NCBI GenBank assembly: GCA_965112635.1 | Contig: OZ218778.1 | Span: 243,666-307,665 of the forward strand | Source: an uncultured bacterium | GTDB taxonomy: Bacteria > Oederibacteriota > Oederibacteriia > Oederibacteriales > Oederibacteriaceae | Direction of reading: 5' to 3' | Length of the DNA stretch: 64,000 nt | In this document: piece by piece, positions 1-64,000 of the stretch | How the letters are laid out: each line of letters begins with the position of its first letter | Numbering within the stretch: the first letter of the stretch is position 1 | The notes under the pieces: model-generated | Database searches by the model: none | Told to the model about the DNA's origin: nothing | What the model saw: only the letters and a program-made list of their open reading frames with translations | Position numbers and translations under genes: made by a program

Positions 1-50
1 ACCACCTCATAAGGAACCGGCACCATCGCGTCTTTATTGAGTTCTTTCAT
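1..50 (-). CDS. 5' end of an unidentified CDS running off the window start (N-terminus MKELNKDAMVPVPYEVV)
   Basis: ATG at 48-50 on minus strand, frame open to position 1; sits 10 nt after the cNMP-binding gene, so probably same operon. Confidence 0.3.
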   Translation of the reverse strand, partial: MKELNKDAMVPVPYEV

Positions 51-60
51 GATGTCCCCC

Positions 61-528
61 TTATGGTTTAACGTTGTAAATGTTGAGTAACTGGAACCGG
101 GCAGCTTCTAAGCGCTGGCTCATGATGACGCTGAACCGGCGCAGCAGCTCATAACCGAGCTCATGGTTGGCCTCGCATTTGCCTCTCAGGCACTTGCCGT
201 CCAGGGCGATGACCTGGGACATTTCTACGGCCTTGGCGTCAAAGCGGTTCTGGTAGGGCGGTATCAGCCACGACCAGCCCAGGATATCTCCTTCGCCCAG
301 GGTCTGCACCGTGATAGGCCCGGCCTCGGGCGAATAAACCTGGACCGCTACCTTGCCGCTGCGGATGATATAGAACTCATTGGCGTCCGCGCCCTGACGG
401 AACAGGAACTGGCCCGGGTCATAACGCCGGTTGCTGGCGCAGCCCACGACGGTCTTGAGATGAGCGTTTTGCAGGCCTTTCAAGAACGGGTGCTTGGAAA
501 GAATAGGTTCTAAGGTCTCTTTTTGCAT
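61..528 (-). CDS. cyclic nucleotide-binding (Crp-type effector) domain protein without DNA-binding domain
   Basis: 155-aa ORF with cNMP-binding signature ([30 protein letters not shown]); AGGAGG RBS; 10 nt after stop of upstream Fe-S gene. Confidence 0.8.
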
Positions 529-538
529 GGTTCCTCCT

Positions 539-1690
<1,152 letters not shown>

Positions 1691-1939
1691 ACTGCTCTCC
1701 TTTCGAGAAATTTAAAAAATGATAGCGTTATAGATGTTCTATTATTATAGGCCTTTGCTCTTTCGTCTAATTTTTGTTGGAAAATGGAAGGTTATTTTTT
1801 TTGATGTGAGATTATACATTAAAAAATAATAAATTGTAAACATCCCCGGCATATATATATAAAGAAGAACAATAGGCCAATTTACATAGGTTTACTGGGT
1901 CAAATACCAGCGGAAAAATTATGGGTTGAAGGACCTGAA

Positions 1940-1969
1940 CATGCTCAAGCATGCGTGCTTAAACACGTG
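1940..1969. promoter_or_regulatory. composite palindromic motif copy A (CATGCTCAAGCATG + degenerate CGTGCTTAAACACG), ~250 bp upstream of the AsrA-like gene
   Basis: read directly; related copies at 2051-2091 and 9151-9178. Confidence 0.4.
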
Positions 1970-2050
1970 GTCGTTCAACGGACACACTCTTTTTACTCTT
2001 TATAGCCCTCGTATGAGGGGTCCCCGAACAGGCTCACGTCATCACTGACG

Positions 2051-2091
2051 CATGCTTGAGCATGCGCCTGCGCACCTCGTGCTAAAGCACG
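2051..2091. promoter_or_regulatory. composite palindromic motif copy B (CATGCTTGAGCATG, 13-nt spacer, CGTGCTAAAGCACG)
   Basis: first half is the exact reverse complement of copy A first half; second half is the exact reverse complement of the 14-mer at 9165-9178. Confidence 0.4.
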
Positions 2092-2245
2092 TGCACCTTG
2101 AGGGCATGAGGGCGTGGGGATACCTTAAATCCTTATGGGGTTGTGCCCCGGATGTCTGCCCTACAAAGCTTTAGCGAAGTAGGGATGCTGGGAGGGGGTG
2201 TATTTGATCTAGTAAATACTGTTGGATTCTACCGGTTGGATTGCT

Positions 2246-3196
2246 TCAGCTTCCGTGCTCGTCCAGCCAGCGCAAGAGCTGGCTGATGCTTCCGGTCGCC
2301 AGGCTGATGTTGGTATCCGCCGCGCCGTAGTAAAGATTAATGGTATCCTTGTCGGCCCCCAGCGTGTATCCGCAGGGGAACACCACATTGGCCACATCGC
2401 CATGGCGCTCGTAGTCGGCCTCAGGACTAAAGATCCAGGAGTCGCCGCGCTTCAGGCATTGGTCCGGCTTGTCGAGCGCCAAGAGCGCCGCGCCCAGGCG
2501 GTAGATACACCCGGCCGCCGTTTGCCGGACCCCGTGATAAAGCATCAGCCAACCCCGGGAAGTCTCGATCAAAGGCGGAGAAAGCCCGATCTTGTTGGCG
2601 TCCCACCAGGCTCCTTTACGCGCCTTGAGGACGGGCTTATGGTCTCCCCAGTTCTGCAGGTCAGGCGAGTAGGAGATCCAGATGTCCGCCTGCGAGTAGG
2701 TCGTCGGGCGGTGGATGAGCGCGTAACTGCCGTTGATCCTGCGCGGCAGCAGAGTCGCGTCTTTGTCTTCCGGCTGCATGATCACGCCATAACGCTTGAA
2801 AACGCGGAAATCCTGCGTCTCGGCCAGTACCACGGCCGGGCCGCTTTTGCTGTAAGCGGTATACGCGACCATATAACTGCCGGACTCCTCAAAGTAGGTG
2901 ATCCGCGGGTCCTCGATCCCCCAAAGCTCCTCGGGATAATTCTGGGGATCAGGGCTGAGCGTGGGTTTTTGGTCAACGACCCACCCGTCTATCCCGTTCT
3001 TCGAGCGCGCCGCGCACAGGTGGGAATGCCCCCGCCGGTCCTCTACCCTGCAGAGCAGAAGCGTGGTGCCGTCCAAGAGCTTGATGGCGCCGGCGTTGAA
3101 CACCGTATGGGCCGGATACGGCCAGTCATCCGCCGTCAGGATTGGATTTTTTTCATGCCGTTTAAAAAGGACCTCATACCCGTGTTCCATGCTCAT
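2246..3196 (-). CDS. glycoside hydrolase family 130 protein (mannoside phosphorylase-like)
   Basis: 316-aa ORF with GH130-like signature (WGIEDPRITYFEESGSYMVAYTAYS); start overlaps stop of upstream gene (ATGA). Confidence 0.85.
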   Translation of the reverse strand: MSMEHGYEVLFKRHEKNPILTADDWPYPAHTVFNAGAIKLLDGTTLLLCRVEDRRGHSHLCAARSKNGIDGWVVDQKPTLSPDPQNYPEELWGIEDPRITYFEESGSYMVAYTAYSKSGPAVVLAETQDFRVFKRYGVIMQPEDKDATLLPRRINGSYALIHRPTTYSQADIWISYSPDLQNWGDHKPVLKARKGAWWDANKIGLSPPLIETSRGWLMLYHGVRQTAAGCIYRLGAALLALDKPDQCLKRGDSWIFSPEADYERHGDVANVVFPCGYTLGADKDTINLYYGAADTNISLATGSISQLLRWLDEHGS

Positions 3197-5451
3197 GGTT
3201 TTTTCCCCCGTCTGACAGTTTTTTCGCTGACAACGCCGATCCCGCCGCTGGAGTACATTTCCGCGAGCGCCAGCAGGAACGAGAGCGTGGACTCCGCGCC
3301 CTGGTTCGCGTTCACGGTGTCGCTATGGAGCCCGTCGCAGCAGCCGCCGGTCGATGGGTCGTAAAGTGATTGCTGCAAATGATTTTCCCCCAGCATCCAG
3401 TTAAAAGCCCGCCGCGCCTGCTTCGTCCACTGGCCGTCTCCGGTGACCCGCCCTGCCTCCAGGCAGGCCGAGACCATGCCGCAGGCTTCCACGGGCTGCT
3501 GGTCAAAAGCGGCCTTGGGCCCGCCCCGGCTGTAGAAGCCGTTCGAACCGACCGGCGCGAAAGTATCATCCCCGGAGCGCTGCACGGAGACCAGCCACCC
3601 CAGCGATCTCAAGCCCGCTTCCTTCATGATTTCATCCCCCATCAGGTTCCCGGATACGAGGAGCGCCTGGGATAACCGCGCGTTGCAGTAGGTCACGCGG
3701 TCCTCGAACCAGGGCCAGTCGCTGGTGCTGGTCCGCTGAAAAAGTCCCAGGAGACGCTCCGCCAGGGTTTTTCTCACCGACTGGATGCCGCTGTCCCCCT
3801 GGAACGCGCGAAGGTATTCGTCGATCCCTAAAAGCGCGTACGCCCAGGCGCGCGGGCTGGAAAAACCCTGGACCGCGGGTAAAGCCGCGTAAAACAAGCT
3901 GCTACTGAGGCTCTGTTGTCCGGGATCGCTGGCGCGGCCGACCACGCTTCCCAGCGCCCAAAGGGCCCGGCCATGGCTTTCTTCGGAGCCGCATTCTTCG
4001 GCCCACTGCCGGGAATAGGTGAGGAAGTTACGGAACCGGCCCTTTTCCGCGTTGAACGCGTTATTGACAAAGGCCAGATAACGGGAGGCCAGAGGAGTCA
4101 CCTCTTTGGCCGTGACCGTGCCCGCGTCCTCCAGGAGCGTCATCAGGAGCAAGGCGCGCGCGTTGTCGTCAAGGCAGTAGCCGTCCTGGTACCGCGGGAT
4201 GCTGAAGGCGGCGTGCTGCAATACTCCTGTCCCGTCCGTCATCAGCCGGAGGTGCTCTAGGTTGATCTCCGGAAGGTCAGCCGGCTGTTCCGCCAGCGTC
4301 CTGGCCTGGAACACCGTGCGCCGCCGGTCCGCTTGCCCGGATACGGCGCGTTCAAAACTCTTTAGATAGCTGGCCGCGACGCTGGGCCACAGCATTTCGC
4401 GGCCCAGGCTGGCGGCGCGCTGGCGCATGGCCAGCCGTTTCGCGTCATTACCCAGAAGGTCGTTGACGGCGTCCGCGATAGCCTTGGAGTCTTTCAAGGG
4501 GACCAGGACCCCGACGCCGTCGCGGAGCAGCTCCTGGGCGTGCCAGTAAGGAGTGGAGATGACCGCCCTGCCGGAACCCAGAGCGTAGGCCAGGGTCCCC
4601 GAGGTGGTTTGTTCCATATTAAGATAGGGCGTCACGTAGATGTCCGTCGCGGATAGGAATTCCACGAGCTCGGCCTGGCTCACGAAGCGGTTATGAAAAA
4701 TGATATTGGCGTCCACGCCCAGCCGCTGGGCGCGGTTTTCCAGCCCCAGCCGGTAGATCTCGCCGTGATGCTCTTTGACGTGGGGGTGGGTGGCTCCCAG
4801 CACGATGTAGACCGTGTCCGGATGCCGCCCCAGGATGGCCGGCAGGGCTTCGATGACATACTCGATCCCCTTGTCCGGCGAGAGCAGTCCGAACGTAAGG
4901 AGCACGGATCTGCCCGCCACGCCGAGCTTGTCCTTGCTGAGGGAGTCGAACGGCACGGCCGGTATCCCGTGGGGGATCAAGTCGATCTTGTGGTCCGGGA
5001 CCCCGTAGACCTTTCGGAGCGTCGCGGCGCCGCGCTCGGTCATGACCACGAGGCGCTCGGAAACCTGGACGAGTTCTTCCATCACGGCACGCTGGGGTTC
5101 ATTGGGTTCGCTGAGCAGCGTGTGCAGGGTCGTGACGACCGGCATCCGCAGCTCCCGGAGAAGCACCAGCAAATGGCTGCCGGCCTTGCCTCCGAAGATC
5201 CCGTATTCGTGCTGGACGCAGAGGACATCCACGGCGTTGACGTTCAAAAAATCCGCCGCCCGCCGGTACGAGGCGATATCGCTCTCGGTGATCTCGAAAC
5301 GGACGCGGCCGGAGTAATCATAACGCCGGTCGGCGTCGTTCATGGCCAGCACGAACAGGTCTTTTTCAGGGGATTGGGCCGCGACGGCCTCAGAGAGGTC
5401 ACCAGTGAAAGTGGCGATACCGCACAGGCGCGGGACATAACTGCCCAGCAT
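3193..5451 (-). CDS. GT4 (group 1) glycosyltransferase fused to a ~350-aa C-terminal domain of uncertain family (possibly glycoside-hydrolase-like)
   Basis: 752-aa ORF; N-terminal half has GT4-like architecture; C-terminal half not confidently assigned. Confidence 0.7.
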   Translation of the reverse strand: MLGSYVPRLCGIATFTGDLSEAVAAQSPEKDLFVLAMNDADRRYDYSGRVRFEITESDIASYRRAADFLNVNAVDVLCVQHEYGIFGGKAGSHLLVLLRELRMPVVTTLHTLLSEPNEPQRAVMEELVQVSERLVVMTERGAATLRKVYGVPDHKIDLIPHGIPAVPFDSLSKDKLGVAGRSVLLTFGLLSPDKGIEYVIEALPAILGRHPDTVYIVLGATHPHVKEHHGEIYRLGLENRAQRLGVDANIIFHNRFVSQAELVEFLSATDIYVTPYLNMEQTTSGTLAYALGSGRAVISTPYWHAQELLRDGVGVLVPLKDSKAIADAVNDLLGNDAKRLAMRQRAASLGREMLWPSVAASYLKSFERAVSGQADRRRTVFQARTLAEQPADLPEINLEHLRLMTDGTGVLQHAAFSIPRYQDGYCLDDNARALLLMTLLEDAGTVTAKEVTPLASRYLAFVNNAFNAEKGRFRNFLTYSRQWAEECGSEESHGRALWALGSVVGRASDPGQQSLSSSLFYAALPAVQGFSSPRAWAYALLGIDEYLRAFQGDSGIQSVRKTLAERLLGLFQRTSTSDWPWFEDRVTYCNARLSQALLVSGNLMGDEIMKEAGLRSLGWLVSVQRSGDDTFAPVGSNGFYSRGGPKAAFDQQPVEACGMVSACLEAGRVTGDGQWTKQARRAFNWMLGENHLQQSLYDPSTGGCCDGLHSDTVNANQGAESTLSFLLALAEMYSSGGIGVVSEKTVRRGKKP

Positions 5452-5669
5452 GGCGATCTTGCGGACTGCCTTTGGCGCGGTAAGGTTTTCGATAACTCCT
5501 CCGATGGCGCGCTCCTCGCTAAAGCAAGCGGAGACAGCGTCACTTCTAATGTATCACCGAATCGCGGGTGGAATATCACGATCTTCAGTCCCCGCCCTAG
5601 AGTCCGCGAGAAATAGACATTCCATTAGATTTATCAGTTGTCCTAATGGCAGTATTTGAAAGGACGGAT

Positions 5670-5948
5670 TCATTTATATATTTCTCTTCTGTGCCCAATA
5701 TCAATAATAATGACCAACAGCACATCGGATTTGATCATATAAATGATCCGATAACTCCCTACCCGGTAGGAATACTGACCTTTTAAATCCCCATGAAGGG
5801 GCTTGCCCAGATACGGTTCCCTTTCCAGGCCGTGAAGAGCATTGCTGATCCTTTCATAAAGCGGCCTGTCTCGTTTTGCAAGCTTCTTATAAAATTTTTC
5901 TGCATCTTCCTGCAGGACAACAGTGTATTTATTCAATTTCTTTTTCAA
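5670..5948 (-). CDS. type II toxin, RelE/ParE family
   Basis: 92-aa ORF, RelE/ParE-like C-terminus (YRIIYMIKSDVLLVIIIDIGHRREIYK); overlaps upstream antitoxin gene by 20 nt; AT-rich relative to neighbours. Confidence 0.85.
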   Translation of the reverse strand: MKKKLNKYTVVLQEDAEKFYKKLAKRDRPLYERISNALHGLEREPYLGKPLHGDLKGQYSYRVGSYRIIYMIKSDVLLVIIIDIGHRREIYK

Positions 5949-6195
5949 TCTCCTCTAATGGACGCACCTTGCCTTTCTTCACATTTTCCAGTCCCGCTTT
6001 AATTCTTTTCATGGCACTGCGGTCATTCAAAATATCAAGGGTTTCCATCAAGGATTCATAATCCTCATAGCTCATAATTTCAGCCACAGGTTTGCCGTGG
6101 TTCGTGACCGTGACCCTTTCCAATTTATGGTCTATCTTCTTAAGAACGCCGGGCAAGGTTTGCCTCAATTCCCTGACGCTCAAAACATTATTCAT
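5929..6195 (-). CDS. type II antitoxin, Phd/YefM family
   Basis: MNNVLSVRELRQ N-terminus typical of Phd/YefM; GGAGG RBS 8 nt upstream of ATG at 6195. Confidence 0.85.
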   Translation of the reverse strand: MNNVLSVRELRQTLPGVLKKIDHKLERVTVTNHGKPVAEIMSYEDYESLMETLDILNDRSAMKRIKAGLENVKKGKVRPLEEIEKEIE

Positions 6196-6256
6196 CTGCA
6201 ACACCTCCTCATTATGAAAATTTTATGTTAAGTATAGCAGGAAAAGGGTTAATTTG

Positions 6257-6275
6257 GTACACAGATGTGTACACA
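6257..6275. promoter_or_regulatory. palindromic candidate operator of the TA operon (GTACAC-AGAT-GTGTAC, overlapping TGTGTACACA)
   Basis: perfect inverted repeat 62-80 bp upstream of the antitoxin start, next to a TATACT -10-like hexamer on the minus strand. Confidence 0.4.
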
Positions 6276-6307
6276 TTAGGCAAAGGTGTTCTGCCGAAAG
6301 TGCTTTT

Positions 6308-6414
6308 CGACATAAATACGCAAGTAAGGAAACGCATTATTATAACTGGGCTTGCGCTTGTTTTGTCGTAAAGCTATTACGACATAAACACCCTTGAGTG
6401 GAAACGCATATTAA
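6308..6414. repeat. two degenerate ~35-bp direct repeats with 72-bp period (CGACATAAA...GGAAACGCAT)
   Basis: read directly; only two copies, roughly three-quarters identical. Confidence 0.4.
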
Positions 6415-6429
6415 AATCTGCAAGGGTGT

Positions 6430-7479
6430 TTAGCAGATCCTCGGCAGTTGGTCTCCGCTGAGCATGTCCAGGATCCTTCTCACGCCGATTTTGCTCTCCA
6501 GCGTGACCTGGCCCTTGGCGGCATCCAAAACCTTTCCCACCACAGCCGCTTCTTTACCAAGAGGATGGGCCCTCATCAAGTTAAGGGCTTTTTTCTCGTC
6601 TTTTTCCGGCACAAACAAGGCAAACCTGCCCTCATTGGCCACATACAAGGGATCCAGCCCCAGCATTTCACAGGCCGCCTGCACTTGATTGTTTACTGGG
6701 ATGGCCTTTTCTTCCAGGGCTATTTCCCTGCCAGAGGCCTGGGCTATCTCCACCATTGTCGTAGCCAATCCGCCCCGGGTCAGGTCGCGCAAACAATGGA
6801 CCTCGACCTCGGCCTTTAAGAGCTCCAGCACCAGGCCGGACAAGGGAGCGCAGTCGCTCTGGATGGTGGTTTCAAAATTCAACCCTTCCCGGCTGGCCAT
6901 GATGGCCATGCCGTGCCTGCCCAAATCTCCGTTGATGAGGATCTTGTCTCCGGGTTTGATGCTTTTGGGATGGATAACCAGCTTGTGGTCTATGGCTCCC
7001 ACCCCGGCGGTATTGATATACACGCCGTCCCCCTTGCCTTTGTCCACCACTTTGGTGTCACCGGTCACGACCTGCACTCCGGCCTCTTCGGCTGTTTTGG
7101 CCAGGGACTGGACGATTTGCCACAAGGTTTCCATGGCCAAACCTTCTTCCAATATAAAGGAAGCGGAAAGATAGAGCGGCCTGGCCCCGCACATGGCCAG
7201 ATCATTGACCGTGCCGCACACAGCCAGCTTGCCTATATCCCCGCCGGGGAAAAATAAAGGTTTGACCACGAATGAGTCCGAAGTGAAGGCCAGTTTTTCC
7301 CGTGTCGTGGGGAACACCGCGCTGTCGTGCCCTGCTCCAGGCAGGTCATTTTTAAAGGCGGGCAAAAACATTTTTTCGATGAGCTGGTGCATGAGTTTGC
7401 CGCCGCTGCCGTGGCCCAGGGTCACGACCGGATATTGGGCTATGGGGATGGGGCAGGTCAGATTAAATTCTTTAGGCAT
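6430..7479 (-). CDS. hypE: hydrogenase maturation carbamoyl dehydratase HypE
   Basis: HypE-like sequence ending in the characteristic C-terminal PRIC; AAGGAG RBS before ATG at 7479. Confidence 0.9.
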
Positions 7480-7501
7480 AAATATGCTCCTTAAAAATTG
7501 T

Positions 7502-7572
7502 GTCCAAAGTCTCAAGTCCAATGTCCAAAGTTTTTGTGTAACTTTGAACTTTAAACTTTGAACTCGGAACTA
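7502..7572. repeat. hypD-hypE intercistronic repeats (GTCCAAAGT x2, AACTTTGAAC x3) able to form stem-loops
   Basis: read directly in the 105-nt gap between hypD stop and hypE start. Confidence 0.4.
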
Positions 7573-7584
7573 TCATTACTCCAA

Positions 7585-8670
7585 TCAATGCTTCCTATAG
7601 TTGTAATAAGCTGCGCAGGCGCCCTCAGGCGACACCATCGGCGCACCCAGCGGCGTTTCCGGAGTGCAACGCGTGGCAAAAGCCGTGCATTCCTTGGGTT
7701 TTTTGATGCCCTGCAGGACCAGACCGCTGATACACTCGGGGTCTTCGCTCACCGCCAGGTCTTGGAGGTCAAACTTTTTTTCCGCGTCATAGGCCGCATA
7801 CTGGGGCCGCAGACCTAGGCCGCTCAAGGGGATCTCTCCGATACCGCGCCATTTGCGCGGTACGATCTGAAAAACTTCCTTGATGAGTGTCTGGGCAGGT
7901 AGATTGCCCTGCCTCTGGACACTGCGGGTATATTGATTCTCCACTTTGGCTTCGCCTTTTTCCAGTTGAGCGATGCATAGATACAGCCCCTCTAAAATAT
8001 CCACTGGTTCGAACCCCGTGACCACGATGGGAACTTTGAATTTCGCCGCCAGCGGTTCATACTCGGTATAACCCATGACCGTGCACACATGGCCCGCGGC
8101 CAGGAAGCCGTTGATCCTTTGGTTCGGGGAACTCAGGATCGCCTCCATGGCCGGCGGCACCAACACATGAGAGACCAGAATGGAAAAGTTCTTTATCCCC
8201 TGTTCCTTGGCCTGGAAAACCGCCATGGCATTGGCCGGCGCCGTAGTCTCAAACCCCACGGCAAAAAACACCACCTGTTTCCCTGGGTTTTCCCGGGCCA
8301 GCTGGAGACAATCCAGGGGTGAATACACCATGCGCACATCCCCGCCCTGGGCCTTGGCCAACAACAGGTTCTCTTTGGTCCCGGGCACGCGCATCATATC
8401 GCCGAAAGAGCAAAAGATGATGTCAGGCCGATGGGCCAGCTGGATGGCCTTATCGATGAGCTCGACGGGTGTCACGCACACCGGACATCCCGGGCCGTGG
8501 ATCAGGGTGATCCCCTTGGGCAACAGCTCATCCACTCCGTACTTGACGATGGAATGCGTCTGTCCGCCGCACAGTTCCATGATGTTCCAGGGCTTGGTGG
8601 TTATCTTCTGGATAAGTCCGGCGATATGGCGGGCTTGTTCCGGGTCACGGTATTCGTCGATAAATTTCAA
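7585..8670 (-). CDS. hypD: hydrogenase maturation factor HypD
   Basis: 361-aa ORF with HypD motifs (CGGQTHS, GPGCPVC); apparent TTG start overlapping the hypC stop. Confidence 0.9.
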
Positions 8671-8912
8671 CCAATGCCTTCCCTTCCCAGGGCATCCATC
8701 TCACGAAAAGCTTCGTAGACTTTGGCCGCTTCTTTTTCATCCAACCGGCTGATGGCAAAACCCACATGCACATACACATAGTCGCCGACCTTAGCCTCAG
8801 GCACATAGGCCAGGCAGGCCTCTTTGATCACGCCTTCGTAACTCACTTTGCCCATACGGGTCTGGGCGTTCTCTTCAATGCTAATGATCTTACCGGGTAT
8901 GGCTAAACACAT
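8667..8912 (-). CDS. hypC: hydrogenase maturation factor HypC
   Basis: 81-aa ORF starting MCLAIP, the HypC/HupF hallmark. Confidence 0.9.
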
Positions 8913-8927
8913 AATTAAATACCTCCC

Positions 8928-8974
8928 AGACCAGCTTGCAAATTTTCAACATACTTTCCCTCTAAAGCTGGTCT
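8928..8974. promoter_or_regulatory. 10-bp perfect inverted repeat (AGACCAGCTT / AAGCTGGTCT) in the hypC leader
   Basis: read directly, 16-60 nt upstream of hypC start. Confidence 0.3.
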
Positions 8975-9150
8975 TTATCGTAAAGTGCTTTCAACAACCT
9001 TATTATTATCATTATTTCACGAATCATTAGTCCGGGCAACCGCTTCAAGTATTATCTGATGAGACTTTTTCGGCGGACTAATGAGGTTGACTTTCCCCTC
9101 TGGGCTTGTTAGCTTTTTTTTGCACTGGGCAACAGCCCAGCCCGGAGCGC

Positions 9151-9178
9151 CATGCTCATGCATGCGTGCTTTAGCACG
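9151..9178. promoter_or_regulatory. composite palindromic motif copy C (CATGCTCATGCATG + CGTGCTTTAGCACG), ~240 bp upstream of hypC
   Basis: read directly; related to copies at 1940-1969 and 2051-2091. Confidence 0.4.
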
Positions 9179-9212
9179 AGCCAAAGGATCATTCTTGGCA
9201 AGCGAAGGTGCA

Positions 9213-9252
9213 GTTCGTATGCTATTCTATAAAAAATTAATAGCATACGAAC
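9213..9252. promoter_or_regulatory. candidate NikR operator: perfect 14-bp inverted repeat with 12-bp spacer, containing GTATGC-N19-GCATAC
   Basis: read directly; 50-90 bp upstream of the OMP gene that heads the nikR/nickel-uptake block; overlaps a possible -35 TTGGCA / -10 TATGCT. Confidence 0.45.
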
Positions 9253-9304
9253 CAGCATCAATTATTCAATTTTTTGTAAAGAACTTTAAATTAGGAGGAA
9301 ATAA

Positions 9305-10229
9305 ATGTTCCCCTCCAAAGTCTATCTATTCATTTTCACACTGCTCCTATTATCCTTGACCAATCAGGGCCTGTGCCATGTGATACCCACTACTCCTAAT
9401 GATGACTGGAATCCAGTTTCCACCGGCCCCATCAACACCTGGACCGCTTCCCTGGAACCCGCCGGGGAACTTAACACTCAGCTCTTTGTTTTTTACACCA
9501 TGACCACGGGATTTTATGACGGGGCGGGAAAGTTCTGGTCATTGCCGGATAACACCACCAAGACCCAGTTCCAGGAGCAGCTGTTCCTCCAATATGCTAT
9601 CAACCCTATGTTTGAAATGGATGCCCAACTTTCCACTTTTCAAAATACGCTCAAGGTCGGCGACCAGACTTCCTATTATAGTGGCCCGGGTGACTCGATC
9701 TTCTTTTTGCGTTATGCCATCGCCACCGAAACTCATCCTTACCCCTTCCTGACCGGCGTACTCCAGCTCAGGGTTCCCTCGGGCAATTTTCTTAACCAAA
9801 CCTCCACCCTAAGGACTTCTGATCTCACCGGCACGGGAAGCGTGGGCAGTGGGTATGGGGTTGATGGCCACCAAAAAACTCAAACCATTCTTGCTGCATA
9901 CCGACCTCATCTACAATGTACCCTTACAGACCCAGACCAATATCACTTCTATTAACTACGGCGACTCCGTGAATTATGACCTGGGTGCCGAATACTTTAT
10001 GTCCTACGGATTTAACCTGTCCATGGAGATGAATTATATCTACGAGGCCACTGGCAGTATTTATGGCTTATTCACTCCCGGCGTTTCGGGTAACTACCTC
10101 ATGCTGACCCCGGGACTAGGCTGGGCCGTAAAAAATACCCAGTTACTACTCGGCTATCAATGGGGACTCTATGGCGTCAACACCGATGCCCTAAGTTCCT
10201 ATGTCTTTACCGCCTCGGCTCCGTTCTAA
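9305..10229 (+). pseudogene. putative outer-membrane beta-barrel protein, reading frame broken at an A6 run near 9874-9879
   Basis: signal peptide MFPSKVYLFIFTLLLLSLTNQG, C-terminal aromatic residue; two overlapping ORFs (9305-9955, 9849-10229) rejoin if A6 is read as A5. Confidence 0.5.
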
Positions 10230-10267
10230 AAAAACACTCGTCGGACAAAACTTAAGGAGGCAAAATT

Positions 10268-10684
10268 ATGGCAGGTTTAGTAAGATTTGGCGTATCCCTG
10301 GAAAAAGAACTTCTCAAAAAATTTGATCGACTTATCACCCAAAAACACTACACCAACCGCTCCGAAGCCCTGCGCGACCTCATCCGGGAAGAATTGGTCA
10401 AAGAACAATGGAACCAGGGAGACGAAGTGGCCGGCGCCATTACCCTGATCTACAACCACCACCATAGAGACCTGACCGATAAATTGACTAACATTCAACA
10501 TGATTATGGAGACTGCATCCTGTCTTCCCAGCACATCCACCTAGACCACCACCACTGCCTGGAGATCATCGCGGTCAAAGGGTCCCCCAGCCAGGCGCAA
10601 AAACTGGCCGACACCCTCCACGCGGTTAAAGGAGTCATGCATTCCAGCCTCAGCATGTCCACCACCGGCAAAGAAATACATTAA
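10268..10684 (+). CDS. nikR: nickel-responsive transcriptional regulator NikR
   Basis: 138-aa ORF: ribbon-helix-helix N-terminus (RFGVSLEKELLKKFD) plus His/Cys-rich C-terminal domain (HHHRD, HLDHHHC). Confidence 0.9.
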   Translation: MAGLVRFGVSLEKELLKKFDRLITQKHYTNRSEALRDLIREELVKEQWNQGDEVAGAITLIYNHHHRDLTDKLTNIQHDYGDCILSSQHIHLDHHHCLEIIAVKGSPSQAQKLADTLHAVKGVMHSSLSMSTTGKEIH

Positions 10685-10816
10685 ACCGTATTTTCACTCG
10701 TAACTCCCAGTCCATATCTCCTCAAAAATAATGACCCTCAAACTCTTGACAGACCTACTCCTATGTGTTACTTTTCCAAAATTCGTGTTACTAATTATAC
10801 AAGAGGAGGATTTAAG

Positions 10817-13009
10817 ATGATGAAAAGCAATAAAACCAGGTTTTCCTTGGTCGGTTTTATTTTTTGTTCGCTATTGTTGTCCAACCCTAGCTGGGGGCAG
10901 GATGGCGCCAACAGCACCCTGGATGCATTGCGTCATGACAGCAGCCCTGCGGCAGTTACTAAGAGCGCTATACCTGTAAGTGTGACCAAGACCGCTGCAA
11001 CGGAGTCAACCGTGGCCGGTGAAGAAGTAGTGGTTAGAGGCAGGGCTGCCAACTTGCTGGGACTGGCAGACTCGGCCATGCAGGGCAGTGTCAGCCAGGA
11101 AGACCTGAGCCACCGTGCTTTGCTCAGGACGGGAGAAGTTATGGAAGCCGTACCCGGACTGCTCATCACACAGCACAGTGGTGACGGCAAAGCCAACCAG
11201 TATTTCAGCCGAGGTTTTAATCTTGATCACGGCACTGATTTTTCATTCAATGCTGATGATGTTCCTATTAACCTGCCCAGCAATGCCCATGGTCAAGGCT
11301 ATACAGACCTTAATTTCCTCATTCCCGATCTGGTTAAGGAAGTGAACTATTCCAAAGGACTTAATAGCGTTGAATACGGGGAATTTAATACCGCAGGCTC
11401 AGCCAATTTTGTTTATCCCAATACTCTGCCCCAAAATATCGCTTCTCTGACCATGGGAGAATGGGGATATCAGAGAGGGCTTTTGGCCGCATCCAACCCC
11501 TTGGGGTCAGGGAATTTGTTGTACGCCGTGGAAGTTTGCGGTTATGACGGTCCCTGGGATGTCCCGGAAGATAATAAAAAATATAATGGATTGCTTCGCT
11601 ACAGTTATGGAAACTCAGAGAGCAGGTGGGCGATCACGGCATCCCTTTATCAGGCTGCCTGGACCTCCACTGACCAGGTCCCGCAACGAGCGGTGGACGA
11701 GGGTCTGATCGATTTCTGGGGCAGCCTTGATCCGACTGATGGCGGTAAGACAAAACGCTACAGCGTTTGGGCAAGCTGGAATGGCCAATCCCAGGACTGC
11801 CAGTCCATGGTCATGGCCTATGAAACCTATTTTCATATGAATCTTTGGAGCAACTTCACCTATTTTACTGACGATCCTGTTCACGGCGACCAGTTTGAAC
11901 AGGAAGATGAGCGGTATATCACCGGCGCTAAAGCCAGGCAGATATACAACAACACTATCGCCGGGCTGGCCATGAAAAATGAGATCGGCGCGGATTTCCG
12001 CAATGATGACGTGCCCATCCTGGGCCTTTACGATACGGAGGCTCATATTCCGTGGCAAACCGTCCAGCTTAACCAGATGGTCCAAACCAGCGGAGCTCCC
12101 TATGCGGAAAATACCACTTATTGGACACCATGGCTGAGAAGTATTTTGGGATACCGTCACGACTTCTTCCATTTCAAAGTTAACGGTGCTACTCCTGCTA
12201 CCAGCGGAGAGGCTGATGCCAACATAGCCGAACCTAAGGTAGCCCTGGTGCTGCGGCCTTATGAAGGGCCGGTGGAGCTGTACGCCAACTATGGCTGGGG
12301 TTTTCACTCCAATGACGCGCGTATCATTGCGCCGGATGCTTTAAATCAGTTAAGCATTATGGGCAACAATGTGAACACCGCTCCCCTGGTCCACGCGGAG
12401 GGAGAAGAAGTAGGCGCCCGTTTCGGCTGGCAGAATTTATTTGAATCCACGGTATCTTTATGGCGCCTGCATCTGGATTCTGAATTGACTTTTGACGGAG
12501 ACGCGGCCGCTCCCAGTCCCAATGGGCCTTCTACGCGTAATGGGGTGGAATGGTCCAATTCCTTGAGGCCTAAACCCTTTTTCCTGGATTTCGACTACTC
12601 CTGGTGCCAGGCGCGGTTTGATCAGACTGCGTTAGATGATGATGGAGAGCACCCGGGTGAGTATGTGCCGGAGGCTCCGGTAAACATGGCTACAGCCACT
12701 TTAGGCACTGATCCCATAGAAGGCTGGTCTGCGGACTGTCGTTTGCGTTACTTTGGGGCAAGGCCGCTGGTACCGGATAATTCGGTGCAATCCAGCGACC
12801 TGACACTGGTAAGTCTTCGTGTCAGCCGTCAGCTGACGGAAAATCAATCCATTTTCTTCGATATTTTTAATCTTTTTAACCAGCGGGGTTATGATATTTC
12901 TTATTATTACGCCACAAGCGTACAGTCGGGAGCCCCGTCGATCCCGGACATAAACAGTAAACCCGCTGAGCCGCGGTCTTTGCGTGTGACCTGGCAGGAC
13001 CGTTTCTAA
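10817..13009 (+). CDS. TonB-dependent outer-membrane receptor, probably nickel/metal uptake by context
   Basis: signal peptide, plug-domain-like region, ~700-aa barrel ending in F; GAGGAGG RBS before ATG at 10817 (track ORF starts at 10763). Confidence 0.85.
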   Translation: MMKSNKTRFSLVGFIFCSLLLSNPSWGQDGANSTLDALRHDSSPAAVTKSAIPVSVTKTAATESTVAGEEVVVRGRAANLLGLADSAMQGSVSQEDLSHRALLRTGEVMEAVPGLLITQHSGDGKANQYFSRGFNLDHGTDFSFNADDVPINLPSNAHGQGYTDLNFLIPDLVKEVNYSKGLNSVEYGEFNTAGSANFVYPNTLPQNIASLTMGEWGYQRGLLAASNPLGSGNLLYAVEVCGYDGPWDVPEDNKKYNGLLRYSYGNSESRWAITASLYQAAWTSTDQVPQRAVDEGLIDFWGSLDPTDGGKTKRYSVWASWNGQSQDCQSMVMAYETYFHMNLWSNFTYFTDDPVHGDQFEQEDERYITGAKARQIYNNTIAGLAMKNEIGADFRNDDVPILGLYDTEAHIPWQTVQLNQMVQTSGAPYAENTTYWTPWLRSILGYRHDFFHFKVNGATPATSGEADANIAEPKVALVLRPYEGPVELYANYGWGFHSNDARIIAPDALNQLSIMGNNVNTAPLVHAEGEEVGARFGWQNLFESTVSLWRLHLDSELTFDGDAAAPSPNGPSTRNGVEWSNSLRPKPFFLDFDYSWCQARFDQTALDDDGEHPGEYVPEAPVNMATATLGTDPIEGWSADCRLRYFGARPLVPDNSVQSSDLTLVSLRVSRQLTENQSIFFDIFNLFNQRGYDISYYYATSVQSGAPSIPDINSKPAEPRSLRVTWQDRF

Positions 13010-13037
13010 CTAAATAATTAAGGAGGAAATTAACTAG

Positions 13038-13661
13038 ATGCAGACTATTTTGCAAAACTTGGCTCTGATCGGGGACGTCTGGGTCATCTACCTTTTGATC
13101 GCCGCAAGCCTGCTTTCTTTGGCGGTCATGGTGGAAAGATGGATGGTCTTCTCGCGTAACAGGGGAGATGTCACGGTTCTAATGGACGGATTAGGCGAAC
13201 GCCTGGAAAAAAAGGATATCAAGGGGGCTCTGGAATTTACCCGTGGTTTTCCCAATGTGGAGGGCAGGGTTGCCGTGGCGGGACTGGAGCATTTTTCCAA
13301 AGGCGCGGCTTCCGTGGAAGAGGCCATGTCCGCCAGGATCATCCGAGAGCGGAAGCATTTGGGGAAAAAACTGATCATCCTCAGCACGCTGGGCAATAAC
13401 GCGCCCTTTATCGGGTTGTTCGGGACCGTGCTCGGTATCATCAAAGCGTTCAACGACCTTGCGGTCAGCGGAAGCTCGGGGGTGTCCGTGGTCATGGCCG
13501 GCATTTCCTCGGCTCTGATCGCCACGGCATTCGGCATCGCGGTGGCTGTCCCCGCCGTCATAGCCAATAATTATTTCCGCAACCGGCTCAACGAGGTCAG
13601 ATCCAACGCCGAAGAGGTGTCCAAAATGCTTTTGCTTTACATCAAAGCGCAGGGAAAGTAG
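13038..13661 (+). CDS. exbB: MotA/TolQ/ExbB proton channel protein
   Basis: 207-aa membrane protein with ExbB/TolQ-like TM helices; AGGAGG RBS. Confidence 0.85.
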   Translation: MQTILQNLALIGDVWVIYLLIAASLLSLAVMVERWMVFSRNRGDVTVLMDGLGERLEKKDIKGALEFTRGFPNVEGRVAVAGLEHFSKGAASVEEAMSARIIRERKHLGKKLIILSTLGNNAPFIGLFGTVLGIIKAFNDLAVSGSSGVSVVMAGISSALIATAFGIAVAVPAVIANNYFRNRLNEVRSNAEEVSKMLLLYIKAQGK

Positions 13662-13670
13662 GAGGAAGCC

Positions 13671-14069
13671 GTGCAAAACTCTGAAGACGAACAGGAAATA
13701 GTCGGCGGCATCAATATCACGCCCATGGTGGATATCACCCTGGTACTGTTGATCATTTTCATGGTCACGGCGACCTTTATGGCGCAATCAGGCCTGAAAG
13801 TGAACCTTCCCAAGGCGGTCACTACCGAAGCGGCTTTCACCGCCAGCCTGACCGTAACCCTGGATTCCAAGGGTTATCTCTATCTGATGAAGTCACCCAT
13901 AGATGAGAAAGGTCTCAGGGCTGCCCTGCAGCACGAAGTCAGGCTCAATCCCGGCGTGAAAGTTACCATTGCCGCAGACAAGAAACAATATTATGAGCAG
14001 GTCATCCATATCCTGGACCTGGTCAAGCAGGCGGGTATCAGTAAAGTGGCGCTAGCCGCGGAAAGGTAG
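13671..14069 (+). CDS. exbD: ExbD/TolR biopolymer transport protein
   Basis: 132-aa ORF, single TM then periplasmic domain; GTG start with GGAGGA RBS. Confidence 0.85.
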   Translation: MQNSEDEQEIVGGINITPMVDITLVLLIIFMVTATFMAQSGLKVNLPKAVTTEAAFTASLTVTLDSKGYLYLMKSPIDEKGLRAALQHEVRLNPGVKVTIAADKKQYYEQVIHILDLVKQAGISKVALAAER

Positions 14070-14075
14070 GGCGGG

Positions 14076-14684
14076 TTGTTTTCTGTTTCCGGTGTGAATG
14101 GTGGGTGGCAGGACCCTGGAAGAAAAGATTTTTATCTGGGCGCCGTGGTGTCATTGGCCGTGCATCTGGCGCTGCTTGCCATTTTTTACTGTTTATTTTC
14201 CTACCTGAAGAACAGCGCGCCTGTGTCCATGGACCTGGACCTTTCCGTGGCCCCTGCTGTGGTTCCCTTGAGCCGTCCCGTGAAAAAAGAACATGTGGTT
14301 CCGCCCCAAGCCTGGGTGGCGCCTAAAGCTGGGATAGCTCCGACACCCCAAAATGTAAGTGAAACCGCCCAGCCGGTGGAAGAACAATATGTGCCCTCAG
14401 CCGTTACAGCGCTCAAGCCCCGCTGGTTAGACGGGTTTATTACCGATGAGGACTACCCGCCGCAGGCGCGGAGCAAAGGGGAAAAGGGAACGGTCAAGGC
14501 GGAAGTTTTTATTGATGCCTCAGGTATGGTCAAGGATCTGAAAATAGTCCAGGAAAGTTATCCTGCCTTGAATGAGGTGGTTTTGCACAAATTAAAGGAT
14601 GCCAAGTTTACGCCAGCCCGTGATGCCTCGGGAAAACCTGTGCCCTGCAAGATGTTGCTGCCCATTAAATTTGAATTGTATTAA
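14076..14684 (+). CDS. tonB: energy transducer TonB
   Basis: N-terminal TM, Pro-rich linker, TonB-like C-terminal domain; TTG/GTG start, exact start uncertain. Confidence 0.7.
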   Translation: MFSVSGVNGGWQDPGRKDFYLGAVVSLAVHLALLAIFYCLFSYLKNSAPVSMDLDLSVAPAVVPLSRPVKKEHVVPPQAWVAPKAGIAPTPQNVSETAQPVEEQYVPSAVTALKPRWLDGFITDEDYPPQARSKGEKGTVKAEVFIDASGMVKDLKIVQESYPALNEVVLHKLKDAKFTPARDASGKPVPCKMLLPIKFELY

Positions 14685-14766
14685 GATAGTTCTTGATTAT
14701 GTTCAGGAAAAAGCTATTACCAAAACAGTGAAGCCATCCTGCTGACTTTATGAAAGGATAAATTTT

Positions 14767-15786
14767 ATGCACATTCCTGACGGATATTTAGGACCGACCA
14801 CCTGCGGATTTTTTTATGTGGTCATGGTGCCGATCTGGATGACCGCTTCCCGCATGGTCAAAAAGACCCTCAAGGCCGGTCAGATCCCTTTTCTGGCCAT
14901 TGGCGCGGCTTTTAGCTTTGTCATTATGATGTTCAATGTCCCCATCCCCGCTGGCTCTACCGGCCACGCGGTAGGCGGCGCCTTGATCGCCATCCTGCTC
15001 GGACCCTGGGGCGCCTGTCTGACCGTTTCCGTAGCCTTGGTCATCCAGGCCTTTTTGTTCGGAGATGGCGGCCTGACCGCCATCGGCGCCAACTGCTTTA
15101 ATATGGCCGTCGTACTGCCCTTTTCTGCGTACCTTATTTACCGGCTCTTGTCCGGCTCCGCCCAAAAAAGTCCGACCAGAAATGTCTGGGCCGCGGGTAT
15201 CGCCGGCTACCTTTCCATCAATATCGCCGCTCTGTGCGCCGGTGTGGAGTTCGGCTTACAGCCTTTGCTCTACCATACCGCGGATGGACAGGCTCTTTAC
15301 TGCCCGTTCGGCTTGAGCGTTGCAGTGCCGGCCATGCTGGGCGGACACTTGCTGGTTTTTGGGTGGATAGAAGGCTTGGTCACCGCTCTGCTGGTCAAAT
15401 ATCTCCAACAGCACTCTCCTGAAATGCTCGCTCGCCCCGCCCTAAAAACTTCCACCAAATTATGGGCCTGTCTTGGCATCCTTGCGGTGCTGACCCCGTT
15501 AGGACTGCTCATCCCCGCCTGGCTCCACGGAGGAGACGCCTGGGGTGAGTGGGCGCCTGAAGAAATACAAAAAATCGCCGGCTATGTTCCCCAGGGCCTG
15601 CAAAAACTTTCCGCGCTCTGGAATGCCCCTTTGGCTGACTATGGTTTTAAAAGCTGGGAAGGAAAAGGATTGGGATACTCAAGCCTAGCCTATATAATAT
15701 CAGCCGTTCTAGGCGCAGCCCTGATCGCTTTTTGCGTCTGGTTATTGTTCAAATATCTCTTCCGGAAAGGCTTTTCCAAAAAATGA
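14767..15786 (+). CDS. nikMN: ECF-type Ni/Co transporter substrate-capture protein, fused NikMN (CbiMN-like)
   Basis: starts MHIPDGYL (CbiM/NikM hallmark); 339 aa with extra C-terminal TM region consistent with an N-component fusion. Confidence 0.85.
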   Translation: MHIPDGYLGPTTCGFFYVVMVPIWMTASRMVKKTLKAGQIPFLAIGAAFSFVIMMFNVPIPAGSTGHAVGGALIAILLGPWGACLTVSVALVIQAFLFGDGGLTAIGANCFNMAVVLPFSAYLIYRLLSGSAQKSPTRNVWAAGIAGYLSINIAALCAGVEFGLQPLLYHTADGQALYCPFGLSVAVPAMLGGHLLVFGWIEGLVTALLVKYLQQHSPEMLARPALKTSTKLWACLGILAVLTPLGLLIPAWLHGGDAWGEWAPEEIQKIAGYVPQGLQKLSALWNAPLADYGFKSWEGKGLGYSSLAYIISAVLGAALIAFCVWLLFKYLFRKGFSKK

Positions 15787-16589
15787 ATTTTGTGGAACGC
15801 ACTATCCTGGCTGCTCTTTCCCTGCTGAAAAATTCCATGTTCGCCGAGGATATCGCCCGCCAAAAAGGGCTCTTACAAACACTGGACCCACGGGTCAAGG
15901 CTGTTTCTTTGCTGGCCTTGATCGTGCTGGTCCTGTTCACCAAAAACTTATGGGTACTGGCTTGTATTTATGGTCTATGTCTGGTCCTGGCTATGCTATC
16001 GAGGATCCGCCTGCTGTTTTTCCTGGAGCGCACCTGGATCTTTATCCCCCTGTTTTCCCTGCTCATCGCCATACCTGCTCTTTTTAGTTTTGTATCACCG
16101 GGCCGGCCTTTGTTCTCCTGGGGGATATGGACCATCACCAGCCAGGGATTAGGCAGCGCCGTCATCTTTATCAGCCGCGTCATCACCTCGGTGTCCCTAG
16201 CCGTGCTTTTGAACCTGACCACCCGTCACCTGGAACTGCTCAAGGTCCTTAGGATATTCGGGATCCCGCAAATGTTCGTCATGATCCTGTCCATGAGCTA
16301 CCGTTATATTTTTCTTTTTGTGGAGATCATGGAAAACACCCACCGGGCCGTGCAGAGCCGCGTCGGCTCGGCCATTCATTATAAAAAAGGTCAGCACCTG
16401 GTGGCCTGGAGCATGGCTGGCCTGTGGAGCCGTTCAGTCGGCCTGCAGGAACAGGTGCACCACGCCATGCTCTCCCGCGGATTTCAAGGCGAGCCGGTCC
16501 TCCTGCACCGCATGAGCACAAGGTTCAGGGACTGGGCCTGGCTGGCCTGCGTTCTCGTCCTGGTAGTCTGTTTGTGGGGAGCGTCCTGA
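15783..16589 (+). CDS. nikQ: ECF transporter transmembrane (T) component NikQ/CbiQ
   Basis: polytopic membrane protein; ATG overlaps nikMN stop (ATGA). Confidence 0.8.
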   Translation: MNFVERTILAALSLLKNSMFAEDIARQKGLLQTLDPRVKAVSLLALIVLVLFTKNLWVLACIYGLCLVLAMLSRIRLLFFLERTWIFIPLFSLLIAIPALFSFVSPGRPLFSWGIWTITSQGLGSAVIFISRVITSVSLAVLLNLTTRHLELLKVLRIFGIPQMFVMILSMSYRYIFLFVEIMENTHRAVQSRVGSAIHYKKGQHLVAWSMAGLWSRSVGLQEQVHHAMLSRGFQGEPVLLHRMSTRFRDWAWLACVLVLVVCLWGAS

Positions 16590-17401
16590 TGAAACCTATC
16601 TTTGAGTTTCAAAAAGTCAGCTATGCTTACCTGGGTAAATTCCCGGCCCTGCGGGACATCACTCTAACTATCCCGGCTGGAAAAATGGTCACCCTGGTCG
16701 GCGCCAACGGTTCGGGCAAATCCACGCTCCTGCAGATGATGGACGGTCTTTTGTTCCCGGACAGCGGGACCATAGTTTTTGATGGCAGACAGCTGGCCAG
16801 CGCTGAACTGGAAAAACAGGACTTTTCCAAGACCTTTAGACAAAAGGTAGGACTGGTCTTCCAGAACCCCGACATCCAGCTTTTTTGTCCTACGGTCCGC
16901 GAGGATATTATTTTTGGTCCGCTCCAGCTGGGGATAGACGAAAAAATAGTGATGAACCGATTGGAAGAGTTGGCCGTAGCCCTTAAACTCACGCCTCTCC
17001 TGGACCGTGCCCCGCATCAGTTGAGCATCGGCGAAAAACGCAAGGTGGCCATAGCCTCCACCCTGGCCATAGACCCTGAGGTTTTGCTTTTGGATGAACC
17101 CACAGCCGGCCTGGACCCCATGACCACGGCTTCCATCCTGGAGATCCTGCTCACAGCCAATCAGTCAGGCAAGACCATTATTACAGCCACCCACGACCTG
17201 CATATTTTAGAGGAGATCGCGGACACAGTGTTCGTTTTCGGGCAGGATAAGACCATCGTCGCGGAAAGCACCCCCGAATCCATACTCAAGGATACGGACC
17301 TCCTGCAAGCGAACAACCTGGTGCATTTTCATCCGCACAGCCATAAAGGCAGGATGCACCAGCATCCCCACCAGCACCCGGACCACCACGAAGGAAGCTA
17401 A
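16589..17401 (+). CDS. nikO: ECF transporter ATPase NikO/CbiO with His-rich C-terminal tail
   Basis: Walker A GANGSGKST, signature LSIGEKRK, Walker B LLLDEPTAGLD; tail HFHPHSHKGRMHQHPHQHPDHHEGS; start overlaps nikQ stop. Confidence 0.85.
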   Translation: MKPIFEFQKVSYAYLGKFPALRDITLTIPAGKMVTLVGANGSGKSTLLQMMDGLLFPDSGTIVFDGRQLASAELEKQDFSKTFRQKVGLVFQNPDIQLFCPTVREDIIFGPLQLGIDEKIVMNRLEELAVALKLTPLLDRAPHQLSIGEKRKVAIASTLAIDPEVLLLDEPTAGLDPMTTASILEILLTANQSGKTIITATHDLHILEEIADTVFVFGQDKTIVAESTPESILKDTDLLQANNLVHFHPHSHKGRMHQHPHQHPDHHEGS

Positions 17402-17423
17402 AGCCCCTGTATTTGAAGGCTCT

Positions 17424-17816
17424 TTATCTAAGCTGTTCTATCCGCTTTTTCAGCTCATTGAATACATCCTGGAAGCTTTGCCTTTGTTCTTCCTGGGTCA
17501 GGCCCGGCCTGGCCGGGTCAGGCAAGCCCCAATGTATCCTCTTGGCCTTGCCCAAAAATACCGGGCATTCCTCCTCCGCGCACAGGGTTATGACCGTATC
17601 CACCGTGGCGGGGTCTATCTCCTTCACGGATTTGGAGCGTTGTTGGGATAGGTCGATGCCAGCCTCCTGGGCAACTTGGATGGCCAGTGGATGGACCCGT
17701 GAAGGCTTGGACCCGGCGCTTTGCACCATGACCTCGGGCCCCAAGATATGCCTGGCCAATCCTTCAGCCATCTGGCTGCGCGCCGAATTGCCCACGCAAA
17801 GGAAAAGTATCTTCAT
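17424..17816 (-). CDS. arsC: arsenate reductase, LMW-PTP/thioredoxin-coupled type
   Basis: 130-aa ORF with CVGNSARS P-loop. Confidence 0.85.
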
Positions 17817-18874
17817 GGCTTCCCTTCCTTAAAATAGGCCCTCTTGAAATACAACGCCACATTGACCAGGCTGATCAAGACCGGCACCTCGACCAAGGGG
17901 CCGATGACCGCGGTAAAGGCCACTGCCGAACCAATGCCGAACACGGCCACCGCTACCGCGATGGCCAGCTCAAAATTGTTGCTGGCCGCGGTAAAAGACA
18001 ATGAAGCGGTCTGGGCGTAACCGGCCTTGAATTTTCTGCCCAGGTAAAAGGAGATAAAGAACATCACCACAAAATAGACCAGGAGCGGCATGGCGATACG
18101 CAGGACATCCAGCGGAATGCGGACTATGGTCCCTCCCCTGAGCGAAAACATCACGACGATCGTAAAGAGCAAAGCAATGAGCATGATAGGACTGATACGG
18201 GGAATGAATTTATTTTGGTACCACTCTTTGCCTTTGGCCCGGATCAGGAAGATGCGCGTGAACAACCCGGCCAGGAAAGGGATACCGAGATAGATAAAAA
18301 CGCTCTTGGCGATCTGTGCGATGGTCACGGGTACCGCGGCTCCGGCCAGGCCAAACCATCTCGGCAGGACCGTGATAAAGACCCAGGCAAATACGGAAAA
18401 AAACAGGACCTGGAATATGGAGTTAAAAGCCACCAGCCCGGCGCAGTATTCGCTGTCCCCGCAGGCCAGCTCGTTCCAGACAATGACCATGGCAATGCAC
18501 CGGGCCAGTCCTATCAGGATGAGGCCGATCATGTATTCGGGGTAGTGGCGCAGGAACAGGACAGCCAGGCTGAACATCAGGATAGGCCCAATGACCCAGT
18601 TGAGAACAAGGGACAGGATCAGGACCTTGATATTTTTGAACACATCTCCCAGTTCCTCGTATTTGACCTTGGCCAATGGCGGGTACATCATCAGGATAAG
18701 CCCGATGGCTATGGGAATATTTGTCGTACCCGAGGAAAAGCCGTTGACCAGAGATGAAATGCCCGAATAAAAATATCCTATGCCCACGCCCATCCCCATA
18801 GCCAGAAATATCCACAGGGTTAAATAACGGTCCAGGAAGGAAAGTTTTTTAAGAAGACTATTTGGGGGTTTCAT
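17813..18874 (-). CDS. acr3: ACR3-family arsenite efflux permease
   Basis: 353-aa polytopic membrane protein of ACR3 size and pattern; stop overlaps arsC start. Confidence 0.8.
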
Positions 18875-18919
18875 TTACACCATACTTTGAAATTAAAGTG
18901 TGTTTTGTTTTGGAAGGTC

Positions 18920-21010
18920 CTAAACGGTGTTTAAAAGCTCAATCAGTTCCCCGACCTCAAAAGGTTTCCTAAGGCTTCCGTTAAATCCGTATTTCTTGGG
19001 TTCCACGATCACCGGGTCATTGTAATATCCGCTGGAGACGAACACCGCCAGGTTTGGGGCGAACCCCCTGATCTTCTCGACCGCCTCCTTGCCTCCCATG
19101 CCCATGGGGATGGTAAGGTCCAGGATCACCGCCATAAAAGGTTCCTTTTGATGCTCCGGGTTTTTTAAAAACTCTAGGGCCTCTTTTCCGTCCTTGGCGC
19201 CGATGGGAGCGCACCCCAGGGTGATGAGCGTCCGGGCCAGCATTTTGACCACATCCGGCTCGTCGTCCATGATCAATATCTTGCCTGTCTTTTTCAGGTT
19301 AAACACCTTCTGAGCCGCATCCTCCGGCAAAGGCTTTTGGGAAGCAGGCAGGTAAACATGGAAGGTGGACCCTTTGAGCGGAATGGATTCTACATCGATA
19401 CAGCCGCCATGATTTTTGACGATGGAATAGGCTGAGGTCAATCCCAGGCCGCGTCCTCCGATCTTGGTGGTGTAGTAGGGGTCAAAAATGCGTAGCTGCA
19501 CCTCCGGCGCTATCCCTGTCCCGTTGTCCCTGAAGGAAACCCTGACATAATTTCCTTCCGGCAAACTGGGATGCTGCTTGGCCAGGAGGGTCACGTTTTC
19601 CGCCGTCACTTTAAGGCTCCCTCCGCCGGGCATGGCCTGGACCGCGTTGAGGAGGATATTTTCAAAGACCTGCCCTATCTGATTCTCGTCATAATCCAGG
19701 GACCACAAACCTTGTTCGATCCTGAACTCCGGACGGATACGGGACCCGCTCAGGGTGAACTGGACGACACTGGGGATGAATTTGGCCAAAGTGCCCGTCT
19801 TTTTGGTCGGAGCCCCTCCTCTGGAAAAGGTGATCAGTTGGTTGGTGATGGACCGGGCCCGTTCCATGGTCTTGAGGGAATCGCTGAGGCACTCCAGCAT
19901 ATCCTGCCGTTTGGGGTCCATGCGCAAAAGCTGCAGGTTGCCGTAAATAATACTGAGCAGGTTGTTGAAATCGTGGGCGATGCCCGCGGCCAGGATGCCG
20001 ATGGACTCCAGCTGCTGGGTCTTTTGGAGCTGCAGTTCGTATTTCTCGTGCTCTTCAACGGCCCGCTTGCGGTCCGTGATGTTGCGGCAAAAGGATACAA
20101 TATCCTTGACCCCTCCGCCGGTTGTTTCCACCGTGGCATTGATCACGACATGGACGCGGGTGCCGTCGCGGTGCTGGTAAATTGTCTCAAAATCATTGAG
20201 ATACCCCTGCCGGGCGCACAGAGCCACCGCCCGGGCGTCCTTTTCCTTCTCCTGGGGAGCGGTCCATTCGATGACCGAATGCCCCACCACTTCTTCTGCA
20301 CGATTAAAACCTGCGAGGCGGCAGTAGGGTTCGTTGGCCGCCCGGACCACCCCGTGGTCATCGGTGACCGCAAACCCTGTATCCGTATTGTCCAAAAGCT
20401 GGCGGTATCTCGTTTCGCTTTCCAAAAGCTCCCTTTCCGTCTTTTGGCGCCGGGCCAGTTCATCCTGGGCTTGGCTTAGGTTTTTCCTCATGTTGGTCGT
20501 AAGAACATCGACGGCAAAAGCCCACACCGTCAGGATAATGGTGATGACAATAAAGTCAAAACCAAAGGTTTCCGGGATGGGCAGCGGCTGGTACCATCCG
20601 TATTTTTGGCCGAAAACCAGCCAGGCGAGAGAGGCCAAGACCAGGCCGACCGTGATCATCAAAGCGGTCCGTCCGAGGGTGAGCCCGGCGACCACAAAGA
20701 TTACTGGAATAGCGAGGATTCCAACATCCCTGTAGCCCTGGCCATAAGTCGCAAAAAGCACCAGGATGACCAGCTGAAAAAAGATAAGGACCCAGTTGCC
20801 CAAAATAGTCTTGCCCCGTAACAACAGGATAAAGGGAACAAGTTGAAGGATACTTCCAATGATAGCGACCGCGATCTCATAAGGCTCCTTATCCAGGATG
20901 CCGGTAAGGATGAGAAAAGCATAGGCTATCCAGGCGACTGTCATCAGGGTGAAAAGAACCCGGCGGTTTTGTCTGTCCTGGACGCTTTCAATATTGTTTG
21001 GCAAGGTCAA
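18920..21010 (-). CDS. hybrid sensor histidine kinase (multi-TM N-terminus, PAS, HisKA, HATPase, C-terminal receiver)
   Basis: H-box [10 protein letters not shown]; HATPase motifs; receiver with ILIMDDEPD. Confidence 0.8.
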   Translation of the reverse strand: MTLPNNIESVQDRQNRRVLFTLMTVAWIAYAFLILTGILDKEPYEIAVAIIGSILQLVPFILLLRGKTILGNWVLIFFQLVILVLFATYGQGYRDVGILAIPVIFVVAGLTLGRTALMITVGLVLASLAWLVFGQKYGWYQPLPIPETFGFDFIVITIILTVWAFAVDVLTTNMRKNLSQAQDELARRQKTERELLESETRYRQLLDNTDTGFAVTDDHGVVRAANEPYCRLAGFNRAEEVVGHSVIEWTAPQEKEKDARAVALCARQGYLNDFETIYQHRDGTRVHVVINATVETTGGGVKDIVSFCRNITDRKRAVEEHEKYELQLQKTQQLESIGILAAGIAHDFNNLLSIIYGNLQLLRMDPKRQDMLECLSDSLKTMERARSITNQLITFSRGGAPTKKTGTLAKFIPSVVQFTLSGSRIRPEFRIEQGLWSLDYDENQIGQVFENILLNAVQAMPGGGSLKVTAENVTLLAKQHPSLPEGNYVRVSFRDNGTGIAPEVQLRIFDPYYTTKIGGRGLGLTSAYSIVKNHGGCIDVESIPLKGSTFHVYLPASQKPLPEDAAQKVFNLKKTGKILIMDDEPDVVKMLARTLITLGCAPIGAKDGKEALEFLKNPEHQKEPFMAVILDLTIPMGMGGKEAVEKIRGFAPNLAVFVSSGYYNDPVIVEPKKYGFNGSLRKPFEVGELIELLNTV

Positions 21011-21026
21011 GGTCGCTTCCCTTTCT

Positions 21027-24134
<3,108 letters not shown>

Positions 24135-25280
24135 TTAGCAGTTGAATATTTTCTTTTTTTGCTTCAGGTAATATTCATAGTTTTTGAGCGGGACAGTAGG
24201 CGGGCAGCGGTGGTCAAACCCGGGCACAAACCCTCCCTGCTTGACCGTAGCTTCCAGATATCTGAGCTCGTCGTCAATATCCTTGAACGAGCCCTGTATC
24301 TTGATCTTGTCCACTCCGCCCCACAGCAGGATCTGGTCCCCATATTTAGCCCGGAGCTTGACCGGGTCCGTGCCGCAGGCGCGCTCCATGGGGAACATGC
24401 AGTTGTATCCCGCCTCCAGGAAAATGGGCACCAACAGGTTGATGTCACCGTCGCAGTCCGTATAGATCACGTCGATCCCGTATTTGTGGAGCAGGCGGCT
24501 GATCTTCTTGTACTGGGGCAGGACATACTGGCGGTACATGGCCGGCGAGATCATGGGCCCGTTCTTAAAAGCCACATCCTCCCAGCCGTGGGCAAAATCG
24601 AACTGGACTTCCTTGAGAGCCGGTTCGATCAGGGCGCAGATAAAATCACCCATATACTCGATCATCTCGGCCATAAGCTCCGGCTGGTCGTAAAAAGCCA
24701 CGGTGATGTTCTCGAAACCCATCCAGTCACGGGGCTTGCCGATCATAGAGCCAATATCTATGCCCACGGGTACTTTGCGGTTGATCCAGCCCTCCACGTC
24801 CTTTTTCCAGGTCTTCGGATATCGCCCGGGGTCATGCGGGTCCAGCCTGGTCTTTTTGAACTCTTTCCAGTCCGCTGGGCCTTTGATGGGGAATTCGATG
24901 AAATGAGGGATGGAGGACATGCCCTTCTTTCTATTGATCTCGCATGTGACGCCGTTAGCGTCGATCATGATGACATGGCTTTCGCTTTTTTCCAGTATCC
25001 TTTCCTCAAAGTAGGGGTAAACATTCGTTTGTATCCCGTCCCCTTCGCAGCTTTCGATCCCGAAATACTGGTAGGCGGTCGCCTCGTCCTTGACCCATGC
25101 AGGCAGGCCCTGCTGGTGCCAGACATCCAGGGTCTCTTCCCAATACCCGAACTCAAAATTGGGGATCCTGTCCACGCTTTGATAATGCATGGTGCGCTGG
25201 AAGCGCTCCCGCGGGGACATGCTCTTATTCTTTTTGGGAGCCTGTTTTTTATCCGCTATTTTTTTAGCCGCTTTGACCAT
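24135..25280 (-). CDS. uroporphyrinogen decarboxylase (URO-D)/MtaA-family protein with Lys-rich N-terminal extension
   Basis: URO-D-like fold; ATG at 25280 has GGAGGGG RBS; alternative starts at 25364 and 25220. Confidence 0.75.
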   Translation of the reverse strand: MVKAAKKIADKKQAPKKNKSMSPRERFQRTMHYQSVDRIPNFEFGYWEETLDVWHQQGLPAWVKDEATAYQYFGIESCEGDGIQTNVYPYFEERILEKSESHVIMIDANGVTCEINRKKGMSSIPHFIEFPIKGPADWKEFKKTRLDPHDPGRYPKTWKKDVEGWINRKVPVGIDIGSMIGKPRDWMGFENITVAFYDQPELMAEMIEYMGDFICALIEPALKEVQFDFAHGWEDVAFKNGPMISPAMYRQYVLPQYKKISRLLHKYGIDVIYTDCDGDINLLVPIFLEAGYNCMFPMERACGTDPVKLRAKYGDQILLWGGVDKIKIQGSFKDIDDELRYLEATVKQGGFVPGFDHRCPPTVPLKNYEYYLKQKKKIFNC

Positions 25281-25388
25281 GGATCCCCTCCACAACGCGT
25301 AAGGAACGATGAAGTAATGATTGACCCTCAATAATAGAACAGGGGTACCCAATTGTAAATACAACGGATACCCCTGATCCTTATTAAA

Positions 25389-26207
25389 TTATGGGCGTTT
25401 TTTGGCCAGTCCCAGGAATGATACGACGACCAGCAACAGAACCGGCATAACCCCAAAACAAACCACGATGAAAGGGCCCGTGGGCATATCCAACCCGTAG
25501 CTGACGGCCATGGCCCCCAGGCTAACGATGAACCCGAAAACCCAACCGAAGATCAGCCTGGCCTTTATGGTGGTAAAAAAGTATGTGCTAATCAGCGAAG
25601 GCACGATCAGGTACGAGAAGACCTGCAGGACACCCGCGATGCTCACCGAGGAAGTGATGACGATCCCGAACAGCACATAGAACAGCAGGTCCCATCCCAT
25701 GGTCCTCTCGGTCCGGCGCCCGAAAGAAACATCCAGTAGGGGCTTGCGGAAAACATAATGGATCAACCCGACCACCGCGTAAATGACCGCCGTCTTGACC
25801 ACATCATGCCAGGTCACCCACAGGATCTGCCCGGCCAGCAGGTCTTTGATGTGTTCCAGGCCGTGGGCCAGCCTGTTGGCCACCAGCACGACCGCGGCCG
25901 AGGAAAGGGCGAAAACAACACCAATGATCGCTTCCTGCGAGAACATGCTTTCTTGTCTCCGGGCCAAGGCGAATATCCCAGCCGCCAAAAAGGTCGAACA
26001 TAAGGAGATGAAATAAAGGGTCAGAGAGTGTTCCTCGAACCCCAGCAGCAAAGCCACCGAGGCCCCCAGCGCCGCGACCTGGGCCAGGGAGAGATCCACG
26101 AAAATCACTCCCCTGGCCAGCACATGCATGCCCAAGTAGCAATGGATGCCCGCTAAAATAAGGGACATCACAAAAGGCGCTAAAAGGAACTGAATAGCTT
26201 CGTTCAT
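25389..26207 (-). CDS. metal ABC transporter permease, ABC-3 (ZnuB/MntB/TroC-like)
   Basis: 272-aa polytopic membrane protein of ABC-3 size and pattern. Confidence 0.85.
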   Translation of the reverse strand: MNEAIQFLLAPFVMSLILAGIHCYLGMHVLARGVIFVDLSLAQVAALGASVALLLGFEEHSLTLYFISLCSTFLAAGIFALARRQESMFSQEAIIGVVFALSSAAVVLVANRLAHGLEHIKDLLAGQILWVTWHDVVKTAVIYAVVGLIHYVFRKPLLDVSFGRRTERTMGWDLLFYVLFGIVITSSVSIAGVLQVFSYLIVPSLISTYFFTTIKARLIFGWVFGFIVSLGAMAVSYGLDMPTGPFIVVCFGVMPVLLLVVVSFLGLAKKRP

Positions 26208-27128
26208 TTATTTACCCTCAATGATCGAGACAAGCCGCTCCACCAGGTCGTCAGTGGTCTTGACGGCTGGCTCTCCGCCGACCTCCTCCGGAACCATGAC
26301 CACCCTCATTCCCGGCACCTCCTGGATGACCTTGTCGGCAAAGCTGGTGTCAAAGACATTCTCCACCATGATCAGCTTGATCCCCTGCTCTTTGGCCACC
26401 CGGATCACTTCCAGGATATGCTTGGCCGTGGGCGGGATACCGGGTTTTGGCTCCATGGTGATGGGATTCTCGATACCGAACCGGTCAAAGAAATAATTGA
26501 GCGTTTTGTGATAGGTGATGATCTTCTTGACGCCGGCCTTGTTGATTCTGTCCAGCCATGCCTTGGTCTTTTCCTCCAGTCGTTGCTGCATTTTTTTGGC
26601 GTTATCCATGTAAAGATCGGCGTGTTCCGGGTCCATTTCTCCCAGATGTTCGGCGACTTTGATCGCCACCTGTCCTACCCGGATGGGATCAGTCATAAAG
26701 TGGGGATTTCCAAAAGGATGGACATCTCCTTCTGCCCTGGAAACCTTGGTATTGGGAACCTCGATGGTCTCGATGAATGGCCCCACCTCCAGATAACCGG
26801 CAGTTCCCGGCATGACTTTGGGATTGCGCGCCCCCTGCAGGATGGGAGGCAGCCATCCTATCTCCAGCTCCAGCCCGATGGACACTACCAGGTCAGCGCG
26901 ATTGACCTTGACCATATAGGAAGGTTTGGCCTCTATGTAATGGGGGTCCTGGGTCCCTTTGGACAGGGACTCCACGGTCACATGATCCCCGCCGATCTCC
27001 GAGACCATGGCGGCCAGGTCCGGGATGGTTGTGATCACGTTAAGTTTAGCCTGCGCTGGTCTGGCCAAGGCACACGCCACGACCAAACCAAACATCGTTA
27101 ATGTTCGTTTCATAATGGTCCTCCTCAA
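26208..27128 (-). CDS. metal ABC transporter substrate-binding protein (ZnuA/TroA-like)
   Basis: signal peptide, cluster-9 SBP-like sequence with His/Glu/Asp metal-site region. Confidence 0.85.
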   Translation of the reverse strand: MRRTIMKRTLTMFGLVVACALARPAQAKLNVITTIPDLAAMVSEIGGDHVTVESLSKGTQDPHYIEAKPSYMVKVNRADLVVSIGLELEIGWLPPILQGARNPKVMPGTAGYLEVGPFIETIEVPNTKVSRAEGDVHPFGNPHFMTDPIRVGQVAIKVAEHLGEMDPEHADLYMDNAKKMQQRLEEKTKAWLDRINKAGVKKIITYHKTLNYFFDRFGIENPITMEPKPGIPPTAKHILEVIRVAKEQGIKLIMVENVFDTSFADKVIQEVPGMRVVMVPEEVGGEPAVKTTDDLVERLVSIIEGK

Positions 27129-27131
27129 CGT

Positions 27132-28229
27132 TTAGTAAGAATGGGCGGGATGAGCGCCGATGGTGATGTTCATTTGCACGCTGACTTTATTCTCAGGGGT
27201 ACCTAGCCCGTCCTCCAAATGGTCGTACTGTAGCCTAAAACCTGAAAACTCGGAAGGCAGCAGCGCCAGCAGCACGCTTTCTTTTTTCTGGGTCTGGACT
27301 ATTCCCTGCTGGGCCGCGCTAATATCCTGGACTCCCGCCTGGGCATCTTCAAACCTGGCCTGGATCCACCACAGTTCGGCGAACTGGTACTGCACCCAAG
27401 TGGCCATGCCACTCTGGAACTCTCCGTTGGGGTCTCCTTTAAGGTCAGCCCAGAGGCACTCCGTGTTCCAGATCATGGAGTTGTATTTGCCGCCCACCAG
27501 GGGACGCCATTTAAAGGTCAGGTCCGAACCATAAACCTGGGAGTAGGAGCCGTACTGGTTGTTTCCTTCAGTGCCGGACACACCCCAGTCCATCGTGGTC
27601 TCTTCGGTCAAGTCCCAAAGGTTCCTTAAATGGACCAAAGACGCCGGGCTGTTGCGGTCAGGACTATCGTAGAGGATGGAGTTGGTCCCCTGAAATTCCT
27701 GCACCGTGAGCTCCATGAACCAGTCCGTGGGCATCAAAAAGGCGCCCGAAACGCCCACTCCGCTCAAGCTGTCTCCCACCAGCTCCTGGTCGATCAGGGG
27801 CGCGTCAATGAAGGGAAAGGCATGGGTATGCATGGTATTGTGGCGATCCAGGGCGGTCTTAAATTTCCCCAGTTTAAAGGTCATGCCTGAAAGATCGATG
27901 GTTTCCACAAAGACCTCTTCGGGGTCGATCCCAAAATCTGAAGTCGGGGAGTCCTGACTGATGGAAAGCAGGGCATTGGCGTGGAAATAAGGGTCCACGT
28001 CGGAAAAGAACTGCATCTCCGCTTCCTGCAAATAGAACCCGTTTAACTCATTGGGAAACAATGTGGAAGTATCGTTTCCCCTGTTACTGTTCTGATAAAG
28101 GGTTAAAAAATTAACTGATGTATCGGGATTGGCGTATTTGGTGTTGGCATTGACCTGGGCCGTCAGGGGCAAGGCACACAGGAGGGCCGCTGCCATGAAT
28201 ACACCTATGCCCGAATATAATTTAGACAT
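27132..28229 (-). CDS. putative outer-membrane beta-barrel protein/porin
   Basis: signal peptide MSKLYSGIGVFMAAALLCALPLTAQ, alternating amphipathic pattern, C-terminal aromatic; AAGGAG RBS. Confidence 0.5.
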   Translation of the reverse strand: MSKLYSGIGVFMAAALLCALPLTAQVNANTKYANPDTSVNFLTLYQNSNRGNDTSTLFPNELNGFYLQEAEMQFFSDVDPYFHANALLSISQDSPTSDFGIDPEEVFVETIDLSGMTFKLGKFKTALDRHNTMHTHAFPFIDAPLIDQELVGDSLSGVGVSGAFLMPTDWFMELTVQEFQGTNSILYDSPDRNSPASLVHLRNLWDLTEETTMDWGVSGTEGNNQYGSYSQVYGSDLTFKWRPLVGGKYNSMIWNTECLWADLKGDPNGEFQSGMATWVQYQFAELWWIQARFEDAQAGVQDISAAQQGIVQTQKKESVLLALLPSEFSGFRLQYDHLEDGLGTPENKVSVQMNITIGAHPAHSY

Positions 28230-28256
28230 AGTTTTCTCCTTAATTTTTTAGTTGAC

Positions 28257-28280
28257 GAACCTGTAGCGTTTAACAGGTTC
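28257..28280. promoter_or_regulatory. 8-bp inverted repeat GAACCTGT-N8-ACAGGTTC just upstream of the OMP/SBP/permease operon RBS
   Basis: read directly. Confidence 0.3.
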
Positions 28281-28296
28281 TACGGAACCTAACGAA

Positions 28297-28563
28297 TTAG
28301 GAGACGGCAGGCGGAGCCTTGTTGCTGATCAGTTCCTTGGCTGGAGTGGGTAAAAAATCAGGGATGGGATTGGGTAAGAATGAAATGAATTCGAACTGGG
28401 GAGTGATGACCACGGCCTCTACCGTGCTGACGAATACGCATTGGCCCCAGTTGCACGCTAAACAATGGTCATCGGGTTCATCCAAGGGATGGTTATGGAG
28501 GAATGGGATAGCTGAAAACCACAAACACAGAACGATAAATAATATTTTTTTGGTCAGTGTCAT
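28297..28563 (-). CDS. small secreted/membrane protein with HNH..DxxDH and CxxC motif (possible metal-binding)
   Basis: 88-aa ORF from ATG 28563; signal-like MTLTKKILFIVLCLWFSAIPFL then HNHPLDEPDDHCLACNW. Confidence 0.4.
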   Translation of the reverse strand: MTLTKKILFIVLCLWFSAIPFLHNHPLDEPDDHCLACNWGQCVFVSTVEAVVITPQFEFISFLPNPIPDFLPTPAKELISNKAPPAVS

Positions 28564-28620
28564 GGCTATAAGGCTAACCCTTCTCACCCAATAAAGTCAA
28601 GAGAGTAGAAGTTTGTATCA

Positions 28621-29244
28621 TTACTCGTAGCAACCACAGTCTTTGCTGCTAGCGTTCTCCCAGCCTTCCCGGCCGATGAGCACGGCAATGCCCAGGCTGG
28701 TGACCGAGTCAAACCAGGCCAGCCCGGTCGCGGTAAAGAGAAACGACCCGGCCAAAAGCAATCCGGACAACCACATGCAGGATAAGGTGCAAAAAGCATC
28801 GGCCTCCAGGGCCGGACTGCGCAATCCCTGGGCCGCCTGCTTTTTATAATGATAGAGGACAAACATCACTCCCAGGGAGATGACGGCAATGATCATGCCG
28901 GGCAAACCGGTCTTGGGCCTGAACTTATCGCTCCACTCCAGGACCACTCCGGCCGCCAGCAGGACGGACAATAATAAAAGGAACCAGCCGATGATGCGGT
29001 GGGCCAGGTGTTCGGCCCCGGCTGTCCGTGTTTTTTTGGATTCCCTGCGGCTGAAACACCATAGCACCACGACCGCCGAGGCGGTCTCGATAAGGCTGTC
29101 GAACCCGAACCCCAAAAGGGATAGGGACTCCGCGGCCAGGCCGAACCACAGGCTCACCAAAAACTCGGCCAGGTTGTAAAAGACCGAAGCCCAGGCCAAA
29201 ACAAGGGCCAGCTTTACCCACTGGCGCCGTGGTACTTTTTTCAT
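28621..29244 (-). CDS. cation-diffusion-facilitator-like membrane protein, TM domain only
   Basis: ~207-aa polytopic protein with CDF-like TM motif SLSLLGFGFDSLIE and C-terminal CGC; AAGGAG RBS before ATG 29244. Confidence 0.5.
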   Translation of the reverse strand: MKKVPRRQWVKLALVLAWASVFYNLAEFLVSLWFGLAAESLSLLGFGFDSLIETASAVVVLWCFSRRESKKTRTAGAEHLAHRIIGWFLLLLSVLLAAGVVLEWSDKFRPKTGLPGMIIAVISLGVMFVLYHYKKQAAQGLRSPALEADAFCTLSCMWLSGLLLAGSFLFTATGLAWFDSVTSLGIAVLIGREGWENASSKDCGCYE

Positions 29245-29255
29245 ACACACTCCTT

Positions 29256-29299
29256 AAAAAAGAAAAGCAGCCTTCGCTTAGATAAGAAGACTGCTTTTC
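29256..29299 (-). terminator. candidate rho-independent terminator after the small ORF (9-bp stem, 20-nt loop, T6 on minus strand)
   Basis: GAAAAGCAG...CTGCTTTTC inverted repeat followed on the minus strand by TTTTTT. Confidence 0.4.
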
Positions 29300-29316
29300 T
29301 CAGAATCCCTAATAGA

Positions 29317-29388
29317 CTAACAGCATTTCCCCTTGTGAACCTTACCACAACCAGGGCACTTCTTTGCTTTTTTTGTCTTTTTCGCCAT
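29317..29388 (-). CDS. unannotated 23-aa Lys/Cys-rich small ORF (MAKKTKKAKKCPGCGKVHKGKCC)
   Basis: ATG 7 nt after AGGAGGG, below the ORF-track size cutoff, followed by the terminator hairpin; 50 nt downstream of the URO-D gene. Confidence 0.3.
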   Translation of the reverse strand: MAKKTKKAKKCPGCGKVHKGKCC

Positions 29389-29438
29389 ATGCCCTCCTTT
29401 CTTTACAGCATTATACTCCAAAAACATTTCAAGTAAAT

Positions 29439-30485
29439 CTACCCTGCTTTTCTAGCCTCGTCATACATGGCCACGATGTTCTCCACCGGCGTGATGGACT
29501 GGATATTATGGCAGGGCGATAGGATATACCCCCCTCCCTCACCCAAAATCCTGATATTATCCCGGACCTCCTGCCTGACTTCGGCAACCGTTCCAAAGGG
29601 CAGGGTCTGCTGGTTGTCCATGGCTCCGTGGAAGCACAGCTTGGCGCCGAAGGTTTTCTTGAGCACCTGCCGGTCCATCCCTGCGCAGCGCCACTGGATG
29701 GGGTTCAAAATATCCACCCCGATCTCGACCAGGTCCGGGATGATGGCTAGGATGGCCCCGTCGCTGTGGGTCATGACGTAAGCCCCGTGCTTGTGCACCA
29801 ACTCCATCATTTTTTTCATCCTCGGTTTTAAAAATTTCCTGAAAATAGCCGGGCTGTACAAAAGGGATTCCTGGGTCCCCAGGTCTTCGGCGATATAGGC
29901 AATATCAATGTTCCCCTTGGCAGCAATGAGGGTCTTTTCGTTCAGTTCGTAATGGATCTGGAAGATCCGCTCCAGGGCCGCTTCCACCATCTCCGGATTC
30001 TCGTAAAAGTCGGACATGGCCTGTTCCATGCCCCGCATATAGCTATAAAGCCACATCGGCTCAAAGTAACTTCCCTGGATGGGTCTGCCCTTGTATTCCA
30101 GGCATTTGTCCAGGACATTTTCAAAGGTCCACCATTTTGGATCCGGCCAGGGATAATCTTCCATCTCCTTGACGCTGGTGATCTTGGCCAGGGGGTTGCG
30201 GGCTATCTCATCATAAGTTCCGGCGCCGTTGGCATAGTTGACCTTCCGCCACTCCATGCCCCAGATATCCGCCTTGCCCCGTTCCTTGGCATGGGGGTCG
30301 TGCAAATCCCCGCCCACCCCCACAACGCGGTCTATGTTCAGTTTGGCCCAAAGTTCATCCGGGTTCTTGCATTTCAATTCTTGGAGAAGCTTATCGGTGA
30401 TCTCCGGTGTTCCCCAGTAATCCGTCGGGATATGGTCCACGCCTTTCTTGGCTATGGTCGCTCTCCAGCGTTCCTTAGAAGTCAT
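29439..30485 (-). CDS. uroporphyrinogen decarboxylase (URO-D)/MtaA-family protein
   Basis: 348-aa ORF with URO-D-like fold. Confidence 0.8.
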   Translation of the reverse strand: MTSKERWRATIAKKGVDHIPTDYWGTPEITDKLLQELKCKNPDELWAKLNIDRVVGVGGDLHDPHAKERGKADIWGMEWRKVNYANGAGTYDEIARNPLAKITSVKEMEDYPWPDPKWWTFENVLDKCLEYKGRPIQGSYFEPMWLYSYMRGMEQAMSDFYENPEMVEAALERIFQIHYELNEKTLIAAKGNIDIAYIAEDLGTQESLLYSPAIFRKFLKPRMKKMMELVHKHGAYVMTHSDGAILAIIPDLVEIGVDILNPIQWRCAGMDRQVLKKTFGAKLCFHGAMDNQQTLPFGTVAEVRQEVRDNIRILGEGGGYILSPCHNIQSITPVENIVAMYDEARKAG

Positions 30486-30600
30486 TATTACCCTCCATTG
30501 TTCGAAGTGTCCTGTAAATTGGTTAATTCTTGCGCTTTAACGGCGTAAAGTCAAGCCAACGGCCTGTTCTGCAAAACACCTAATTCTAGCTTGACTTTTT

Positions 30601-30620
30601 AACTATACGCCCGTATAGTT
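30601..30620. promoter_or_regulatory. candidate TetR operator palindrome AACTATAC-GCCC-GTATAGTT
   Basis: perfect 8-bp arms 30 bp upstream of the TetR start. Confidence 0.4.
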
Positions 30621-30650
30621 ATACAGAGGTATAGATATAAAGGAGGCACA

Positions 30651-31292
30651 ATGCCTAGACCTTCGAGTGATTCTGATAAAAAACTTATCCAGGCAGCTTT
30701 GGAACTGCTGGACCAGACTGGTTTTAGCGGCCTAAAACTAAGGCAGGTGGCCGCTAAAGCCAAGGTCAACCTGGGCATGTTCCATTACCACTTCAAAACT
30801 AAGGAAGATTTTGAGGCTAAAGTTCTGGAAGCGGTCTACGAGAGTATGTTCAGCAAGCTCAGCCTTGAATCAACCGGCCCTGAACCTGGCCTGGAGCGTC
30901 TGAGGAAGGCCCTGTTCACCTTTGGCCAGTTCACCCGGCAGCACCGCCGCATAGTCCTGGGCCTTTTGCACGATGCCATGAACGGCCACAAGGGCATCCT
31001 GCAGTTCGCTCAAAAGAATTTTCCCCGCCATATCAAAGTCCTAGTTGACCTCATCCAGGAATGCCAACAACAGGGCTCTTTAGAAAAGTCGGACCCCATG
31101 GACGCCCTGATCTTTTTAATGAGTGCTATCAACCTGGCCAATGCCATTTCCGGCATACTGGAAAAAACTGAGGAACATAAACTCTTCTCCTTCAAGCTCA
31201 AGCTCATCCAGTCCCGCTTGATCTCCGACCAAGCCATCCAGCGCCGGGTGGACCTGGCTCTCAAAGCCCTGTCCCCGGCCAAAGGAGCCTGA
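30651..31292 (+). CDS. TetR/AcrR-family transcriptional regulator
   Basis: N-terminal HTH (FSGLKLRQVAAKAKVNLGMFHYHF), ~210 aa; AGGAGG RBS. Confidence 0.85.
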   Translation: MPRPSSDSDKKLIQAALELLDQTGFSGLKLRQVAAKAKVNLGMFHYHFKTKEDFEAKVLEAVYESMFSKLSLESTGPEPGLERLRKALFTFGQFTRQHRRIVLGLLHDAMNGHKGILQFAQKNFPRHIKVLVDLIQECQQQGSLEKSDPMDALIFLMSAINLANAISGILEKTEEHKLFSFKLKLIQSRLISDQAIQRRVDLALKALSPAKGA

Positions 31293-31293
31293 T

Positions 31294-32661
31294 ATGAAAA
31301 AATTGTTATCTACCGTTCTATCTTTAGGATGCCTGCTGGCCGCACAGGCGTCCTCTGGCGCCCCCACCCTCAAACTATCCCTGGCCGAGATGGTCAAGCA
31401 GGCCATGCTCAACTCCAACCAGCTCACGGCAGCGGAACTGGACTGGCACGCGGCCCAGCGCCGCTCGGACCTGGCCGGTTCGGCCCTACTCCCCTATGTG
31501 GGCGCACAAGGTTCTTGGAGCCGCGTCTCCATCATCCCTTCCCTCAGCCTGTTCCCCAACCAGCCGCCAATGCAATTCGGGGACTATCAGAATTATAACT
31601 ATGGCCTGGCGGCCAGCTGGACGGTGTGGGACTGGCTGGGGACTTTTAACAGCGCCGAAAGCAACCGAGAAGCGGCCTGGGCCAAGGAACAGCAATGGCG
31701 GACCATGGTCCTGCAGACCGTGCTCACAGCCAGGCTGGCTTATTTCCAGGTCCAGGCCAATCTGGAACAGGTACGGTTGGCCTCGGACTCCCTCAAGCTC
31801 GCCCAGTCCCAGTACAGGGATGTGGATCTCCGTTACCACGCGGGCACGGCCAGTAAGATCGACGAACTCTCCGCTCACCAAGAGGTTCTGACCTGGCAAA
31901 GGCAGTTCCGCCAGGCCCAGGCTGACCTGGCCGGCTCCCTGCGCACCCTCTATAGCCTTACCGGCCTGGACCCCCAGGCTGACCTGAGCCTGCCCTACGA
32001 TAGCCGCCTGGCCGGTAATATGCCTGATAATATAGGGAATCCAACGGTTTTTGTGGCCCTGGATAACATCCAGGATTCGGCCAAAATCTTGGAGCCGGGC
32101 ACCCACGATCGTCCGGACAATACCCTTCCCCAGGTCCAGATCTACCAGGCGCTTTCTGATTCATTCAAAAAACTGGGGTGGAGCGCGGATGCGGCCTTCC
32201 TGCCCCGGTTCCAGGTGCAGGCCACAGCCGGTTACCAGTATCCCAACGGCCCGGTCCTAGAGACCATTCAGCAAAACACCGTGGCGGTGTCGGCTTCCAT
32301 GCCTCTTTGGGATTGGGGCAGGACCATCAACCAATCCGCGGAAGCCAGAGACCAGTCCCTTACCTATGAAAAACAGCGCGACCAGTCCTTGACCGACCTG
32401 GGCCGGAACTGGGACATGGCCCAGGACCAGCTTCAGGGTCTGCTGGACCAGCAAAAGCTCAACAACCAGTACGTATCCGAGGCCGAGCAGTTGGCTAAAC
32501 TCGTTTACCAGTCCTACCAGTCCGGCCGTTCCAGTTTCTTGGATGTCCAGTCCGCCAACTTGCGGGAAATGGAAGCTAAGGTCCAGTCCGTCCGGACCGA
32601 CATACAGGTCTTGATACAGATGGCGACCCTATCTGCTCTATCCAAAGGAGGTTCCTTATGA
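31294..32661 (+). CDS. TolC-family outer-membrane efflux protein
   Basis: signal peptide, 455 aa, outer-membrane-factor-like repeat structure. Confidence 0.8.
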   Translation: MKKLLSTVLSLGCLLAAQASSGAPTLKLSLAEMVKQAMLNSNQLTAAELDWHAAQRRSDLAGSALLPYVGAQGSWSRVSIIPSLSLFPNQPPMQFGDYQNYNYGLAASWTVWDWLGTFNSAESNREAAWAKEQQWRTMVLQTVLTARLAYFQVQANLEQVRLASDSLKLAQSQYRDVDLRYHAGTASKIDELSAHQEVLTWQRQFRQAQADLAGSLRTLYSLTGLDPQADLSLPYDSRLAGNMPDNIGNPTVFVALDNIQDSAKILEPGTHDRPDNTLPQVQIYQALSDSFKKLGWSADAAFLPRFQVQATAGYQYPNGPVLETIQQNTVAVSASMPLWDWGRTINQSAEARDQSLTYEKQRDQSLTDLGRNWDMAQDQLQGLLDQQKLNNQYVSEAEQLAKLVYQSYQSGRSSFLDVQSANLREMEAKVQSVRTDIQVLIQMATLSALSKGGSL

Positions 32662-33386
32662 AGAAAAGAATTCCGATCATCCTGGCGGTCATTTTGCTGG
32701 TGATCGCGGCCATCATCGTCTGGCAGGTTTGGCTCAAAGGGCCGTTCCGCTACGCCGGCACGGTCGAGGCCACCGAGGTGGACATCCCTTCCCGCCTGGG
32801 TACGGTCATCACTTCTTATGAGGTCAAGGAAGGCGACAAGGTCGCCAAAAGCCAGCTTATGGTGGTCTTGTCCGGGGACGAGGTCAAAGTGGACAGCGAC
32901 GAGGCCGCAGACGACTACCACCGAGCCATTTCTCTTTACCAGAGCGGTTCCATGGCCAAGGAGGCTTTTAACCATATTAAATCCCGCTGGGAGACGAGCT
33001 CGCTGCGGGTCTCCTGGTGCAATGTCAAAGCGCCTCTGGCCGCCACGGTCCTGACCAAATACCACGAACCCGGTGAATGGGTCAACCCGGGTACCAAGCT
33101 TCTGACCCTGGGAGACCTGTCCGAGGTCTGGGCCTACGTGTATGTGCCCGAGACCAAGCTCGCTTCCCTCAAATTGAACGGGGAGATCCGGGGCTGGCTG
33201 GCCGACACGCACCAGTACTTCCAGGGCAGGATCAGCAAGATCAACGACGAAGCAGAATTTACCCCAAAAAATGTGCAAACCCAGGCTGAACGTACCCGTC
33301 TGGTCTATGGGGTCAAATGCGTTTTCCCCAATCCCGACGAAATCCTCAAGCCCGGCATGACCATTGAGGTAGAGTTTCCCAAATAA
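32658..33386 (+). CDS. HlyD-family periplasmic adaptor (membrane fusion protein)
   Basis: N-terminal TM then adaptor-like domain; overlaps TolC stop. Confidence 0.8.
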   Translation: MKKRIPIILAVILLVIAAIIVWQVWLKGPFRYAGTVEATEVDIPSRLGTVITSYEVKEGDKVAKSQLMVVLSGDEVKVDSDEAADDYHRAISLYQSGSMAKEAFNHIKSRWETSSLRVSWCNVKAPLAATVLTKYHEPGEWVNPGTKLLTLGDLSEVWAYVYVPETKLASLKLNGEIRGWLADTHQYFQGRISKINDEAEFTPKNVQTQAERTRLVYGVKCVFPNPDEILKPGMTIEVEFPK

Positions 33387-33448
33387 CGGTTGGCCCTATT
33401 GTTCCTGGCCGGTTTTCCAAGCCTATAGGTCGGAAATCAGGTGGAAAA

Positions 33449-34204
33449 ATGACGGAAAAAACCCATGTTTCCTTTGAAATCAAAGGGGTTTATAAAAAAA
33501 TGGGCCTCAACCAGGCCCTGGACGGAATCACCACGCTTTTTGACGCCTCCACCCTGCACGGCCTTATCGGCCCGGATGGGGCCGGTAAAACCACTCTCCT
33601 GCGCTGCCTCATCGGCCTGCTGAAACCCAATAGCGGGGAGATCCTTTACTTCCAGGAGCAAAGCCAGGTCCCCTTTTCTAACGTCAGGGACGGCCTGGCC
33701 TACATGCCCCAGCAGCAAAGCCTGTACCCGGACCTTTCCATTGACGAACATTTGGAATTTTTCCGAGACCTCTACCAGATCCCGCCGGAAATTTACTCAC
33801 AGCGTCGCGATGAACTCCTCCAGTTGGCTCGTTTGGCCCAGTTCAAGGACCGTCCGGCCGGACAGCTCTCCGGCGGCATGTATAAAAAGCTCGGTCTCAT
33901 GTGCGCCCTGCTCCGCTCCCCCTCGGCCGTACTGCTGGACGAGCCCACCAACGGCGTGGACCCCATCAGCCGCCGGGAGTTTTGGGATATGCTCTACCGT
34001 CTGGTGGGACAGGGTGTCCTGGTCCTCATTTCCACGGCCTACATGGACGAGGCCGAACGCTGCGGCAAGGTCCATATCCTGTCACATGGGAAACTTTTGA
34101 CCAGCGGTGAGCCTGAAAATGTCCTTACCGCGGAAAAGGTCCGCAACTTCGAGGAGCTTTTTATGAAATATGACCGGCTTGAGACAGCTTTAAAGGAGAG
34201 ATGA
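33449..34204 (+). CDS. ABC transporter ATP-binding protein
   Basis: Walker A GPDGAGKTT, signature LSGGMYKK, Walker B LLDEPT. Confidence 0.85.
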   Translation: MTEKTHVSFEIKGVYKKMGLNQALDGITTLFDASTLHGLIGPDGAGKTTLLRCLIGLLKPNSGEILYFQEQSQVPFSNVRDGLAYMPQQQSLYPDLSIDEHLEFFRDLYQIPPEIYSQRRDELLQLARLAQFKDRPAGQLSGGMYKKLGLMCALLRSPSAVLLDEPTNGVDPISRREFWDMLYRLVGQGVLVLISTAYMDEAERCGKVHILSHGKLLTSGEPENVLTAEKVRNFEELFMKYDRLETALKER

Positions 34205-35140
34205 ACATGTCTAGCGTCTTGAACACTCCCAGCGTTGAGGTCAACGGCCTTACGGTCAAATTCGGTAAATTCACGGCTGTGGACAACATCTCCTTCAGGG
34301 TCGCCCAGGGAGAGATTTTTGGGTTTTTGGGGGCTAACGGCGCCGGCAAGACCACGACCATCCGTGTCTTGTGCGGACTCCTCATGCCCACCAGCGGTAG
34401 CGTGTCCGTGGCCGGCCTGGAGGTCAAGCAAAGCCTGCAGGCAATCAAACAAAAGGTCGGCTACATGTCCCAAAAATTTACCCTGTACCAGGACATGACC
34501 GTGTGGAGAAAACCTGGCCTTTACCGCGGCCCTGCGCAAAATTCCCCAGGAAGTCTTTCAACAGCGTAAAAAAGAACTGCTGGAGTTCATTGGCTTCCAT
34601 GAGCCGGAAAAAACTTTTGTCAAAGACCTGGCCGGGGGCCTCAAACAGGAAGTGTCCCTGACCGCGGCCATGCTGCACGACCCTGAGATCGTGTTTTTGG
34701 ACGAACCCACAGCCGGGGTGACCCCGGCCAGCCGCCAGCGCTTTTGGGACCTCATCCGCCAACTCTCCGCCAAGGGCAAAACCGTTTTTGTGACCACCCA
34801 TTACATGGATGAAGCTGAAAACTGCGGCCGTATCGCTCTCATGCGGGCCGGCCAGATCATAGCCCTGGATACCCCGGAAAACCTTAAAAACACGCGTTTT
34901 CCTTATCCTCTTTATGAGATCACCCCCAAACCAGGGGCAGCCCCGGACTGGCTTGACCGTCTGCAAAAGGACAAGCGCCTGGATTTGTCACCTTACGGTC
35001 TGCGTTACCATTGCGCAGTCAAAGATAAAGCAGCTTGGCCGGAAATTTCCACATTTTTAAGCGAGCAAGCCGCTTCCCATCCTATCAAACCGTCCCTGGA
35101 GGATGTTTTTATCCAGCTTGTGGAAGGAGTGGACCGATGA
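34201..35140 (+). pseudogene. second ABC transporter ATP-binding protein, frame broken near 34507-34513
   Basis: Walker A GANGAGKTT in first ORF; Walker B VFLDEPT in ORF 34652-35140; removing one base at tgg-a-gaaaac restores TVWENLAFTAAL. Confidence 0.7.
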
Positions 35141-36258
35141 ACTCCTTTTTTGTCTGGACCAGAGCCTTGTCCATCGCCCGCAAGGAGACCCGGCATGTGC
35201 TGCGCGACCCCTTTACGCTGGGCCTGGCCTTGGGGTTACCCCTGGCCATGGTGGTGTTCTTCGGGCTGGCCATAGATTTTAACGCCAAGGACTTGAAACT
35301 CACCATCTATGACCGGGACCAGAGCCGGGCTTCTCGCCAAGTGGCGGATGCGTTCCAAAGTTCGGGCTATTTCCGGGTCAAGTACGGCAACCTCAACGTC
35401 AATCCCACCAATGACCTGGACGCGGAAAGGGCCAAGGCGGTTTTGATCATTGAACCGGAGTTCCAGCAAAACCTGGGAGCCGGCCGTCCTACCCGGGCCC
35501 AGCTGCTGGTGGACGGAGCGGACAATTCTACGGTCGGCATGATCCTGGGTTATGTGGCCGGTATCCAGCAGTCCGCTGCCGAAAAGTTCACCGGCCAAAA
35601 GGTCGTCCAGCCCATTACCCTCAAAACCCGTTTCCTTTTCAACCCCGAGCTCAACACCCAGTGGTTCATCGTCCCCGGCCTGGCCGCCACGGTCATGGCC
35701 ATCCTGGCCATTCTTTTGACCGCCCTGACCGTGGCCCGCGAATGGGAGAACGGCTCTATGGAACTGCTGCTGTCCACACCCGTTAAACCACTGGAGATCA
35801 TCGCCGGTAAAATTGCCCCCTACCTTGTCATCGGGCTTTTAGCCCAGGCCACGGTCTATGTGCTGGCCAGGGTGGGCTTTGGGGTGCCTTTTGAGGGCAG
35901 CCACATCCTGCTTTTGTTTGGCAGCCTCCTGTTCCTGGCCGCCTATTTTGCCCAGGGCATCCTGATTTCCGTGACCGCCCGCCAGCAGCAGATCGCTATG
36001 CAATTAGCCATGCTCACGGGTATGCTGCCGACCATGCTCTTGTCCGGGTTTGTCTTTCCCGTGGAAAGCATGCCTCCCTTCTTCCAATACCTCTCCATGA
36101 TCATGCCCGCCCGCTGGTATATGGAGATCCTGCGGAGCCTGTTCTTGCGAGGTGCTGATTTGGTCCAGCTGGCTATCCCTTTTGGAGCCCTGGCCTTGAT
36201 CAGCGTAATCATGGTCACGGCCGCCACCAAACGCTTCAAAACGGATGTGGAACCATGA
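35137..36258 (+). CDS. ABC-2 family transporter permease
   Basis: polytopic membrane protein; ATG 35137 overlaps upstream stop. Confidence 0.8.
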   Translation: MNSFFVWTRALSIARKETRHVLRDPFTLGLALGLPLAMVVFFGLAIDFNAKDLKLTIYDRDQSRASRQVADAFQSSGYFRVKYGNLNVNPTNDLDAERAKAVLIIEPEFQQNLGAGRPTRAQLLVDGADNSTVGMILGYVAGIQQSAAEKFTGQKVVQPITLKTRFLFNPELNTQWFIVPGLAATVMAILAILLTALTVAREWENGSMELLLSTPVKPLEIIAGKIAPYLVIGLLAQATVYVLARVGFGVPFEGSHILLLFGSLLFLAAYFAQGILISVTARQQQIAMQLAMLTGMLPTMLLSGFVFPVESMPPFFQYLSMIMPARWYMEILRSLFLRGADLVQLAIPFGALALISVIMVTAATKRFKTDVEP

Positions 36259-37367
36259 ACCAAACTGTCGTTGGATTCATCAAAAAAGAGCTTATCCAGG
36301 CCTTGCGTGACAACAGGATGCGGGTTCTTATTTTTATCGCGCCCCTGCTGCAGACCTGTATCTTTGGTTTGGCCATCCAAACCGAGATTAAAAATATCCA
36401 GCTTTCCGTCATGGCCTCACCCAGCGACCGCCTGATGAGCCGTATCGCGCAAAGAGCTTTTGCTTCCGGTTGGTTCATTCCGGCCGCCAGCCATGAGACC
36501 GACCCTTTTCGACAGGTCCAGTCCGGCCAGGCTGACGCCGTCCTCGTGGCCCCTAAGGAGGGCTTGGATGCTGCCGTGGAAAGGGGCCGGGGCCAGGTGC
36601 AATACCTGGTCAACGCCAGCAACGTCCTCAAAGCCAGCGCCATGGAGAACTATATGCAGGCCGCCATCCAGGAAGTCGTCCAGGACAGCGCTTCCAGCCT
36701 GCCCAGCGGGGCTGTACCCGCCATACCCCTCAATCTGGATATCCGCATCCTCTATAATCCCGAGCTGATATCCTCCGTTTTCATGGTGCCCAATGTCATT
36801 GTGTTCATCCTCTGCCTGGTTTCCATCGTCCTGACCGCCATGGCCCTGGCCCGGGAAAAGGAGATCGGCACCTTTGAGACCCTGCTGGCCTCGCCCGCCA
36901 AACCCTGGGAGATCATGATGGGTAAAACTATTCCCTTTATCATTATCGGGTTCATTGATGTGCCGCTGGTCATGTGTTTTGGGGTGTTCTTTTTCAGCGT
37001 GCCAGTGAGAGGCTCTATCCTTCTCTTGGGCCTATCCTCCGCCGTGTTCCTGTGCACCACGGTGTCGGTCGGTATCATGATCTCGACCCTGGCCAAAAAC
37101 CAACAGCAGGCTATGATGGGCAGTTTTATGTTCCTGTTCCCTGCCTTTATGCTTTCCGGCATCTTTTTCCCTGTGGAGAATATGCCGTCCTATTTAAGGT
37201 TCGTGGCCTACCTCAACCCCCTGAAATATTTCGTGGCTATTCTGCGCAACATTATGCTCCGGGGTGGGGACCTTTCGTTGGTGGCTTATAATCTAGGCGT
37301 GCTTATTTTAATGGGAACTCTTGCCGTGCTTTTCAGCTACAGGCGTTTTCATCAGACCTTGGACTAG
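36255..37367 (+). CDS. ABC-2 family transporter permease (second copy)
   Basis: 370-aa polytopic membrane protein; overlaps upstream stop. Confidence 0.8.
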   Translation: MNQTVVGFIKKELIQALRDNRMRVLIFIAPLLQTCIFGLAIQTEIKNIQLSVMASPSDRLMSRIAQRAFASGWFIPAASHETDPFRQVQSGQADAVLVAPKEGLDAAVERGRGQVQYLVNASNVLKASAMENYMQAAIQEVVQDSASSLPSGAVPAIPLNLDIRILYNPELISSVFMVPNVIVFILCLVSIVLTAMALAREKEIGTFETLLASPAKPWEIMMGKTIPFIIIGFIDVPLVMCFGVFFFSVPVRGSILLLGLSSAVFLCTTVSVGIMISTLAKNQQQAMMGSFMFLFPAFMLSGIFFPVENMPSYLRFVAYLNPLKYFVAILRNIMLRGGDLSLVAYNLGVLILMGTLAVLFSYRRFHQTLD

Positions 37368-37370
37368 ACA

Positions 37371-38393
37371 TCAGCGTGGGGGGCGCGCTTCCAGTTTTTT
37401 TTCCAGCCGCGTTTGCAGGATCACCCGCCGGCCTCCGCTAATCTTGAGGATCCGCTCCACCGTCATAGAGCGCGTTAGCGCAACATAGATCATCTGGTCG
37501 TCACGCAATCCCCGAAAGTAATGCTCAAAGTCGTCCGCCGCAGCGTCGTTGAGCTGCACACCCCGGAGGTTCTCCATTTTTCGCCAGCAGGGAATGTGCT
37601 GCGTGTGATAGCCGCAGAGGTGGATCGTACCGCCCTCGGGATAAACCCTTAGCACCTGCGCGTCCAAAGGCGCGACATGCTCCGCGTAGGCCTGGGGCCC
37701 TACCAGCTGGGTCGAGCAGCCGCAGATATGGCCGAACCCGTCCGGTGCGTAACGGTGCGAAGAGGCATAAAATCGGACTCGTTTTTGAGGAAAACGCTTA
37801 CGGATCAGCCGGTGCAGGGCCTCTATGGTGTCCGCGATCACGGCCAGGCCGGCCATATCCGCGGTTTCTACCAGGGAAAGCGCCATAAGCGCACGCTCGC
37901 CAAAGAGGTTTAGGGCAATATTGAGCGGTGAGGCAAATACAGGGGTCGTAAGAGAGATTCCCTTTGGCAGGCTGGACAGAGCCCGGCTCATAGCCTCCAG
38001 CGACCAGAGCACGAGTTCCGCGTGCTCTACGTCAACAGGTTTCAAACTCCCCAGTTCAGTTGGAAGCTGGTCAGCCCAAAAGTTCCCGTCCCGCTCGCTG
38101 ACATGGGCTCCAAAAAGCGCGTCCACAAAATGCACTCCCAATGGCCAGAACTCGGCTACCAGCGGACTGAACGTGATTGTGTCAGCTCCCAGGCTGGCGT
38201 TTTCCTCAAAGGAACGAATCATCGCCTTGAGCCACTCTGCAAAGGACTCCTCATCCGGCCGCAAATATTCCCTTTGAGGTATGTTGGCGATTGAAAGCAC
38301 TGACTCGCCCGGATGCCCGATATACAAATCCCTAAACGCCTTCACATGGGCTTCCTGGGCAATCTTAATCGCAGGATCACTAAGTTTCACCAT
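37371..38393 (-). CDS. hypothetical enzyme, possibly a third URO-D/MtaA-family paralog
   Basis: 340-aa ORF with Cys/His-containing C-terminal half (GHICGCSTQL, HLCGYHTQHIPC); family call is tentative. Confidence 0.45.
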   Translation of the reverse strand: MVKLSDPAIKIAQEAHVKAFRDLYIGHPGESVLSIANIPQREYLRPDEESFAEWLKAMIRSFEENASLGADTITFSPLVAEFWPLGVHFVDALFGAHVSERDGNFWADQLPTELGSLKPVDVEHAELVLWSLEAMSRALSSLPKGISLTTPVFASPLNIALNLFGERALMALSLVETADMAGLAVIADTIEALHRLIRKRFPQKRVRFYASSHRYAPDGFGHICGCSTQLVGPQAYAEHVAPLDAQVLRVYPEGGTIHLCGYHTQHIPCWRKMENLRGVQLNDAAADDFEHYFRGLRDDQMIYVALTRSMTVERILKISGGRRVILQTRLEKKLEARPPR

Positions 38394-38438
38394 TGGCTTC
38401 CTTTCCAGCCTAGCCCAAAATGTAATGTCATGGTGAGC

Positions 38439-38978
38439 TTAATCAAAGACGACATCCTCATTTTGCACATACCCGCGGTTCTGGACTTTAGCTTTGGTCC
38501 TGTTTCTTTTGACTTTTACTTTTTCCGTCACAGGCCCTGTCCCCTCAGGAACAGCCTGCTTTTCCCTGACCGTATTGGCCTTGAGGAATTTTTTGACGGC
38601 TCCGATGACCTCATCCTCATAACGCGGATGGCTCTCCAGGACCCACTCCGTGAACTGCCCCAGCTCTTCTGGGGACACTTTGAGCCACAGGCTGTTCTTG
38701 TCCAGCCAGGCCAGGAGCACGGCCAGGCTGACCTGCTTCTGGGCCTGTTTGCCGAACGGCGGCTCTTTGAGGAATCGGTAGAACAGGACCGCGCCTTTGT
38801 CCAAAGTGCCGGGATAGGGATTTTGGTCAATGAAATTCTCGAACGGCGCAGCCAGGTCTTTTTCCAGGATATTGGCTGGCCTGGGATCAGCTACCTCTGC
38901 CAGTCCCTTTTTGACCATCTCGCTGACCAGGTACTCCACTTCTGCCAGACCAAGCCGGGTCATCAGCGTCCGCTCCAT
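38439..38978 (-). CDS. hypothetical protein with basic C-terminal tail
   Basis: 179-aa ORF overlapping the upstream HTH gene by 16 nt; no recognised motifs. Confidence 0.4.
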   Translation of the reverse strand: MERTLMTRLGLAEVEYLVSEMVKKGLAEVADPRPANILEKDLAAPFENFIDQNPYPGTLDKGAVLFYRFLKEPPFGKQAQKQVSLAVLLAWLDKNSLWLKVSPEELGQFTEWVLESHPRYEDEVIGAVKKFLKANTVREKQAVPEGTGPVTEKVKVKRNRTKAKVQNRGYVQNEDVVFD

Positions 38979-39232
38979 TTCGACAATATGCCGCCAAAAT
39001 CACTGGATATCCGCTCCAGACAAGTATTGAGGCGCTGAATATCCTTTTCGCCCAATGTTTTGCCCAAAATACCGTCTATATGGTCGCTGGGAATCACATA
39101 ATTCCGGCCGATTTTCTCGCCTGTTATCAGGCCTTTTTTGACCTTTTGGAATACCGCTATCCTGCTGACTCCCAATAAATCAGCAACTTGTTTAATCGTT
39201 AAATATCGTTGTTTTTCAATCACTTTAACCAA
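38963..39232 (-). CDS. small helix-turn-helix DNA-binding protein (excisionase/MerR-like HTH)
   Basis: 89-aa ORF with HTH LTIKQVADLLGVSRIAVFQKVKKG. Confidence 0.6.
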   Translation of the reverse strand: MVKVIEKQRYLTIKQVADLLGVSRIAVFQKVKKGLITGEKIGRNYVIPSDHIDGILGKTLGEKDIQRLNTCLERISSDFGGILSKWSGR

Positions 39233-39456
39233 CCTATGTTAATAATATCTATCTAACTTAACAACAGTTAACTTACATAATATCTTAACATATCCATCAA
39301 AAAATGCAATATCGACAGGCTTATTTGATTTTACTCAGGAGTTGCATATCACAGGATTTCTTATAGCAATGGTTTTAGGTGAATTATCAAGTTTGGAAAG
39401 GAGTAATAGGGAATCCCTTTGGACATTTGTGCCGCAAACCTTGCAGTTTCTCTTCC

Positions 39457-40878
39457 CTATTTCCCCTGGTTTTTGGGGCCTCGGTGCTGGCTGTGGCTGA
39501 AACTATGACCTTGCCCCTGACCGTAGTGGCTCTGGGGCCTGTGGCTATCTCCGTGGTGGCCCTGGGGCCTGGAGTGGTGCGGATGGTGGGGATGGCCTCC
39601 TCCTAGATAGCCGGTAGGCGGTTTTTCATTATAGTCAAAGTCGGGCAGGAGCACGGCCGGCAGTTTTTTGTTCACCAGTTTCTCGATATCCCGAAGCATC
39701 AGGTTGTCCTGGGGTGTGACAAATATAAAAGCGTCGCCTTCGGTATCTTTGCGGGCGGTCCGGCCGATACGATGGATATAATCCTCGGCGGCCTGCGGCA
39801 CATCGTAGTTGATGACATGAGTGATGTCCGTGAAATCAATACCCCGGGCCGCAATATCGGTCGCGACCAGGACCCTGATATCGCCCTTTTTGAAACGATG
39901 GAGCACTTCCCGGCGGTGGGTCTGGCTCTTGTCGCCGTGGATGACCTCGGAATCCACCCCGTGCCGCCTGAGCTTTTGCACCAGGGAGTCCGCCGAATGC
40001 TTGCTCCGGACAAAGACCAGGACCGAGTAGAGCGCCTGCTGTTCCAGCAGTTTGATCAGGAGCTTGGTCTTGAGATGCCGCTCCACCGGGAACATGGCCT
40101 GGCGGATGCCGCTGGGCGGGGCCTCCCGGCCCACCCGCACGGTCACCGGGTCTTTGAGGACCACATGGGTCAGTTCTATGATCTCCTGCGGCATGGTGGC
40201 TGAGTAGAGCAGGGTCTGCCTTTTGGCCGGGACATAGCTCAGGATGCGCTTGATATCCGGCATGAATCCCATGTCCAGCATCCGGTCCGCCTCGTCCAGC
40301 ACCAAAACCTCCAGATTGTTGAACTTCGCGTACCCCCGGCGCAGGTGGTCCATAAGCCGGCCCGGTGTGGCCGCGATGATGTCAAAACCGGTGCGCAAGG
40401 CGTTCTCCTGGGCATCAAAACCCACCCCGCCGTAGACCGCCGCGCACCGAATCTTGGTGTGGTAACCTAAGGCCGTAGCCTGCTCATCTATCTGGGCAGC
40501 CAGCTCCCGGGTGGGCGTCAGGATGAGGACCCGGATGCCTGTCCCGCGGTTGTGCAGGATGCGGTGCATCAGGGGGATGAGGAACGCCGCGGTCTTGCCT
40601 GTGCCGGTCTGGGCCGTGGCGATGAGGTCATGGCCTTTTAAAACCTCAGGGATGGCCTGTTCCTGGACAGGCGTTGGTCGGGTATATCCCATATCTTTGA
40701 TGCCGCGGAGCAGGTCTGGATGCAGGTTAAATTTAGCGAAAATGGGCGTTTCCCCCTTTTCATAGATTAAATATCTCTCCAAGTATAGCCTTTTAATCTG
40801 CCTATAACTATCAAATATTGCGGAAGCGGCTGTCTTCTTTATTTGGTGCCGGATTGTTATAATTACTCCGCTGGTCAT
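39457..40878 (-). CDS. DEAD-box ATP-dependent RNA helicase with His/Gly/Gln-rich C-terminal tail
   Basis: Q-motif PTPVQ, Walker A AQTGTGKT, DEAD, SAT, HRIGRTAR; true start probably downstream of 40878. Confidence 0.85.
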   Translation of the reverse strand: MTSGVIITIRHQIKKTAASAIFDSYRQIKRLYLERYLIYEKGETPIFAKFNLHPDLLRGIKDMGYTRPTPVQEQAIPEVLKGHDLIATAQTGTGKTAAFLIPLMHRILHNRGTGIRVLILTPTRELAAQIDEQATALGYHTKIRCAAVYGGVGFDAQENALRTGFDIIAATPGRLMDHLRRGYAKFNNLEVLVLDEADRMLDMGFMPDIKRILSYVPAKRQTLLYSATMPQEIIELTHVVLKDPVTVRVGREAPPSGIRQAMFPVERHLKTKLLIKLLEQQALYSVLVFVRSKHSADSLVQKLRRHGVDSEVIHGDKSQTHRREVLHRFKKGDIRVLVATDIAARGIDFTDITHVINYDVPQAAEDYIHRIGRTARKDTEGDAFIFVTPQDNLMLRDIEKLVNKKLPAVLLPDFDYNEKPPTGYLGGGHPHHPHHSRPQGHHGDSHRPQSHYGQGQGHSFSHSQHRGPKNQGK

Positions 40879-40910
40879 TTCAAACTAGAACAGAAAGGCA
40901 GGCAAAAAAT

Positions 40911-42428
40911 ATGAAATCGTACTATATCGGAGTGGATTGCGGGACCCAGAGCACCAAGGCAGTGGTCATGGACGGCCAAACCGGGGCCATCCTGGGGAGT
41001 GCCAGCGAGACTTATGACCTCATCCCCGGCCTTCCTGCCGGCCACAAAGAGCAGCACCCCGAGACTTGGATAAAAGCGGTCAAGCACTGCGTCCAAAAAG
41101 CCGTGAAACTTTCCCATGTGGACCGCAATAAGATAAAAGGCATAGGTATTTCCGGCCAGCAGCACGGTTTTGTGGCCCTCGACAAGGACGACCGGGTCAT
41201 CCGTCCGGCCAAACTTTGGTGCGACACCAGCACCATCAGCCAATGCCATACCATCACCCGCAAGGTCGGCGGCGAAGACAAAGTCATCCAGCTGACGGGC
41301 AACACAATTTCAGCCGGCTTTACCGCTCCCAAGATCCTCTGGCTCAAGGAAAAGGAACCCAAAAATTTTGGCCACTTGGCCTGCGTGATGCTTCCTCATG
41401 ATTATATTAATTTCTGGTTGACCGGCGAAAAGATCATGGAGCCAGGGGATGCCTCAGGCACCGCCATGTTTGATGTCAAAAAACGGTCCTGGTCGGACAA
41501 GGTCGTCCGGGTGGTTGACTCCAGGCTGTCCACCAAACTCCCTCCAGTCGCCAAAACCTACCAGTCCATCGCTACCTTGCGGCCTGGGGTGGCTAAAGAA
41601 CTGGGGCTCTCGCCTGATGTCCAGGTCAGCCCCGGCGGCGGCGACAATATGATGGGAGCCATCGGCACCGGCAATGTGGAGCCGGGTATGGTCACAGCCA
41701 GTCTGGGTACATCCGGCACCATCTATGCCTATTCCCCTAAACCCATGGTGGACCCGCGGGGAGAGATCGCTGGGTTCTGCGACAGCACCGGCCACTGGCT
41801 GCCCCTTCTTTGCACTCTGAGCGTGACCGTCTCCACCGAGCTGGCTAAAAAAGCTTTCCAGCTGGGCAATGACGCCTTGACCAAAACCGTGGCCAGGGTG
41901 CCAGCCGGAGCCGGCGGCCTCCTGCTGCTCCCCTATTTTGAGGGCGAACGCACCCCCAACCTGCCCGAAGCCACCGGAGTGTATTTTGGCCTCAGGGAAA
42001 AGACTTTCCAGCCTGCCGTGATGGCCCGGGCCGCTATGGAAGGCGCGACCCTGGGCATGAACTACGGCCTCAACCGGATGAAAGCCCTGGGTATCCGGCC
42101 CAGGCAGATACGCTTGATTGGCGGCGGGTCAAAAAATCCGGTGTGGCGGCAGATGGCCGCGGACATCTTCAACGTGGAAGTGGTCAGTATGGTCCAAGCC
42201 GAAGGCGCGGCCTTTGGCGGGGCGCTGCAAGCCCAGTGGTGCTGTGAAAAAACCAGCCTCCCGGCTCTGTGTCAGCGGTTTGTCCAAACAGACAGCAGGA
42301 CCAAATGTGTCCCGGACAAAAAAAAGGCAGCCCTTTATCAGGAGCTGCAGCATATCCATAACGCCCTGTCCGCCAGTCTAAAACCGGCCTTCCATCTCCA
42401 CCGCCGTTTTTTAGAGAAGCACGGTTAA
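40911..42428 (+). CDS. FGGY-family carbohydrate kinase (xylulokinase-like)
   Basis: 505-aa ORF with N-terminal YYIGVDCGTQSTKAVV. Confidence 0.85.
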   Translation: MKSYYIGVDCGTQSTKAVVMDGQTGAILGSASETYDLIPGLPAGHKEQHPETWIKAVKHCVQKAVKLSHVDRNKIKGIGISGQQHGFVALDKDDRVIRPAKLWCDTSTISQCHTITRKVGGEDKVIQLTGNTISAGFTAPKILWLKEKEPKNFGHLACVMLPHDYINFWLTGEKIMEPGDASGTAMFDVKKRSWSDKVVRVVDSRLSTKLPPVAKTYQSIATLRPGVAKELGLSPDVQVSPGGGDNMMGAIGTGNVEPGMVTASLGTSGTIYAYSPKPMVDPRGEIAGFCDSTGHWLPLLCTLSVTVSTELAKKAFQLGNDALTKTVARVPAGAGGLLLLPYFEGERTPNLPEATGVYFGLREKTFQPAVMARAAMEGATLGMNYGLNRMKALGIRPRQIRLIGGGSKNPVWRQMAADIFNVEVVSMVQAEGAAFGGALQAQWCCEKTSLPALCQRFVQTDSRTKCVPDKKKAALYQELQHIHNALSASLKPAFHLHRRFLEKHG

Positions 42429-42453
42429 GCAGGCAAAAACACCTTTCCGCGCC

Positions 42454-42849
42454 CTAGACACAGACTGTTTCCCCAATACCCAGCAGGTCTTTGACCTGAT
42501 CGATAAAACTCCTATTATCTATGGGCTTGGAAATATAGGAGTCAAACCCGGCTGCCCATATCTTTTCCTGTTCGTCTCTCATAGCCAGGGCAGTCAGGGC
42601 CACGACCTTCACGCCCGCGGTCCTTTGCTCACCCCGGATCCGCTTAAAAATGGTAAAGCCGTCCACCTCCGGCAGATTGATATCCAGCAGGACGAGGTCG
42701 GGGACACAGCTTTCCAGCACCCGGAAGCACTCCTCCGCGTTGAACGCCTTCAGCACCCTGAGCCCCTGCATTTCCAGCAGGGCCTCGGCAAGCCTCATAT
42801 TCGCTTCATCATCCTCTACCATCAATACTGTTTTGCTTTGCGTGAACAT
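42454..42849 (-). CDS. single-domain response regulator (receiver only)
   Basis: 131-aa CheY-like receiver (LMVEDDE, LLDINLPEVDG, YISKP). Confidence 0.8.
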   Translation of the reverse strand: MFTQSKTVLMVEDDEANMRLAEALLEMQGLRVLKAFNAEECFRVLESCVPDLVLLDINLPEVDGFTIFKRIRGEQRTAGVKVVALTALAMRDEQEKIWAAGFDSYISKPIDNRSFIDQVKDLLGIGETVCV

Positions 42850-45022
42850 GAACTCCTCCTTGTAGGATCAAAATTCTTTCCGCAGTTTCCGTGCCGCAAA
42901 CTTCTCCCGGTGCCGGCTGCGGCCTGACTGCGCTGAGATCCGGTAAAGCTAAATAAAACCGGGAACCCTTGTCTTTGCCCTTGCTCTCGCACCACAACCG
43001 GCCTTTCTGCATATCCGCTATTTTCTTGGAAAGCGCCAGGCCCAGCCCCGTGCCTCCATACTGGCGGTTGAGGCCGCCCTGGACCTGTTCAAATTCATTA
43101 AATATCCTGAGCTTGTCTTTTTCTTCGATACCGATGCCCGTATCCTCAACGCAGATGCTTATCTCCCCGTTGTTTCCGCCCGCGGTCAGGCGGATCTCCC
43201 CGCCTTCCGGGGTGAATTTGACCGCGTTGGAGAGCAGGTTATTGACCACCTGCTTTATCATGCGTTCATCCGCATAAACAACGCCCGCTTCCCTGGCCAC
43301 CTGCAAAGAAACTTTGATCCTCTTTTTCTGGATCTTATCCGTCACCATCATCAGACTGGACTCCAGGAGCTTTCTGAGATCCACCTCGCTCGCCTCCGAG
43401 GTCACTTTGCCGGTCTCTATCTTGTTCAGGTCCAGAATATCGTTGATCAGGGAAAGCAGATGCTTGCCGCTATCGTAGATATTTAGGGCATACTCGGACT
43501 GCTTAGCGGTCAGCGGCCCGACATCGCCCGACTTCATCATGTCCGAAAACCCGATGATGGCATTAAGGGGAGTTCGTAATTCATGGGACATCGTGGCCAG
43601 GAAAGCCGACTTGGCCCGGTTGGCGGATTCGGCCGTTTCACGGCCCAGATTGGCCTCTTCAATTTTTTTGCTCAAGGTGATATCCCTGACCGTGGCCTGC
43701 AGGAATTGCTTACCCTCCAGTTCCATGCGGGTCAGAAGTACGGTAGCGGGGAAATCCTCGCCGTTTATCCGTTTGTGTGTCCACTCAAATAGGTTATTTC
43801 CCTCCCGCATCGCTTTTTCGATCATTTCCTTGGCCTTTTCGCCGGATGGCCGGCCGTCCGGCTGTTTTTCCGGGGATAACTTACCCGGTCTGTAGGAATT
43901 AAAATCCTTTGAGTCCTTTGCTCCGAACATCCTGACCGTTTCCGGATTTCCTGAGGTGAAATTCCAGTCAGGCGGCTTCAGGGTCATCAGGGCGTCGCTG
44001 GAATATTCAAATAGATAACGGTATCTTTCTTCGCTTTTTCTCAGGGATTCTTCCATGGTTCGGCGGGAGGTGGCGTCACGGAATATCCCCATCATATACT
44101 GCTTGCCTTCCAGTTCGATTTGGTGGGAACTGATATCCGCGTAAATAAGGGAGCCATCCTTTCGTTTAAAAGGCACATCTGTTTCCATCAAAACCTGGTT
44201 TTTGGGGCCTTTATCAAATCTTTCCGCGGCACTCCCAAAAGCCTGGGGAGGATGGATATCCCTGACGCCCATGCGAGTCAATTCCTCATGCCCGTAGGCC
44301 AGGAGTTGGCCCATGCTCTGGTTCGCGTCAAATATTTTCATGGTTTGGGGGTCCACCAGCATGATGCCGTCCGAGGCATGGTCAAAAATGGCCTTGAACT
44401 TGCCTTCCCCCAGGCTCAAGGCTTTGCTGGTCCTGTTCCGCTCGGTGAGGACCATCCTTTGGGCGATAAGAAAACCAATAAAGACGAAGAACCCGACCAC
44501 CCCAAAGACATTGTTCCGGGCCTGGATGTTTTTTTGCATCGTGGAAACGAACAGCGACCTGATAGTGTTCCTCAAGGTGAAAGCATTTTTGAATACTTCA
44601 TCGGCCTGCCGGGGACCCGGTTGTTCCAAAGTCCCTGGGGTGGCTGCGCCATATTGGACCGGCGTATCCTGGATCCACAGGGGGGACATACCGGACAGGG
44701 TGGCCTCAAAGTTTTTTTGGACTTTTTGCAGGAGCGCCTTGTCCTGGGCGCTGGTAAAACTTTTGAGGGCTGTAGCCAGCAGGCCCTCTAAAGTGCTGGT
44801 TTTTTTATCCCACTCGGTTTTTAGTTGCTGGCTGGGATACAGCAGGTACCTGGCCCTCAGGACGATCCTGGCCGAAACCGTGTTGCTCATTTCATCGGCG
44901 AGCTGGAGGTTCCGGCTGGCCAGGGTAATATCCCTCAGGGTCCAGGCCAGGGCCAGGAGCATGAGCACGACCCCTCCCGCATATATCCATCCATTGTCTT
45001 TCATCCATTTATCCATCCTCAT
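42809..45022 (-). CDS. membrane-anchored PAS sensor histidine kinase
   Basis: N-terminal TM, PAS domains, H-box SHELRTPLNAI, HATPase motifs. Confidence 0.8.
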   Translation of the reverse strand: MRMDKWMKDNGWIYAGGVVLMLLALAWTLRDITLASRNLQLADEMSNTVSARIVLRARYLLYPSQQLKTEWDKKTSTLEGLLATALKSFTSAQDKALLQKVQKNFEATLSGMSPLWIQDTPVQYGAATPGTLEQPGPRQADEVFKNAFTLRNTIRSLFVSTMQKNIQARNNVFGVVGFFVFIGFLIAQRMVLTERNRTSKALSLGEGKFKAIFDHASDGIMLVDPQTMKIFDANQSMGQLLAYGHEELTRMGVRDIHPPQAFGSAAERFDKGPKNQVLMETDVPFKRKDGSLIYADISSHQIELEGKQYMMGIFRDATSRRTMEESLRKSEERYRYLFEYSSDALMTLKPPDWNFTSGNPETVRMFGAKDSKDFNSYRPGKLSPEKQPDGRPSGEKAKEMIEKAMREGNNLFEWTHKRINGEDFPATVLLTRMELEGKQFLQATVRDITLSKKIEEANLGRETAESANRAKSAFLATMSHELRTPLNAIIGFSDMMKSGDVGPLTAKQSEYALNIYDSGKHLLSLINDILDLNKIETGKVTSEASEVDLRKLLESSLMMVTDKIQKKRIKVSLQVAREAGVVYADERMIKQVVNNLLSNAVKFTPEGGEIRLTAGGNNGEISICVEDTGIGIEEKDKLRIFNEFEQVQGGLNRQYGGTGLGLALSKKIADMQKGRLWCESKGKDKGSRFYLALPDLSAVRPQPAPGEVCGTETAERILILQGGVHVHAKQNSIDGRG

Positions 45023-45065
45023 ATTCCTGTCCCCCTTCCCAAAATAGCCATGACCCTTTGATGCA

Positions 45066-46631
45066 TCATTGGAATTCTTCCTTACCGGCCATCACCATCT
45101 GGAAGGCCTTGGCCTCTTCCCGGCGGCCTAAAGAAATCAGCGGTTTAACAAAGGAAAAAATGGTCTTTTTTTCACTGGCCGCAGCCAGGGGCAGGCTAAA
45201 ACTTATGGAATTGTCCCCCTTGGAGGGAAAATCCACCTTGATTTCGCCCTGATGCGACTCCACGATCCTCTTGGCTATGGCCAGCCCCAGGCCTATGCCC
45301 GGGATATCGCCCGCGCCCTCTTTGTCCACCTGATAAAAAGTGTCAAAGATCTTCTGCCGTTCCTCGCAGGGTATGCCGGGGCCGTTATCGCCCACAGAGA
45401 ACCTGACCAGGCCTTGCTCCTGCCTGGCCGTGAAAGTGAGCTTGACTATCTTTTGGTCGTTGAATTTCACGGCGTTCTCAATGAGGTTGCTCAACAGTAT
45501 CTCCAGCATCACCGGGCTGAGCCGCAGCCCCACCATGCTGCCCGGCAGGTCGAATGTGTATTCGATCTCTTTATCCGTATGCTTTTTGAGGATGGCCTTC
45601 ACGATTCCCTCTATCCGGTCCATATACACAGAGCCCTCTCCGACACCTTTGCCCCCGTAACGGGCCGCCGTGTCCACATTGACAAAATCCGTTATTTTTT
45701 CCATCACCTTTGAAAACTCGGCCAATCTTTTCATCGTGGCCTCTGCGGAGTCCCTGAGCCGGGTATTTTTCATGGCCACAAAGGCCTCTTTCATCTGGGC
45801 CAAATGGCCCAGGCTCAGGTTCAGGGGAGCATGCACTTTTTGGGCGATAAGGTTGAGAAAATTTGCTTTCCGGTGCTTTTCTCCCCTCTGTTCCGTCACG
45901 TCATGCAAAATGATGACCACGCTGGTTGTCCTGCCCTGGCTGTCCCTGATCACCCTGGAACTGAAACTAAGTATCAGCGGCCAGTAGGTGGGGAACTCGG
46001 GCCGCTCCAGGTCAAAATCAAGGTCGTCAATGACCAGGTCGGTCTTCAGCTCGCCTTCATAATGGACCTTAAAGGTCTGGTGCAGGCGGTCCAGCCAGTC
46101 CGGGGACGGCTCCACAAAGCTCAGCAGCTCCCGGGCCAGCTGGTTGGACCGGACGATCCTCAGGTCCGCGTCGCAGACGATCAACCCTTCACTGGCCCGC
46201 TCAATGACCTTTTCCAGCTTTTTCTTTTCATCCACCCGGGAGCGTTCATTGTGGAGCTGGAGGAGCGTCTTGACCTTGGCCAGCACTTCATTGATATCAA
46301 AAGGCTTGGAAATAAAATCATCGCATCCCGCCTCTATCCCGGAGATCCGGGCGCTGGTTTCGGCCAGCGCCGTGATCATCACCACGGGCAGCGTCTTAGT
46401 GCTTTCCGCGGCCCGGATCTTCCGCGTCACCTCGAAACCATCCATATCCGGCATCATCACGTCCAGCAGGACCAGGTCTATTTTTTCATAGGTGAGTTTC
46501 CTTAGGGCCTGCCCCCCGTTTTCCGCGGTGACGACCTCGTAACCCTTGGACTTGAACAAAGTGGCCAGGAGCTCCACATTAAGGGGCTCGTCGTCCACCA
46601 CCAAAATCGTGGTTTTTTCAACTATATTCAT
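45066..46631 (-). CDS. receiver-PAS-histidine-kinase-like fusion protein
   Basis: N-terminal receiver (ILVVDDEP, LLDVMMPDMDG), central PAS, C-terminal HATPase-like domain; ATG 46631 overlaps upstream stop (ATGA). Confidence 0.75.
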   Translation of the reverse strand: MNIVEKTTILVVDDEPLNVELLATLFKSKGYEVVTAENGGQALRKLTYEKIDLVLLDVMMPDMDGFEVTRKIRAAESTKTLPVVMITALAETSARISGIEAGCDDFISKPFDINEVLAKVKTLLQLHNERSRVDEKKKLEKVIERASEGLIVCDADLRIVRSNQLARELLSFVEPSPDWLDRLHQTFKVHYEGELKTDLVIDDLDFDLERPEFPTYWPLILSFSSRVIRDSQGRTTSVVIILHDVTEQRGEKHRKANFLNLIAQKVHAPLNLSLGHLAQMKEAFVAMKNTRLRDSAEATMKRLAEFSKVMEKITDFVNVDTAARYGGKGVGEGSVYMDRIEGIVKAILKKHTDKEIEYTFDLPGSMVGLRLSPVMLEILLSNLIENAVKFNDQKIVKLTFTARQEQGLVRFSVGDNGPGIPCEERQKIFDTFYQVDKEGAGDIPGIGLGLAIAKRIVESHQGEIKVDFPSKGDNSISFSLPLAAASEKKTIFSFVKPLISLGRREEAKAFQMVMAGKEEFQ

Positions 46632-48103
46632 TGCTTTTCCTTCTCCTGACAGCAAGTTGCCTCAAAAATACCGGCGAGCATCCGGCCTTTCTCGTCGGCA
46701 TCTCCCGGCTGGTAGCTTTTGCCCGATACCCCGGACCGGCCCACGGGCAGATGGATATAAAAAATGGTCCCCTGTTCCTGGGATGTTTTATAAAAGATAT
46801 GACCCTTGTGCGCTTCCACGATCTCCCGGCAGATGGACAGCCCCAGTCCCGCGGCCCGCTCCGCGGTTTTGGTGGTAAAGAACGGCTCAAATATCCTGCC
46901 GCGTATCTCCTCCGCGATGCCCGGACCCCTGTCCTTGACGCTGATTTGGACCTTGTCCTCGCCCAGATGGTCGGCCGCCAGCGAGGTCCTTATTTCTATG
47001 ATGCCATCCTTTTGAACGAGCGAGATGGCCTGGGCCGCGTTGTGGATGAGATTAAGGAAGACCTGCTGCATCTTCAGCTCATCGCAGCGGACCGGGGGCA
47101 GGTCCAAGGCCGGTTCAAAGACCAGTTTGATGCCGTGCATGGTCAGGATATTCTGGACGATCTGGATGCTCCGCCTCAGGCAAAGGTTGATGTCCAATGT
47201 CTCCAGGCCGGGCTCATTGTTCACGGACAGGCTGATGGTCCGCTTGACCATCACCTGGCACTGGGTCCCTTCGCGGATGATGTTGTCCGCGGCTAGCATC
47301 CTGCCCTCCGGGCCCAGGTATTCCTGCTGGAATTTTTCCGCCTCCCGGACCATCAGGGTCAGGGAATCATTGACGCTCTCGGCCATGCCGTGCAGTATTT
47401 CCCCCAGGGTGGCCATGCGCTGGGTGCGGTCCAGCCGGACCTGCGCCATCTTCACTTCCCTGGTCAGCTTCTCGCTGAGCTGGCGGCTGTTCTCGGACTG
47501 CTTCCTGAACCCGCGTTCCTGCTCCATCAGGAAGCTGTAGAAGATGGTCAGGACAAAGATAAAGGGGATGCGTATCAAAAAGGTCGTCTCCATCAGGCTC
47601 TGGCTCATGATGCCCGTGGAATGCAGGACCATCAGCGCGTACACGCCCGAGACGACCCCAGCGATCAGGAGGTTTTCCAGCAGGTTGCGCCCAATGGCCA
47701 CCATAAAGATAAGGAGGAAATAGGCCAGGTAAAGGTCGGTATCAAATTTACGGAGCAGGAGGATGGCCAGGGTGATGACAGCCGTGTCAAAAATGAACAG
47801 CACCAGGTTTTGCCAGGCCTGGTCAAAACGCGCCAGCCTGGAAACAGTCACCCAGATATTGGACGCGGCGTAGCAGGTCAGCAGAAGGGCCAGTAGAACC
47901 AAGTTCCAAAAATGCATTCCCCGGCCGGCGTAGATCATAAAAAGGGTGAGGGTCAGGAGCACCATCCAGCGGAGCATGAGGATGGCCCGCTTGGTACCCT
48001 GGCTGCCTTCCTGCTTCACGGTCATGCCTCGGAACAACTTAAGGGCCTGTTCACGGGCTCCATACAGGACACCCTTCAGCCGACTTGCCAAAACCTGTTC
48101 CAT
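46628..48103 (-). CDS. sensor histidine kinase with polytopic membrane N-terminal domain
   Basis: ~5 TM helices then HisKA/HATPase (NLIHNAAQA, DRGPGI, GLGLSI). Confidence 0.8.
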   Translation of the reverse strand: MEQVLASRLKGVLYGAREQALKLFRGMTVKQEGSQGTKRAILMLRWMVLLTLTLFMIYAGRGMHFWNLVLLALLLTCYAASNIWVTVSRLARFDQAWQNLVLFIFDTAVITLAILLLRKFDTDLYLAYFLLIFMVAIGRNLLENLLIAGVVSGVYALMVLHSTGIMSQSLMETTFLIRIPFIFVLTIFYSFLMEQERGFRKQSENSRQLSEKLTREVKMAQVRLDRTQRMATLGEILHGMAESVNDSLTLMVREAEKFQQEYLGPEGRMLAADNIIREGTQCQVMVKRTISLSVNNEPGLETLDINLCLRRSIQIVQNILTMHGIKLVFEPALDLPPVRCDELKMQQVFLNLIHNAAQAISLVQKDGIIEIRTSLAADHLGEDKVQISVKDRGPGIAEEIRGRIFEPFFTTKTAERAAGLGLSICREIVEAHKGHIFYKTSQEQGTIFYIHLPVGRSGVSGKSYQPGDADEKGRMLAGIFEATCCQEKEKQ

Positions 48104-48369
48104 ACTGCCTCCCCCTTCGCATGCGAATGGTTAACAACATAGTCAACACTATCATTTGCGGGATAAAGGCAGAAGGAGCCAGGGCTGTAAATACATTGAT
48201 TTTTAAAGGGTAATTAGCTGTCCTGGAGCAGGAGATAATTGGAGTATTGTTGAGAAAAAGCTATTTCATACCTCATTTCAGCAAGTACCCCTTTTTGTCC
48301 ACTTGATGAAATGAGCCTACCACCCCATTTTCTCTGTTCAATGTTGTTTCTCTAGTTCAGGGTTCTGAC

Positions 48370-49950
48370 TGGGGAACGGGGAAGGGGGATTGTTAAACAG
48401 CTGGTTGCTCAGGCATACAGGGCTTTGTGGACCGCGGCGAGCATGGTTTCGGACTCGTAGGGCTTGCCCAGGAACCGGTAACCCAGCTTGTCCAATTCGG
48501 GCAGTTCTATCCTGTCGTCCAGATAGCCGCTGCAGACCAGCACCTTGATGCCGGGGTTCTGCCTGCTGACCTCCTCCGCGAGCTGTCTGCCGTCCATGCC
48601 TGGCAGGATCATATCCGTAAAAAGCAGGTTGAATTTTTTCTTTTCTTCTTTAAAAGAGATGAGGGCCTCCTCTGCGTTCTGTGCGGGAAACACAATATAA
48701 CCATGCTTCTGGAGGATGACCGTGCTCAGGGCCAGGTTTTCCGGCTGGTCTTCCACCAGCAATATCCTTTCTCCGGTCCCCCGGCCGTACTCCAGCGCTA
48801 TTTTTTTTGACTCCCTGGGTTCCTCGCTCTTTCTGGTGTCCATAGGGAGCCACACCTTGAACTCCGTGCCCTGACCCGGCTGGCTGGACACATTGATCCA
48901 CCCGTTATGCTGTTTCACGATGCCATAGGTGACCGACAGCCCCAGTCCCGTGCCCTTGCCACGGGTCTTGGTGGTAAAAAAGGGCTCAAATATTTTTGCC
49001 ATGGTTATCGGCTCCATACCCTTCCCGTTGTCTTTGACCGTCAGGCACACGAACTCGCCAACCCGGGCTTCGGATATTTCCAGGGCCTGGCTCTCGCTTA
49101 GAGTGCAGTTGCAGGTCTGGATGAGCAATTGGCCGCCCTGGGTTATGGCATCCCGGGCATTGACGCAAAGGTTCATCAGGACCTGTTCCATCTGGGTCTG
49201 GTCGGCGTAGATGGCCTGGAGGCCCTTATCCAGCTCCAGTTTCAAAGTAACCTTTTCACCCACTGCCTCTTTGAGCATCTTTTCCATATCCTGGACCACT
49301 AGATTCAAGGAAAGGGACTTGGGGGACAGGTTTTGTTTGCGGCTGAACGCCAGCAGCTGACCGGTCAGGGCAGCGGCTTTTTTACCCGCGCCCTTTACTT
49401 CCTCCAGATAGGATTGGACAGCATCCCGGTCATCTTTTTTGATGAGGGCCAGGTCAGAGTAACCGATAATGACATTAAGCAGGTTGTTGAAATCATGGGC
49501 AATGCCTCCGGCCATCTCCCCGATAGAGGCCAATTTTTGGGCCTGCATCAGGCCCTGTTTCAGGAGTTTAAATTCCGTCACATTGGAGGCTATGGTGGAG
49601 AAACCGATGGCCTGGCCATTTTGTCCTTGAAGCGGGGTTATGGTCAAAGCCACCTGGATGGTCTCCCCGTTCTTGCGCAGGTGCTCGGTCTCAAAATGGG
49701 CAATTTTATGGCCTGCGTTGAGTTGCTCTGTAAGCATCCGCATCTCTTCTTTGCGTTCCGCGGGAACCAGTTGTTCCGCAGACATTCCAATGGCTTCCGC
49801 TGGGGAATAACCATAAATCTTTTCCGCACCCCTGTTCCAGCTCGTGATGAGGTTCGCCAAATCCCTGCTGAATATCGCGTTATCCGAGGATTCCACGATC
49901 GTCGCCAGCAGGCGGTCTTTTTCTTCCGCTTTCCGGCTCTCGGTGATGTC
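48370..49950. repeat. paralogous segment (3' part of hybrid kinase plus ~40 bp of 3' flank) duplicated at ~53130-54710; bounds approximate
   Basis: long near-identical protein stretches ([61 protein letters not shown]) and shared downstream GGGAAGGGGGATTGTTAAACAGCTGG. Confidence 0.6.
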
Positions 49951-51081
49951 CCTGGAAACGGCGAGTAAACCTATGATCTTTTTGTGTTCCGCCCCTTCCC
50001 AGATGGGGGTTTTGACTTCCCAGAACACCCGGCCATTCTCCGAGACGACCTCCTCGGTGGTCTGTTCGCCCTGTAAAACCCGGGCCTCAATGGCCTTGAT
50101 CTGCTCGGCCGCGCCAGTGGGCATCAGTTCGGAGTCCTGACGGCCTATCAATCCCTCCAGGGAACAGCGGAACAGCTCCAGGGTCGCCTTGTTGCCGTAA
50201 ACATACCGGGACTGGGCGTCCTTGAAATAGACATAAACGGGTATCTGGTCCATGATCTCCCGGAAACGCTGGGCTTCGTCCAGAGCCCTGAGCAGTTTCA
50301 ACTCCTCCTGCTTGCGTTCGGTGATGTCCTCGGATATGCCCAGCAAATATTTCGTGACCCCATCCTCCCCCCGAATGCAAACCTTGCGGGTATGAAGAAT
50401 CCGTTGGCCTTTCTTGGCTGTCAGGATAAATTCTTCCGGGATATCCAGCATCCCCGCTTCGCCATCCAGCACCTCACGGTCTTTGCTCATGAAATTGGCC
50501 GCCTGTTCAGGAGGGAAAAGGTCCAGGTTATTCCTGCCCAGCAGGTCTTTGCGGTCATATCCCAGGAGTTCCTCGCCCGCGCGGTTGAATATGACGAAAC
50601 GCAGGTCTTTGGACTCTTTGAGGAATATCATGAGCGGAATATTTTCTACGACGGATGCGAAAAGGCTTTTCGATTCCCTCAACTCCCTCTCCGACCGCTT
50701 GCGCTCTATGGCATATCTCAATGAACGGATCAGCAGGGAACCGTCAAATTTCCCTTTAACCAGATAATCTTCCGCGCCCGTATGAAGGGAATCCACAACT
50801 AGTGCTTCATCATCCAGCCCGGTGATCACCACCACCGCGGTCCCGGGGGCATTGCCCAGGATGCTTTTCAGCGTAGTGATCCCCTGACTGTCCGGCAAAT
50901 TAAGGTCTAGTATGAGGCCGTCAAACGAACTCTTGCGTAACTGATCGACCGCGTTATCCAGCGTGCCTACAGTTGATATTTCATACCGGCCGACACCGGC
51001 TTTTTTGACCATTTCCTGGATGAGCCGAGCATCGCCCGGATTGTCCTCGACCAATAATAGTTTTATCTTTGGCTCCTCCAT
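48409..51081 (-). CDS. hybrid sensor histidine kinase (REC, 3x PAS, HisKA, HATPase, REC)
   Basis: 890-aa ORF; N-terminal receiver [11 protein letters not shown]-box [11 protein letters not shown]-terminal receiver [10 protein letters not shown]. Confidence 0.85.
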   Translation of the reverse strand: MEEPKIKLLLVEDNPGDARLIQEMVKKAGVGRYEISTVGTLDNAVDQLRKSSFDGLILDLNLPDSQGITTLKSILGNAPGTAVVVITGLDDEALVVDSLHTGAEDYLVKGKFDGSLLIRSLRYAIERKRSERELRESKSLFASVVENIPLMIFLKESKDLRFVIFNRAGEELLGYDRKDLLGRNNLDLFPPEQAANFMSKDREVLDGEAGMLDIPEEFILTAKKGQRILHTRKVCIRGEDGVTKYLLGISEDITERKQEELKLLRALDEAQRFREIMDQIPVYVYFKDAQSRYVYGNKATLELFRCSLEGLIGRQDSELMPTGAAEQIKAIEARVLQGEQTTEEVVSENGRVFWEVKTPIWEGAEHKKIIGLLAVSRDITESRKAEEKDRLLATIVESSDNAIFSRDLANLITSWNRGAEKIYGYSPAEAIGMSAEQLVPAERKEEMRMLTEQLNAGHKIAHFETEHLRKNGETIQVALTITPLQGQNGQAIGFSTIASNVTEFKLLKQGLMQAQKLASIGEMAGGIAHDFNNLLNVIIGYSDLALIKKDDRDAVQSYLEEVKGAGKKAAALTGQLLAFSRKQNLSPKSLSLNLVVQDMEKMLKEAVGEKVTLKLELDKGLQAIYADQTQMEQVLMNLCVNARDAITQGGQLLIQTCNCTLSESQALEISEARVGEFVCLTVKDNGKGMEPITMAKIFEPFFTTKTRGKGTGLGLSVTYGIVKQHNGWINVSSQPGQGTEFKVWLPMDTRKSEEPRESKKIALEYGRGTGERILLVEDQPENLALSTVILQKHGYIVFPAQNAEEALISFKEEKKKFNLLFTDMILPGMDGRQLAEEVSRQNPGIKVLVCSGYLDDRIELPELDKLGYRFLGKPYESETMLAAVHKALYA

Positions 51082-51094
51082 TTTTTCCTGCGTC

Positions 51095-51544
51095 CTATCC
51101 TTGGAGAGGAAGCTTAACCACGGTCAGCCAGAAATCCTCTATAATTTTAACCACTTTATAAAACTGATTAAAATCCAAAGGTTTGGTGATATAGGCATTG
51201 GCATGAAGATTGTAGCTTTTTATAACATCCTCGTCCGCCTTGGAAACGGTCAAAACCACCACGGGAATGCTTTTCAAGGCCTCATCGGATTTGACCTCTT
51301 TTAGAACTTCCCTGCCGTTCTTCTTGGGGAGATTCAGGTCAAGCAAGACAATGTCCGGGCGGGATAATTTTTCGTATTTTCCCTGCTTCCTAAGATAAGC
51401 CATAGCTTCCACCCCATCCCCTACAACATTCAAAGCATTCCTTATCTTGGCATCCTTGAACGCCTCCTGGATAAGCCGAATATCACCCGGATTGTCCTCC
51501 ACCAGCAGTATTTCTATCGGCTTTCCTATATTATTCATTTCCAT
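51095..51544 (-). CDS. single-domain response regulator of the phytochrome-associated (Rcp-like) CheY type
   Basis: 149-aa receiver ([27 protein letters not shown]). Confidence 0.85.
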
Positions 51545-51559
51545 TTTCCCCTCCTCCTA

Positions 51560-52655
51560 TTAATCTTTTAAAGTGAAATAAAAAACTGTGCCCTTTCCAT
51601 ATTCGGACTCATACCATATCTTCCCCCCATTACGCTCCACGATACGCTTGCAAACAGCCAGGCCCACCCCGTTACCGGGGTACTTGACCCCTGCCAACCG
51701 CTGAAATAGGGAAAAAACCCTATCCTTATACTGGGGTTCTATTCCGATACCATTGTCCTTGATGGAAAAAACAACCTCTTTTCCCTTTTTCCCCGCAGAA
51801 AGATGAACACACGGTGCCTGTTCTCCGCAAAACTTGATGGAGTTGGCAATGAGATTCTGCAAAACCTGAAGAAGCTGGGAGGGGTCGGCCATGACCGCTG
51901 GCAAAGGATCTGTGGGTAATGACCGCTTTATTCTCTAATATGGCCAATTTCAGATTGGCCAGAGCGCCTTTAAGGACCTCCTCGGTATCCACCAGCTCCA
52001 GGGGTTTAGCCTGGGACTCTACCCGTGAGAATAATAACAGACCGTCAATGAGTCCCTGCATGCGGGTAGCTCCGTCTACGGCGAAATTGATGAATTCATC
52101 AGCATCCTGGTCCAGTTTGCCTTTATAGCGTTGCTCTATCAATTGAAGATAACTTACGACCATCCGGAGCGGCTCCTGCAGGTCGTGGGAGGCGATATTG
52201 GCGAACTGCTGGAGGTCTTCATTGCTGCTTTTTAGTTTTAAGGCATATTTCCTAATCTCCTCTTCCTCTTTGTGCCTGGTGATGTCCTCGATGGCCAGAA
52301 GAATGATATGCTCTTTTCCTAATGCTCTCTGAATTTGCCTTGCATTCAAAAGTAAGATGCGCCGGCCAATGGTGTCAAAATCGTGCTCCACCTCAAAATT
52401 GTCAAAGGAGGTCTTTTGAGGAAGGATGTTTTCCAGCAGTTCCCTTAGCTGGGGAATATTCCACTGTTTGTTACCCAGGTCATAGATTAACTGCCCCACC
52501 GTCTCTGCCGGGTTTACCTTAAAAAATTCATAGAAGGAACGGCTGGCGGAGATGACCCTGAGGTCCTGGTCCAGAACGACCAAGGGTTCGCGAATGGTAT
52601 TGATAATGCTTTCGGCGTATTCCTGGGATTCTACTGCTGTTTTTTCGCTAAACAT
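51560..52655 (-). pseudogene. PAS sensor histidine kinase, frame broken near 51905-51925 between HisKA and HATPase
   Basis: ORF 51726-52655 carries PAS and H-box (SHDLQEPLR); ORF 51560-51904 carries N-box/HATPase (QVLQNLIANSIKF, DNGIGI) in another frame. Confidence 0.65.
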
Positions 52656-52712
52656 TTCTTATCTCCTTGCTGGCTGCCTGGCCGCGTTCCCTGGCCCTTT
52701 CAGGCCAAGGCT

Positions 52713-52895
52713 TTACCTATGGAGTGAAAATACTACTGAGCTTGTTTTTGCAGGAGTTCGGATTGTAGGATGGTGATGTCTGTGGGTGGTGCGGCTCGAG
52801 GTGAAATTATTCTTGCAGGTATGGTTGAGTCCCTCAAAAATACTTCCCTTGAGGCTGGGACATTTCATATCACAGGTACAGTTATCTTTGGTCAT
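52713..52895 (-). pseudogene. internally deleted remnant of an FNR-like regulator gene (paralog of 56524-57219)
   Basis: N-terminal 27 codons (MTKDNCTCDMKCPSLKGSIFEGLNHTC) match the intact paralog; last ~12 codons in another frame (ILQSELLQKQAQ, stop at 52734) match its C-terminus. Confidence 0.55.
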
Positions 52896-52901
52896 TTTCT
52901 A

Positions 52902-52915
52902 CCCCCCCCCCCCCC
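52902..52915. repeat. C14 homopolymer (G14 on the minus strand) followed by A7, 6 nt upstream of the remnant ATG
   Basis: read directly. Confidence 0.9.
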
Positions 52916-53129
52916 GAAAAAAAGGGTGGAGGTTTCTACAATTAAGTTTAATCCTCTTCCTCTGCATTAGGAAGATATAAAAAAATTATCTTTTGCAAAT
53001 GGATATTGGGCCATTAACCGTCTTAAGAAAGCTGAGCAATATCAAGGGGTTTGCAACAATAGCGCCCCAAACAAGGGTTTTATTGGGTAACATGGATCAT
53101 AATTCAAAAATCCTCCTCTACCTCCCCCT

Positions 53130-54710
53130 TTTCTGTAAAGGGGGAAGGGGGATTGTTAAACAGCTGGCTGCTCAGGAATACAGGGCTTTTTGGACCGCCG
53201 CCAGCATGGTTTCGGATTCGTAAGGTTTGGCTAGGAACTGGAAACCTTGGTTGGTGAGTTCGTTTTGCTCCACGATCTTATCCAGATAACCGCTGGTCAC
53301 CAGCACCCGGATGTTAGGATTCTCTTTTCGGATTTCCTTGATAAGTGCATTCCCATCCATGCCGGGCAGAATGATGTCGGTAAAAAGCAATTTAAACCCT
53401 TTTTTCTCTTCCTTGAACGCCCTGAGGGCGTCTTCTGCATTCTCAGCGGGAAAAACAGTATAACCTTGTTCTTCGAGTATCTTGGTGGCCAGGGCCAGAT
53501 TGTCCGGCTGGTCCTCCACCAAAAGTATTTTTTCACCAGCGCCCCGGCCGTGCTCCAGGGCTATTTTCTTTTGTAGCTTGGGCTCCTGGTCTTTGCGTTC
53601 ATCCCTGGGGAACCATATCCTGAACTCTGTGCCTTTCCCAGGCTGACTGGACACATTGATCCACCCGTTATGCTGTTTCACGATGCCATAGGTGACGGAC
53701 AGGCCCAGGCCCGTGCCCTTGCCCCTGCTCTTGGTGGTAAAAAAGGGGTCAAATATTTTGGTCAGGGTCATGAAATTCATTCCTATACCGTTGTCCTTGA
53801 CTGTCAGGACTATAAAATCCCCGGGACGGGCTTCACGGATAACCTGCGCTTCTAACTGGCCAAGGGACACTGCCTGGGTCTTGATAAGCAGTTGGCCTCC
53901 CTGAGGCATGGCGTCGCGGGCGTTGACGCACAGGTTCATCAGGACCTGCCCTAACTGGTTCTGGTCCGCATATATTCTTTCTTGTCCTTTACTCAAGGCC
54001 AGCGTAAGCACGACGTGTTCACCCACCGCCTCTTTGAGTATTTTTTCCATACCCAGGACCACTTCATTCAGGGATAAGGACTGGAGGGACTGGTTCTGTT
54101 TGCGGCTGAAGGCCAGCAATTGTCCGGTCAGGGAGGCGGCTTTTATGCCCGCGCCTTTTATCTCCTCCAGGTAGTTCCTGGCGGCAGTCCAGTCATTGGC
54201 TTTCATCAGGGCCAAGTCAGAATAGCCGATGATGACGTTGAGCAGGTTGTTGAAATCATGGGCAATGCCTCCGGCCAATTCCCCGACAGAGGCCATTTTC
54301 TGGGTCTGGACCAAATCGCTCTGCAGGCGCCGGAATTCGGTGATATCGGTGGCGATGGTGGACCCGCCGACGACCTGGCCGTTCTTGTCGTAGATAGGCG
54401 AAAGGGCCAGCATCACCTGGACCCGGGTCCCATTTTTATGCAGGCGCTCTGTCTCAAAGCGCAGTATGGGTTGGCCAAGGTTAAGTTTTTTGGTGATCTC
54501 CAGCATCTCTTCCCTGCGTTCCGGAGGGACCAATTTTTCCGCGGACATGCCGATAGCCTCCTGGACGGAATACCCATATATCTTTTCCGCGCCCTTGTTC
54601 CAGCTCAAAATTATTTGATGATGGTCCCTGCTGAATATCGCGTCACCTGAGGATTCCGCGATGGTGGCCAGCAAGCGGTTTTTTTGTTCGGCTTCCCGGC
54701 GCTGGGTAAT
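53130..54710. repeat. second copy of the paralogous hybrid-kinase segment (see 48370-49950); bounds approximate
   Basis: same shared protein stretches and 3' flank. Confidence 0.6.
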
Positions 54711-56507
54711 ATCTTGGACATAGTTCACAAAATAAAGGATAACTCCCGTGGAGGGCTTGCGCACTGCAGCCACAGACACATTGGCCCAAATAATCCGGCC
54801 GTCCTTGCGTAAATACCGCTTTTCTAGGATGGCATTGTCAGCCTCACCCTCCGTCATGCTCCTCATGGCTTTTAACCCTATTTCATAATCTTCCGGATGA
54901 GTGATGCTGTTAAAGGTTTTGCCTAAAAGCTCATTCTCACCAAACCCCAGCATTTCGTTCATGGCCCGGTTGACCCTGAGATACCGGCCTTCAATATCCA
55001 CTAGGCTGACCCCGACCACGGCGTTTTCAAAAGAGGTCCTGAAAAGCTCCTCGCTCTCGGCCAAGGCCTTTTCAGCTTGCCGGCGTTCAGTCACATCGCT
55101 CATAAAATTGAGCGTAGCCAGCCGGCCCTGCCATTCGATCCTGACGGCGTTTATCTGCACCCAGCGCAGCTGGCCCGAAGCGGTCAGGATGCGGAACTCA
55201 TATATTTTTTCCAGGTCCTCCCCAGCCAGCCGTCTCAGGTGGTTTGCCGCGACCATGGCCCGGTCTTCCGGATAGATGAAATCAGTGAAAGGATGGCGGG
55301 ATATCTCTTCGGGTGGATATCCCAATTCCCGGACTGTGGCCTTGTTCACGAAAACCAGTTTGTTGTCCTGGGCCACCATGATCATTTCCTGGGAATTTTC
55401 CACGACCTGGCGGTATCTTTTCTCGCTCTCCCGCAGTGCTTCTGAAGCTTTCCTGAACTCGGTAATATCCCTTGCCGAGCTGAGCGTCCCGGTGATGCGC
55501 CCCTCCTCATCATGGACAAGGGAGTTATGAAAAGCCAATAAACGCCTGTCTCCTTGTTTGGTGACCACAAAATTCTCAAAATATTCAACTGGCTTGATAG
55601 CGCCGGAGATGATCTGGTCAAAAACAGAATGGACAGCCTGATACTCCTCGGGAGTAACGCAGGTCTTGAACCAGTCCTTGCCCAGGAGCTCTCCCTCCTG
55701 GTAACCGAGGAGTTCGTGACCCTTACGGTTGAGGAGCACGACCTGGCCCTGGGTGTCCAGCACCACCATCAATACCTGGGCAACTTCAAGATATTCGGAG
55801 GCTTTTCTTCTTTCGGCCCTTAAATACGCCACATCCTTCTTGCGCAGGGTCACATCGTTGGCCATGGATATATTTAACTTTCGCCCATCCGCGGTCCGGC
55901 CCAAGGCAGTAGATTGAAATTCCCAAACCCGGGTCTTCCCGCTTTTCGTCTTGACTGTGAACTCTCCCTCATTGTACCGGATGCCATCGTCCAGAGAAAA
56001 AAACAGATTTCTCCGGGACTGGACTTTGTCCTTTTTCAGCCCATAGGCAAGCTCAAGCCAAGCATCTAGTGTAGGTATGTCCGCCCGGCTATATCCGGTC
56101 AGTTCTTCCCAAACCTGGTTGACCCGGATGACCTCGCCATCCTCCGCGTAGATCATGATGGGAAACGGTGACAGCTGTATCACTTTTTCCCGCTGTTCCA
56201 GGCTGAGCCTCTCGGCTTTTTCTATGTGCTGGAGCAAAACGACCACGATAAACATGGAAAGGGATAAGGCAAAACGCCTCCCGGTCTCCAGAGGGTCAAT
56301 CGTGCTGGGAACATGGTTTACGAGCATCTGATACAGGGGGGAAAACGCAGGTAAAAGATCAAAACAAGGGCCAAACCCATGAAGGACCAGGAGACTTTCC
56401 TTTTGGACTTGGGCAGGCCCAGGAGGACCATCACCATGGCTATGAGGGCAATGATGGCCGAGGCCACATTGACCACGGTCAAAAACATGGCTGTCCCTCC
56501 TTTTCAA
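53172..56507 (-). CDS. hybrid multi-PAS sensor histidine kinase with C-terminal receiver; N-terminus uncertain
   Basis: multiple PAS, H-box [10 protein letters not shown], HATPase, receiver [10 protein letters not shown]; a 56-aa 2-TM ORF with strong RBS (56318-56488) lies in a neighbouring frame across a C6 run. Confidence 0.8.
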
Positions 56508-56523
56508 TGTATGGTGACGATGA

Positions 56524-57219
56524 TTACTGGGCTTCCTTTTGCAGGAGTTCGGACTGCAGGACTGTGATCCTTTTGCCTACCAGGGAAATGATCTTTTTTT
56601 TCTCCAGTACTTTCAGGGCCCGGATGGCGGTCTCCTGGGCCGTGTCCGCCAGCTCGGCCAGCTCGGTCCGGGAAAGCTGGATGTTGAGCGAACCGTCCTT
56701 GGCCGGAGCATAGTCCCGGGCCAGCTTGCACAGCACCTCGGCCACCCGGTTCTTGACCGGCTTTTGGACCGCGCTTTCCAGCCGGGACAGGGTGTCGCCC
56801 ACCTCGGCTCCCATCCGGCTCATGATGTTCTCTCCCAGCCGGGGATCCAGCCCCAAGGCCGCGAATAAAATGGAGCGTTCAATGAAGCAGACCTGGGTTT
56901 CCTCCAGGGTTTCCGCAGAGGTGAAATTGACCTTGCCCGACATCAGCGCGGACACACCCAGCGCATCACACGGTCCGGCGATCTGGACGATCTGCTCGCG
57001 GTCCAGGCGGCCGGTTTTGTAGAGTTTTACTTTTCCGGAACGGATGTGATAAATGCCGTAGGGTTTATTGCCCTCATAAAAAAGGTTTTGTTTGGGTTTG
57101 TAGGTGTTGGTGGTGCGGCCCTTGGCGATATAATCCAGGCATTCATGGTTAAGCCCCTCGAATATACTTCCCTTGTAGCCGGGACATTTGGCGTCACAGG
57201 TCCAGTTTTGATTGACCAT
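56524..57219 (-). CDS. Crp/Fnr-family regulator with FNR-like cysteine pattern
   Basis: cNMP-binding-like fold plus C-terminal HTH (LSRTELAELADTAQETAIRALK); N-terminal C8-x3-C12-x14-C27 plus internal Cys (GPCDALG); AAGGAAG RBS before ATG 57219. Confidence 0.8.
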   Translation of the reverse strand: MVNQNWTCDAKCPGYKGSIFEGLNHECLDYIAKGRTTNTYKPKQNLFYEGNKPYGIYHIRSGKVKLYKTGRLDREQIVQIAGPCDALGVSALMSGKVNFTSAETLEETQVCFIERSILFAALGLDPRLGENIMSRMGAEVGDTLSRLESAVQKPVKNRVAEVLCKLARDYAPAKDGSLNIQLSRTELAELADTAQETAIRALKVLEKKKIISLVGKRITVLQSELLQKEAQ

Positions 57220-57302
57220 CCACGCTTCCTTTCTCCCCTGCCTCAATGTCTACATATAAAGTATAGTCCTTATAACCTGATTTCTGACAATGAAATGGCT
57301 GG

Positions 57303-57698
57303 CTAATTCGATCCGGGCAGGAGGTCATTGAGGGTCTTGAGAAACTGAGTTATATCCATGGGTTTAGAGATATAGCCGTCAAAGGAGTACGATTGGACCT
57401 CTTCCCGGTAATGGGGATTGCCCATGCCTGTGAAACTGACGACCTTGACGGCTTTGAAAGCCTCATTCTGCCGGATCATTTTGAAAATCTCAAATCCGTC
57501 AATGTCAGGAAGCCCGATATCCAGCAGGACAATATGTGGAACTATGGTGTCCAGGATTTCTATGGCCTCCTCACCTGTCGCGGCCTGATGGACCTGCCAG
57601 CCGTCCATTTTTAGGATCTCCACGGATATCTTCAGATTGGTCGGATGGTCCTCTACGACCAAAATGATCTTGGTTTTTACCTTTTCGCCATTAGCCAA
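57303..57698 (-). CDS. single-domain response regulator (receiver only)
   Basis: 131-aa CheY-like receiver (ILVVEDHPTN, LLDIGLPDIDG, YISKP). Confidence 0.8.
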   Translation of the reverse strand: MANGEKVKTKIILVVEDHPTNLKISVEILKMDGWQVHQAATGEEAIEILDTIVPHIVLLDIGLPDIDGFEIFKMIRQNEAFKAVKVVSFTGMGNPHYREEVQSYSFDGYISKPMDITQFLKTLNDLLPGSN

Positions 57699-57866
57699 TG
57701 TTTACTCCCCGTTGCCATGGATTGGTTTCTCGAATTTTTGTACCACTAATCTACCTTATAATTGGAAATCCCGTCAAGTTCCAGTTCAGTTGGATTGATG
57801 AGATATCGGGCAGGGCAATCCTTTTGATAATGATTCTTTCCCAACCGCCAGGGCCATCACAAATTT

Positions 57867-58883
57867 TCAGTCAGCACTCTGGTCGCCTATCTTGTGCTTG
57901 GCTATCTCGCAAAAACACCGCGTATGATTGGCGCACTGCGGGTCATACACCATGGCTTTTTTCAGATTAGAGACGGCGGCCTTGTAAAGCTCCGGGTCGC
58001 CGGTGAGGATACCCAAGCTCATCTGGGTGAGGCCGCAAAGACGATACGCCGCCACGTATTGCGGATCAAGCTCAATGGCTTTGTTAAAACAGGAGACGGC
58101 TCCCTTGATGTCATTGATCTGCCATAAATAAAATCCCCTATTATAATATTTCTCCGCCTCTCCCACGCTGATGCCGTCATTGGGGATCTTATAGCCCATG
58201 AGTTCCACATCTTTCTGGAGATGGATCAGGGAAATAACGACCACCGGATTGGATGAGTCTATTTTGGCCAGAGCCTCCGAAGCGCAATGCCGGACCTGCT
58301 GATCCGGGTCACTGAGCAGCTGGAACAGGGCAGGCATGGCGTCTTTATCAGAGGGATCGATGTTTCCCAGGACACCCGCGGCACAGCAGCGGACATTCCC
58401 ATCCGAGTCCTTGAGAAGATCCAGGAGCGGCGAGAGGATTTCTTTGGTTAGCGGTTTGATCTGTTGCAGGGCTTCCGCGGCCTTGGAACGGACCTCGGCA
58501 TCCTGGTCCTTGAGCATTCCCAGAAGAACAGGCACGTCTTTTTCACCGACTTTATTCCAATCCAAGTTCCCGGGTTTAGCGCTTGGAGCTACGGATTCCG
58601 CGGACTTTAAGGACCGCAGATCATTTTCTAGTTTTATTTTATCCGCCCTGACAGCCTCCGCAACCCGTTGTTTAAGTTCTGTATCTATACTTACTTTATC
58701 CTGCTCCATGGCCTTCAGATCCGCCTTGAGCGTGGCCTGGTCCTGCGCGATGGTTAGTTCGAGCTGATCGACCATGGGGTTGGCTGCCACAGGCAGGGTA
58801 GCCATTATGGTCATAAGCACGGCGATGCAAAAAAATACTATCAGTGCAGGGCATGAGTTTTTTGGGACAGCCAAGTTTTCCAA
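57867..58883 (-). CDS. secreted/membrane-anchored HEAT-repeat plus TPR-repeat protein
   Basis: three HEAT-like repeats (DAEVRSKAAEAL, DGNVRCCAAGVL, DQQVRHCASEAL) then TPR-like region; start uncertain (TTG 58883 with GGAGG, or GTG 58931). Confidence 0.6.
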   Translation of the reverse strand: MENLAVPKNSCPALIVFFCIAVLMTIMATLPVAANPMVDQLELTIAQDQATLKADLKAMEQDKVSIDTELKQRVAEAVRADKIKLENDLRSLKSAESVAPSAKPGNLDWNKVGEKDVPVLLGMLKDQDAEVRSKAAEALQQIKPLTKEILSPLLDLLKDSDGNVRCCAAGVLGNIDPSDKDAMPALFQLLSDPDQQVRHCASEALAKIDSSNPVVVISLIHLQKDVELMGYKIPNDGISVGEAEKYYNRGFYLWQINDIKGAVSCFNKAIELDPQYVAAYRLCGLTQMSLGILTGDPELYKAAVSNLKKAMVYDPQCANHTRCFCEIAKHKIGDQSAD

Positions 58884-59056
58884 GGTCGTACACCTCCGCT
58901 TTCCTCTAGTGCAAGTGTACCCCTGGACCAAAAAATCCCTTATGACGCAGGAAGACTGGCCGATTGATATTTGGATACGGAAAAGCTGACGCAGGTCAAT
59001 AGATGAAGGGTGTGTTTTTCAGGATTTTAAGCAATTTTCCGTAAAAAACTTTGGGG

Positions 59057-59941
59057 TTAGGGCCTTTTGGAGCCCCGGGCTAGCATCAGGGAAGGATTAA
59101 AATTCTCGTAAAGAGCAATATTTTTGCCTGATTTTTTAGCCTGGGCCACCAGTTGGCTGGCCTGCCTGAAGAGGTCCTGGCTTTCCGGAACATCCTCTCC
59201 CACGCTGACCAAACCGCAGCTGAAAGTGATCTTCCAGTTGTTGTATTCCATGGCCTTGTTCAGGTTCTGGTGGACCCTGTTCCAAAATTCTTTGGCGCCG
59301 GTTCCATCGATATTCACCAGCAGGACCCCGAACTCGTCCCCGCCCAGCCGGGCCACCTCGTCGCTTTCCCTGATATGCACTTTCAAAGTTTCAGCGACTT
59401 TGGCCAGCACCTCGTCGCCTGCCCTATGGCCCAGTGTGTGGTTTAAGTCCGCGAAATCATCCAGGTCAATGACCGCCAAGGTGTAGGGCGTATTTTTGTG
59501 CTGGCGTCTGTTCTCCTCGCGGTCCATGGCCTCATACAATCCCTGCCGGTTCAGGGTTTGGGTCAGATGGTCGGTCTTGGTAAGGACGATCTCGCGTTCC
59601 AGGGTTCCGCGGATGCGGCCGAGAAGGAGTGCGATAAGGGTGAAAACGGCGAGGTCCACTCCGCAATTCCAATAAGCAATGGTTTGTTGGGAATAGAGTT
59701 GATGGATGAAGTTCGTCCACACCGCAATGACTGCGCCCAAGGCCGTGCCAGCCCACCATCCCACGGTCCAGGTGGCCAACCCTACTGGAAAAATATAGAA
59801 AAGGAACAGGCTCGCTTCTTTGCCGGTAAGGTCATCTACATAAGTGATGATCAGGATGAGGAAAAGGCAGATGGCCAGGCGCATGGCATAGGGCAGTCTT
59901 TCCATCCAGCCGAACAGATTTTTTGGGTCAAAGTTTTGCAA
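59057..59941 (-). CDS. membrane-anchored diguanylate cyclase (GGDEF domain)
   Basis: N-terminal TM helices; GGDEF motif in RLGGDEFGVLL. Confidence 0.8.
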   Translation of the reverse strand: MQNFDPKNLFGWMERLPYAMRLAICLFLILIITYVDDLTGKEASLFLFYIFPVGLATWTVGWWAGTALGAVIAVWTNFIHQLYSQQTIAYWNCGVDLAVFTLIALLLGRIRGTLEREIVLTKTDHLTQTLNRQGLYEAMDREENRRQHKNTPYTLAVIDLDDFADLNHTLGHRAGDEVLAKVAETLKVHIRESDEVARLGGDEFGVLLVNIDGTGAKEFWNRVHQNLNKAMEYNNWKITFSCGLVSVGEDVPESQDLFRQASQLVAQAKKSGKNIALYENFNPSLMLARGSKRP

Positions 59942-59969
59942 GGCTCAGCACACCTCAAAAGTTATTACT

Positions 59970-60015
59970 GCTGGCAAGAAAATCACGGGCGTAAGCCCGA
60001 GAATGAATTGCCAGC
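59970..60015 (-). terminator. candidate structured 3' element/terminator after macB: 8-bp stem enclosing a CGGGC-GTAA-GCCCG hairpin
   Basis: nested inverted repeats read directly; only a weak T-run follows on the minus strand. Confidence 0.3.
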
Positions 60016-60090
60016 CCGCAGCGAAGCGGAGGAGTAACAAACATAATAAACTCTTCCATACAAATACCATGCCTGTGAAGGCGTGGATGT

Positions 60091-62094
60091 TTATTCGTAA
60101 CGCAGGGCCTCGATGGGTGATAGCTTGGAAGCCTGCCACGCCGGCCAGATCCCGAATATAATGCCTGTTCCAGCTGAGATAAAGACCGCCAGGAACACCG
60201 TGCCCCAGGGAAGCGAAATAGGCCAACCAGCCAGGACCGCCGTACTGATAGCGCCGCTGGAGCCGATCAAAATGCCGATGAATCCGCCGATCACTCCGAT
60301 CAAAATCGACTCGACCAAGAACTGGAACATGACCTCCATATTGTGCGCGCCGAGCGCTTTGCGCAATCCGATCTCCTTGGTCCTTTCCCTGACCGAAACC
60401 AGCATGATGTTCATGATACCGATGCCGCCCACAAACAGGGACAATAATGCGATCATGCTGATCATGGTGGTCAGAGTGCCGACCGTGTCCTGCTGGGCCT
60501 GCTGGATGTCCGACATATTGCGCACCGTGAAATCATCCAGTTTGCCCGGTTGGATATGCCGAGTGTGCCTCAAGATCTGAGAAACCTCCTGGATGCAGCC
60601 GTCCACGCCCTCCGGCGTTTTGGCGTCCACATCTATATAGTTGATGGTATTGAGACCCAGAAGACGGTACATGGCCGTATGCAAAGGCACGATCACCACA
60701 TCATCTTCATCCCGGTAGGTGGCTCCTTTGACGGGCAGGACCCCCAGCACTTGGAAATTGATCTTGTTGATCTTGATCTGGGTGCCGGTAGGATTGAAAT
60801 CCGGAGGGTAGATGCTCTTGACCACTGTAACTCCCAAAAGGCAGACTTTGGCCCGCTGTTGGTCTTCCTTTTCCGTGAAAAACCTGCCCGTGACCGGTTT
60901 GGAAGCCCTCATATCCTCATAGGTATATTCGCAGCCCGTGACCCGAGTGCTCCAGTTCTGGTCGCCATAACTGACCAACACACCCCCGCCCACACAACCG
61001 TCCACATGCCGGATCATGCTCTCCTGCTGATTGACCTGCCTAAGGTACAGGAGATCCATGAGCGTGAACTTCGGAGCACTTCCCGAACCTCTGGCGTCCT
61101 GGTTTCCTGGGAAGACCATCAAAAGATTGCTGCCCAACGAGGCCAGCCTCTGCTTGACCGCCTCTTTGGCCCCGTCACCGATGGCGGTCATGGCAATGAC
61201 CGCGGCCACGCCGATGATAATACCCAGCATGGTCAAAAAAGTGCGGAATTTATTCAGCGAAAGGGCAATGAGGGCCATTTTGACGTTCTCCAGGATCTCT
61301 GAGAATCCGGGAATGACGGTACTTTTTGGCACCGCTATCTGCCTGTCTTTTACCATGTTTTTGTGTTCCGGCCTGTTCTGAACATCTGAAATGATCTTCC
61401 CGTCTTTCATCGTGATAACGCGGCGCGCATGGGCGGCGATATCAGTCTCATGGGTGACCACGATAAGCGTCACTCCTTCCTCGCGGTTGAGACGGTCCAA
61501 TTCTTCCATGACTTCCACGGCCTGCTGGCTGGAAATATTCCCGGTCGGTTCGTCGGCAAAAAGAATGGAGGGAGAATTGACCAGGGCCCGGGCAATGGCG
61601 ACCCTTTGCTGCTGTCCCCCGGATAGCTGGTGCGGAGCATGGTGGAGCCTGTCGCCCAAACCGACCTTTTCCAAAAGGGTTTTAGCCCTGGCCTGAGGGT
61701 TGGGATGCCGGGCATAAATGGCCGGCAGGGCCACATTGGCTAGCGCTGTGGTCCTGGCGAGGAGGTTGAAGAATTGGAATATAAACCCTATGGCCCGATT
61801 GCGCAGGCTGGCGATCTGATCGTCGTTCAGCTCGGACATCTCATATCCGGCCAGAGAGATGCTTCCCGAAGTTGGCCGATCCAAAAGGCCCAGGATCTGC
61901 ATCAAGGTGGATTTGCCTGACCCAGAAGGCCCGACAATAGCGATATACTCCCCGGCCTGGATATCCAGGTCCAGATGGTCCAGGGCACGGACCACCACTC
62001 CGGACCCTTTTAGTTTTTTCTCGGCGGTCGCGTAGACCTTGCTCAAATCCCTGACTCGGATAAGCGGCCCGTTGCTGCTGGGTGTGGGGCTCAT
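60091..62094 (-). CDS. macB: MacB-type ABC transporter (ATPase fused to FtsX-like permease)
   Basis: Walker A GPSGSGKST, signature LSGGQQQRVAIARAL, Walker B LFADEPTGN; C-terminal 4-TM permease; ATG 62094 preferred over track start 62250. Confidence 0.85.
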   Translation of the reverse strand: MSPTPSSNGPLIRVRDLSKVYATAEKKLKGSGVVVRALDHLDLDIQAGEYIAIVGPSGSGKSTLMQILGLLDRPTSGSISLAGYEMSELNDDQIASLRNRAIGFIFQFFNLLARTTALANVALPAIYARHPNPQARAKTLLEKVGLGDRLHHAPHQLSGGQQQRVAIARALVNSPSILFADEPTGNISSQQAVEVMEELDRLNREEGVTLIVVTHETDIAAHARRVITMKDGKIISDVQNRPEHKNMVKDRQIAVPKSTVIPGFSEILENVKMALIALSLNKFRTFLTMLGIIIGVAAVIAMTAIGDGAKEAVKQRLASLGSNLLMVFPGNQDARGSGSAPKFTLMDLLYLRQVNQQESMIRHVDGCVGGGVLVSYGDQNWSTRVTGCEYTYEDMRASKPVTGRFFTEKEDQQRAKVCLLGVTVVKSIYPPDFNPTGTQIKINKINFQVLGVLPVKGATYRDEDDVVIVPLHTAMYRLLGLNTINYIDVDAKTPEGVDGCIQEVSQILRHTRHIQPGKLDDFTVRNMSDIQQAQQDTVGTLTTMISMIALLSLFVGGIGIMNIMLVSVRERTKEIGLRKALGAHNMEVMFQFLVESILIGVIGGFIGILIGSSGAISTAVLAGWPISLPWGTVFLAVFISAGTGIIFGIWPAWQASKLSPIEALRYE

Positions 62095-62110
62095 AAATTC
62101 CTTTCCTGAA

Positions 62111-63088
62111 CTACTGCGGACGCTGGCGGTTGCCGCTTTGACTGCCGGCGCTGGGAGTGGTCCGGCTTTGCGGACGGCCGAATTGGAACATACCCAGAGA
62201 AGCGGCTCCTTTGACTTTGAGGGACTCCACTTGGACCGAATCGTTCTCATTTAATCCGGACAACACCACGACCTGGCTGCCATCCGAATCGCCCAGCTTG
62301 ACCTCCCGTTTTTCCGGTTTTTTGGCCAGGTCATTCTGCACCCGGAGGAACACCGTGGTATTTTCGCCGCCCTTGACCGCCCAGGAGGGGATCAACAGGC
62401 TGTTATCCGCTTCTTTGATGATGAAATTGATGTTCGCGGTCATCCCGGCCCGGAGCACGCCTGGTTCTTGGCGGGGAATAAGATCAACATAATAACTCAC
62501 CACATTGTTGACCTTTACGGCCTGATGAGTGATCAAAGAAACATCCGCTAAAAATAGCTTGTCTGGATAGGAGTCCACCGTAACCTCGGCTTTTTGGTCC
62601 ATCTTGATATTCGCCAGGTCCGTTTCGTCCACATAGGCTTCGACGATGAGCTTGTCAGAAAGGTCATACAGGTCCGTATCGCCGGCCACGGTCTGCCCTT
62701 CCACCACATTTCGCGCGATGATCAGGCCGTCCGTGGGCGCCACGATAGGGGTCGGCTGGAAAGCCTTCTCCCAATACGATAGTTCATCCTTGCCCTTGGC
62801 CAAGGCCATGTCCAATAGAGCCGCCCTGTCTGACGAGCTCATCCAGGCGATGATCTGGCCTTTTTTCACATGGGTTCCCTCATCGACGAGGATCTTATCA
62901 ATACGGCCCGCCACAGGAGGTAAGATAGAGACCTTATTTAAAGGCGTAATGATCCCGTTGGCCTGAACGGTCTGCTTGAAATTGCCCCTGCTTACCTTGA
63001 CTTTCTGGGCATCCTCGCTCGCATGGTTCCCGCAGCCTATGATGAAAAATACCATGGCCGCAGCCGTTATACAGGTCAAACGTTTCAT
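62111..63088 (-). CDS. macA: MacA/HlyD-family periplasmic adaptor
   Basis: lipoprotein-like N-terminus (ITAAAMVFFIIGC) then adaptor domain; AAGGAAGG RBS before ATG 63088. Confidence 0.8.
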   Translation of the reverse strand: MKRLTCITAAAMVFFIIGCGNHASEDAQKVKVSRGNFKQTVQANGIITPLNKVSILPPVAGRIDKILVDEGTHVKKGQIIAWMSSSDRAALLDMALAKGKDELSYWEKAFQPTPIVAPTDGLIIARNVVEGQTVAGDTDLYDLSDKLIVEAYVDETDLANIKMDQKAEVTVDSYPDKLFLADVSLITHQAVKVNNVVSYYVDLIPRQEPGVLRAGMTANINFIIKEADNSLLIPSWAVKGGENTTVFLRVQNDLAKKPEKREVKLGDSDGSQVVVLSGLNENDSVQVESLKVKGAASLGMFQFGRPQSRTTPSAGSQSGNRQRPQ

Positions 63089-63124
63089 AGAACCTTCCTT
63101 TCTTGGCAAACTTTGTTCCATATT

Positions 63125-64000
63125 TTAAGGTTTAAGCTCTGACTCTAAAGTCAGACCCAAGGCTTTATCAAAACTTACTTTGGCTTGGGCGATATTGAGT
63201 TTATCGGAAAGCTGGCTCTGTTGGGCTGAAGTATAACCTGTTTCCGCCTGCTCAAAATCAAGGTACTGGGCCAGGCCTGATTCATACAAGGCCCGGACCG
63301 TCTTGAACCGCTCTTCCCCAGATTGGACGAGCAAATTGGTGTAAACAGTATGCTGCTGATCGGATACATAGGTGATCCAGGCCTGATAAAGCTGCAATTG
63401 CAAAGACCCGACAAGGTCATCCAGGTTATCTTTACTGGCCAGCCACTGATGGGTGGCCTGCGTGATGGAAGCCTCCTGGCCAAATCCGGAGAATAGGCTG
63501 AAACCTGTGGAAAGACCCACGCTTCCAGGTGGACTGGGTGGGAGGCCAGGAACTCCCATCAGAATAATTGTAGCCGCTGTTTAAATTAAGGGAAGGATAC
63601 CGCGTGGACAAACTGCCGTTCATTGCCGCCTCGGCGGCTTCCACGATAGCCTTTTGCAGCATCAAAGCAGGATTCTCCTCGTACATCCTTTCATACCACG
63701 GCTCGATCTCCTCGGGCGGTTCCGGGGTCTCTAGGTTTCCGGACACCTTGATAGTTTCCTTGATATCTCGCGGTTTACGTCCCAATAAGTAGGCCAAATT
63801 TTTTTGCTGTGAATCCAGATCTTCCTGGGACTGCTTGGTTTGCCATGCTATTTGCGCTTCTTCAGCTTCGGCTTGGAGATAAGCCCAGTGCGCTTCACGG
63901 CCGGATTTATACTGCATCTGGATATAACGGGTATCCTGGTTCAATCTCTCTTTGATGGATTCTAAAAGAACCAGGTTCAACTGGTCATAGATGATCCTGT
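63125..64000 (-). pseudogene. TolC-family outer-membrane factor, partial (5' end beyond window), frame broken near 63510-63560
   Basis: two overlapping ORFs (63125-63559, 63432-63980) both with outer-membrane-factor-like sequence; upstream frame still open at 64000. Confidence 0.65.

Follow-up and report, generated by a model that had tools for sequence, protein, structure and literature searches.

The window, which is the whole 64,000-nucleotide stretch of DNA analysed here, begins within a group 3b-type [NiFe]-hydrogenase operon whose first gene is hydB (539-1690, - strand), encoding a sulfhydrogenase beta-like Fe-S subunit. The operon extends past the left end of the window in the order hydB-hoxI-like-hydG-hydD-hydA-hycI-hypF, and the products encoded after hydB on the contig are a 155-aa cNMP-binding protein, an AsrB-like gamma subunit, the small and large [NiFe] subunits, the HycI protease and HypF. 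The original prediction had described this unit as an AsrA-like Fe-S operon; the presence of hydB, hycI and hypF corrects that annotation to hydrogenase. The best NCBIfam model for the 539-1690 product is sulfhydrogenase HydB, which ranks above AsrA, and HydB homologues carry the JGI name sulfhydrogenase beta. Given that the supposed AsrA-like operon is of the group 3b hydrogenase type, it serves the same [NiFe]-hydrogenase as the hypCDE unit, which strengthens the earlier idea of an upstream site shared by the two.

The second gene of the hyd operon (61-528, - strand) encodes the 155-aa protein, which consists of a cNMP-binding domain only and represents a conserved HoxI-like subunit. HoxI has been described as the cNMP-domain subunit of bidirectional hydrogenases (PMC12319191), and the 61-528 product resembles it. 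Proteins of 153-160 aa with this single domain are found between hydB and hydG in archaeal and bacterial group 3b-type operons, with 62-69% identity.

The hypCDE maturation operon occupies 6430-8912 on the - strand, and the identities of hypC (8667-8912), hypD (7585-8670) and hypE (6430-7521) were confirmed. A PhdYeFM antitoxin/ParE toxin pair (5670-6204, - strand) is interposed between the hyp and hyd operons, with hypE on one side and the GT4-GH130 genes on the other. Divergently from hypC, a + strand operon starting at 9305 encodes an OMP-like protein, NikR, a TonB-dependent receptor, ExbB/ExbD/TonB and CbiMQO, and looks like a nickel-uptake system on the basis of its gene content. In the window, the 307-aa OMP-like gene is interrupted by an extra A at 9839. 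A frameshift in the ENA contig divides the [NiFe] large-subunit gene into products of 274 and 120 aa (12092-13386 of the fetched piece), and an ABC ATPase gene of that contig is likewise split (3090-4023), the latter being intact in the Logan assembly (3091-4023). Single-base indels between the assemblies are probably long-read errors; hydA may also be genuinely broken.

Upstream of the two hydrogenase units we found six 14-bp palindromes of the form CRTGCT-NN-AGCAYG, at 1940-1967, 2051-2064, 2078-2091 and 9151-9178. They are of two types, A boxes with CATGCT arms and B boxes with CGTGCT arms, and together they make up three copies of a composite in which A precedes B on the + strand in every case. 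Read in the direction of the genes, CGTGCT-NN-AGCACG comes first and CATGCT-NN-AGCATG second, with the same order and orientation at both loci. Each box contains 5-6 of 7 symmetric pairs and is best read as a 6-2-6 dyad.

Copy 1 (1940-1967) reads on the + strand CATGCTCAAGCATG followed directly by CGTGCTTAAACACG. Its A box, proximal to hydB, is CATGCT-CA-AGCATG (1940-1953), and its abutting B box is CGTGCT-TA-AACACG (1954-1967), with one arm mismatch. Copy 2 comprises, on the + strand, CATGCTTGAGCATG at 2051-2064 (CATGCT-TG-AGCATG, the exact reverse complement of the A box of copy 1) and, 13 nt further on, CGTGCTAAAGCACG at 2078-2091 (CGTGCT-AA-AGCACG). An additional 14-bp palindrome, CGTCA-TCAC-TGACG (2037-2050), abuts the A box of this copy. 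Copy 3 (9151-9178), with CATGCTCATGCATG abutting CGTGCTTTAGCACG on the + strand, consists of an A box, CATGCT-CA-TGCATG (9151-9164), located 239 bp upstream of hypC, and a B box, CGTGCT-TT-AGCACG (9165-9178), located 127 bp upstream of the ATG of the divergent + strand gene (9305). The two A boxes of the hyd locus lie 111 bp apart, centre to centre. Furthermore, 1940-1969 and 2035-2064 constitute a 30-nt inverted repeat with 80% complementarity and a 65-nt spacer, of which the right arm is made up of the 2037-2050 palindrome and the A box of copy 2. This pair folds as one long hairpin (z = -4.1), while the hypC locus has a single composite with no inverted partner arm.

The sequence check bears out the positions at which the original prediction had placed the motif, the exact reverse complementarity of the 14-mers at 2078-2091 and 9165-9178, and the distances of 250 bp and 239 bp to the start codons of hydB (ATG 1690) and hypC (ATG 8912). 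The predicted consensus recurs as well, albeit with three amendments: its form for the first box misses copy 2 (centre TGA), its second box ends in AACACG instead of AGCACG in copy 1, and the A and B boxes of the distal hyd copy, although in the expected order, are 13 nt apart and not abutting.

That three composites were spotted by eye, and at two loci only, could raise the suspicion that they are short palindromes arising by chance. The counts effectively refute this explanation, to which we attach almost no probability: in the 64-kb window, 5 perfect CRTGC-N4-GCAYG boxes were observed, all of them at the hyd and hypC loci, against 0.31 expected; none of 400 first-order Markov simulations reached 5 boxes; and about 0.006 pairs of 28-mers with 25/28 identity would be expected in the window. 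No further box was found in the 64-kb window or in approximately 16 kb of flanking contig. The joined 79.9 kb correspond to about 3% of a genome of at least 2.9 Mb, so that the two loci are a small sample. With length-weighted random placement in intergenic regions, the probability of hitting exactly these two regions is approximately 0.014. Both regions rank among the longest intergenic ones of the stretch.

With regard to the differences between copies, six columns of the boxes vary; each of them lies within central positions 7-10, and the arms contain none (P = 7.4e-5). This indicates that the arms are under constraint and that the copies are not decaying relics. Invariant arms and free centres are the pattern expected if a protein contacted the arms and left the spacer free. 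The resemblance between the hyd and hypC loci does not extend past the 28-nt composite, so that the composite does not belong to a larger mobile element. Across two independent assemblies of the organism, which otherwise differ by single-base indels, the motif regions are identical.

The main rival of a regulatory reading, which we regard as unlikely, is that the boxes are dispersed short extragenic palindromes of the REP/REPIN kind, spread by copying, with at most a generic action on mRNA ends or DNA structure and a coincidental placement. Several features would suit such an origin. Each box forms a hairpin, palindromes of similar size are known as dispersed repeats (PMC5317091), the inverted pair at 1940-1969 and 2035-2064 has the layout of a REPIN, and the composite appears to be copied as a unit, with its A-then-B order kept. 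In addition, the hyd copies follow the GT4-GH130 genes, which are on the same strand, the length of the two intergenic regions points the same way, and the copy count covers only about 80 kb of the genome.

Nevertheless, the distribution of the boxes is not that of a typical dispersed repeat. Both of the loci that carry them in 80 kb are directly upstream of hydrogenase units, and the hypC composite lies in a divergent, promoter-bearing intergenic region. REP-like palindromes are rare in divergent promoter regions, as argued previously (PMC5317091). REP elements prefer 3' ends and convergent regions and avoid divergent promoters, whereas here one locus is divergent, the other is stop-to-start, and neither of the two convergent intergenic regions contains a box. 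Random decay of copies would not confine variation to the box centres, and two abutting 14-nt palindromes differ from the typical single REP hairpin of 20-40 nt. Moreover, no transposase or RAYT-like gene was seen among the called genes of the 80 kb, no plasmid match was obtained, no related copy was found in 185,579 genomes or in JGI metagenomes, and the hyd and hypC loci share no extended similarity. On the other side, a regulatory reading draws its support from two loci only, and the constant A-then-B order with box-specific sequences in three of three copies might result from a 28-nt unit having been copied, and not from independent selection of sites.

Two further kinds of mobile or switching element were considered and rejected. 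An origin as the end of a MITE or IS was discarded since there is no similarity beyond the 28-nt core, no target-site duplication and no plasmid match, and the flanks of the inverted pair at 1940-2064 differ. An inverton was discarded since no recombinase was found and the hypC copy has no partner arm. A role as intrinsic terminator of the upstream GH130 gene was likewise dropped, none being predicted there.

The composite was also searched for in a collection of 185,579 species, with one genome per species, the window's own species being outside the collection. All 111 matches were unrelated and comprised chance occurrences, a Microvirga repeat and a Chthoniobacterales family. The latter is a hairpin repeat of about 60 nt in Chthoniobacterales/Spartobacteria (cGGAGGGACATGCTTCYGCATGTCC-N-GGACGTGCRGAAGCACGTCCCTCCg), which occurs in several copies per genome and looks REP-like; it holds both stems of the motif by coincidence, and its structure and flanks are unrelated. 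In JGI metagenomes, a single match on a GC-rich contig was judged to be due to chance, and a literature search for the exact box sequences returned unrelated papers only. Every protein checked was a singleton at 90% identity among approximately 15 billion sequences, and the best non-self homologues, which come from many phyla, reached 63% (HydB), 69% (cNMP subunit) and 76% (HypD) identity. The lineage is thus one with no close sequenced relative, as judged from these best protein identities of 63-76%. The loci of the HydB, cNMP-subunit and HypD homologues were archaeal or not syntenic, and contained no boxes. In a KSB1 MAG, which harbours the closest bacterial HydB homologue, the 833-bp intergenic region upstream of the gene (6199-7031 of the fetched locus) is free of A and B boxes; it contains a direct repeat beginning with cccacaacgtcagcctgcggccgtaggctgtgggttc, with copies starting near 6237 and 6433, approximately 196 bp apart.

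The position of the boxes relative to the predicted promoters is similar at both loci. The best sigma-70-like match predicted for hydB is at 1811-1840 (- strand; TTTACA-18-TATAAT, 11/12), and that predicted for hypC is at 9011-9039 (- strand; TTGCCC-17-TG-AATAAT, 9/12). The nearest box edge is located approximately 100 bp (hydB) and 112 bp (hypC) upstream of the predicted -35 hexamer, and both the promoter-hexamer distances and the start-codon distances differ by about one helical turn between the loci. None of the hyd and hypC promoter-like hexamers is overlapped by a box, and the boxes, at approximately -150 to -280 relative to the predicted promoters, are unusually far upstream. We rejected the possibility that they are sigma-54 enhancers (UAS) for an NtrC-type activator, given that no -24/-12 promoter lies downstream of them: no match to TGGCAC-N5-TTGCW better than 3 mismatches occurs between the boxes and either start codon, and sigma-54 promoter matches are not enriched in the window.

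The predicted promoters also bear on whether the boxes could act in RNA, as two tandem 5-bp hairpins in long hyd and hyp 5' leaders that are recognized by a common RNA-binding protein or nuclease. Tandem hairpins do appear in the minimum-free-energy fold of the leader-sense RNA of hypC, the A/G and T/C differences between A and B boxes preserve pairing, and the start-codon distances are similar. However, the boxes are upstream of the best promoter-like sites and would therefore be absent from the transcripts. The hairpins have little stability (z = -1.67 in the hypC region; -5.5 to -8.4 kcal/mol when folded as DNA), no compensatory variation is seen between copies of a given box, and no Rfam 15 covariance model matched the boxes, whether the gathering threshold or E values up to 1 were applied. 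We consider an action in RNA to be highly improbable.

The vicinity of the nickel-uptake operon raises the question of NikR. The enterobacterial NikR site is GTATGA-N16-TCATAC. If the outer half-sites of the composite are read as CATGCT-N16-AGCACG, it becomes a 28-bp inverted repeat that could be a NikR operator, through which nickel would control the hydrogenase and maturation genes. The only regulator gene adjacent to the boxes is indeed nikR (10268-10684); it belongs to the divergent operon that neighbours hypC and lies 1.1 kb from the hypC copy, and its product passes the NCBIfam cut-off. The 28-mers of the form YRTGCT-N16-AGCAYR in the window are the two abutting composites only, with a related TATGCT-N18-AGCATA at 9218-9247. 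Known NikR signals consist of 27-28-bp inverted repeats, and NikR has been predicted to control a hydrogenase operon (PMC545781).

This assignment is nonetheless very doubtful. The N13-16 spacing of NikR half-sites fits the two abutting composites and not the distal hyd copy, in which the 13-nt split places N29 between the outer half-sites and breaks the geometry. NikR does not need the inner half-sites, yet each box is a near-perfect palindrome, and the outer half-sites match the known NikR consensus sequences weakly. A much better candidate lies 35 bp away at 9213-9252, where a perfect 14-nt inverted repeat (GTTCGTATGCTATT-N12-AATAGCATACGAAC; DNA fold z = -7.9) overlaps the + strand promoter-like hexamers of the nickel-uptake operon, TTGGCA(9195)-17-TATGCT(9223), in the -10 region. 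A NikR operator would be expected to overlap the nickel-uptake promoter, whereas 16 bp separate the end of the hypC composite from the -35-like hexamer downstream of it. The palindrome at 9213-9252 is likely to be a NikR operator: its half-sites are more widely spaced, but GTATGC resembles GTATGA of E. coli. Its ATGCT/AGCAT core is shared with the A boxes.

Other regulators of this genome appear to use palindromic operators next to their own genes, the examples being the NikR-like palindrome at 9213-9252 and a TetR-associated one at 30602-30633, and these lend support to an operator reading of the boxes. Upstream of the TetR-family gene (30651-31292), a TTGACT -35-like hexamer is followed by a 20-bp palindrome, AACTATACGCCCGTATAGTT, which overlaps TATAC-AGAG-GTATA (30591-30633). 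The 30591-30633 segment is probably a TetR operator pair for a divergent URO-D gene and the tetR-efflux operon.

At slightly better than even confidence, we favour the interpretation that the composite is a bipartite operator for a putative dimeric regulator co-regulating the structural and maturation genes of the hydrogenase. The shared upstream binding site that had been proposed finds partial support in the dyad symmetry, in targets that belong to the same enzyme, in the constrained arms, in the constant order and orientation, in the promoter-bearing DNA around the hypC copy and in the lack of any other box in about 80 kb; set against this, a dispersed REP-like repeat keeps part of the probability, the boxes are unusually remote from the predicted promoters, and nikR is the sole regulator gene next to them. 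According to the operator interpretation, each of the two 14-bp 6-2-6 dyad boxes would accommodate one dimer of a helix-turn-helix regulator, so that a composite might be occupied by two dimers of one protein, by a tetramer or by two paralogous dimers. With one composite approximately 240 bp upstream of hypCDE and two 250-400 bp upstream of the hyd operon, the genes for the structure and for the maturation of a single enzyme would be switched together, as may the divergent nickel-uptake operon, whose start is 127 bp away from the hypC copy. The regulator could act by upstream activation or by looping between the two hyd composites that are 111 bp apart. Because the boxes are at least 100 bp upstream of the promoter hexamers and do not overlap them, and because of the 111-bp spacing of the A boxes, we infer that upstream activation or looping would be likelier than simple steric repression.

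A bolder version, which we consider rather doubtful, is that the asymmetric A+B composite is the operator of a new regulator dedicated to hydrogenase, a hetero-oligomer or a tetramer recognizing two different palindromes, that links the group 3b hydrogenase, Hyp maturation and TonB-dependent nickel import. If true, cytoplasmic bidirectional hydrogenases would have a new regulon architecture in this deep-branching lineage. Group 3b [NiFe]-hydrogenases occur widely among uncultured bacteria and archaea and, to our knowledge, the bacterial regulation of these and other cytoplasmic bidirectional hydrogenases is largely undescribed. The composite is an ordinary kind of candidate cis-element with a new sequence. 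It provides a concrete 28-bp probe with which the regulator could be fished out, the practical value being modest for a candidate cis-element from one metagenome-assembled lineage.

Among the proteins encoded in the window, two had been suggested as binders. The cNMP-binding protein of the hyd operon is unsuitable: no DNA-binding domain was found in the 61-528 product, and we rejected it as a binder of the boxes because it has no helix-turn-helix domain and is a conserved HoxI-like subunit. The other is the Crp/Fnr-family regulator (56524-57246), the only one in the window. Anaerobic and hydrogenase genes are often under the control of this family, which recognizes sites such as the FNR box TTGAT-N4-ATCAA, and the boxes likewise have a 14-bp 5-N4-5 palindromic form; however, the contact geometry does not fit and the gene is located 47 kb from the boxes. 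CRP/FNR sites have a conserved G at 4.5 bp from the dyad and a TGA core, whereas the boxes have an invariant T at the 4.5-bp position and no TGA core, and they are not at -41.5 or -61.5 of the predicted promoters. The gene lies in a segment (42454-57698) that is dense in PAS histidine kinases, hybrid kinases and stand-alone receivers, and the N-terminal cysteines of its product may indicate redox sensing.

Compared with known systems, the boxes do not cleanly fit any transcription-factor family among NarL/DosR, Crp/Fnr and NikR. They are similar to the NikR operators described previously (PMC545781) in their 28-bp span, in the N16 between outer half-sites and in the adjacent nikR, and differ from them in the inner half-sites, in the split distal copy and in the existence of the better palindrome at 9213-9252. 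The REP/REPIN elements and the 18-nt 7-2-7 REP-like palindrome of Caldithrix abyssi (PMC5317091) are likewise short and extragenic, with varying centres and, as at the hyd locus, an inverted-pair hairpin; in contrast, the boxes occur at two loci in 80 kb, one of them divergent, without a RAYT gene among the called genes of the 80 kb and as two abutting palindromes instead of one hairpin.

A formal resemblance is found with NarL and DosR, since NarL 7-2-7 sites and DosR/DevR boxes (GGGACT-WW-AGTCCC) are tandem palindromes that are bound by dimeric helix-turn-helix regulators and have a CT-NN-AG centre. The boxes have in common with them the 6-2-6 dyad, the CT-NN-AG centre, the presence of several boxes per promoter, the upstream placement and a group 3b hydrogenase as target. 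They differ in their arms, which are CRTG instead of GGGA or TACY, in being putative sites, and in the 14 bp between box centres, which does not place them on one helix face. No gene for a GerE/LuxR-type response regulator was seen in the 80 kb. DosR-family regulators activate the group 3b hydrogenase Hyd3 of Mycobacterium smegmatis under hypoxia. Induction of Hyd3 has been described, together with a DosR-like cluster that adjoins it and is co-induced (PMC2799521).

With respect to the logic of control, the comparison extends to SurR. The archaeal SurR system is based on an unrelated motif, and no SurR homologue was detected in the stretch examined. SurR sites (GTTn3AAC) control the sulfhydrogenase (hydBGDA) of Thermococcales, and the likeness to the present case would lie in the joint control of a group 3b hydrogenase and related genes through a dedicated palindromic operator.

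Follow-up and report, generated by a model that had tools for sequence, protein, structure and literature searches.

A modular palindromic intergenic repeat probably accounts for the hairpin-rich spacer upstream of a [NiFe]-hydrogenase operon

The GC-rich half (about positions 1925-2120) of a 555-bp spacer upstream of a [NiFe]-hydrogenase operon is probably one copy of a lineage-specific intergenic repeat, modular and palindromic in build, rather than a feature of the hydrogenase operon. The spacer lies near one end of a 64-kb stretch of bacterial DNA, referred to here as the window. The element is repeated at unrelated loci, and the predicted hydrogenase promoter lies downstream of it. As we reconstruct it, the element would be built from 14-nt stem-loops (5-bp stem, 4-nt loop, C...G ends) placed side by side inside short closing stems, with two modules of opposite orientation facing each other at the window locus. 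The long copies sit at operon 3' ends, share the orientation of the gene upstream and precede the AT-rich stretch in which the next unit would have its promoter. The AT-rich half of the spacer (1700-1925) would then supply the hydrogenase operon with its promoter and a plain leader.

Results

The spacer is flanked by the start of a Fer4_22 iron-sulfur gene and the stop of a GH130 glycoside phosphorylase gene (Table 1), which agrees with the sequence-only reading that had placed it between GH130 and an Fe-S operon. The hydrogenase operon beginning with the Fer4_22 gene continues past the window edge. It goes on to encode a cNMP-binding protein, an NAD-binding/DHODB subunit, the [NiFe]-hydrogenase small and large subunits, a HycI protease and HypF. 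Because Fer4_22 homologues carry the name 'sulfhydrogenase subunit beta' in the sources, the operon is assigned to the group-3-type cytoplasmic [NiFe]-hydrogenases. In the portion off the window (L057 12092-13386), the large subunit is called as two pieces of 274 and 120 aa, where homologues are single proteins of 431-432 aa. The split results from a 1-nt frameshift in GTGGGCCGCTC, at which the expected protein reading is PYFVG-PLARYNLN; this is either a long-read assembly error or the mark of a pseudogene. The C-terminal motif of the large subunit, DPCISCATH, indicates cysteine, not selenocysteine.

The general description given by the sequence-only reading was sound. It had called the region free of ORFs, and the only ORFs in the spacer are 31-47 aa long, none of them credible. 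It had called the spacer large, and no other gap between the first dozen genes reaches its 555 bp (the next are 392, 225, and 218 bp or less). The division into AT-rich and GC-rich halves is also apparent, with a GC content of 27-36% at 1700-1950 and 51-59% at 1950-2200. The flanking genes have about 60% GC, close to the value for 1950-2200; this half is therefore GC-rich merely relative to its AT-rich neighbor.

Within the spacer there are six perfect palindromes (5-bp stem, 4-nt loop), compared to a mean of 0.61 in dinucleotide shuffles. None of 1000 shuffles attained six, and the enrichment therefore exceeds chance. The count is also higher than in any other 555-nt stretch of the window (mean 0.7; all others ≤3), and the spacer folds better than its shuffles on each strand (z = -4.3 and -4.5). 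The three hairpins singled out earlier all exist: CGTCA-TCAC-TGACG at 2037-2050, GGGG-TTGTG-CCCC at 2137-2149, and CCCTC-GTAT-GAGGG, whose true position is 2006-2019 and not 2008-2021 (off by 2). The most informative palindromes, at 1940-1953, 1954-1967, 2051-2064 and 2078-2091, had been absent from that account.

Table 1. Features of the spacer, its flanking genes and the copies of the repeat. Positions are those of the window unless a segment label (L065) is given.
Feature	Position	Strand	Remarks
Fer4_22 iron-sulfur gene	539-1690	minus	ATG at 1690; first gene of hydrogenase operon
Whole spacer	1691-2245	none	GH130 stop to hydrogenase-operon start; both flanks minus
Shine-Dalgarno AGGAG	1696-1700	minus	5 nt before ATG at 1690
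Sigma-70-like promoter candidate, hydrogenase operon	1811-1840	minus	TTTACA (1840-1835), 18 nt, TATAAT (1816-1811)
17-nt inverted repeat, left arm	1891-1907	none	15/17 complementary to 2200-2216
Second module	1925-1979	plus	Opposite to core; double palindrome CATGCTCAAGCATG + CGTGCTTAAACACG inside closing stem
Palindrome CATGCTCAAGCATG	1940-1953		Left unit of double palindrome in 1925-1979 module
Palindrome CGTGCTTAAACACG	1954-1967		Right unit of double palindrome in 1925-1979 module
Core repeat unit	1986-2120	minus	TCCCCACGCCCTC ... AGGTGCGCAGGC-G-CATGCTCAAGCATG-CGTCAGTGATGACG-TGA-GCCTGTTCGGGGA-CCCCTCATACGAGGG-CTATAAAGAGTAAAAAGAGT
14-nt palindrome CCCTCGTATGAGGG	2006-2019	none	Kept in second copy except one loop base
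14-nt palindrome CGTCATCACTGACG	2037-2050	none	Slot taken by CGAGCTTGAGCTCG in second copy
14-nt palindrome CATGCTTGAGCATG (type 1)	2051-2064	none	
30-nt insertion relative to second copy	2078-2107	minus	Partial duplication of adjoining CCCTC-AGGTGC + palindrome CGTGCTAAAGCACG
Palindrome CGTGCTAAAGCACG	2078-2091		Inside 30-nt insertion
GGGG-TTGTG-CCCC hairpin	2137-2149	none	Beyond part common to second copy
17-nt inverted repeat, right arm	2200-2216	none	Pair brackets hairpin block
GH130 glycoside phosphorylase gene	2246-3196	minus	Upstream of spacer in transcription sense
GT4 glycosyltransferase gene, 752 aa	3193-5451		Overlaps GH130 gene
Short third copy, 28-nt double palindrome CATGCTCATGCATG-CGTGCTTTAGCACG	9151-9178	none	Between divergent hypC (minus) and nickel-uptake cluster (plus)
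Second copy of core repeat unit	L065 2405-2508		Orientation of upstream Robl_LC7 gene

Read on the minus strand, the core unit starts with TCCCCACGCCCTC, followed by a closing helix in which TGCGCAGGC is paired with GCCTGTKCG and which encloses two abutting 14-nt hairpins. Beyond the helix are GGGGA, a third hairpin (CCCTCATRCGAGGG) and an A-rich tail containing two tandem TAAAGAGT-like 9-mers. In the same orientation, the palindrome added by the 30-nt insertion reads CGTGCTTTAGCACG. The closing stem of the second module is 11 bp long with one mismatch (1925-1935 with 1969-1979), and core and module share the same stem-hairpin-hairpin-stem plan in opposite orientation, an arrangement seen at this one locus.

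Look-ups of window proteins extended the contig on both sides, adding 27 kb for a total of 91 kb. A second long copy of the element was present in the extension: window positions 1986-2077 align with L065 2417-2508 over 92 nt at 87% identity (blastn-short, E 1e-19). A perfect CATGCTTGAGCATG is located at L065 2430-2443, about 14.9 kb past the right window end (window-equivalent 78853). The 13-mer TCCCCACGCCCTC (window 2120-2108) is common to both long copies and occurs nowhere else in the 91 kb, and the tail motifs are likewise confined to these two copies. The second copy starts about 18 nt after the stop of a co-oriented Roadblock/LC7 (Robl_LC7) gene, compared to 125 nt between the co-oriented upstream gene and the copy in the window. 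The 595-bp spacer in which it lies is followed by a tRNA gene and a URO-D-family gene. None of these neighbors is related to hydrogenase or nickel, and the hairpin block is therefore a dispersed repeat.

The palindrome CRTGCT-NN-AGCAYG occurs six times in the 64-kb window, against 0.46 expected, and at two loci only: four within 1940-2091 and two at 9151-9178. One more is present in the extra 27 kb. At 9151-9178 the likeness to the other copies is confined to the 28 nt of the double palindrome, with no similarity in the flanks, and a wider duplication of the hydrogenase and hyp upstream regions was rejected for this reason. As the double palindrome stands alone there, the element is modular. 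The 91 kb, read from an assembly whose longest contig measures 2.88 Mb, hold three loci, two long and one short, and their varying module content makes the family a mosaic of small modules. A cluster of four palindromes at window-equivalent 69.5 kb proved unrelated; it is AT-rich coding DNA of a methyltransferase gene.

Two further observations were made in the extension. On the segment with the second copy, GGAAACGCATTATTA is present twice (L065 2771-2785 and 2859-2873), 88 nt apart with hairpins between, and the tRNA gene (2885-2958) is just downstream; the repeated sequence may be a duplicated promoter element. At L064 800-3491 (window-equivalent about 68.6-71.3 kb) there is an IS1595-family transposase gene, followed by a D12-class adenine methyltransferase gene and an unknown gene, a trio also found on a Logan contig from run ERR11523656. 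The transposase is single-copy, and the contig walk that started from it added the 9 kb holding the second copy.

Comparison of the two long copies revealed that the hairpin form is conserved. Across the aligned 92 nt there are 12 differences, 7 of which fall inside one 14-nt palindrome, CGTCAGTGATGACG in the window and CGAGCTTGAGCTCG in the second copy (minus strand). Three stem pairs of this palindrome changed, all on both sides (CGTCA..TGACG vs CGAGC..GCTCG), so that both versions are perfect. In all, five stem sequences take a single form: C, NNNN, a 4-nt loop, the complement N'N'N'N', and G. Hairpin geometry is maintained while stem sequence varies, which argues for selection or templated repair of the hairpin itself and against a site for a sequence-specific protein. 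The sequence-only reading had held the structure to be real and had called for an alignment showing compensatory base changes. The alignment bears this out: the second copy keeps the same hairpins, and one stem survives three two-sided changes.

These compensatory changes and two conserved G-U pairs are also compatible with an RNA element. The copies could be a family of structured RNAs, either a 3'-UTR element or a multicopy small RNA, that acts post-transcriptionally and is transcribed in the sense of the flanking genes, forming a junction with two tandem tetraloop hairpins and a third hairpin. Such a family overlaps with the repeat, because REP-like repeats can act as RNA. Besides the three two-sided changes, several features point in this direction. 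Both long copies are co-oriented with the upstream gene, and the closing helix retains its two G-U pairs on the gene-sense strand of both copies, where the opposite strand has C-A mismatches. The imperfect palindrome at 1954-1967 likewise has a U-G wobble on the minus strand and a C-A mismatch on the plus strand, and the sense strand of the second copy has a fold z-score of -5.8. However, the window core scores -1.7 in sense and -2.9 in antisense, and the fold z-scores thus lack a consistent strand preference, as expected of DNA palindromes. The G-T pairs of the outer 17-nt inverted repeat are on the opposite strand to the G-U pairs of the closing helix. The shared part has neither a conserved promoter before it nor a terminator after it in either direction, and nothing in Rfam matched it even at permissive thresholds. 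Covariation statistics are weak, as two sequences are too few for them: 59 of 500 shuffles equaled or exceeded the observed value. Evidence for upkeep at the DNA level and at the RNA level is mixed, and we consider the RNA family unlikely.

To the Rfam result we add that the covariance scan, a check proposed by the sequence-only reading, returned no relevant match at permissive thresholds for the window region or for the second copy, whether riboswitch, leader or sRNA. The sole match was to CrcZ, in the AT-rich half. Scans for tRNA and tmRNA genes (ARAGORN) and for tandem repeats (TRF) were empty.

The best promoter candidate for the hydrogenase operon, TTTACA-18-TATAAT, has 11 of 12 matches to the consensus, and its status is that of a consensus match only. 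All hairpins are upstream of this candidate, within the 3' region belonging to the GT4-GH130 unit. Transcription from this candidate would start near 1804, and the predicted leader would be about 113 nt long, AT-rich and free of any GC-rich palindrome. This arrangement lends no support to the earlier suggestion of a structured 5' leader: every hairpin is upstream of the promoter candidate, the predicted leader is plain, and the second copy of the element comes after an unrelated gene and before a tRNA gene and a URO-D gene. The suggestion of a small RNA found no backing either, as there was no Rfam match, no shared promoter, no terminator and no strand preference in folding. In particular, no promoter common to the regions upstream of both long copies was found, and there were no intrinsic terminators (GC-rich hairpin plus U run) at 1500-2500 on either strand.

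The predicted leader contains an A-rich stretch (1747-1807, minus strand; ACAUCAAAAAAAAUAACC...CCAACAAAAAUUAGACGAAA), which is the part that resembles the CrcZ model. The match is sub-threshold at 21 bits (gathering score 95), and the resemblance is one of low complexity only. Such A-rich motifs can nevertheless serve as binding sites for Hfq or Crc-type proteins.

Hydrogenase or nickel genes adjoin two of the three loci, a possible hint of a regulatory role. The CRTGCT-NN-AGCAYG palindromes could be operator or enhancer sites of a dimeric factor, Crp/Fnr-like or NikR, that co-regulates the hydrogenase, hyp and nickel genes. They lie upstream of the hydrogenase operon and upstream of hypCDE and the nickel cluster, at similar distances from the minus-strand start codons (250-277 and 239-266 nt). 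The sites come in adjacent pairs with a Crp/Fnr-like 5-4-5 geometry, and nikR and Crp-family regulators are encoded in the window, as are a TonB-dependent receptor with ExbB and TonB and a NikMNQO-type transporter. The 28-nt doublet also matches the E. coli NikR operator in its 6-N16-6 span (PMC7055735). That the hydrogenase and hyp upstream regions are similar over 28 nt only is consistent with a binding site as well as with a very short repeat. Against shared operators, the remaining locus holds the same palindrome within the 92-nt shared repeat beside unrelated genes, and compensatory stem variation preserves the hairpin, not a recognition sequence. More than 100 nt separate the sites from the promoter candidate downstream of them, and two homologous hydrogenase loci in other phyla lacked such palindrome boxes. 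No sigma-54 promoter (TGGCAC-N5-TTGC, ≤2 mismatches) was found between the palindromes and either start codon, and sigma-54-type matches in total were fewer than the shuffle expectation. We therefore rejected a sigma-54 enhancer (UAS) arrangement, which lacks a -24/-12 promoter downstream of the palindromes. Overall, we regard operators of a shared regulon as very unlikely.

The NikR signal predicted for delta-proteobacteria, including Geobacter, is GTGTTAC-N13/14-GTAACAC (PMC545781). There is no such signal in 1691-2245, and GTGTTAC occurs only twice in the 64 kb, at 10765 and 10785. These two form a direct, not inverted, repeat, GTGTTAC-N13-GTGTTAC (10765-10791), directly after nikR; a TTGACA box (10748) precedes the pair, and the RBS/ATG of the TonB-dependent receptor gene follows it. 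The pair is likely a NikR operator of the TonB-dependent nickel uptake cluster. The NikR of the window has an R-G-S beta-sheet, and with the GTGTTAC pair near the receptor gene it has a better candidate site elsewhere; the palindromes were rejected as NikR operators on these grounds. A perfect 13-nt inverted repeat, GTTCGTATGCTAT-N14-ATAGCATACGAAC (9213-9252), overlaps a sigma-70-like promoter (TTGGCA 9195, TATGCT 9223) about 55 nt upstream of a secreted-looking gene at 9305, the head of the nikR cluster, and is itself a candidate operator.

The hairpin block is bracketed by a 17-nt inverted repeat with 15 of 17 positions complementary, and a 341-nt segment folds as one long hairpin (z = -4.2), as might a MITE spanning 1891-2216 with the 17-nt repeat as its ends. 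The putative terminal repeat is found nowhere else in the 91 kb and is missing from the second copy, whose similarity to the window locus stops well short of the 1891-2216 bounds. Direct reading of the outer edges of the block revealed no target-site duplication. With a locus-unique repeat and no duplication, a MITE with these ends was rejected and appears extremely improbable. More generally, neither a target-site duplication nor a shared terminal repeat marks the ends of the element, and a RAYT/IS200-type transposase (Y1_Tnp) was absent from the L057, L064 and L065 genes and the scanned window ORFs, among which IS1595 was the only transposase.

The element was also sought in other genomes. 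A distant blastn search of plasmids and phages gave no match. The double-palindrome pattern gave 13 matches in representative genomes (genome_contigs), 42 in JGI metagenomes (metagenome_contigs) and 1 in viral_contigs; inspection showed all of them to be chance matches in coding DNA, tandem GCATGCTCGA arrays or alga-like simple sequence. The host organism was absent from the genome_contigs matches, and the core pattern had 0 matches in viral_contigs. The 28-nt double palindrome served as the probe in the public scans, for which the 92-nt core would be the better choice. The closest Fer4_22 homologue is 63% identical and belongs to other phyla, so that orthologous spacers cannot be aligned.

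One of the two homologous hydrogenase loci, from a KSB1 bacterium (GCA_034505955.1, L059 3168-3660), has an upstream spacer of 833 bp. This spacer holds two tandem repeats of about 200 nt with hairpins (e.g. ACTCCGYGAGGAGT) and an inverted partial copy, and the repeats are unrelated in sequence to the element described here.

Discussion

The element shares many properties with known intergenic repeats. REPs in the broad sense have a high copy number, usually >100 per genome; for our element three loci were counted in the 91 kb. The modular intergenic repeats BOX of Streptococcus pneumoniae and ERIC/IRU are about 100-200 nt long, with subunits that may be present, absent or duplicated. Like them, the element combines strong predicted secondary structure and variable modules with no coding capacity. 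It differs from them in sequence and in host lineage, and its module bounds are drawn from three loci only. The Correia/NEMIS MITEs are small non-coding repeats with inverted-repeat potential, inserted next to promoters. The element fits this description, yet its copies share no terminal inverted repeats and lack a target-site duplication, the hallmarks by which a MITE would be recognized. Crp/Fnr-type operator boxes have the form 5-N4-5. Our 14-nt 5-4-5 palindromes resemble such boxes in being paired upstream of operons, but the half-site varies, one box belongs to a repeat copy outside any regulon, and the boxes are far from the promoter.

Resemblance to REPs goes further. REP and BIME elements are described as short intergenic palindromes that form mosaics in opposite orientations and whose presumed mode of action is as transcribed RNA hairpins (PMC3733652; PMC2817692). 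REPs are reported between co-directional or convergent genes, near the 3' end of the upstream ORF (PMC3733652). Our element likewise consists of short palindromic intergenic units at unrelated loci, in mosaics and opposite orientations as in REPs, BIMEs and REPINs, and its stem is maintained through compensatory change. The long copies are extragenic and follow the 3' end of a co-directional gene, while the short copy is between divergent genes. By this analogy, the operon 3' ends occupied by the long copies would be the usual niche of REP/BIME-type repeats.

The tagged REP super-families are defined by an unpaired GTAG or CGTC (or TGTC, CCTC) at one end of the palindrome and by units of 20-40 bp whose stems measure about 8-9 bp or longer (PMC3733652). 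Our units, in contrast, are 14 nt with 5-bp stems and 4-nt loops. They carry no unpaired GTAG/CGTC tag and no CCA-like tail of the kind described for tagged REPs (PMC3733652). Each is fully palindromic from its first C to its last G, and CGTC is present solely as paired stem bases of one unit. Neither by tag nor by unit and stem size, then, does the element belong to the GTAG or CGTC super-family. Unlike REPs, it also has about 100 nt of non-palindromic sequence conserved around its hairpins, and no RAYT was seen in the 91 kb. As it falls outside the tagged REPs and its behavior is REP/BIME- or BOX-like, we class it as a new family, specific to its lineage, of the broad type 'palindromic intergenic repeat', without counting it among the REP, BIME or BOX elements themselves.

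Such a repeat may have spread as a small non-autonomous DNA element or through recombination. Any effect on the host would most likely be on the upstream GT4-GH130 transcript: the hairpin cluster could act as a barrier to 3' exonucleases, or reduce read-through into the hydrogenase operon and in this way insulate the hydrogenase promoter. It is also conceivable, and in our judgment quite unlikely, that the conserved unit has a function of its own as a nucleic-acid structure, being either a new 3'-UTR or small-RNA class that marks operon ends or the single-strand hairpin substrate of an unrecognised non-RAYT HUH-type enzyme.

Recognition of the palindromic repeat is of use in annotation, where it keeps a hairpin-rich spacer from being taken for a riboswitch-like leader or a regulator of hydrogenase. 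The 92-nt core and the 14-nt units provide a probe for a repeat family in a lineage without close sequenced relatives, and GAGCCTGTNCGGGGACCCCTCATNCGAGGGCTATAAAGAGT can be used to search public genomes and metagenomes. If the family proves abundant, REP-like elements would extend to far shorter, tagless units, and the copies would form a natural data set on the upkeep of hairpins at the DNA or the RNA level.

Two minor observations concern the window as a whole. A block encoding a PAS hybrid histidine kinase is duplicated at 48375-52900 and 53138-57250 (offset 4763 nt, 72-83% nucleotide identity), and 52781-52895 is connected to the Crp-family regulator gene at 56524-57246 by a further repeat, offset by 4324 nt. 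The duplicates are recent paralogous signalling modules, and a search for same-genome paralogues of the PAS histidine kinase found only the one already in the window. The hexamer CACGTG occurs just twice in the 64 kb (1964-1969 and 2088-2093), each time within the repeat element, and four of the nine GCATGC sites of the window (1949, 2050, 2060 and 9160) are also within the element. This suggests that both hexamers are avoided elsewhere, possibly as a consequence of restriction-modification.

Follow-up and report, generated by a model that had tools for sequence, protein, structure and literature searches.

Two overlapping minus-strand open reading frames, which in their longest forms span 5670-5948 and 5929-6204, make up a small toxin-antitoxin cassette within the 64-kb stretch of DNA analysed here (hereafter the window; Table 1). 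Downstream of the cassette lie the genes for a GT4 glycosyltransferase and a GH130 family protein, while upstream lies hypE, with hypD and then hypC beyond it. The location reported in the preliminary description, between a group of glycosyl genes and hypE, was confirmed by HMM matches, including that to the GH130 family, and by the public locus. In the public copy (contig L081) the genes run in the order hypC-hypD-hypE-antitoxin-toxin-GT-GH130, and hydrogenase structural genes and hypF come next; both the GT4-GH130 pair and the cassette sit between the hyp maturation genes and the hydrogenase structural genes. Three public contigs contain the cassette, and each shows this arrangement. Contig L081 is 99.99% identical to window positions 1-15937 and contig L082 is 100% identical to the window along its full length, and both are therefore considered to derive from the same organism and to provide no independent evidence. 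The exact cassette proteins are present, unnamed, in public collections. Exact look-up of the longest-ORF forms of hypE and of the antitoxin returned no match among public proteins, because the public gene calls use internal starts.

Table 1 Coordinates of genes, regulatory elements and repeat units at the cassette locus, given as positions in the 64-kb window.
Feature	Position	Strand	Description
GH130 gene	2246-3196		PF04041 match at 1.2e-54; overlapped by the glycosyltransferase gene
GT4 glycosyltransferase gene	3193-5451	-	752 aa; downstream of the cassette
Low-GC segment	5610-6429	.	GC 0.402; holds the cassette and both intergenic flanks
Toxin gene	5670-5936	-	88 aa; predicted RelE/YoeB-like member of the RelE/ParE superfamily; probable start TTG 5936
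Antitoxin gene	5929-6195	-	88 aa; predicted Phd/YefM family member; predicted start ATG 6195
Shine-Dalgarno GAGGAGG	6204-6210	-	8 nt upstream of antitoxin ATG 6195; read directly
Candidate extended -10, TGcTATACT	6231-6239	-	read directly; putative element, uncalled by the consensus scan
Putative operator	6256-6275	.	L box TGTACA at 6268-6273 and S box TGTACC at 6256-6261
Tandem unit 1 (degenerate copy)	6292-6364	.	hairpin A at 6292-6312; hairpin B at 6319-6324/6351-6356
Tandem unit 2	6364-6432	.	inverted repeats I7 and I18 in the unit; hairpin A with 8-bp stem at 6364-6371/6377-6384
hypE	6430-7479/7521	-	TIGR02124 match at 478.9 bits; upstream of the cassette

Public gene calls assign 88 residues to each cassette protein, and the toxin is identical to a public protein (P0001) across all 88. 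For the antitoxin, the sequence points to ATG 6195 rather than GTG 6204 as the start, given the position of the Shine-Dalgarno sequence (Table 1), and a GGAGG occurs at the same place in homologous loci. For the toxin, the GAGGAG upstream (5955-5950) is separated by 13 nt from TTG 5936 but by only 1 nt from TTG 5948. A start at TTG 5936 agrees with the N-termini of homologues, for example P0016 (MNKYVV...) and P0026, as well as with the public gene call. The 20-nt gene overlap originally described arose because the longest-ORF start of the toxin (TTG 5948) was taken; the start used by the homologues and by the public call gives an overlap of 8 nt, which is therefore the more likely value.

The antitoxin is identified by its sequence as a member of the Phd/YefM family, of the type II toxin-antitoxin systems, with matches to PF02604 (PhdYeFM_antitox; 57.3 bits, 1.3e-15, cut-off 29.8) and TIGR01552 (phd_fam; 46.1 bits, 2.2e-12, cut-off 20.8). 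Its nearest solved chain is 9g12_C, followed by YefM of S. aureus and E. coli (6l8e and 2a6q). Residues Arg11-Gln12 are the aligned counterparts of Arg10-Gln11, with which S. aureus YefM reads DNA (PMC7544224), and the Arg11 column holds R or K in 44/44 homologues. The gene layout, in which a small antitoxin gene comes first and overlaps a toxin gene on the same strand, recurs in homologous loci, and the antitoxin-toxin pair was kept together in the first ~30 metagenome loci, at 38-57% identity.

We file the toxin, on its sequence and its structural model, as a RelE/YoeB-like mRNA interferase that is neither YoeB proper nor ParE. It scored 35.4 bits against the RelE_StbE model (TIGR02385; cut-off 27.9) and 29.8 bits against the YoeB equivalog model (TIGR02116), under the cut-off of 51.8, which is why it is kept apart from YoeB proper. 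The solved structures nearest to it in sequence are Rv2866/RelG (3g5o_B), RelE of T. thermophilus (2khe) and RelE1 of M. tuberculosis (9g12). An AF2 model built on a 35-sequence alignment (A1) reached a pLDDT of 89.5, and its best Foldseek matches were YoeB and RelE structures (6n90, 8yxv, 3g5o, 9g12, 2a6r and 3oei; E ~1e-5, TM 0.71-0.78). In the same alignment, all nine residues that are invariant in the subfamily (P41, G44, R58, Y62, R63, Y66, G81, H82 and R83) are present in the toxin, and its Y87 lies in a nearly invariant column. A PADLOC defence-system search returned no match for the cassette. The designation as a RelE/ParE-Phd/YefM type II cassette in the preliminary description was upheld by the HMMs, by the matches to solved structures and by the fold, and its 'RelE/ParE' part can be narrowed to RelE/YoeB-like. 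The accompanying term 'addiction module' describes a function and goes beyond the evidence for a chromosomal copy.

A ParE-type gyrase poison, in place of a RelE/YoeB-type mRNA interferase, is a very unlikely reading of the toxin. The top Pfam model does bear the name ParE_toxin (PF05016; 50.2 bits, 4e-13, cut-off 23), but this model spans the whole RelE/ParE superfamily, and the NCBIfam match is to the model for RelE/StbE mRNA interferases. The ParE-like_toxin model (PF15781) was also matched, at a score barely above its cut-off (28.4 versus 28), and PaaA2-ParE2 structures match the toxin model at E ~3e-4. However, ParE structures appear in the fold search only from rank 15, whereas the best 14 fold matches and all of the closest sequence matches are RelE or YoeB, bar one labelled 'YoeB/ParE', and no ParE chain was found among the toxin's sequence matches to solved structures. 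In addition, the C-terminal HRRxIY of the toxin aligns with R81 and Y87 of RelE, and the partner antitoxin belongs to Phd/YefM, not ParD.

The nearest solved pair to the cassette is RelBE2 of M. tuberculosis (RelF/RelG, Rv2865-Rv2866; 3g5o). In this system and in RelBE1 (9g12), as here, a RelE-like toxin is combined with an antitoxin of YefM fold and the antitoxin gene comes first. These two systems supplied the best solved-structure sequence matches to both cassette proteins (3.7e-9 for the toxin against 3g5o_B and 1.2e-9 for the antitoxin against 9g12_C), are among the best fold matches, and have toxins with a C-terminal HRxxIY that is common to the cassette toxin; they differ in host lineage, and the identity in the fold search was ~30-35%. 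The YefM-YoeB systems of E. coli and S. aureus (2a6q and 6l8e) have the same antitoxin family and the same Arg-Gln DNA-reading pair as the cassette, whereas the cassette toxin fails the YoeB equivalog model and fits RelE/StbE better. Finally, the toxin fold is shared with RelBE of E. coli, as presumably is the mode of action. In an hhalign comparison, alignment A1 matched E. coli RelE at 94.6% probability, and R63, R83 and Y87 of the toxin fell on RelE R61, R81 and Y87, while K52 and K54 of RelE are unmatched and thus not conserved in the cassette toxin. The E. coli antitoxin RelB is a ribbon-helix-helix protein and not a member of Phd/YefM.

The DNA between the antitoxin gene and hypE contains the overlapping palindromes noted in the preliminary description, which are real and can be read directly. 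They comprise GTACACA-GA-TGTGTAC at 6257-6272 and a 10-bp palindrome, TGTGTACACA, at 6266-6275, within which the L box of the putative operator lies. On the minus strand the operator reads TGTACA-catctg-TGTACC (6273-6256), with one mismatch, and its two boxes are 12 bp apart from centre to centre, forming a GTAC-N8-GTAC core. The pattern TGTACA-N6-TGTACM has this single occurrence in the 64-kb window, where 0.11 would be expected at up to one mismatch. Paired TGTACA boxes at 12 bp centre to centre, the 5' one extended into a longer palindrome and the site less than 80 bp from the start codon, have been described for the yefM-yoeB operator by Kedzierska et al. (PMC1802561), and the cassette shares this architecture in box spacing, in the longer 5'-box palindrome and in lying within 80 bp of the start codon. 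In the crystal structure of the S. aureus YefM-YoeB-DNA complex, YefM Arg10-Gln11 reads the GTAC-N8-GTAC core (PMC7544224).

Similar boxes precede homologous antitoxin genes. A metagenome scan with the toxin alignment yielded 80 loci, 44 of which had a co-linear Phd/YefM homologue and usable upstream DNA. Paired boxes with up to two mismatches were present in 29 of the 42 non-redundant upstream regions, compared with 3/764 other 200-nt pieces of the same loci (0.4%) and 8/840 shuffled sequences (~1%). This conservation, together with the published YefM operators (PMC1802561, PMC7544224), supports the operator role that had been proposed for the palindromes. The usual layout in the relatives is TTGACA-aa-GTGTACAcattatGGTACACT-7 nt-GGAGG, with the boxes falling in the promoter spacer and the -10 element. 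In the cassette the antitoxin ATG comes 78 nt after the operator, versus 25-60 nt in the relatives, with the boxes ~35 nt further out.

Scans of positions 5400-6600 found no two-hexamer promoter matching the sigma-70 consensus and called no intrinsic terminator. Two candidate promoters can nevertheless be read. One consists of TTGCCT (6283-6278), an 18-nt spacer and TACCAA (6259-6254), arranged as in the relatives; the other is based on the extended -10 (6239-6231), with its -35 position overlapping the S box. The operator would overlap a core promoter element under both candidates, and overlap with the true promoter is uncertain.

We consider, with good confidence, that the cassette is an intact chromosomal type II toxin-antitoxin operon, as seen in its gene identity, its fold, its conserved residues and the conservation of its operator motif across the subfamily, with a mode of action predicted by homology. 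The toxin gene would be translationally coupled to the antitoxin gene through the 8-nt overlap. Toxicity would result from free toxin entering the ribosomal A site and cleaving mRNA, as in its homologues, and neutralisation from the C-terminal part of the antitoxin wrapping the toxin. Two antitoxin dimers bridged by toxin would bind the paired GTAC boxes at 6256-6275, with Arg11-Gln12 reading each GTAC core. Autorepression is likewise predicted: the bound antitoxin-toxin complex would block the operon promoter, whose exact position is a matter of the two candidates above, and excess toxin would loosen repression (conditional cooperativity). That the module is instead a decaying, non-functional remnant seems highly unlikely. 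Such decay might be read into the unusual TTG start of the toxin, the lack of a promoter call in the consensus scan and the displacement of the operator by ~35 nt relative to homologues. However, both open reading frames are full length, all subfamily-invariant toxin residues are kept, there is a strong Shine-Dalgarno sequence, and a single mismatch is the only departure in an otherwise intact paired operator.

In composition, the toxin-antitoxin genes are more AT-rich than the coding sequence that flanks them, as had been noted, and this holds for GC, for GC3 and for windowed GC. The toxin and antitoxin genes have GC contents of 0.398 and 0.420, versus a gene mean of 0.534 (sd 0.046), and GC3 values of 0.44 and 0.52, versus a mean of 0.658 (sd 0.088), which puts GC3 1.6-2.5 sd low, with the toxin at 2.5. 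The low-GC segment is essentially the lowest-GC 820 bp of the 64 kb (0.402 versus a mean of 0.537, sd 0.039; z ~-3.5), with GC as low or lower in 0.014% of 820-bp windows, and this minimum accounts for the extent first given to the cassette. The neighbouring GT4-GH130 pair deviates in the opposite direction, with a GC content of 0.60-0.63. Relatives of the toxin at 40-49% identity were found on plasmids (685 records) and phages (39 records). Among 80 hypE loci from other phyla, none had a homologue of the toxin-antitoxin, glycosyltransferase or GH130 genes within 10 kb of hypE. After the self-match, the nearest hypE was 69% identical in a search of 5.8 billion proteins and 66% identical among GTDB species representatives.

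Horizontal acquisition, as suggested in the preliminary description, is plausible on composition, while flanking marks of an insertion were not seen: no direct repeats bracket the cassette and no integrase or transposase was found beside it. We moderately favour the view that the cassette is a horizontally acquired insertion between hypE and the separately atypical, GC-rich GT4-GH130 pair, composition being the evidence for it. A long-resident native pair, the low GC of which reflects the usual AT bias of small toxin-antitoxin genes and intergenic DNA, is a possible but distinctly less probable explanation. Small genes and intergenic DNA do tend to be AT-rich, and 14 of 19 homologous cassettes lie below their flanks in GC, if only slightly (mean -0.026, range -0.10 to +0.05). 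However, the offset of the cassette against the window (-0.12) exceeds that of every one of these 19 loci, its segment forms the window-wide GC minimum, and toxin GC3 falls 2.5 sd under the gene mean. A native origin would also fit the lack of mobility genes and of a target-site duplication around the cassette, as well as the identical arrangement in all three public contigs, but these contigs represent one strain or species and are silent on the age of the arrangement.

The tandem repeats that adjoin the operator are the sole unexplained element of the locus. The two degenerate 35-bp direct repeats of the preliminary description are real but are parts of longer, 72-bp tandem units. Both units contain CGACATAAA-N11-GGAAACGCAT, at 6308-6337 and 6380-6409, with exact blocks of 9 and 10 nt at equal spacing, and none of 100 shuffles gave any match to these blocks. 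Hairpin B of unit 2 consists of a 24-nt loop on a perfect 12-bp stem (6385-6396/6421-6432), and the hypE stop codon (6430-6432) lies within the 3' arm of this stem. The fold of this unit is far more stable than that of shuffled sequences (z = -5.4 on the plus strand and -5.9 on the minus strand), with 0/200 shuffles equally stable. In unit 1, hairpin B carries GGAAACGCAT in its loop, and the minimum free energy fold has the same two-hairpin topology as in unit 2 but is no better than those of shuffles (z = +0.6 and -1.1). A MAFFT alignment of the two units misaligned their 3' arms. With the units placed in register, a hand count gave 14 shared pairs, with five positions on the 5' arms differing between the units; four of these are complementary double changes (6297/6307, 6320/6355, 6322/6353 and 6323/6352) and one leaves a broken pair (6294/6310). 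This count suggests that the palindromy of the units is being maintained, through either selection or templated mutation. In addition, positions 6280-6297 are 78% alike to 6420-6437, in the region of the hypE stop codon, and may be a third, partial copy of the repeat.

Further copies of the units were absent from the window, from 162 related loci (1.7 Mb) and from IMG/VR. Across the full 64 kb, Rfam gave nothing at gathering thresholds, and at E ≤10 for positions 5400-6700 its matches were noise. The regions upstream of homologous toxin-antitoxin cassettes contain nothing like the units, which we therefore assign, at low confidence, to the 3' end of hypE. The hairpin units thus probably lie outside the toxin-antitoxin module. 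Tentatively, unit 2 may be a hypE 3'-end hairpin, acting as an mRNA 3'-end stabiliser or as a terminator that lacks a U-tract, and unit 1 its decayed tandem duplicate. Less likely is a link of the units with the module itself or with the way it was acquired, in which they would be att-like recombination scars copying the 3' end of hypE, or regulator-binding sites. The units abut the operator, their exact 9- and 10-nt blocks recur at identical spacing, the resemblance between 6280-6297 and 6420-6437 could mark a third partial copy, and among the 14 pairs the compensating double changes outnumber the broken pair by four to one, all of which would be in keeping with a module-linked role. Against this, the window has no further copy, either across the cassette or at any other place, none occurs in the related loci or in IMG/VR, no integrase is present, the homologous cassettes have nothing similar upstream and there is no Rfam match. 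Still more doubtful is the idea that the stretch 6292-6432 represents a previously undescribed structured cis element, composed of a short hairpin and then a long-loop hairpin with an invariant GGAAACGCAT.

Several known classes of element were considered for these units and rejected. Integron attC sites do not fit, given the perfect 12-bp stem without extrahelical bases, the R-box misfit and the absence of intI; nor do Tn7-like or IS200/605 ends, since an inverted partner and a transposase are both lacking. The reading as a degenerate CRISPR was dismissed on the basis of only two copies and divergence in mid-repeat, and tandem leader peptides (MRFxxxVFMS) on the basis of a missing Shine-Dalgarno sequence and conservation that is not codon-like.

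If the units were a new cis element, they could serve as a 3'-UTR RNA of hypE or as a single-stranded DNA recombination site that captures small cassettes beside hypE. Their importance would depend on recurrence elsewhere in the genome. As a further YefM-RelE-type module, found in a poorly sampled lineage that branches deeply, the cassette itself has little import beyond annotation. The proximity of a toxin-antitoxin cassette of 40% GC to a GT4-GH130 pair of 60-63% GC would mark the gap between the hyp maturation genes and the hydrogenase structural genes as a site where foreign DNA has accumulated. At the level of the family, the paired-GTAC operator known from E. coli and S. aureus persists in a divergent environmental subfamily with RelE/StbE-like toxins.

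Two 72-bp units lie in tandem between the operator of the YefM-RelE toxin-antitoxin cassette and hypE, the stop codon of which falls within the second unit. Both units form two hairpins apiece, with the blocks CGACATAAA and GGAAACGCAT invariant in both and arm pairing kept by complementary double changes between the copies. No further copies of the unit were found in the window, the 162 fetched loci or IMG/VR.

Together with the toxin-antitoxin cassette, a GT4-GH130 gene pair sets hypCDE apart from the hydrogenase structural genes. At 0.60-0.63 against 0.534, the GC content of this pair is the highest in the window, and in 80 hypE loci belonging to other phyla, no GT4 or GH130 homologue lies within 10 kb of hypE. 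The gap between the GH130 gene and that of a Fer4_22 protein contains a long inverted repeat and additional GTGC...GCAC palindromes. This gap may be what is left of a mobile element, or else a structured RNA. L081, a public contig from the same organism, continues leftwards beyond the window, and in that part the gene calls divide the NiFe hydrogenase large subunit between an ORF of 274 aa and one of 120 aa, with 107 nt between them. The gene may truly be split, or the cause could be a frameshift or an assembly error.

Coordinates of the features (window positions unless stated)
Feature	Position	Detail
Gap	1691-2245	555 nt
GC drop, gap region	1651-1950	0.34
Inverted repeat, CATGCTCAAGCATGCG	near 1940-1957	
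Inverted repeat, GCATGCTTGAGCATGCG	near 2050-2067	
GT4-GH130 pair	2246-5451	GT4, 752 aa
Tandem units	6292-6432	
Low-GC ORFs	9081-9359; 9305-9955	
Region with these ORFs	9081-10228	annotated protein, 307 aa
ORF	38439-38978	179 aa
HTH_17 gene	38963-39232	89 aa; GC 0.43
NiFe large subunit	17500-18794 (L081)	

Other low-GC genes occur elsewhere in the window. Two ORFs flanked by hypC and nikR have no Pfam matches, and the public annotation places a protein of unknown family there. Further along, a gene with an HTH_17 domain (excisionase/AlpA-type) overlaps an ORF with no Pfam match, and the two may represent another small mobile or regulatory cassette.

Follow-up and report, generated by a model that had tools for sequence, protein, structure and literature searches.

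The stretch of DNA that was analysed here (the window, 64 kb in length) carries the hydrogenase-maturation genes hypC, hypD and hypE as one unit on its minus strand. The first gene of this unit is hypC (8667-8912, 81 aa; Pfam HupF_HypC, 3e-26), which is followed by hypD (7585-8670, 361 aa; Pfam HypD, 3.5e-155; stop codon TGA at 7587-7585) and hypE (6430-7479, 349 aa; Pfam AIRS and AIRS_C; ATG at 7479-7477). A preliminary description of this DNA had reported an overlap between hypC and hypD and a 105-nt spacer between hypD and hypE, and both readings agree with the sequence, as the overlap is 4 nt (TTGA) and the distance from the hypD stop codon to the hypE ATG places the spacer, on the minus strand, at exactly 7480-7584. 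Immediately downstream of hypE, also on the minus strand, there is a Phd/YefM antitoxin (5929-6204) and ParE toxin (5670-5948) gene pair, and after that pair a gene for a 752-aa glycosyltransferase (3193-5451). Divergent from hypC, the plus strand holds (9305-13009) an ORF of 307 aa that lacks a Pfam match, nikR (~10268-10684) and a gene for a TonB-dependent receptor (10763-13009), and this group likely represents a nickel-uptake module that adjoins hypCDE. Among the neighbouring ORFs examined we found no hypA, hypB, hypF or hydrogenase structural genes, and an Rfam scan found no rRNA in the window. PAS-domain hybrid histidine kinases are abundant in the window (18920-21010, 42809-45022, 45066-46655, 48409-51081 and 53172-56507). 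A HypD identical to that of the window is found only on one 2.88-Mb NCBI contig and one ENA contig (ERZ25039471 contig_13894). The closest non-self HypD is 76% identical and the closest non-self xylulokinase 57-59% identical, with the named homologues of these two proteins being a mixture of Verrucomicrobiota, Acidobacteriota (Blastocatellia), Sumerlaeota and archaea. Judged from these protein identities, the source lineage is poorly sampled and has no close relative sequenced.

Evaluating the hypD–hypE spacer revealed a palindrome of about 69 nt (7502-7570) that is built from two inverted arrays, each of approximately four heptanucleotide units of a GTYNAAA family. Read in the sense direction, the 5' arm (7540-7570, minus strand) comprises the tandem heptamers GTTCCGA, GTTCAAA, GTTTAAA and GTTCAAA and a final GTT (Tandem Repeats Finder period 7, 3.6 copies, 88% matches), the loop of the minimum-free-energy structure (7533-7539) is the 7-nt ACACAAA, and the 3' arm (7502-7532) comprises AAC and then the inverted heptamers TTTGGAC, ATTGGAC, TTGAGAC and TTTGGAC, which are GTCCAAA-type units on the plus strand. 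Each arm is internally homogenised, one having the T-variant of the unit and the other the C-variant. Tandem Repeats Finder called period-7 arrays at 7501-7528 and 7540-7564, and the period-7 self-identity of the spacer was 0.47 versus 0.27 +/- 0.045 in shuffled sequence, with none of 2000 dinucleotide shuffles reaching 0.47. The preliminary description had listed two repeat families, one occurring twice and the other three times, as near reverse complements whose transcript would fold into extended stems just upstream of the hypE ribosome-binding site (RBS). The near-complementarity and the stem are confirmed, and so is the first count, with GTCCAAAGT present in two exact plus-strand copies (7502 and 7523); the second count is only partly right, as AACTTTGAAC occurs in two exact plus-strand copies (7540 and 7554) and the third copy, AACTTTAAAC at 7547, carries one mismatch. 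Both families are in fact tandem heptamer arrays, a feature that the earlier reading had overlooked.

In the folded sense RNA, the two arms (7570-7540 and 7532-7502) pair as a 27-bp stem with 6 G.U pairs and the 7-nt loop, and this stem contains bulges and is rich in A/U and wobble pairs. Folding 126 nt of the sense RNA gave -30.9 kcal/mol (z = -3.4), which none of 200 shuffles matched, and the 105-nt spacer alone folds at -26.8 versus -16.0 +/- 2.8 in shuffles, none of 2000 being equal to it. The antisense RNA gave -16.9 (z = -0.66) and single-stranded DNA folded weakly on both strands (-9.8 and -7.0; z = -1.5 and -0.6). Only the sense-strand RNA has a structure that clearly exceeds chance.

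Two features follow the stem on its way to hypE, namely a U5 run (7493-7497, minus strand) that starts 4 nt past the stem and the Shine-Dalgarno (SD) sequence AAGGAG (7487-7492, minus strand), which lies 9 nt after the stem and 7 nt before the ATG. A hairpin and then a run of U on the sense strand could work as an attenuator or a leaky intrinsic terminator, so that hypE would be transcribed less than hypCD. However, the run is set off from the stem by its 4 nt, and the stem with its 27 A/U- and wobble-rich, bulged base pairs is unlike the short G+C-rich stems of terminators. A consensus scan for promoters and terminators across 5400-10800 returned no signal in the hypD–hypE spacer, and a search by eye for a hypE promoter within the spacer found no acceptable -10/-35 pair; as the spacer offers hypE no promoter-like site of its own, termination at this point would leave an essential maturation gene short of transcription. 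We therefore give termination or attenuation very little credence, and the U5 run may be weakly terminator-like or simply part of an A/U-rich leader.

A different possibility is that the stem belongs to a dedicated cis-regulatory RNA for hypE, in which it would modulate ribosome access by translational control, as an RNA thermometer or as a ligand or protein switch. A stem that is stable only in sense RNA and ends 9 nt before a strong SD is what one would expect of such a device, yet both the SD and the start codon are outside that stem. In the minimum-free-energy fold only the two G's of AAGGAG pair, in a small separate hairpin (per-base unpaired probabilities of 0.69, 0.96, 0.37, 0.35, 0.62 and 0.31), and neither the minimum-free-energy nor the centroid structure contains an alternative pairing with the SD. 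Because AAGGAG lies outside the stem, occlusion of the RBS is unsupported. The preliminary description had left a choice between a processing site and a translational-control site, and of these it is processing that is most plausible, by analogy with the Coxiella stem discussed below, whereas translational control by sequestration of the RBS finds no support in an AAGGAG that stands 9 nt clear of the pairing.

Comparison with the rest of the window and with RNA families revealed a solitary element. Mismatch searches with both heptamer dimers, a periodicity scan, Tandem Repeats Finder and an inverted-repeat scan yielded no second copy in the 64 kb. The only other period-7 runs in the window, GGGGAAC at 2.7 copies (48371-48389) and AAGGGGG at 2.1 copies (53138-53152), are too short to interpret. 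Rfam 15 gave 0 matches across the whole window at gathering thresholds, and a sensitive scan of 7380-7700 gave chance-level eukaryotic miRNA models only (top 23 bits versus a cut-off of 90.8). In enterobacteria, REP/BIME elements are dispersed extragenic palindromes between operon genes, and their mRNA stem-loops can stabilise the upstream segment. Within the 64 kb, the window element differs from these in having neither a REP consensus nor an associated RAYT transposase, and its arms are tandem heptamers rather than unique sequence; the inverted-repeat scan found no other comparable palindrome in the window.

To place the spacer among its counterparts, we surveyed 80 metagenomic hypD loci (68-76% identity), and in 56 of them hypD is followed by hypE on the same strand. 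Of these 56 junctions, most overlap or abut (-17 to +24 nt), approximately 15 have spacers of 54-195 nt and approximately a dozen hold inserted genes, with the longer spacers among the 56 loci having no sequence or structure in common with that of the window. The notion of a conserved control structure for hypE thus largely fails, and the element, on this comparison of junction sequences, is lineage-specific and not a conserved hyp regulator. That the hairpin is absent from relatives whose genes mostly overlap or abut, that it matches no Rfam family and that hairpins of the same kind stand between unrelated gene pairs elsewhere (see below) are further points against a dedicated regulatory RNA for hypE, and we regard such an RNA as scarcely probable. 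Without positions 7502-7570 the window spacer would be 36 nt, a length typical of relatives, which suggests that the window copy was inserted.

Other hypD–hypE junctions carry hairpins of their own. Two loci hold independent heptamer hairpins whose sequences differ from the window's, one with CAACATC/GTTGGAT arms (L190; z = -4.5) and one with AGCAGGC/CTGCCTA arms (L167), a third (L191) possibly does as well, and in a further locus (L154) another heptamer hairpin is found just after hypE. The closest HypD relative (76%; L122:4096-4229) has a 134-nt spacer that folds at -51 kcal/mol (z = -3.1), is non-heptameric and is unrelated in sequence, and this spacer may represent a palindromic insertion of a different type. 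Direct heptamer arrays (AATCCGC, AATCCAA, TCCAATC and similar) were also observed in frame in the variable hypF linkers of several HypD relatives (L139:113-145 and 1212-1243; L146:1137-1163 and 2274-2308; L160, L162, L173 and L187 at ~1300).

Hairpins of the window's design are widespread. Scanning one genome per species across 185,579 species for (GTTYAAA)3 revealed at least 120 loci, with the matches listed belonging to Acidobacteriota (many of them Pyrinomonadaceae), Verrucomicrobiota, Bacteroidota, Cyanobacteria, Nitrospirota, Planctomycetota and others, and with several genomes among these matches having more than one locus. A fold screen of the listed matches found at least 40 arrays that pair with downstream sequence, and about 20 of these 40 are strong (GTTCAAA)n-loop-(TTTGAAC)n hairpins with loops that are mutually unrelated and differ in length. 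Most such hairpins lie tightly between co-directional ORFs, as judged from crude ORF calls that were verified by reading in three cases (L026, L118 and L042), and among the matches listed the inverted heptamer arrays of many phyla share a consistent outer phase (G...C ends). Two Pyrinomonadaceae have an orthologous heptamer hairpin between ftsY and ribD (L026:3069-3165 and L118:4922-5031), with arms that are ~100% identical, flanking coding DNA that is 89% identical and a loop that has diverged with indels. The arms have thus been maintained or homogenised across speciation.

The heptamers are also seen within coding sequence. In a Verrucomicrobiae MAG (L003:4729-4810), a (GTTCAAA)4...(TTGAAC)4 hairpin sits in frame in leuS, where its translation, FKVQSSKFKVAATGDSKALNLEHGTLNS, is flanked by the conserved motifs EELW and QPWP, and in another locus (L053:3985-4050) a (GTTCAAA)n array starts right at the ATG and is translated as the N-terminus of the ORF. 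In its forward orientation the GTTCAAA heptamer is stop-free in every frame. Rickettsia palindromic elements (RPEs) are in-frame palindromic insertions, and the leuS hairpin resembles them in this respect.

We also asked whether the sense-only stability of the window stem is a trait of the class. Among solo hairpins, 6 were more stable as sense and 9 as antisense (using crude ORF calls), and among the PF05635 cassettes described next the numbers were 4 and 7. As there is no consistent class-wide sense bias, the behaviour of the window copy cannot be generalised, and it is possible that such stems have a role at the DNA level or no role.

Evaluating the inserted genes of the hyp loci linked heptamer arrays to a protein family. 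One relative (L123, region 3311-3800) has a 417-nt hypD–hypE gap with a 129-aa ORF that matches PF05635 (E = 3.6e-34), with (AGAAGTC/AGAGATC)n upstream of the ORF and (TCTGACT)n downstream of it. PF05635 is the '23S rRNA-intervening sequence protein' (S23p), a four-helix bundle that is Avd-like (PMC10053308). An iterated HMM over the fetched loci found four further PF05635 genes (L018, L040, L053 and L112), and look-ups of eight homologues added further loci. Together these place a PF05635 gene with inverted heptamer arrays at the hypD–hypE junction in four lineages (L123, L205-7, L209-10 and L213-14), and in other loci between hypC and hypD (L202 and L215), between ABC permease and ATPase genes (L208 and L211), between grpE and dnaJ (L217) and between groES and groEL (L112:4100-4660). 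Every PF05635 gene at these hyp, groESL, grpE-dnaJ and ABC transporter loci is co-oriented with both of its neighbours. Inverted period-7 arrays of up to ~20 units flank the gene on both sides in 11 of the 13 distinct PF05635 loci, and in three of the loci the arms belong to the same GTYNAAA family as the window's (GTTTAAA in L018, TTTGAAC in L040 and GTCTAAA in L112). From their sequence organisation, these operon-borne PF05635 genes look like selfish cassettes of the intervening-sequence (IVS) type that live in mRNA spacers, and we found no earlier description of operon-dwelling PF05635 cassettes in the literature searched. The iterated HMM found no PF05635 ORF in the 64-kb window, where the 7-nt loop shows no trace of an S23p ORF.

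A further possibility is that the window arms are a binding array, in DNA or RNA, for a protein that recognises heptamers, with an Avd/S23p-like pentamer, S1, Csp and CsrA as candidates. Besides the arrays that adjoin genes for the Avd-like PF05635 proteins in 11 of the 13 loci, such a reading could draw on the four GGA motifs of the 3' arm, on the proposal that heptamer repeats are protein-binding sites in Beggiatoaceae (PMC4679880) and on the change in promoter-reporter activity that followed deletion of heptamer repeats in Nostoc (bioRxiv 10.1101/2022.06.06.494920). On the other hand, no binding protein is known, the window has no PF05635 gene, and units repeated every 7 bp would not keep in phase with the helix of DNA. 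The GGA motifs, moreover, are buried in the stem and not in loops, and when inspected by eye as CsrA-type sites they were rejected on that ground. We consider a binding array improbable.

It is also conceivable that the palindrome is purely a mutational by-product, in which slippage expanded a heptamer and template switching made the inverted copy, leaving an element that is neither mobile nor processed and does not influence hyp expression. Among the long simple repeats of prokaryotes, those with heptanucleotide units are the most frequent and have been attributed to polymerase slippage, at least as Mrazek 2007 is summarised in PMC4679880, and in our own 0.5-Mb sample (the hypD loci and the window) period 7 was the commonest tandem-repeat period, with 14 of 37 arrays of at least 3 copies. 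The direct arrays in frame in hypF linkers, the homogenisation within each arm (T-variant versus C-variant) and the lack of a class-wide sense-strand bias are all compatible with such an origin. Slippage alone, however, leaves unexplained the recurrent inverted architecture with its consistent outer phase in many phyla, the tight association with PF05635 cassettes and the conservation between species of arms but not loop, and RNase III would be unlikely to overlook a 27-bp RNA stem within an mRNA. For these reasons we think it unlikely that mutation by itself accounts for the element.

Among described elements, the closest analogues are the STRR hairpins of cyanobacteria and those stems of 23S rRNA intervening sequences that RNase III cuts. 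STRR hairpins made of 7-bp units occupy the hupS–hupL intergenic region of Nostoc, Anabaena and Lyngbya, where a role in transcript stability or translational coupling has been proposed (PMC2670836; PMC2661322), and repeats are also found in the Nostoc hyp operon (PMC2408588). The window element resembles them in having tandem 7-bp units in both arms (period-7 identity of 0.47 versus 0.27) and in being a hairpin of the transcript (27 bp, z = -3.4) between two cistrons of a hydrogenase-related operon. It differs in its unit, which is GTTCAAA/TTTGGAC and none of CCCCAGT, TTGGTCA and CAACAGT, which we take to be the canonical STRR units. It also differs in its host, which is not evidently cyanobacterial, with best named protein matches to Verrucomicrobiota and Acidobacteriota MAGs and a G+C of ~53%. 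As for the many dispersed copies that are typical of STRRs, the window element has one locus in the 64 kb examined.

The 23S rRNA intervening sequence of Coxiella has been described as selfish. It has a terminal stem of 28 bp with heptamer repeats on the 5' side of the stem, these tandem repeats (GACAGAT) lie just upstream of its S23p ORF and vary in number among strains, and RNase III excises the sequence, making its 5' cut at the first of the repeats (PMC4990558). Compared to the intervening sequences of Coxiella, Leptospira and Salmonella, the window element likewise has terminal inverted repeats (27 bp versus 28 bp in Coxiella), its arms hold heptameric repeats as does the Coxiella sequence, and in other bacteria this hypD–hypE junction is taken up by PF05635 cassettes whose arms are inverted heptamer arrays. 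The differences are that the window element has a 7-nt loop in place of a PF05635 ORF and is found in an mRNA spacer, not in helix 25 or 45 of 23S rRNA. What points to a link between the window element and the S23p cassettes is their shared architecture and insertion sites. A more distant parallel is the TAACTGA heptamer (MacGregor 2015), which forms intergenic direct repeats in marine Beggiatoaceae, Cyanobacteria and Bacteroidetes and is suspected of acting post-transcriptionally (PMC4679880). Both are tandem arrays of heptanucleotides that lie between genes and occur patchily across phyla, but the TAACTGA repeats are direct and stand immediately upstream of start codons, over the position of the RBS, whereas the window arrays run in opposite orientations, pair as a stem and do not cover the canonical SD.

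Weighing these observations together, we favour as reasonably probable that the window spacer contains a palindromic insertion that is specific to its lineage and probably selfish and that belongs to the heptanucleotide-repeat hairpins, a class that includes the cyanobacterial STRR hairpins as well as the terminal stems of 23S rRNA intervening sequences and of S23p cassettes, and that its stem serves as an RNase III or decay-barrier site in the hypCDE mRNA. Heptamer hairpins would arise in or insert into the intercistronic spacers of operons and persist there as selfish or near-neutral DNA. In the hypCDE mRNA, the window copy would fold into its 27-bp stem, ending 9 nt upstream of the hypE SD, and this long stem may be cut by RNase III or act as a barrier to exonucleases. 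Cleavage is suggested because the heptamer-bearing 28-bp stem of the Coxiella intervening sequence is cut by RNase III (PMC4990558), and the stem might instead be stabilising. Either a cut or a barrier would set the hypE part of the message apart from the hypCD part, in a physical or a kinetic sense, and hypE would presumably be translated from its own strong RBS, not via coupling to hypD.

A broader and more tentative proposal, which we hold to be possible though doubtful, is that solo heptamer hairpins and PF05635 cassettes are the non-autonomous and autonomous forms of a single widespread 'intervening sequence' family. Such a family would colonise 23S rRNA, operon spacers (hypC-D-E, groES-EL, grpE-dnaJ and ABC transporters) and occasionally coding linkers, with an Avd-like pentamer binding the arms and mediating mobility or RNA processing, and such sites would be places where host operons are cut or buffered.

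For the hyp genes, the outcome of this analysis is mostly deflationary, as the hairpin, though real, does not represent a conserved regulator of hyp and is of low interest for hyp regulation, and spacers of this sort in hydrogenase-maturation operons are best annotated as repeat-element insertions. Heptamer hairpins, known mainly as cyanobacterial STRRs, are nonetheless common in Acidobacteriota, Verrucomicrobiota, Bacteroidota and other phyla, and the architecture and insertion sites that they have in common with PF05635 cassettes across phyla suggest one operon-dwelling 'intervening sequence' family. The only experimentally characterised relative of the PF05635 cassettes is the 23S intervening sequence of Coxiella, which RNase III excises. 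If the link between hairpins and PF05635 is true, it would give STRR-type hairpins a testable origin and mechanism, and it would reveal an under-appreciated class of selfish elements inside operons that could shape the stoichiometry of operon products via mRNA processing.

Follow-up and report, generated by a model that had tools for sequence, protein, structure and literature searches.

The window examined, a stretch of 64,000 nucleotides (64 kb) from an uncultured bacterium of the Oederibacteriaceae, carries nine genes on the + strand that encode, in order, a small outer-membrane barrel, NikR, a TonB-dependent receptor, ExbB, ExbD, TonB, a fused Nik(MN), NikQ and NikO (Table 1). The set and its order were found just as the initial annotation had given them, and profile searches of the kind it had proposed, here with Pfam and NCBIfam, identified NikR, the TonB-dependent transporter, ExbB, ExbD, TonB, the fused Nik(MN), NikQ and NikO. 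The hypCDE genes do lie beside the cluster, as had been noted; they are divergent from it and form its context, outside the importer. The full nine-gene arrangement was absent from all 129 other related loci examined.

Table 1. Features of the nickel cluster and its flank, with the evidence for each
Feature	Position	Strand	Evidence or remark
hypE	6430–7521	-	Pfam AIRS/AIRS_C
hypD	7585–8670	-	Pfam HypD, 516.8 bits
hypC	8667–8912	-	Pfam HupF_HypC, 91.8 bits
Promoter-like site P1, TTGGCA-17 nt-TATGCT	9195–9223	+	consensus scan, 9/12 matches; consensus match only
Inverted repeat GTTCGTATGCTATT-N12-AATAGCATACGAAC, candidate NikR operator 1	9213–9252	.	read as ATGCTAT-N14-ATAGCAT
Barrel gene, COG4313/PF13557-like subfamily	9305–10229	+	homologs are PF13557 members; frameshifted in present assembly
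nikR, nickel-responsive ribbon-helix-helix repressor	10268–10684	+	PF08753 103.7 bits; PF01402 30.5 bits; NF003381 182.9 bits (NikR cut-off 105 bits)
Internal control region, candidate NikR operator 2, before receptor gene	10746–10791	.	TTGACA + tandem GTGTTAC half-sites
TonB-dependent outer-membrane transporter, candidate nickel receptor	10817–13009	+	Plug domain 45.2 bits
exbB (MotA/TolQ/ExbB proton channel)	13038–13661	+	PF01618 109.6 bits
exbD	13671–14069	+	PF02472 108.9 bits
tonB, TTG start, 202 aa, C-terminal TonB domain	14076–14684	+	PF03544 56.7 bits; TIGR01352 36.6 bits (TonB cut-off 27.1 bits)
nik(MN), fused	14767–15786	+	CbiM 208.9 bits; PDGLE 29.4 bits; NF005598 413 bits (cut-off 401 bits)
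nikQ, ECF T component	15783–16589	+	TIGR02454 150.1 bits (cut-off 111.8 bits)
nikO, ABC ATPase, His-rich C-terminal tail (HFHPHSHKGRMHQHPHQHPDHHEGS)	16589–17401	+	ABC_tran 108.5 bits

NikR, its candidate operators and the barrel gene

When the NikR protein was compared with that of P. horikoshii (2BJ1), a score of 143 bits was obtained, and the metal ligands, namely the H-x-H-x5-C motif and the QH ligand, were found to be kept. Upstream of the barrel gene lies the palindrome that had been described as resembling a NikR box. Its arms, 14 nt each (9213–9226 and 9239–9252), are 100% complementary across a 12 nt spacer; it occurs once in the window and in 0/100 shuffles, and the -10 hexamer of P1 overlaps its left arm. 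The palindrome is therefore real, perfect and unique in the window, but E. coli-type spacing did not hold: read as GTATG...CATAC, its cores are 22 nt apart, compared with 17–18 nt in canonical boxes, that is, 4–5 bp too long. It is plausible as a NikR box only in the register ATGCTAT-N14-ATAGCAT.

The single box of the initial annotation turned out to be an incomplete account, as a second candidate operator before the receptor gene had been missed, and this one is the better supported of the two. A perfect TTGACA (10746–10751) is followed by tandem GTGTTAC half-sites at 10765–10771 and 10785–10791, 13 nt apart. These are the only GTGTTAC/GTAACAC heptamers in the 64 kb, and pairs appeared in 0/300 shuffles. 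GTGTTAC is the published delta-proteobacterial NikR half-site, used there as GTGTTAC-N13/14-GTAACAC (PMC545781); the heptamer is identical in the window and the spacing is N13, but the half-sites are in tandem, unlike the inverted delta-proteobacterial and classical operators. For D. psychrophila, everted half-sites have been predicted (PMC545781). In 25 related loci, the gap between nikR and the barrel gene keeps the tandem architecture. NikR is predicted to bind both candidate operators.

The barrel gene heads the cluster, as had been stated, but in the window it is not intact. An extra A at 9838/9839, a 1-nt insertion, breaks it into a pair of ORFs (9305–9955 and 9849–10229) that overlap and lie in different frames. 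In a second assembly of the locus (L001), which over 22 kb differs by that extra A alone, the gene is intact and encodes 307 aa. A Pfam search gave no match for the window barrel protein itself. The AlphaFold2 (AF2) model of a homolog (P0125; pLDDT 94.5) shows a barrel of 12 strands, with 4RL8 and FapF as matches, and when a 43%-identical homolog was modelled, the match to 4RL8 had TM 0.71/0.81, which is the likeness to the COG4313/PF13557 channels (Pput2725, PDB 4RL8; TcpY). Described members of that family are implicated in taking up hydrophobic aromatics (PMC4493636), whereas the subfamily of the window barrel adjoins nikR/nikMNQO, FeoB or ZIP genes in related loci. The order nikR-barrel(-nikMNQO) was seen in 3/3 contexts of barrel homologs examined, and nikR-barrel-nikMNQO loci house barrel relatives in 25/38 metagenome contigs, with a conserved tandem operator ahead. 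The barrel is the least-described element of the cluster and is a regular, apparently undescribed partner of nikR; its specificity for nickel is a prediction.

The receptor, its TonB set and the Nik(MN)QO importer

The ORF list places the receptor start at 10763, but we took 10817, which is supported both by the ribosome-binding site AGGAGG and by a database protein (P0001). The AF2 model of the receptor (pTM 0.76) gave TM 0.65–0.73 against full-length TonB-dependent transporters (TBDTs). A sequence relative of known substrate was not found, the best solved matches being at ≤17% identity, and a close sequence relation to characterised receptors was not detectable. The proposal that it is a nickel receptor gained support from its family. 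Among relatives, nikR lies within 10 kb in 20/80 genomes, canonical GTATGA-N15/16-TCATAC boxes stand directly upstream of the receptor gene at six loci (L005, L021, L040, L073, L077, L078), and delta-type half-site pairs occur at four (L045, L068, L069, L081). The two nearest lineages (L002 and L089) adjoin NiCoT or NikMN plus ExbB-ExbD-TonB. Because these two lack nikR and carry ZIP and ferritin genes together with a different, Fur-like palindrome, metal specificity may be non-uniform across the clade. The window receptor is best described as a candidate for nickel.

ExbB and ExbD scored under every NCBIfam equivalog cut-off. Close ExbB orthologs stand beside the receptor relatives of L002 (63% identity) and L089, and besides the source locus only three receptor-family loci (L002, L052, L089) carry ExbB/ExbD. 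A private TonB set inside a nickel locus had been singled out as less usual; it is indeed rare among relatives, but it is not new, with precedents in H. pylori and in the comparative predictions of 2006, as these are cited. In H. pylori, ExbB/ExbD/TonB energises FrpB4-dependent nickel uptake (PMC3856676), Ni-NikR directly represses exbB-exbD-tonB, and nikR (hp1338) and exbB (hp1339) bear consecutive locus numbers (PMC3177205). Direct repression by Ni-NikR of the receptor genes of that regulon (FrpB4, FecA3) along with exbB-exbD-tonB (PMC3177205) is what we propose likewise for the window cluster. The H. pylori system differs: its receptor and inner-membrane transporters (NixA, NiuBDE) are dispersed, its TonB set is used for iron uptake as well, and its operators are AT-rich (TATWATT-N11-AATWATA), while in the window everything lies in a single co-directional cluster that includes an ECF importer.

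According to a review, nickel-regulated ExbB-ExbD-TonB clusters had already been reported for Proteobacteria by comparative genomics (PMC4284471), and NikR-regulated TonB-dependent transporters predicted in 2006, including Daro_3944, Bll6948 and Rgel01002199, are cited in PMC11247825 and PMC4284471. Caldithrix abyssi has nikR-receptor-nikMNQO loci (PMC5317091). As far as the citing papers describe the predictions, the window shares logic and components with them and with the C. abyssi loci. Dechloromonas and Bradyrhizobium loci in which nikR is adjacent belong to the receptor family of the window, and NikR boxes were detected at L047, L068 and L077; organism and context suggest orthology to the genes named in the cited predictions.

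The importer grouped with NikM rather than with CbiMNQO. NikM scored 234 bits against Ni-bound TtNikM2 (4M58), compared with 57 bits against RcCbiM (5X3X), and its partner domain is a fused PDGLE of the NikN type. All the nickel-site residues described for TtNikM2 (M1, H2, T65, H67, Q94, G101, G102, N109) are conserved, so that the site of Met1/His2/His67 is kept together with its hydrogen-bond network (PMC3945884). The importer shares the fused M-N, single T component and single ATPase with Nik(MN)QO of Rhodobacter capsulatus, a PDGLE-NikM fusion that is experimentally active (PMC3945884). It differs from R. capsulatus Nik(MN)QO and TtNikM2 in the His-rich tail of NikO, a similar tail being present in NikO of L084, and in being co-encoded with two outer-membrane components. 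The start codon of nikQ was taken from the L001 gene call.

Alternative readings of the locus

That the cluster imports cobalt or cobalamin through a CbiMNQO-type importer and a BtuB-like receptor is highly improbable. NCBIfam and the source annotations do label the S component 'cobalt transporter CbiM', the receptor plug gave weak BtuB matches (27–28 bits), and the NikM/CbiM metal site is also able to bind Co2+ (PMC3945884). Against this stand the NikM scores, PDGLE in place of CbiN, and nikR inside the cluster with NikR-type operators. Moreover, an Rfam search of the window returned zero families, hence no cobalamin riboswitch, and cobalamin biosynthesis genes were not seen within the window. 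Nickel over cobalt or B12 is thus supported by the NikM score and ligands, PDGLE, the absence of a riboswitch and the linkage of the receptor to nikR. It is also improbable, if less so, that receptor-ExbB-ExbD-TonB is a general or iron/zinc-type system merely placed between nikR and nik(MN)QO, with nickel entering by porins or the small barrel only. Several observations argue against it: the block lies within the nickel cluster and shares its strand, the gaps are short (28, 9, 6 and 82 nt), a NikR-type operator immediately precedes it, 25% of receptor relatives are linked to nikR, several with canonical boxes, and in L002 and L089 the receptor gene comes straight after a gene for NiCoT or NikMN. 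The sole NCBIfam match of the receptor, a sub-threshold one to a siderophore-receptor model (TIGR01783), the ZIP and ferritin genes and Fur-like boxes of those nikR-less lineages, and the scarcity of ExbB/ExbD noted above speak for it. Since the importer does not group with CbiMNQO, and the family of the receptor is tied to nikR and to NikR boxes in other genomes, the nickel function proposed earlier is supported.

Two further alternatives concern parts of the cluster. The barrel gene, split as it is, could be a genuine pseudogene in this strain, leaving the cluster to the TonB-dependent route alone; the source genome annotation does call a 216-aa product (P0122). We consider this possible though unlikely, given the intact gene in the assembly that is otherwise identical over 22 kb; moreover, the contig names point to long-read metagenome assemblies, where single-base indels are a common error. 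It is rather doubtful that the palindrome is a non-NikR site, either structural or serving another regulator of the divergent hypCDE and barrel promoters, with NikR only at 10765–10791. The long core spacing favours such a site, the identical palindrome was found in none of the related loci, and the relatives' tandem GTA[GA]CAC sites lie close to the barrel start codon whereas the palindrome ends 52 nt upstream. However, its arm AATAGCA(TA)CGAA resembles AATAGCACGAA, a half-site that relatives keep upstream of their barrel genes; in the 7-N14-7 register, its 28-bp geometry is that of NikR boxes already known (PMC545781); the promoter-like -10 hexamer that it overlaps stands immediately upstream of the barrel gene and nikR; and autoregulation has precedent for nikR (PMC3177205).

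A proposed route for nickel

The nickel cluster is real and largely ordinary, joining parts that are already known. With good confidence, we read it as nickel uptake under NikR control from the outer to the inner membrane, in two probable transcription units. The first would comprise the barrel gene and nikR, behind the palindrome that overlaps P1; the second would run from the receptor gene through exbB, exbD, tonB, nik(MN) and nikQ to nikO, behind TTGACA and GTGTTAC-N13-GTGTTAC (10765–10791). Ni-NikR would repress the cluster, and when nickel is scarce apo-NikR would leave both operators, allowing both units to be transcribed. At the cell surface, the TonB-dependent receptor would bind Ni2+ or a small nickel chelate, and the co-encoded ExbB-ExbD-TonB would use the proton-motive force to drive nickel through it into the periplasm. 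The 12-strand barrel, if its gene is intact, may add a passive second path across the outer membrane. Once in the periplasm, Ni2+ would be captured by Nik(MN) in the square-planar site of Met1, His2 and His67, and NikQ with the ATPase NikO would drive it into the cytoplasm. Because hypCDE is the divergent neighbour, the imported nickel would most likely supply [NiFe]-hydrogenase maturation.

Gene content of the cluster

When the predicted proteins were subjected to profile searches, the order of nine genes claimed by the initial annotation was found to hold: a barrel (a small COG4313/PF13557-like outer-membrane protein), nikR, a TonB-dependent receptor, exbB, exbD, tonB, nik(MN), nikQ and nikO. 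Eight of the genes were confirmed directly, and the predicted starts of the receptor gene, nikQ and nikO were slightly adjusted. ExbB, ExbD and TonB matched the Pfam families PF01618 (109.6 bits), PF02472 (108.9 bits) and PF03544 (TonB_C, 56.7 bits), respectively. No cut-off of the NCBIfam equivalogs for TolQ, TolR, ExbB or ExbD was reached by the ExbB and ExbD of the window, and the gene directly 3' of the set is nik(MN), neither tolB nor pal. The hypC, hypD and hypE genes do lie beside the cluster, upstream and divergent; it is solely their presence that suggests a tie to [NiFe]-hydrogenase maturation. The cluster belongs to a known class, that of NikR-regulated nickel uptake with a TonB-dependent receptor, an energiser and Nik(MN)QO. 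No other locus examined had all nine genes in this arrangement.

In the window, the barrel gene is frameshifted into two overlapping ORFs, which the initial annotation does not mention. A second assembly of the same locus (L001; L numbers denote the related loci compared, and P numbers database proteins) differs from the window by a single base in 22 kb, the window having GGGAAGC where L001 has GGGAGC (L001 9023–9024). The barrel of L001 is intact (307 aa), and the source genome annotation gives a truncated product of 216 aa. The extra A is either a genuine mutation or an artefact of assembly; judging by the contig names, the assemblies are probably long-read metagenome ones, which often contain single-base indels. 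It may be noted that GC content dips over the barrel, nikR and the 5' part of the receptor gene; acquisition or rearrangement may have left this trace.

Positions of the cluster, its candidate control elements and other features of the window
Feature	Position	Strand	Remarks
Phd/YefM-ParE toxin-antitoxin pair	5670–6204	−	between hypE and a glycosyltransferase/GH130 block
Stretch of lower GC	9000–12000		0.47–0.49, against 0.53–0.55 in the flanks
Palindrome (candidate operator 1)	9213–9252		arms 9213–9226 and 9239–9252
Nine-gene cluster	9305–17401	+	
Barrel gene, first ORF	9305–9955	+	
Extra A	9838/9839		within the barrel gene
Barrel gene, second ORF	9849–10229	+	different frame
nikR	10268–10684	+	PF08753, PF01402, NF003381
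TTGACA	10746–10751		perfect match
GTGTTAC pair (candidate operator 2)	10765–10791		copies at 10765–10771 and 10785–10791
Receptor gene	start 10817	+	AGGAGG ahead; matches 730-aa database protein P0001
nikQ	start 15783	+	overlaps preceding stop codon
nikO	start 16589	+	overlaps preceding stop codon
His-rich NikO tail	17327–17398		
arsC (low-molecular-weight phosphatase type) and ACR3-like arsenite carrier	17424–18874	−	convergent with nikO
Second metal-related cluster	24135–30485	−	two URO-D-like genes, ABC-3 permease, ZnuA-like binding protein, CDF efflux protein, 365-aa protein without Pfam match
Run of PAS-rich hybrid histidine kinases and response-regulator proteins	42809–56507	−	737, 529, 491, 890 and 1111 aa
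E. coli-type NikR box match	57922–57948		inside a 354-aa ORF

Metal specificity of the importer and the receptor

The Nik(MN) protein matched CbiM (208.9 bits) and PDGLE (29.4 bits; cut-off 27), the NikN-type PDGLE part being fused to the C-terminus of NikM, and scored 413 with NF005598 (cut-off 401). No CbiN match was obtained for it in the Pfam profile search. NikQ is a CbiQ-family T component (TIGR02454, 150.1 bits; cut-off 111.8), and NikO is an ABC ATPase (ABC_tran of Pfam, 108.5 bits) that stayed below the ECF-ATPase equivalog cut-offs of NCBIfam (236 vs 330). NikO ends in a His-rich C-terminus, HFHPHSHKGRMHQHPHQHPDHHEGS; such a tail is also seen in a related nik locus, L084 (HVHRHRHKGTTHSHPHLHLEHHDEHGKG), with a shorter version in L086. 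The tail may give the ATPase a nickel-binding or regulatory function. One metagenome-assembled genome, GCA_040961635.1, has two nik loci: L084, which reads nikR-barrel-nikM-nikN-nikQ-nikO, and L129, which reads nikR-nik(MN)-nikQ-nikO without a barrel.

Databases call the S component 'cobalt transporter CbiM', which would make the importer a cobalt system of the CbiMNQO type; this label, however, is generic model naming, and the protein is nearer to TtNikM2 than to CbiM. It scored 234 bits with PDB 4M58/4M5B, both of which are Ni-bound TtNikM2 (PMC3945884), compared with 57 bits for the Rhodobacter CbiM of 5X3X. In the alignment, NikM keeps Met1, His2, Thr65, His67, Gln94, Gly101, Gly102 and Asn109, the eight residues that form or support the nickel site of TtNikM2, where the extracytoplasmic N-terminal Met1-His2 and His67 bind the metal (PMC3945884). 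The M-N fusion is the same as in the Nik(MN)QO of R. capsulatus, which is experimentally active (PMC3945884). When the whole window was scanned with Rfam, zero families matched, neither an rRNA nor a cobalamin riboswitch, and hence the window carries no such riboswitch. Close relatives of NikMN are preceded by nikR in L129 and by the gene of a Fur-family regulator in L130. Given the NikM score, the conserved residues, the PDGLE part, the absence of a riboswitch and these contexts, cobalt import is unlikely, and the importer groups with NikM and not CbiM, in agreement with the initial annotation. For the cluster as a whole, a nickel rather than a cobalt context is indicated by nikR and by the same null Rfam result. 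NikMN homologs represent many phyla; the three close homolog contexts had neither receptor nor TonB genes.

The plug of the receptor matched PF07715 (45.2 bits; cut-off 23.9). No Pfam barrel domain was matched in the window receptor, PF00593 being present in many homologs. Its AF2 model (pLDDT 71, pTM 0.76) aligned over ~700 columns with PqqU, YncD and FecA (TM 0.65–0.73; identity 17% or less), and on this model the receptor appears to have the 22-strand C-terminal barrel of TonB-dependent transporters. Solved structures matched the receptor sequence via the plug only (28 bits), and no close characterised relative was found among those compared. The segment EEVVVRG, which precedes the plug and is modelled with low confidence, is a candidate TonB box read from the sequence.

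The receptor family has at least 8000 candidates at E ≤ 1e-10, the best 120 of which are at least 41% identical. Neighbourhoods were compared in 80 genomes carrying a relative (39–47% identity). In 20 of the 80, nikR lay within 10 kb of the receptor relative and was usually adjacent; these genomes are from Betaproteobacteria, Methylobacterium, Bradyrhizobium, Dechloromonas, Acidobacteriota, Verrucomicrobia and others. The canonical box GTATGA-N15/16-TCATAC immediately precedes the receptor gene in L005, L021, L040, L073, L077 and L078, and delta-type half-site pairs are present in L045, L068, L069 and L081, so that NikR boxes stand upstream of about 10 receptor relatives; NiCoT or NikMN genes adjoin some. 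In the nearest receptor lineages, L002 and L089, the receptor gene comes directly after a nickel inner-membrane transporter gene. The order in L089 is exbB-exbD-tonB-nikMN-receptor-ZIP and in L002 exbB-exbD-tonB...receptor2-NiCoT-receptor-ZIP, the ExbB of L002 being 63% identical to that of the window. In earlier comparative work, as cited in PMC11247825 and PMC4284471, the family of the window receptor was predicted to consist of nickel receptors. By its association with nikR, NikR boxes and nickel transporter genes, the predicted nickel specificity of the receptor is well supported. The nickel interpretation of the initial annotation is supported by these associations, by the profile and ligands of the importer and by NikR within the cluster.

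The annotation of one 837-aa receptor homolog (P0066) places a HupE/UreJ nickel permease domain at the N-terminus, through gene fusion or through merging of gene calls; this would be a further nickel link for the family. L002 and L089 have no nikR and share a palindrome, TTGAAAAT-N-ATTTCAA, upstream of exbB (L002 2474–2490; L089 6978–6994), with similar sequences upstream of NiCoT and receptor genes (near L002 8440 and 9775 and L089 9880). A regulator of the Fur family, Nur or Zur, may bind this palindrome.

Beyond L001, ExbB/ExbD accompanied the receptor in three loci only: two of the 80 genome loci (L002 and L052) and, of the three metagenome contexts compared for the closest homologs, one (L089). 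None of the 44 barrel loci and none of the three NikMN contexts had ExbB/ExbD. The TonB set had been singled out as the unusual part of the cluster, and rightly so, since ExbB/ExbD rarely accompany the receptor, the barrel or NikMN. A set of this kind inside a nickel locus is nevertheless known from other systems. The locus numbers of nikR (hp1338) and exbB (hp1339) of H. pylori are consecutive (PMC3177205), exbB-exbD-tonB of that species is directly repressed by Ni-NikR, 369-fold (PMC3177205), and ExbB-ExbD-TonB energises FrpB4-dependent nickel uptake (PMC3856676). According to a review (PMC4284471), a 2006 comparative study described ExbB-ExbD-TonB clusters under nickel control for Proteobacteria. 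In Caldithrix abyssi, NikR-like motifs precede nikR-receptor-nikMNQO loci (PMC5317091).

NikR and its candidate operators

NikR scored 30.5 bits with PF01402 (cut-off 20.5), 103.7 with PF08753 (cut-off 22) and 182.9 with NF003381 (cut-off 105); it thus has both the ribbon-helix-helix domain at the N-terminus and the C-terminal domain for tetramerisation and nickel binding. It was closest to P. horikoshii NikR (143 bits), with H-x-H-x5-C and QH conserved; its QH...HIHLDHHHC aligned with the equivalent segments of 2BJ1 (P. horikoshii NikR) and 2CA9 (NikR of H. pylori). We take the high-affinity Ni ligands to be H-x-H-x5-C plus a His from the neighbouring chain, an assignment of residues that follows established knowledge. 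GuNikR of G. uraniireducens reportedly has an Arg-Gly-Ser beta-strand like that of the window NikR (VRFGVSL).

The palindrome that heads the cluster proved to be real. Its 14-nt arms, separated by 12 nt, are 100% complementary, and it is present once in the window and in 0 of 100 shuffles. Its description as NikR-box-like stood in part. As an E. coli-type box it was rejected, the cores GTATG...CATAC being 22 nt apart, compared with 17–18 nt in the seven canonical boxes that precede genes of receptor relatives; in a 7-N14-7 register (ATGCTAT-N14-ATAGCAT) it is a candidate. The arm AATAGCA(TA)CGAA resembles the conserved half-site of the relatives, AATAGCACGAA, and the palindrome overlaps a promoter-like −10 hexamer. 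Inverted-repeat searches found no copy of it in the intergenic regions of relatives. An E. coli-type box match elsewhere in the window (GTATGATTGGCGCACTGCGGGTCATAC) is probably fortuitous; about 0.8 are expected by chance per 64 kb.

Besides this palindrome, a second candidate operator, unreported in the initial annotation, was found in the 132 nt that separate nikR from the receptor gene; this gap also holds the perfect TTGACA. Here GTGTTAC occurs twice in tandem, 13 nt apart; these are its sole copies on either strand in 64 kb, and the pair was seen in 0 of 300 shuffles. GTGTTAC is the published delta-proteobacterial NikR half-site, the operator being GTGTTAC-N13/14-GTAACAC (PMC545781); the window has the same half-site, but in tandem and not inverted. 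The tandem arrangement is not peculiar to the window locus. The pattern GTA[GA]CAC(GAAT)-N13-[GA]TA[GA]CAC was present in the nikR-barrel gap of 25 loci (about 19 distinct sequences), and outside such gaps it gave 4 matches in roughly 340 kb, about chance level. On the minus strand the second operator reads GTAACACGAATTTTGGAAAAGTAACAC, and the flanking CGAAT is also common to the relatives' sites.

Both candidates have two half-sites about two helical turns apart, as expected of NikR operators. Because of them we propose two NikR-controlled promoters, one for barrel-nikR and the other for the receptor gene through nikO. NikR acting at the former would make nikR autoregulated; the nikR of H. 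pylori is autoregulated (PMC3177205). The half-site, of the form GT-nnn-AC, is itself nearly symmetric, which may account for the occurrence of inverted, everted and tandem arrangements alike. The tandem sites offer natural operators on which recognition of non-palindromic DNA by NikR can be studied.

The barrel subfamily and outer-membrane passage of nickel

In most bacteria, nickel is assumed to pass the outer membrane via porins, and to our knowledge its crossing is experimentally known only for a few Helicobacter receptors. The intact barrel protein has a signal peptide and a C-terminal Phe. PF13557 was not matched in it even at E ≤ 10, nor was any other Pfam family, while all five detected homologs (37–43% identity) carry PF13557; the subfamily profile reached 4RL8 at E = 0.3 only. 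The AF2 model of the homolog P0125, from a nikR-barrel-nikM-nikN locus, is a 12-strand barrel (pLDDT 94.5) with FapF and the COG4313 channel Pput2725 (4RL8; Foldseek E 3.6e-14, TM 0.71/0.81) as best structure matches. Carried over at 42–43% identity, this would also be the fold of the window barrel.

At E ≤ 1e-30, 68 clusters (50% identity) fall into the subfamily. All three homolog contexts read nikR-barrel-nikM-nikN, two of them straight on into nikQ-nikO, and in 38 metagenome barrel loci nikR was immediately upstream in 25 and nikM downstream in 17. Where nikR is missing, the barrel gene stands just before the gene of FeoB, a ferrous iron transporter (L096 3001–5011), or of a ZIP transporter (L121 6841–7590), which suggests a general role of the subfamily in divalent-metal uptake. 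Described COG4313 proteins are implicated in the uptake of hydrophobic aromatics (PMC4493636), whereas the window subfamily adjoins metal genes; no paper linking COG4313 or PF13557 to nickel was found in the literature searched.

A variant module of nikR, barrel and small membrane proteins of ~92–104 aa was seen in L095, L099, L103, L105, L109, L112 and L124, the small proteins being adjacent in pairs in L109 (e.g. 6905–7528), L112 and L124. They matched no Pfam family and share the motifs MAC(F/Y)L.PT.AAIVTT (N-terminal) and (D/E)HI..GE. These proteins may be an undescribed small nickel permease.

On the simplest reading of these gene contexts, the barrel subfamily would be an outer-membrane channel for divalent metal cations, and the window would show an ancestral nikR-barrel-nikMNQO module that has gained a TonB-dependent block, its barrel gene having come to precede nikR and its nikM-nikN having fused. 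Taken jointly, and at somewhat less than an even chance in our estimate, a subfamily of COG4313-fold 12-strand barrels serves as dedicated NikR-controlled channels for Ni2+ or divalent metals in nikR-barrel-nikMNQO (and variant) modules with tandem-half-site operators, the window cluster being a rare elaboration that adds an active TonB-dependent route.

Within the cluster, one nickel sensor would govern two candidate routes across the outer membrane, an energiser and the importer of the inner membrane, which makes the cluster a compact test system for active versus passive nickel entry. The comparative result, a COG4313-type barrel regularly following nikR behind a conserved tandem operator, outweighs the cluster itself. 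If the joint reading is true, it would be a TonB-independent outer-membrane nickel route, undescribed in the literature searched, and the barrel subfamily is a testable candidate for a general nickel channel.
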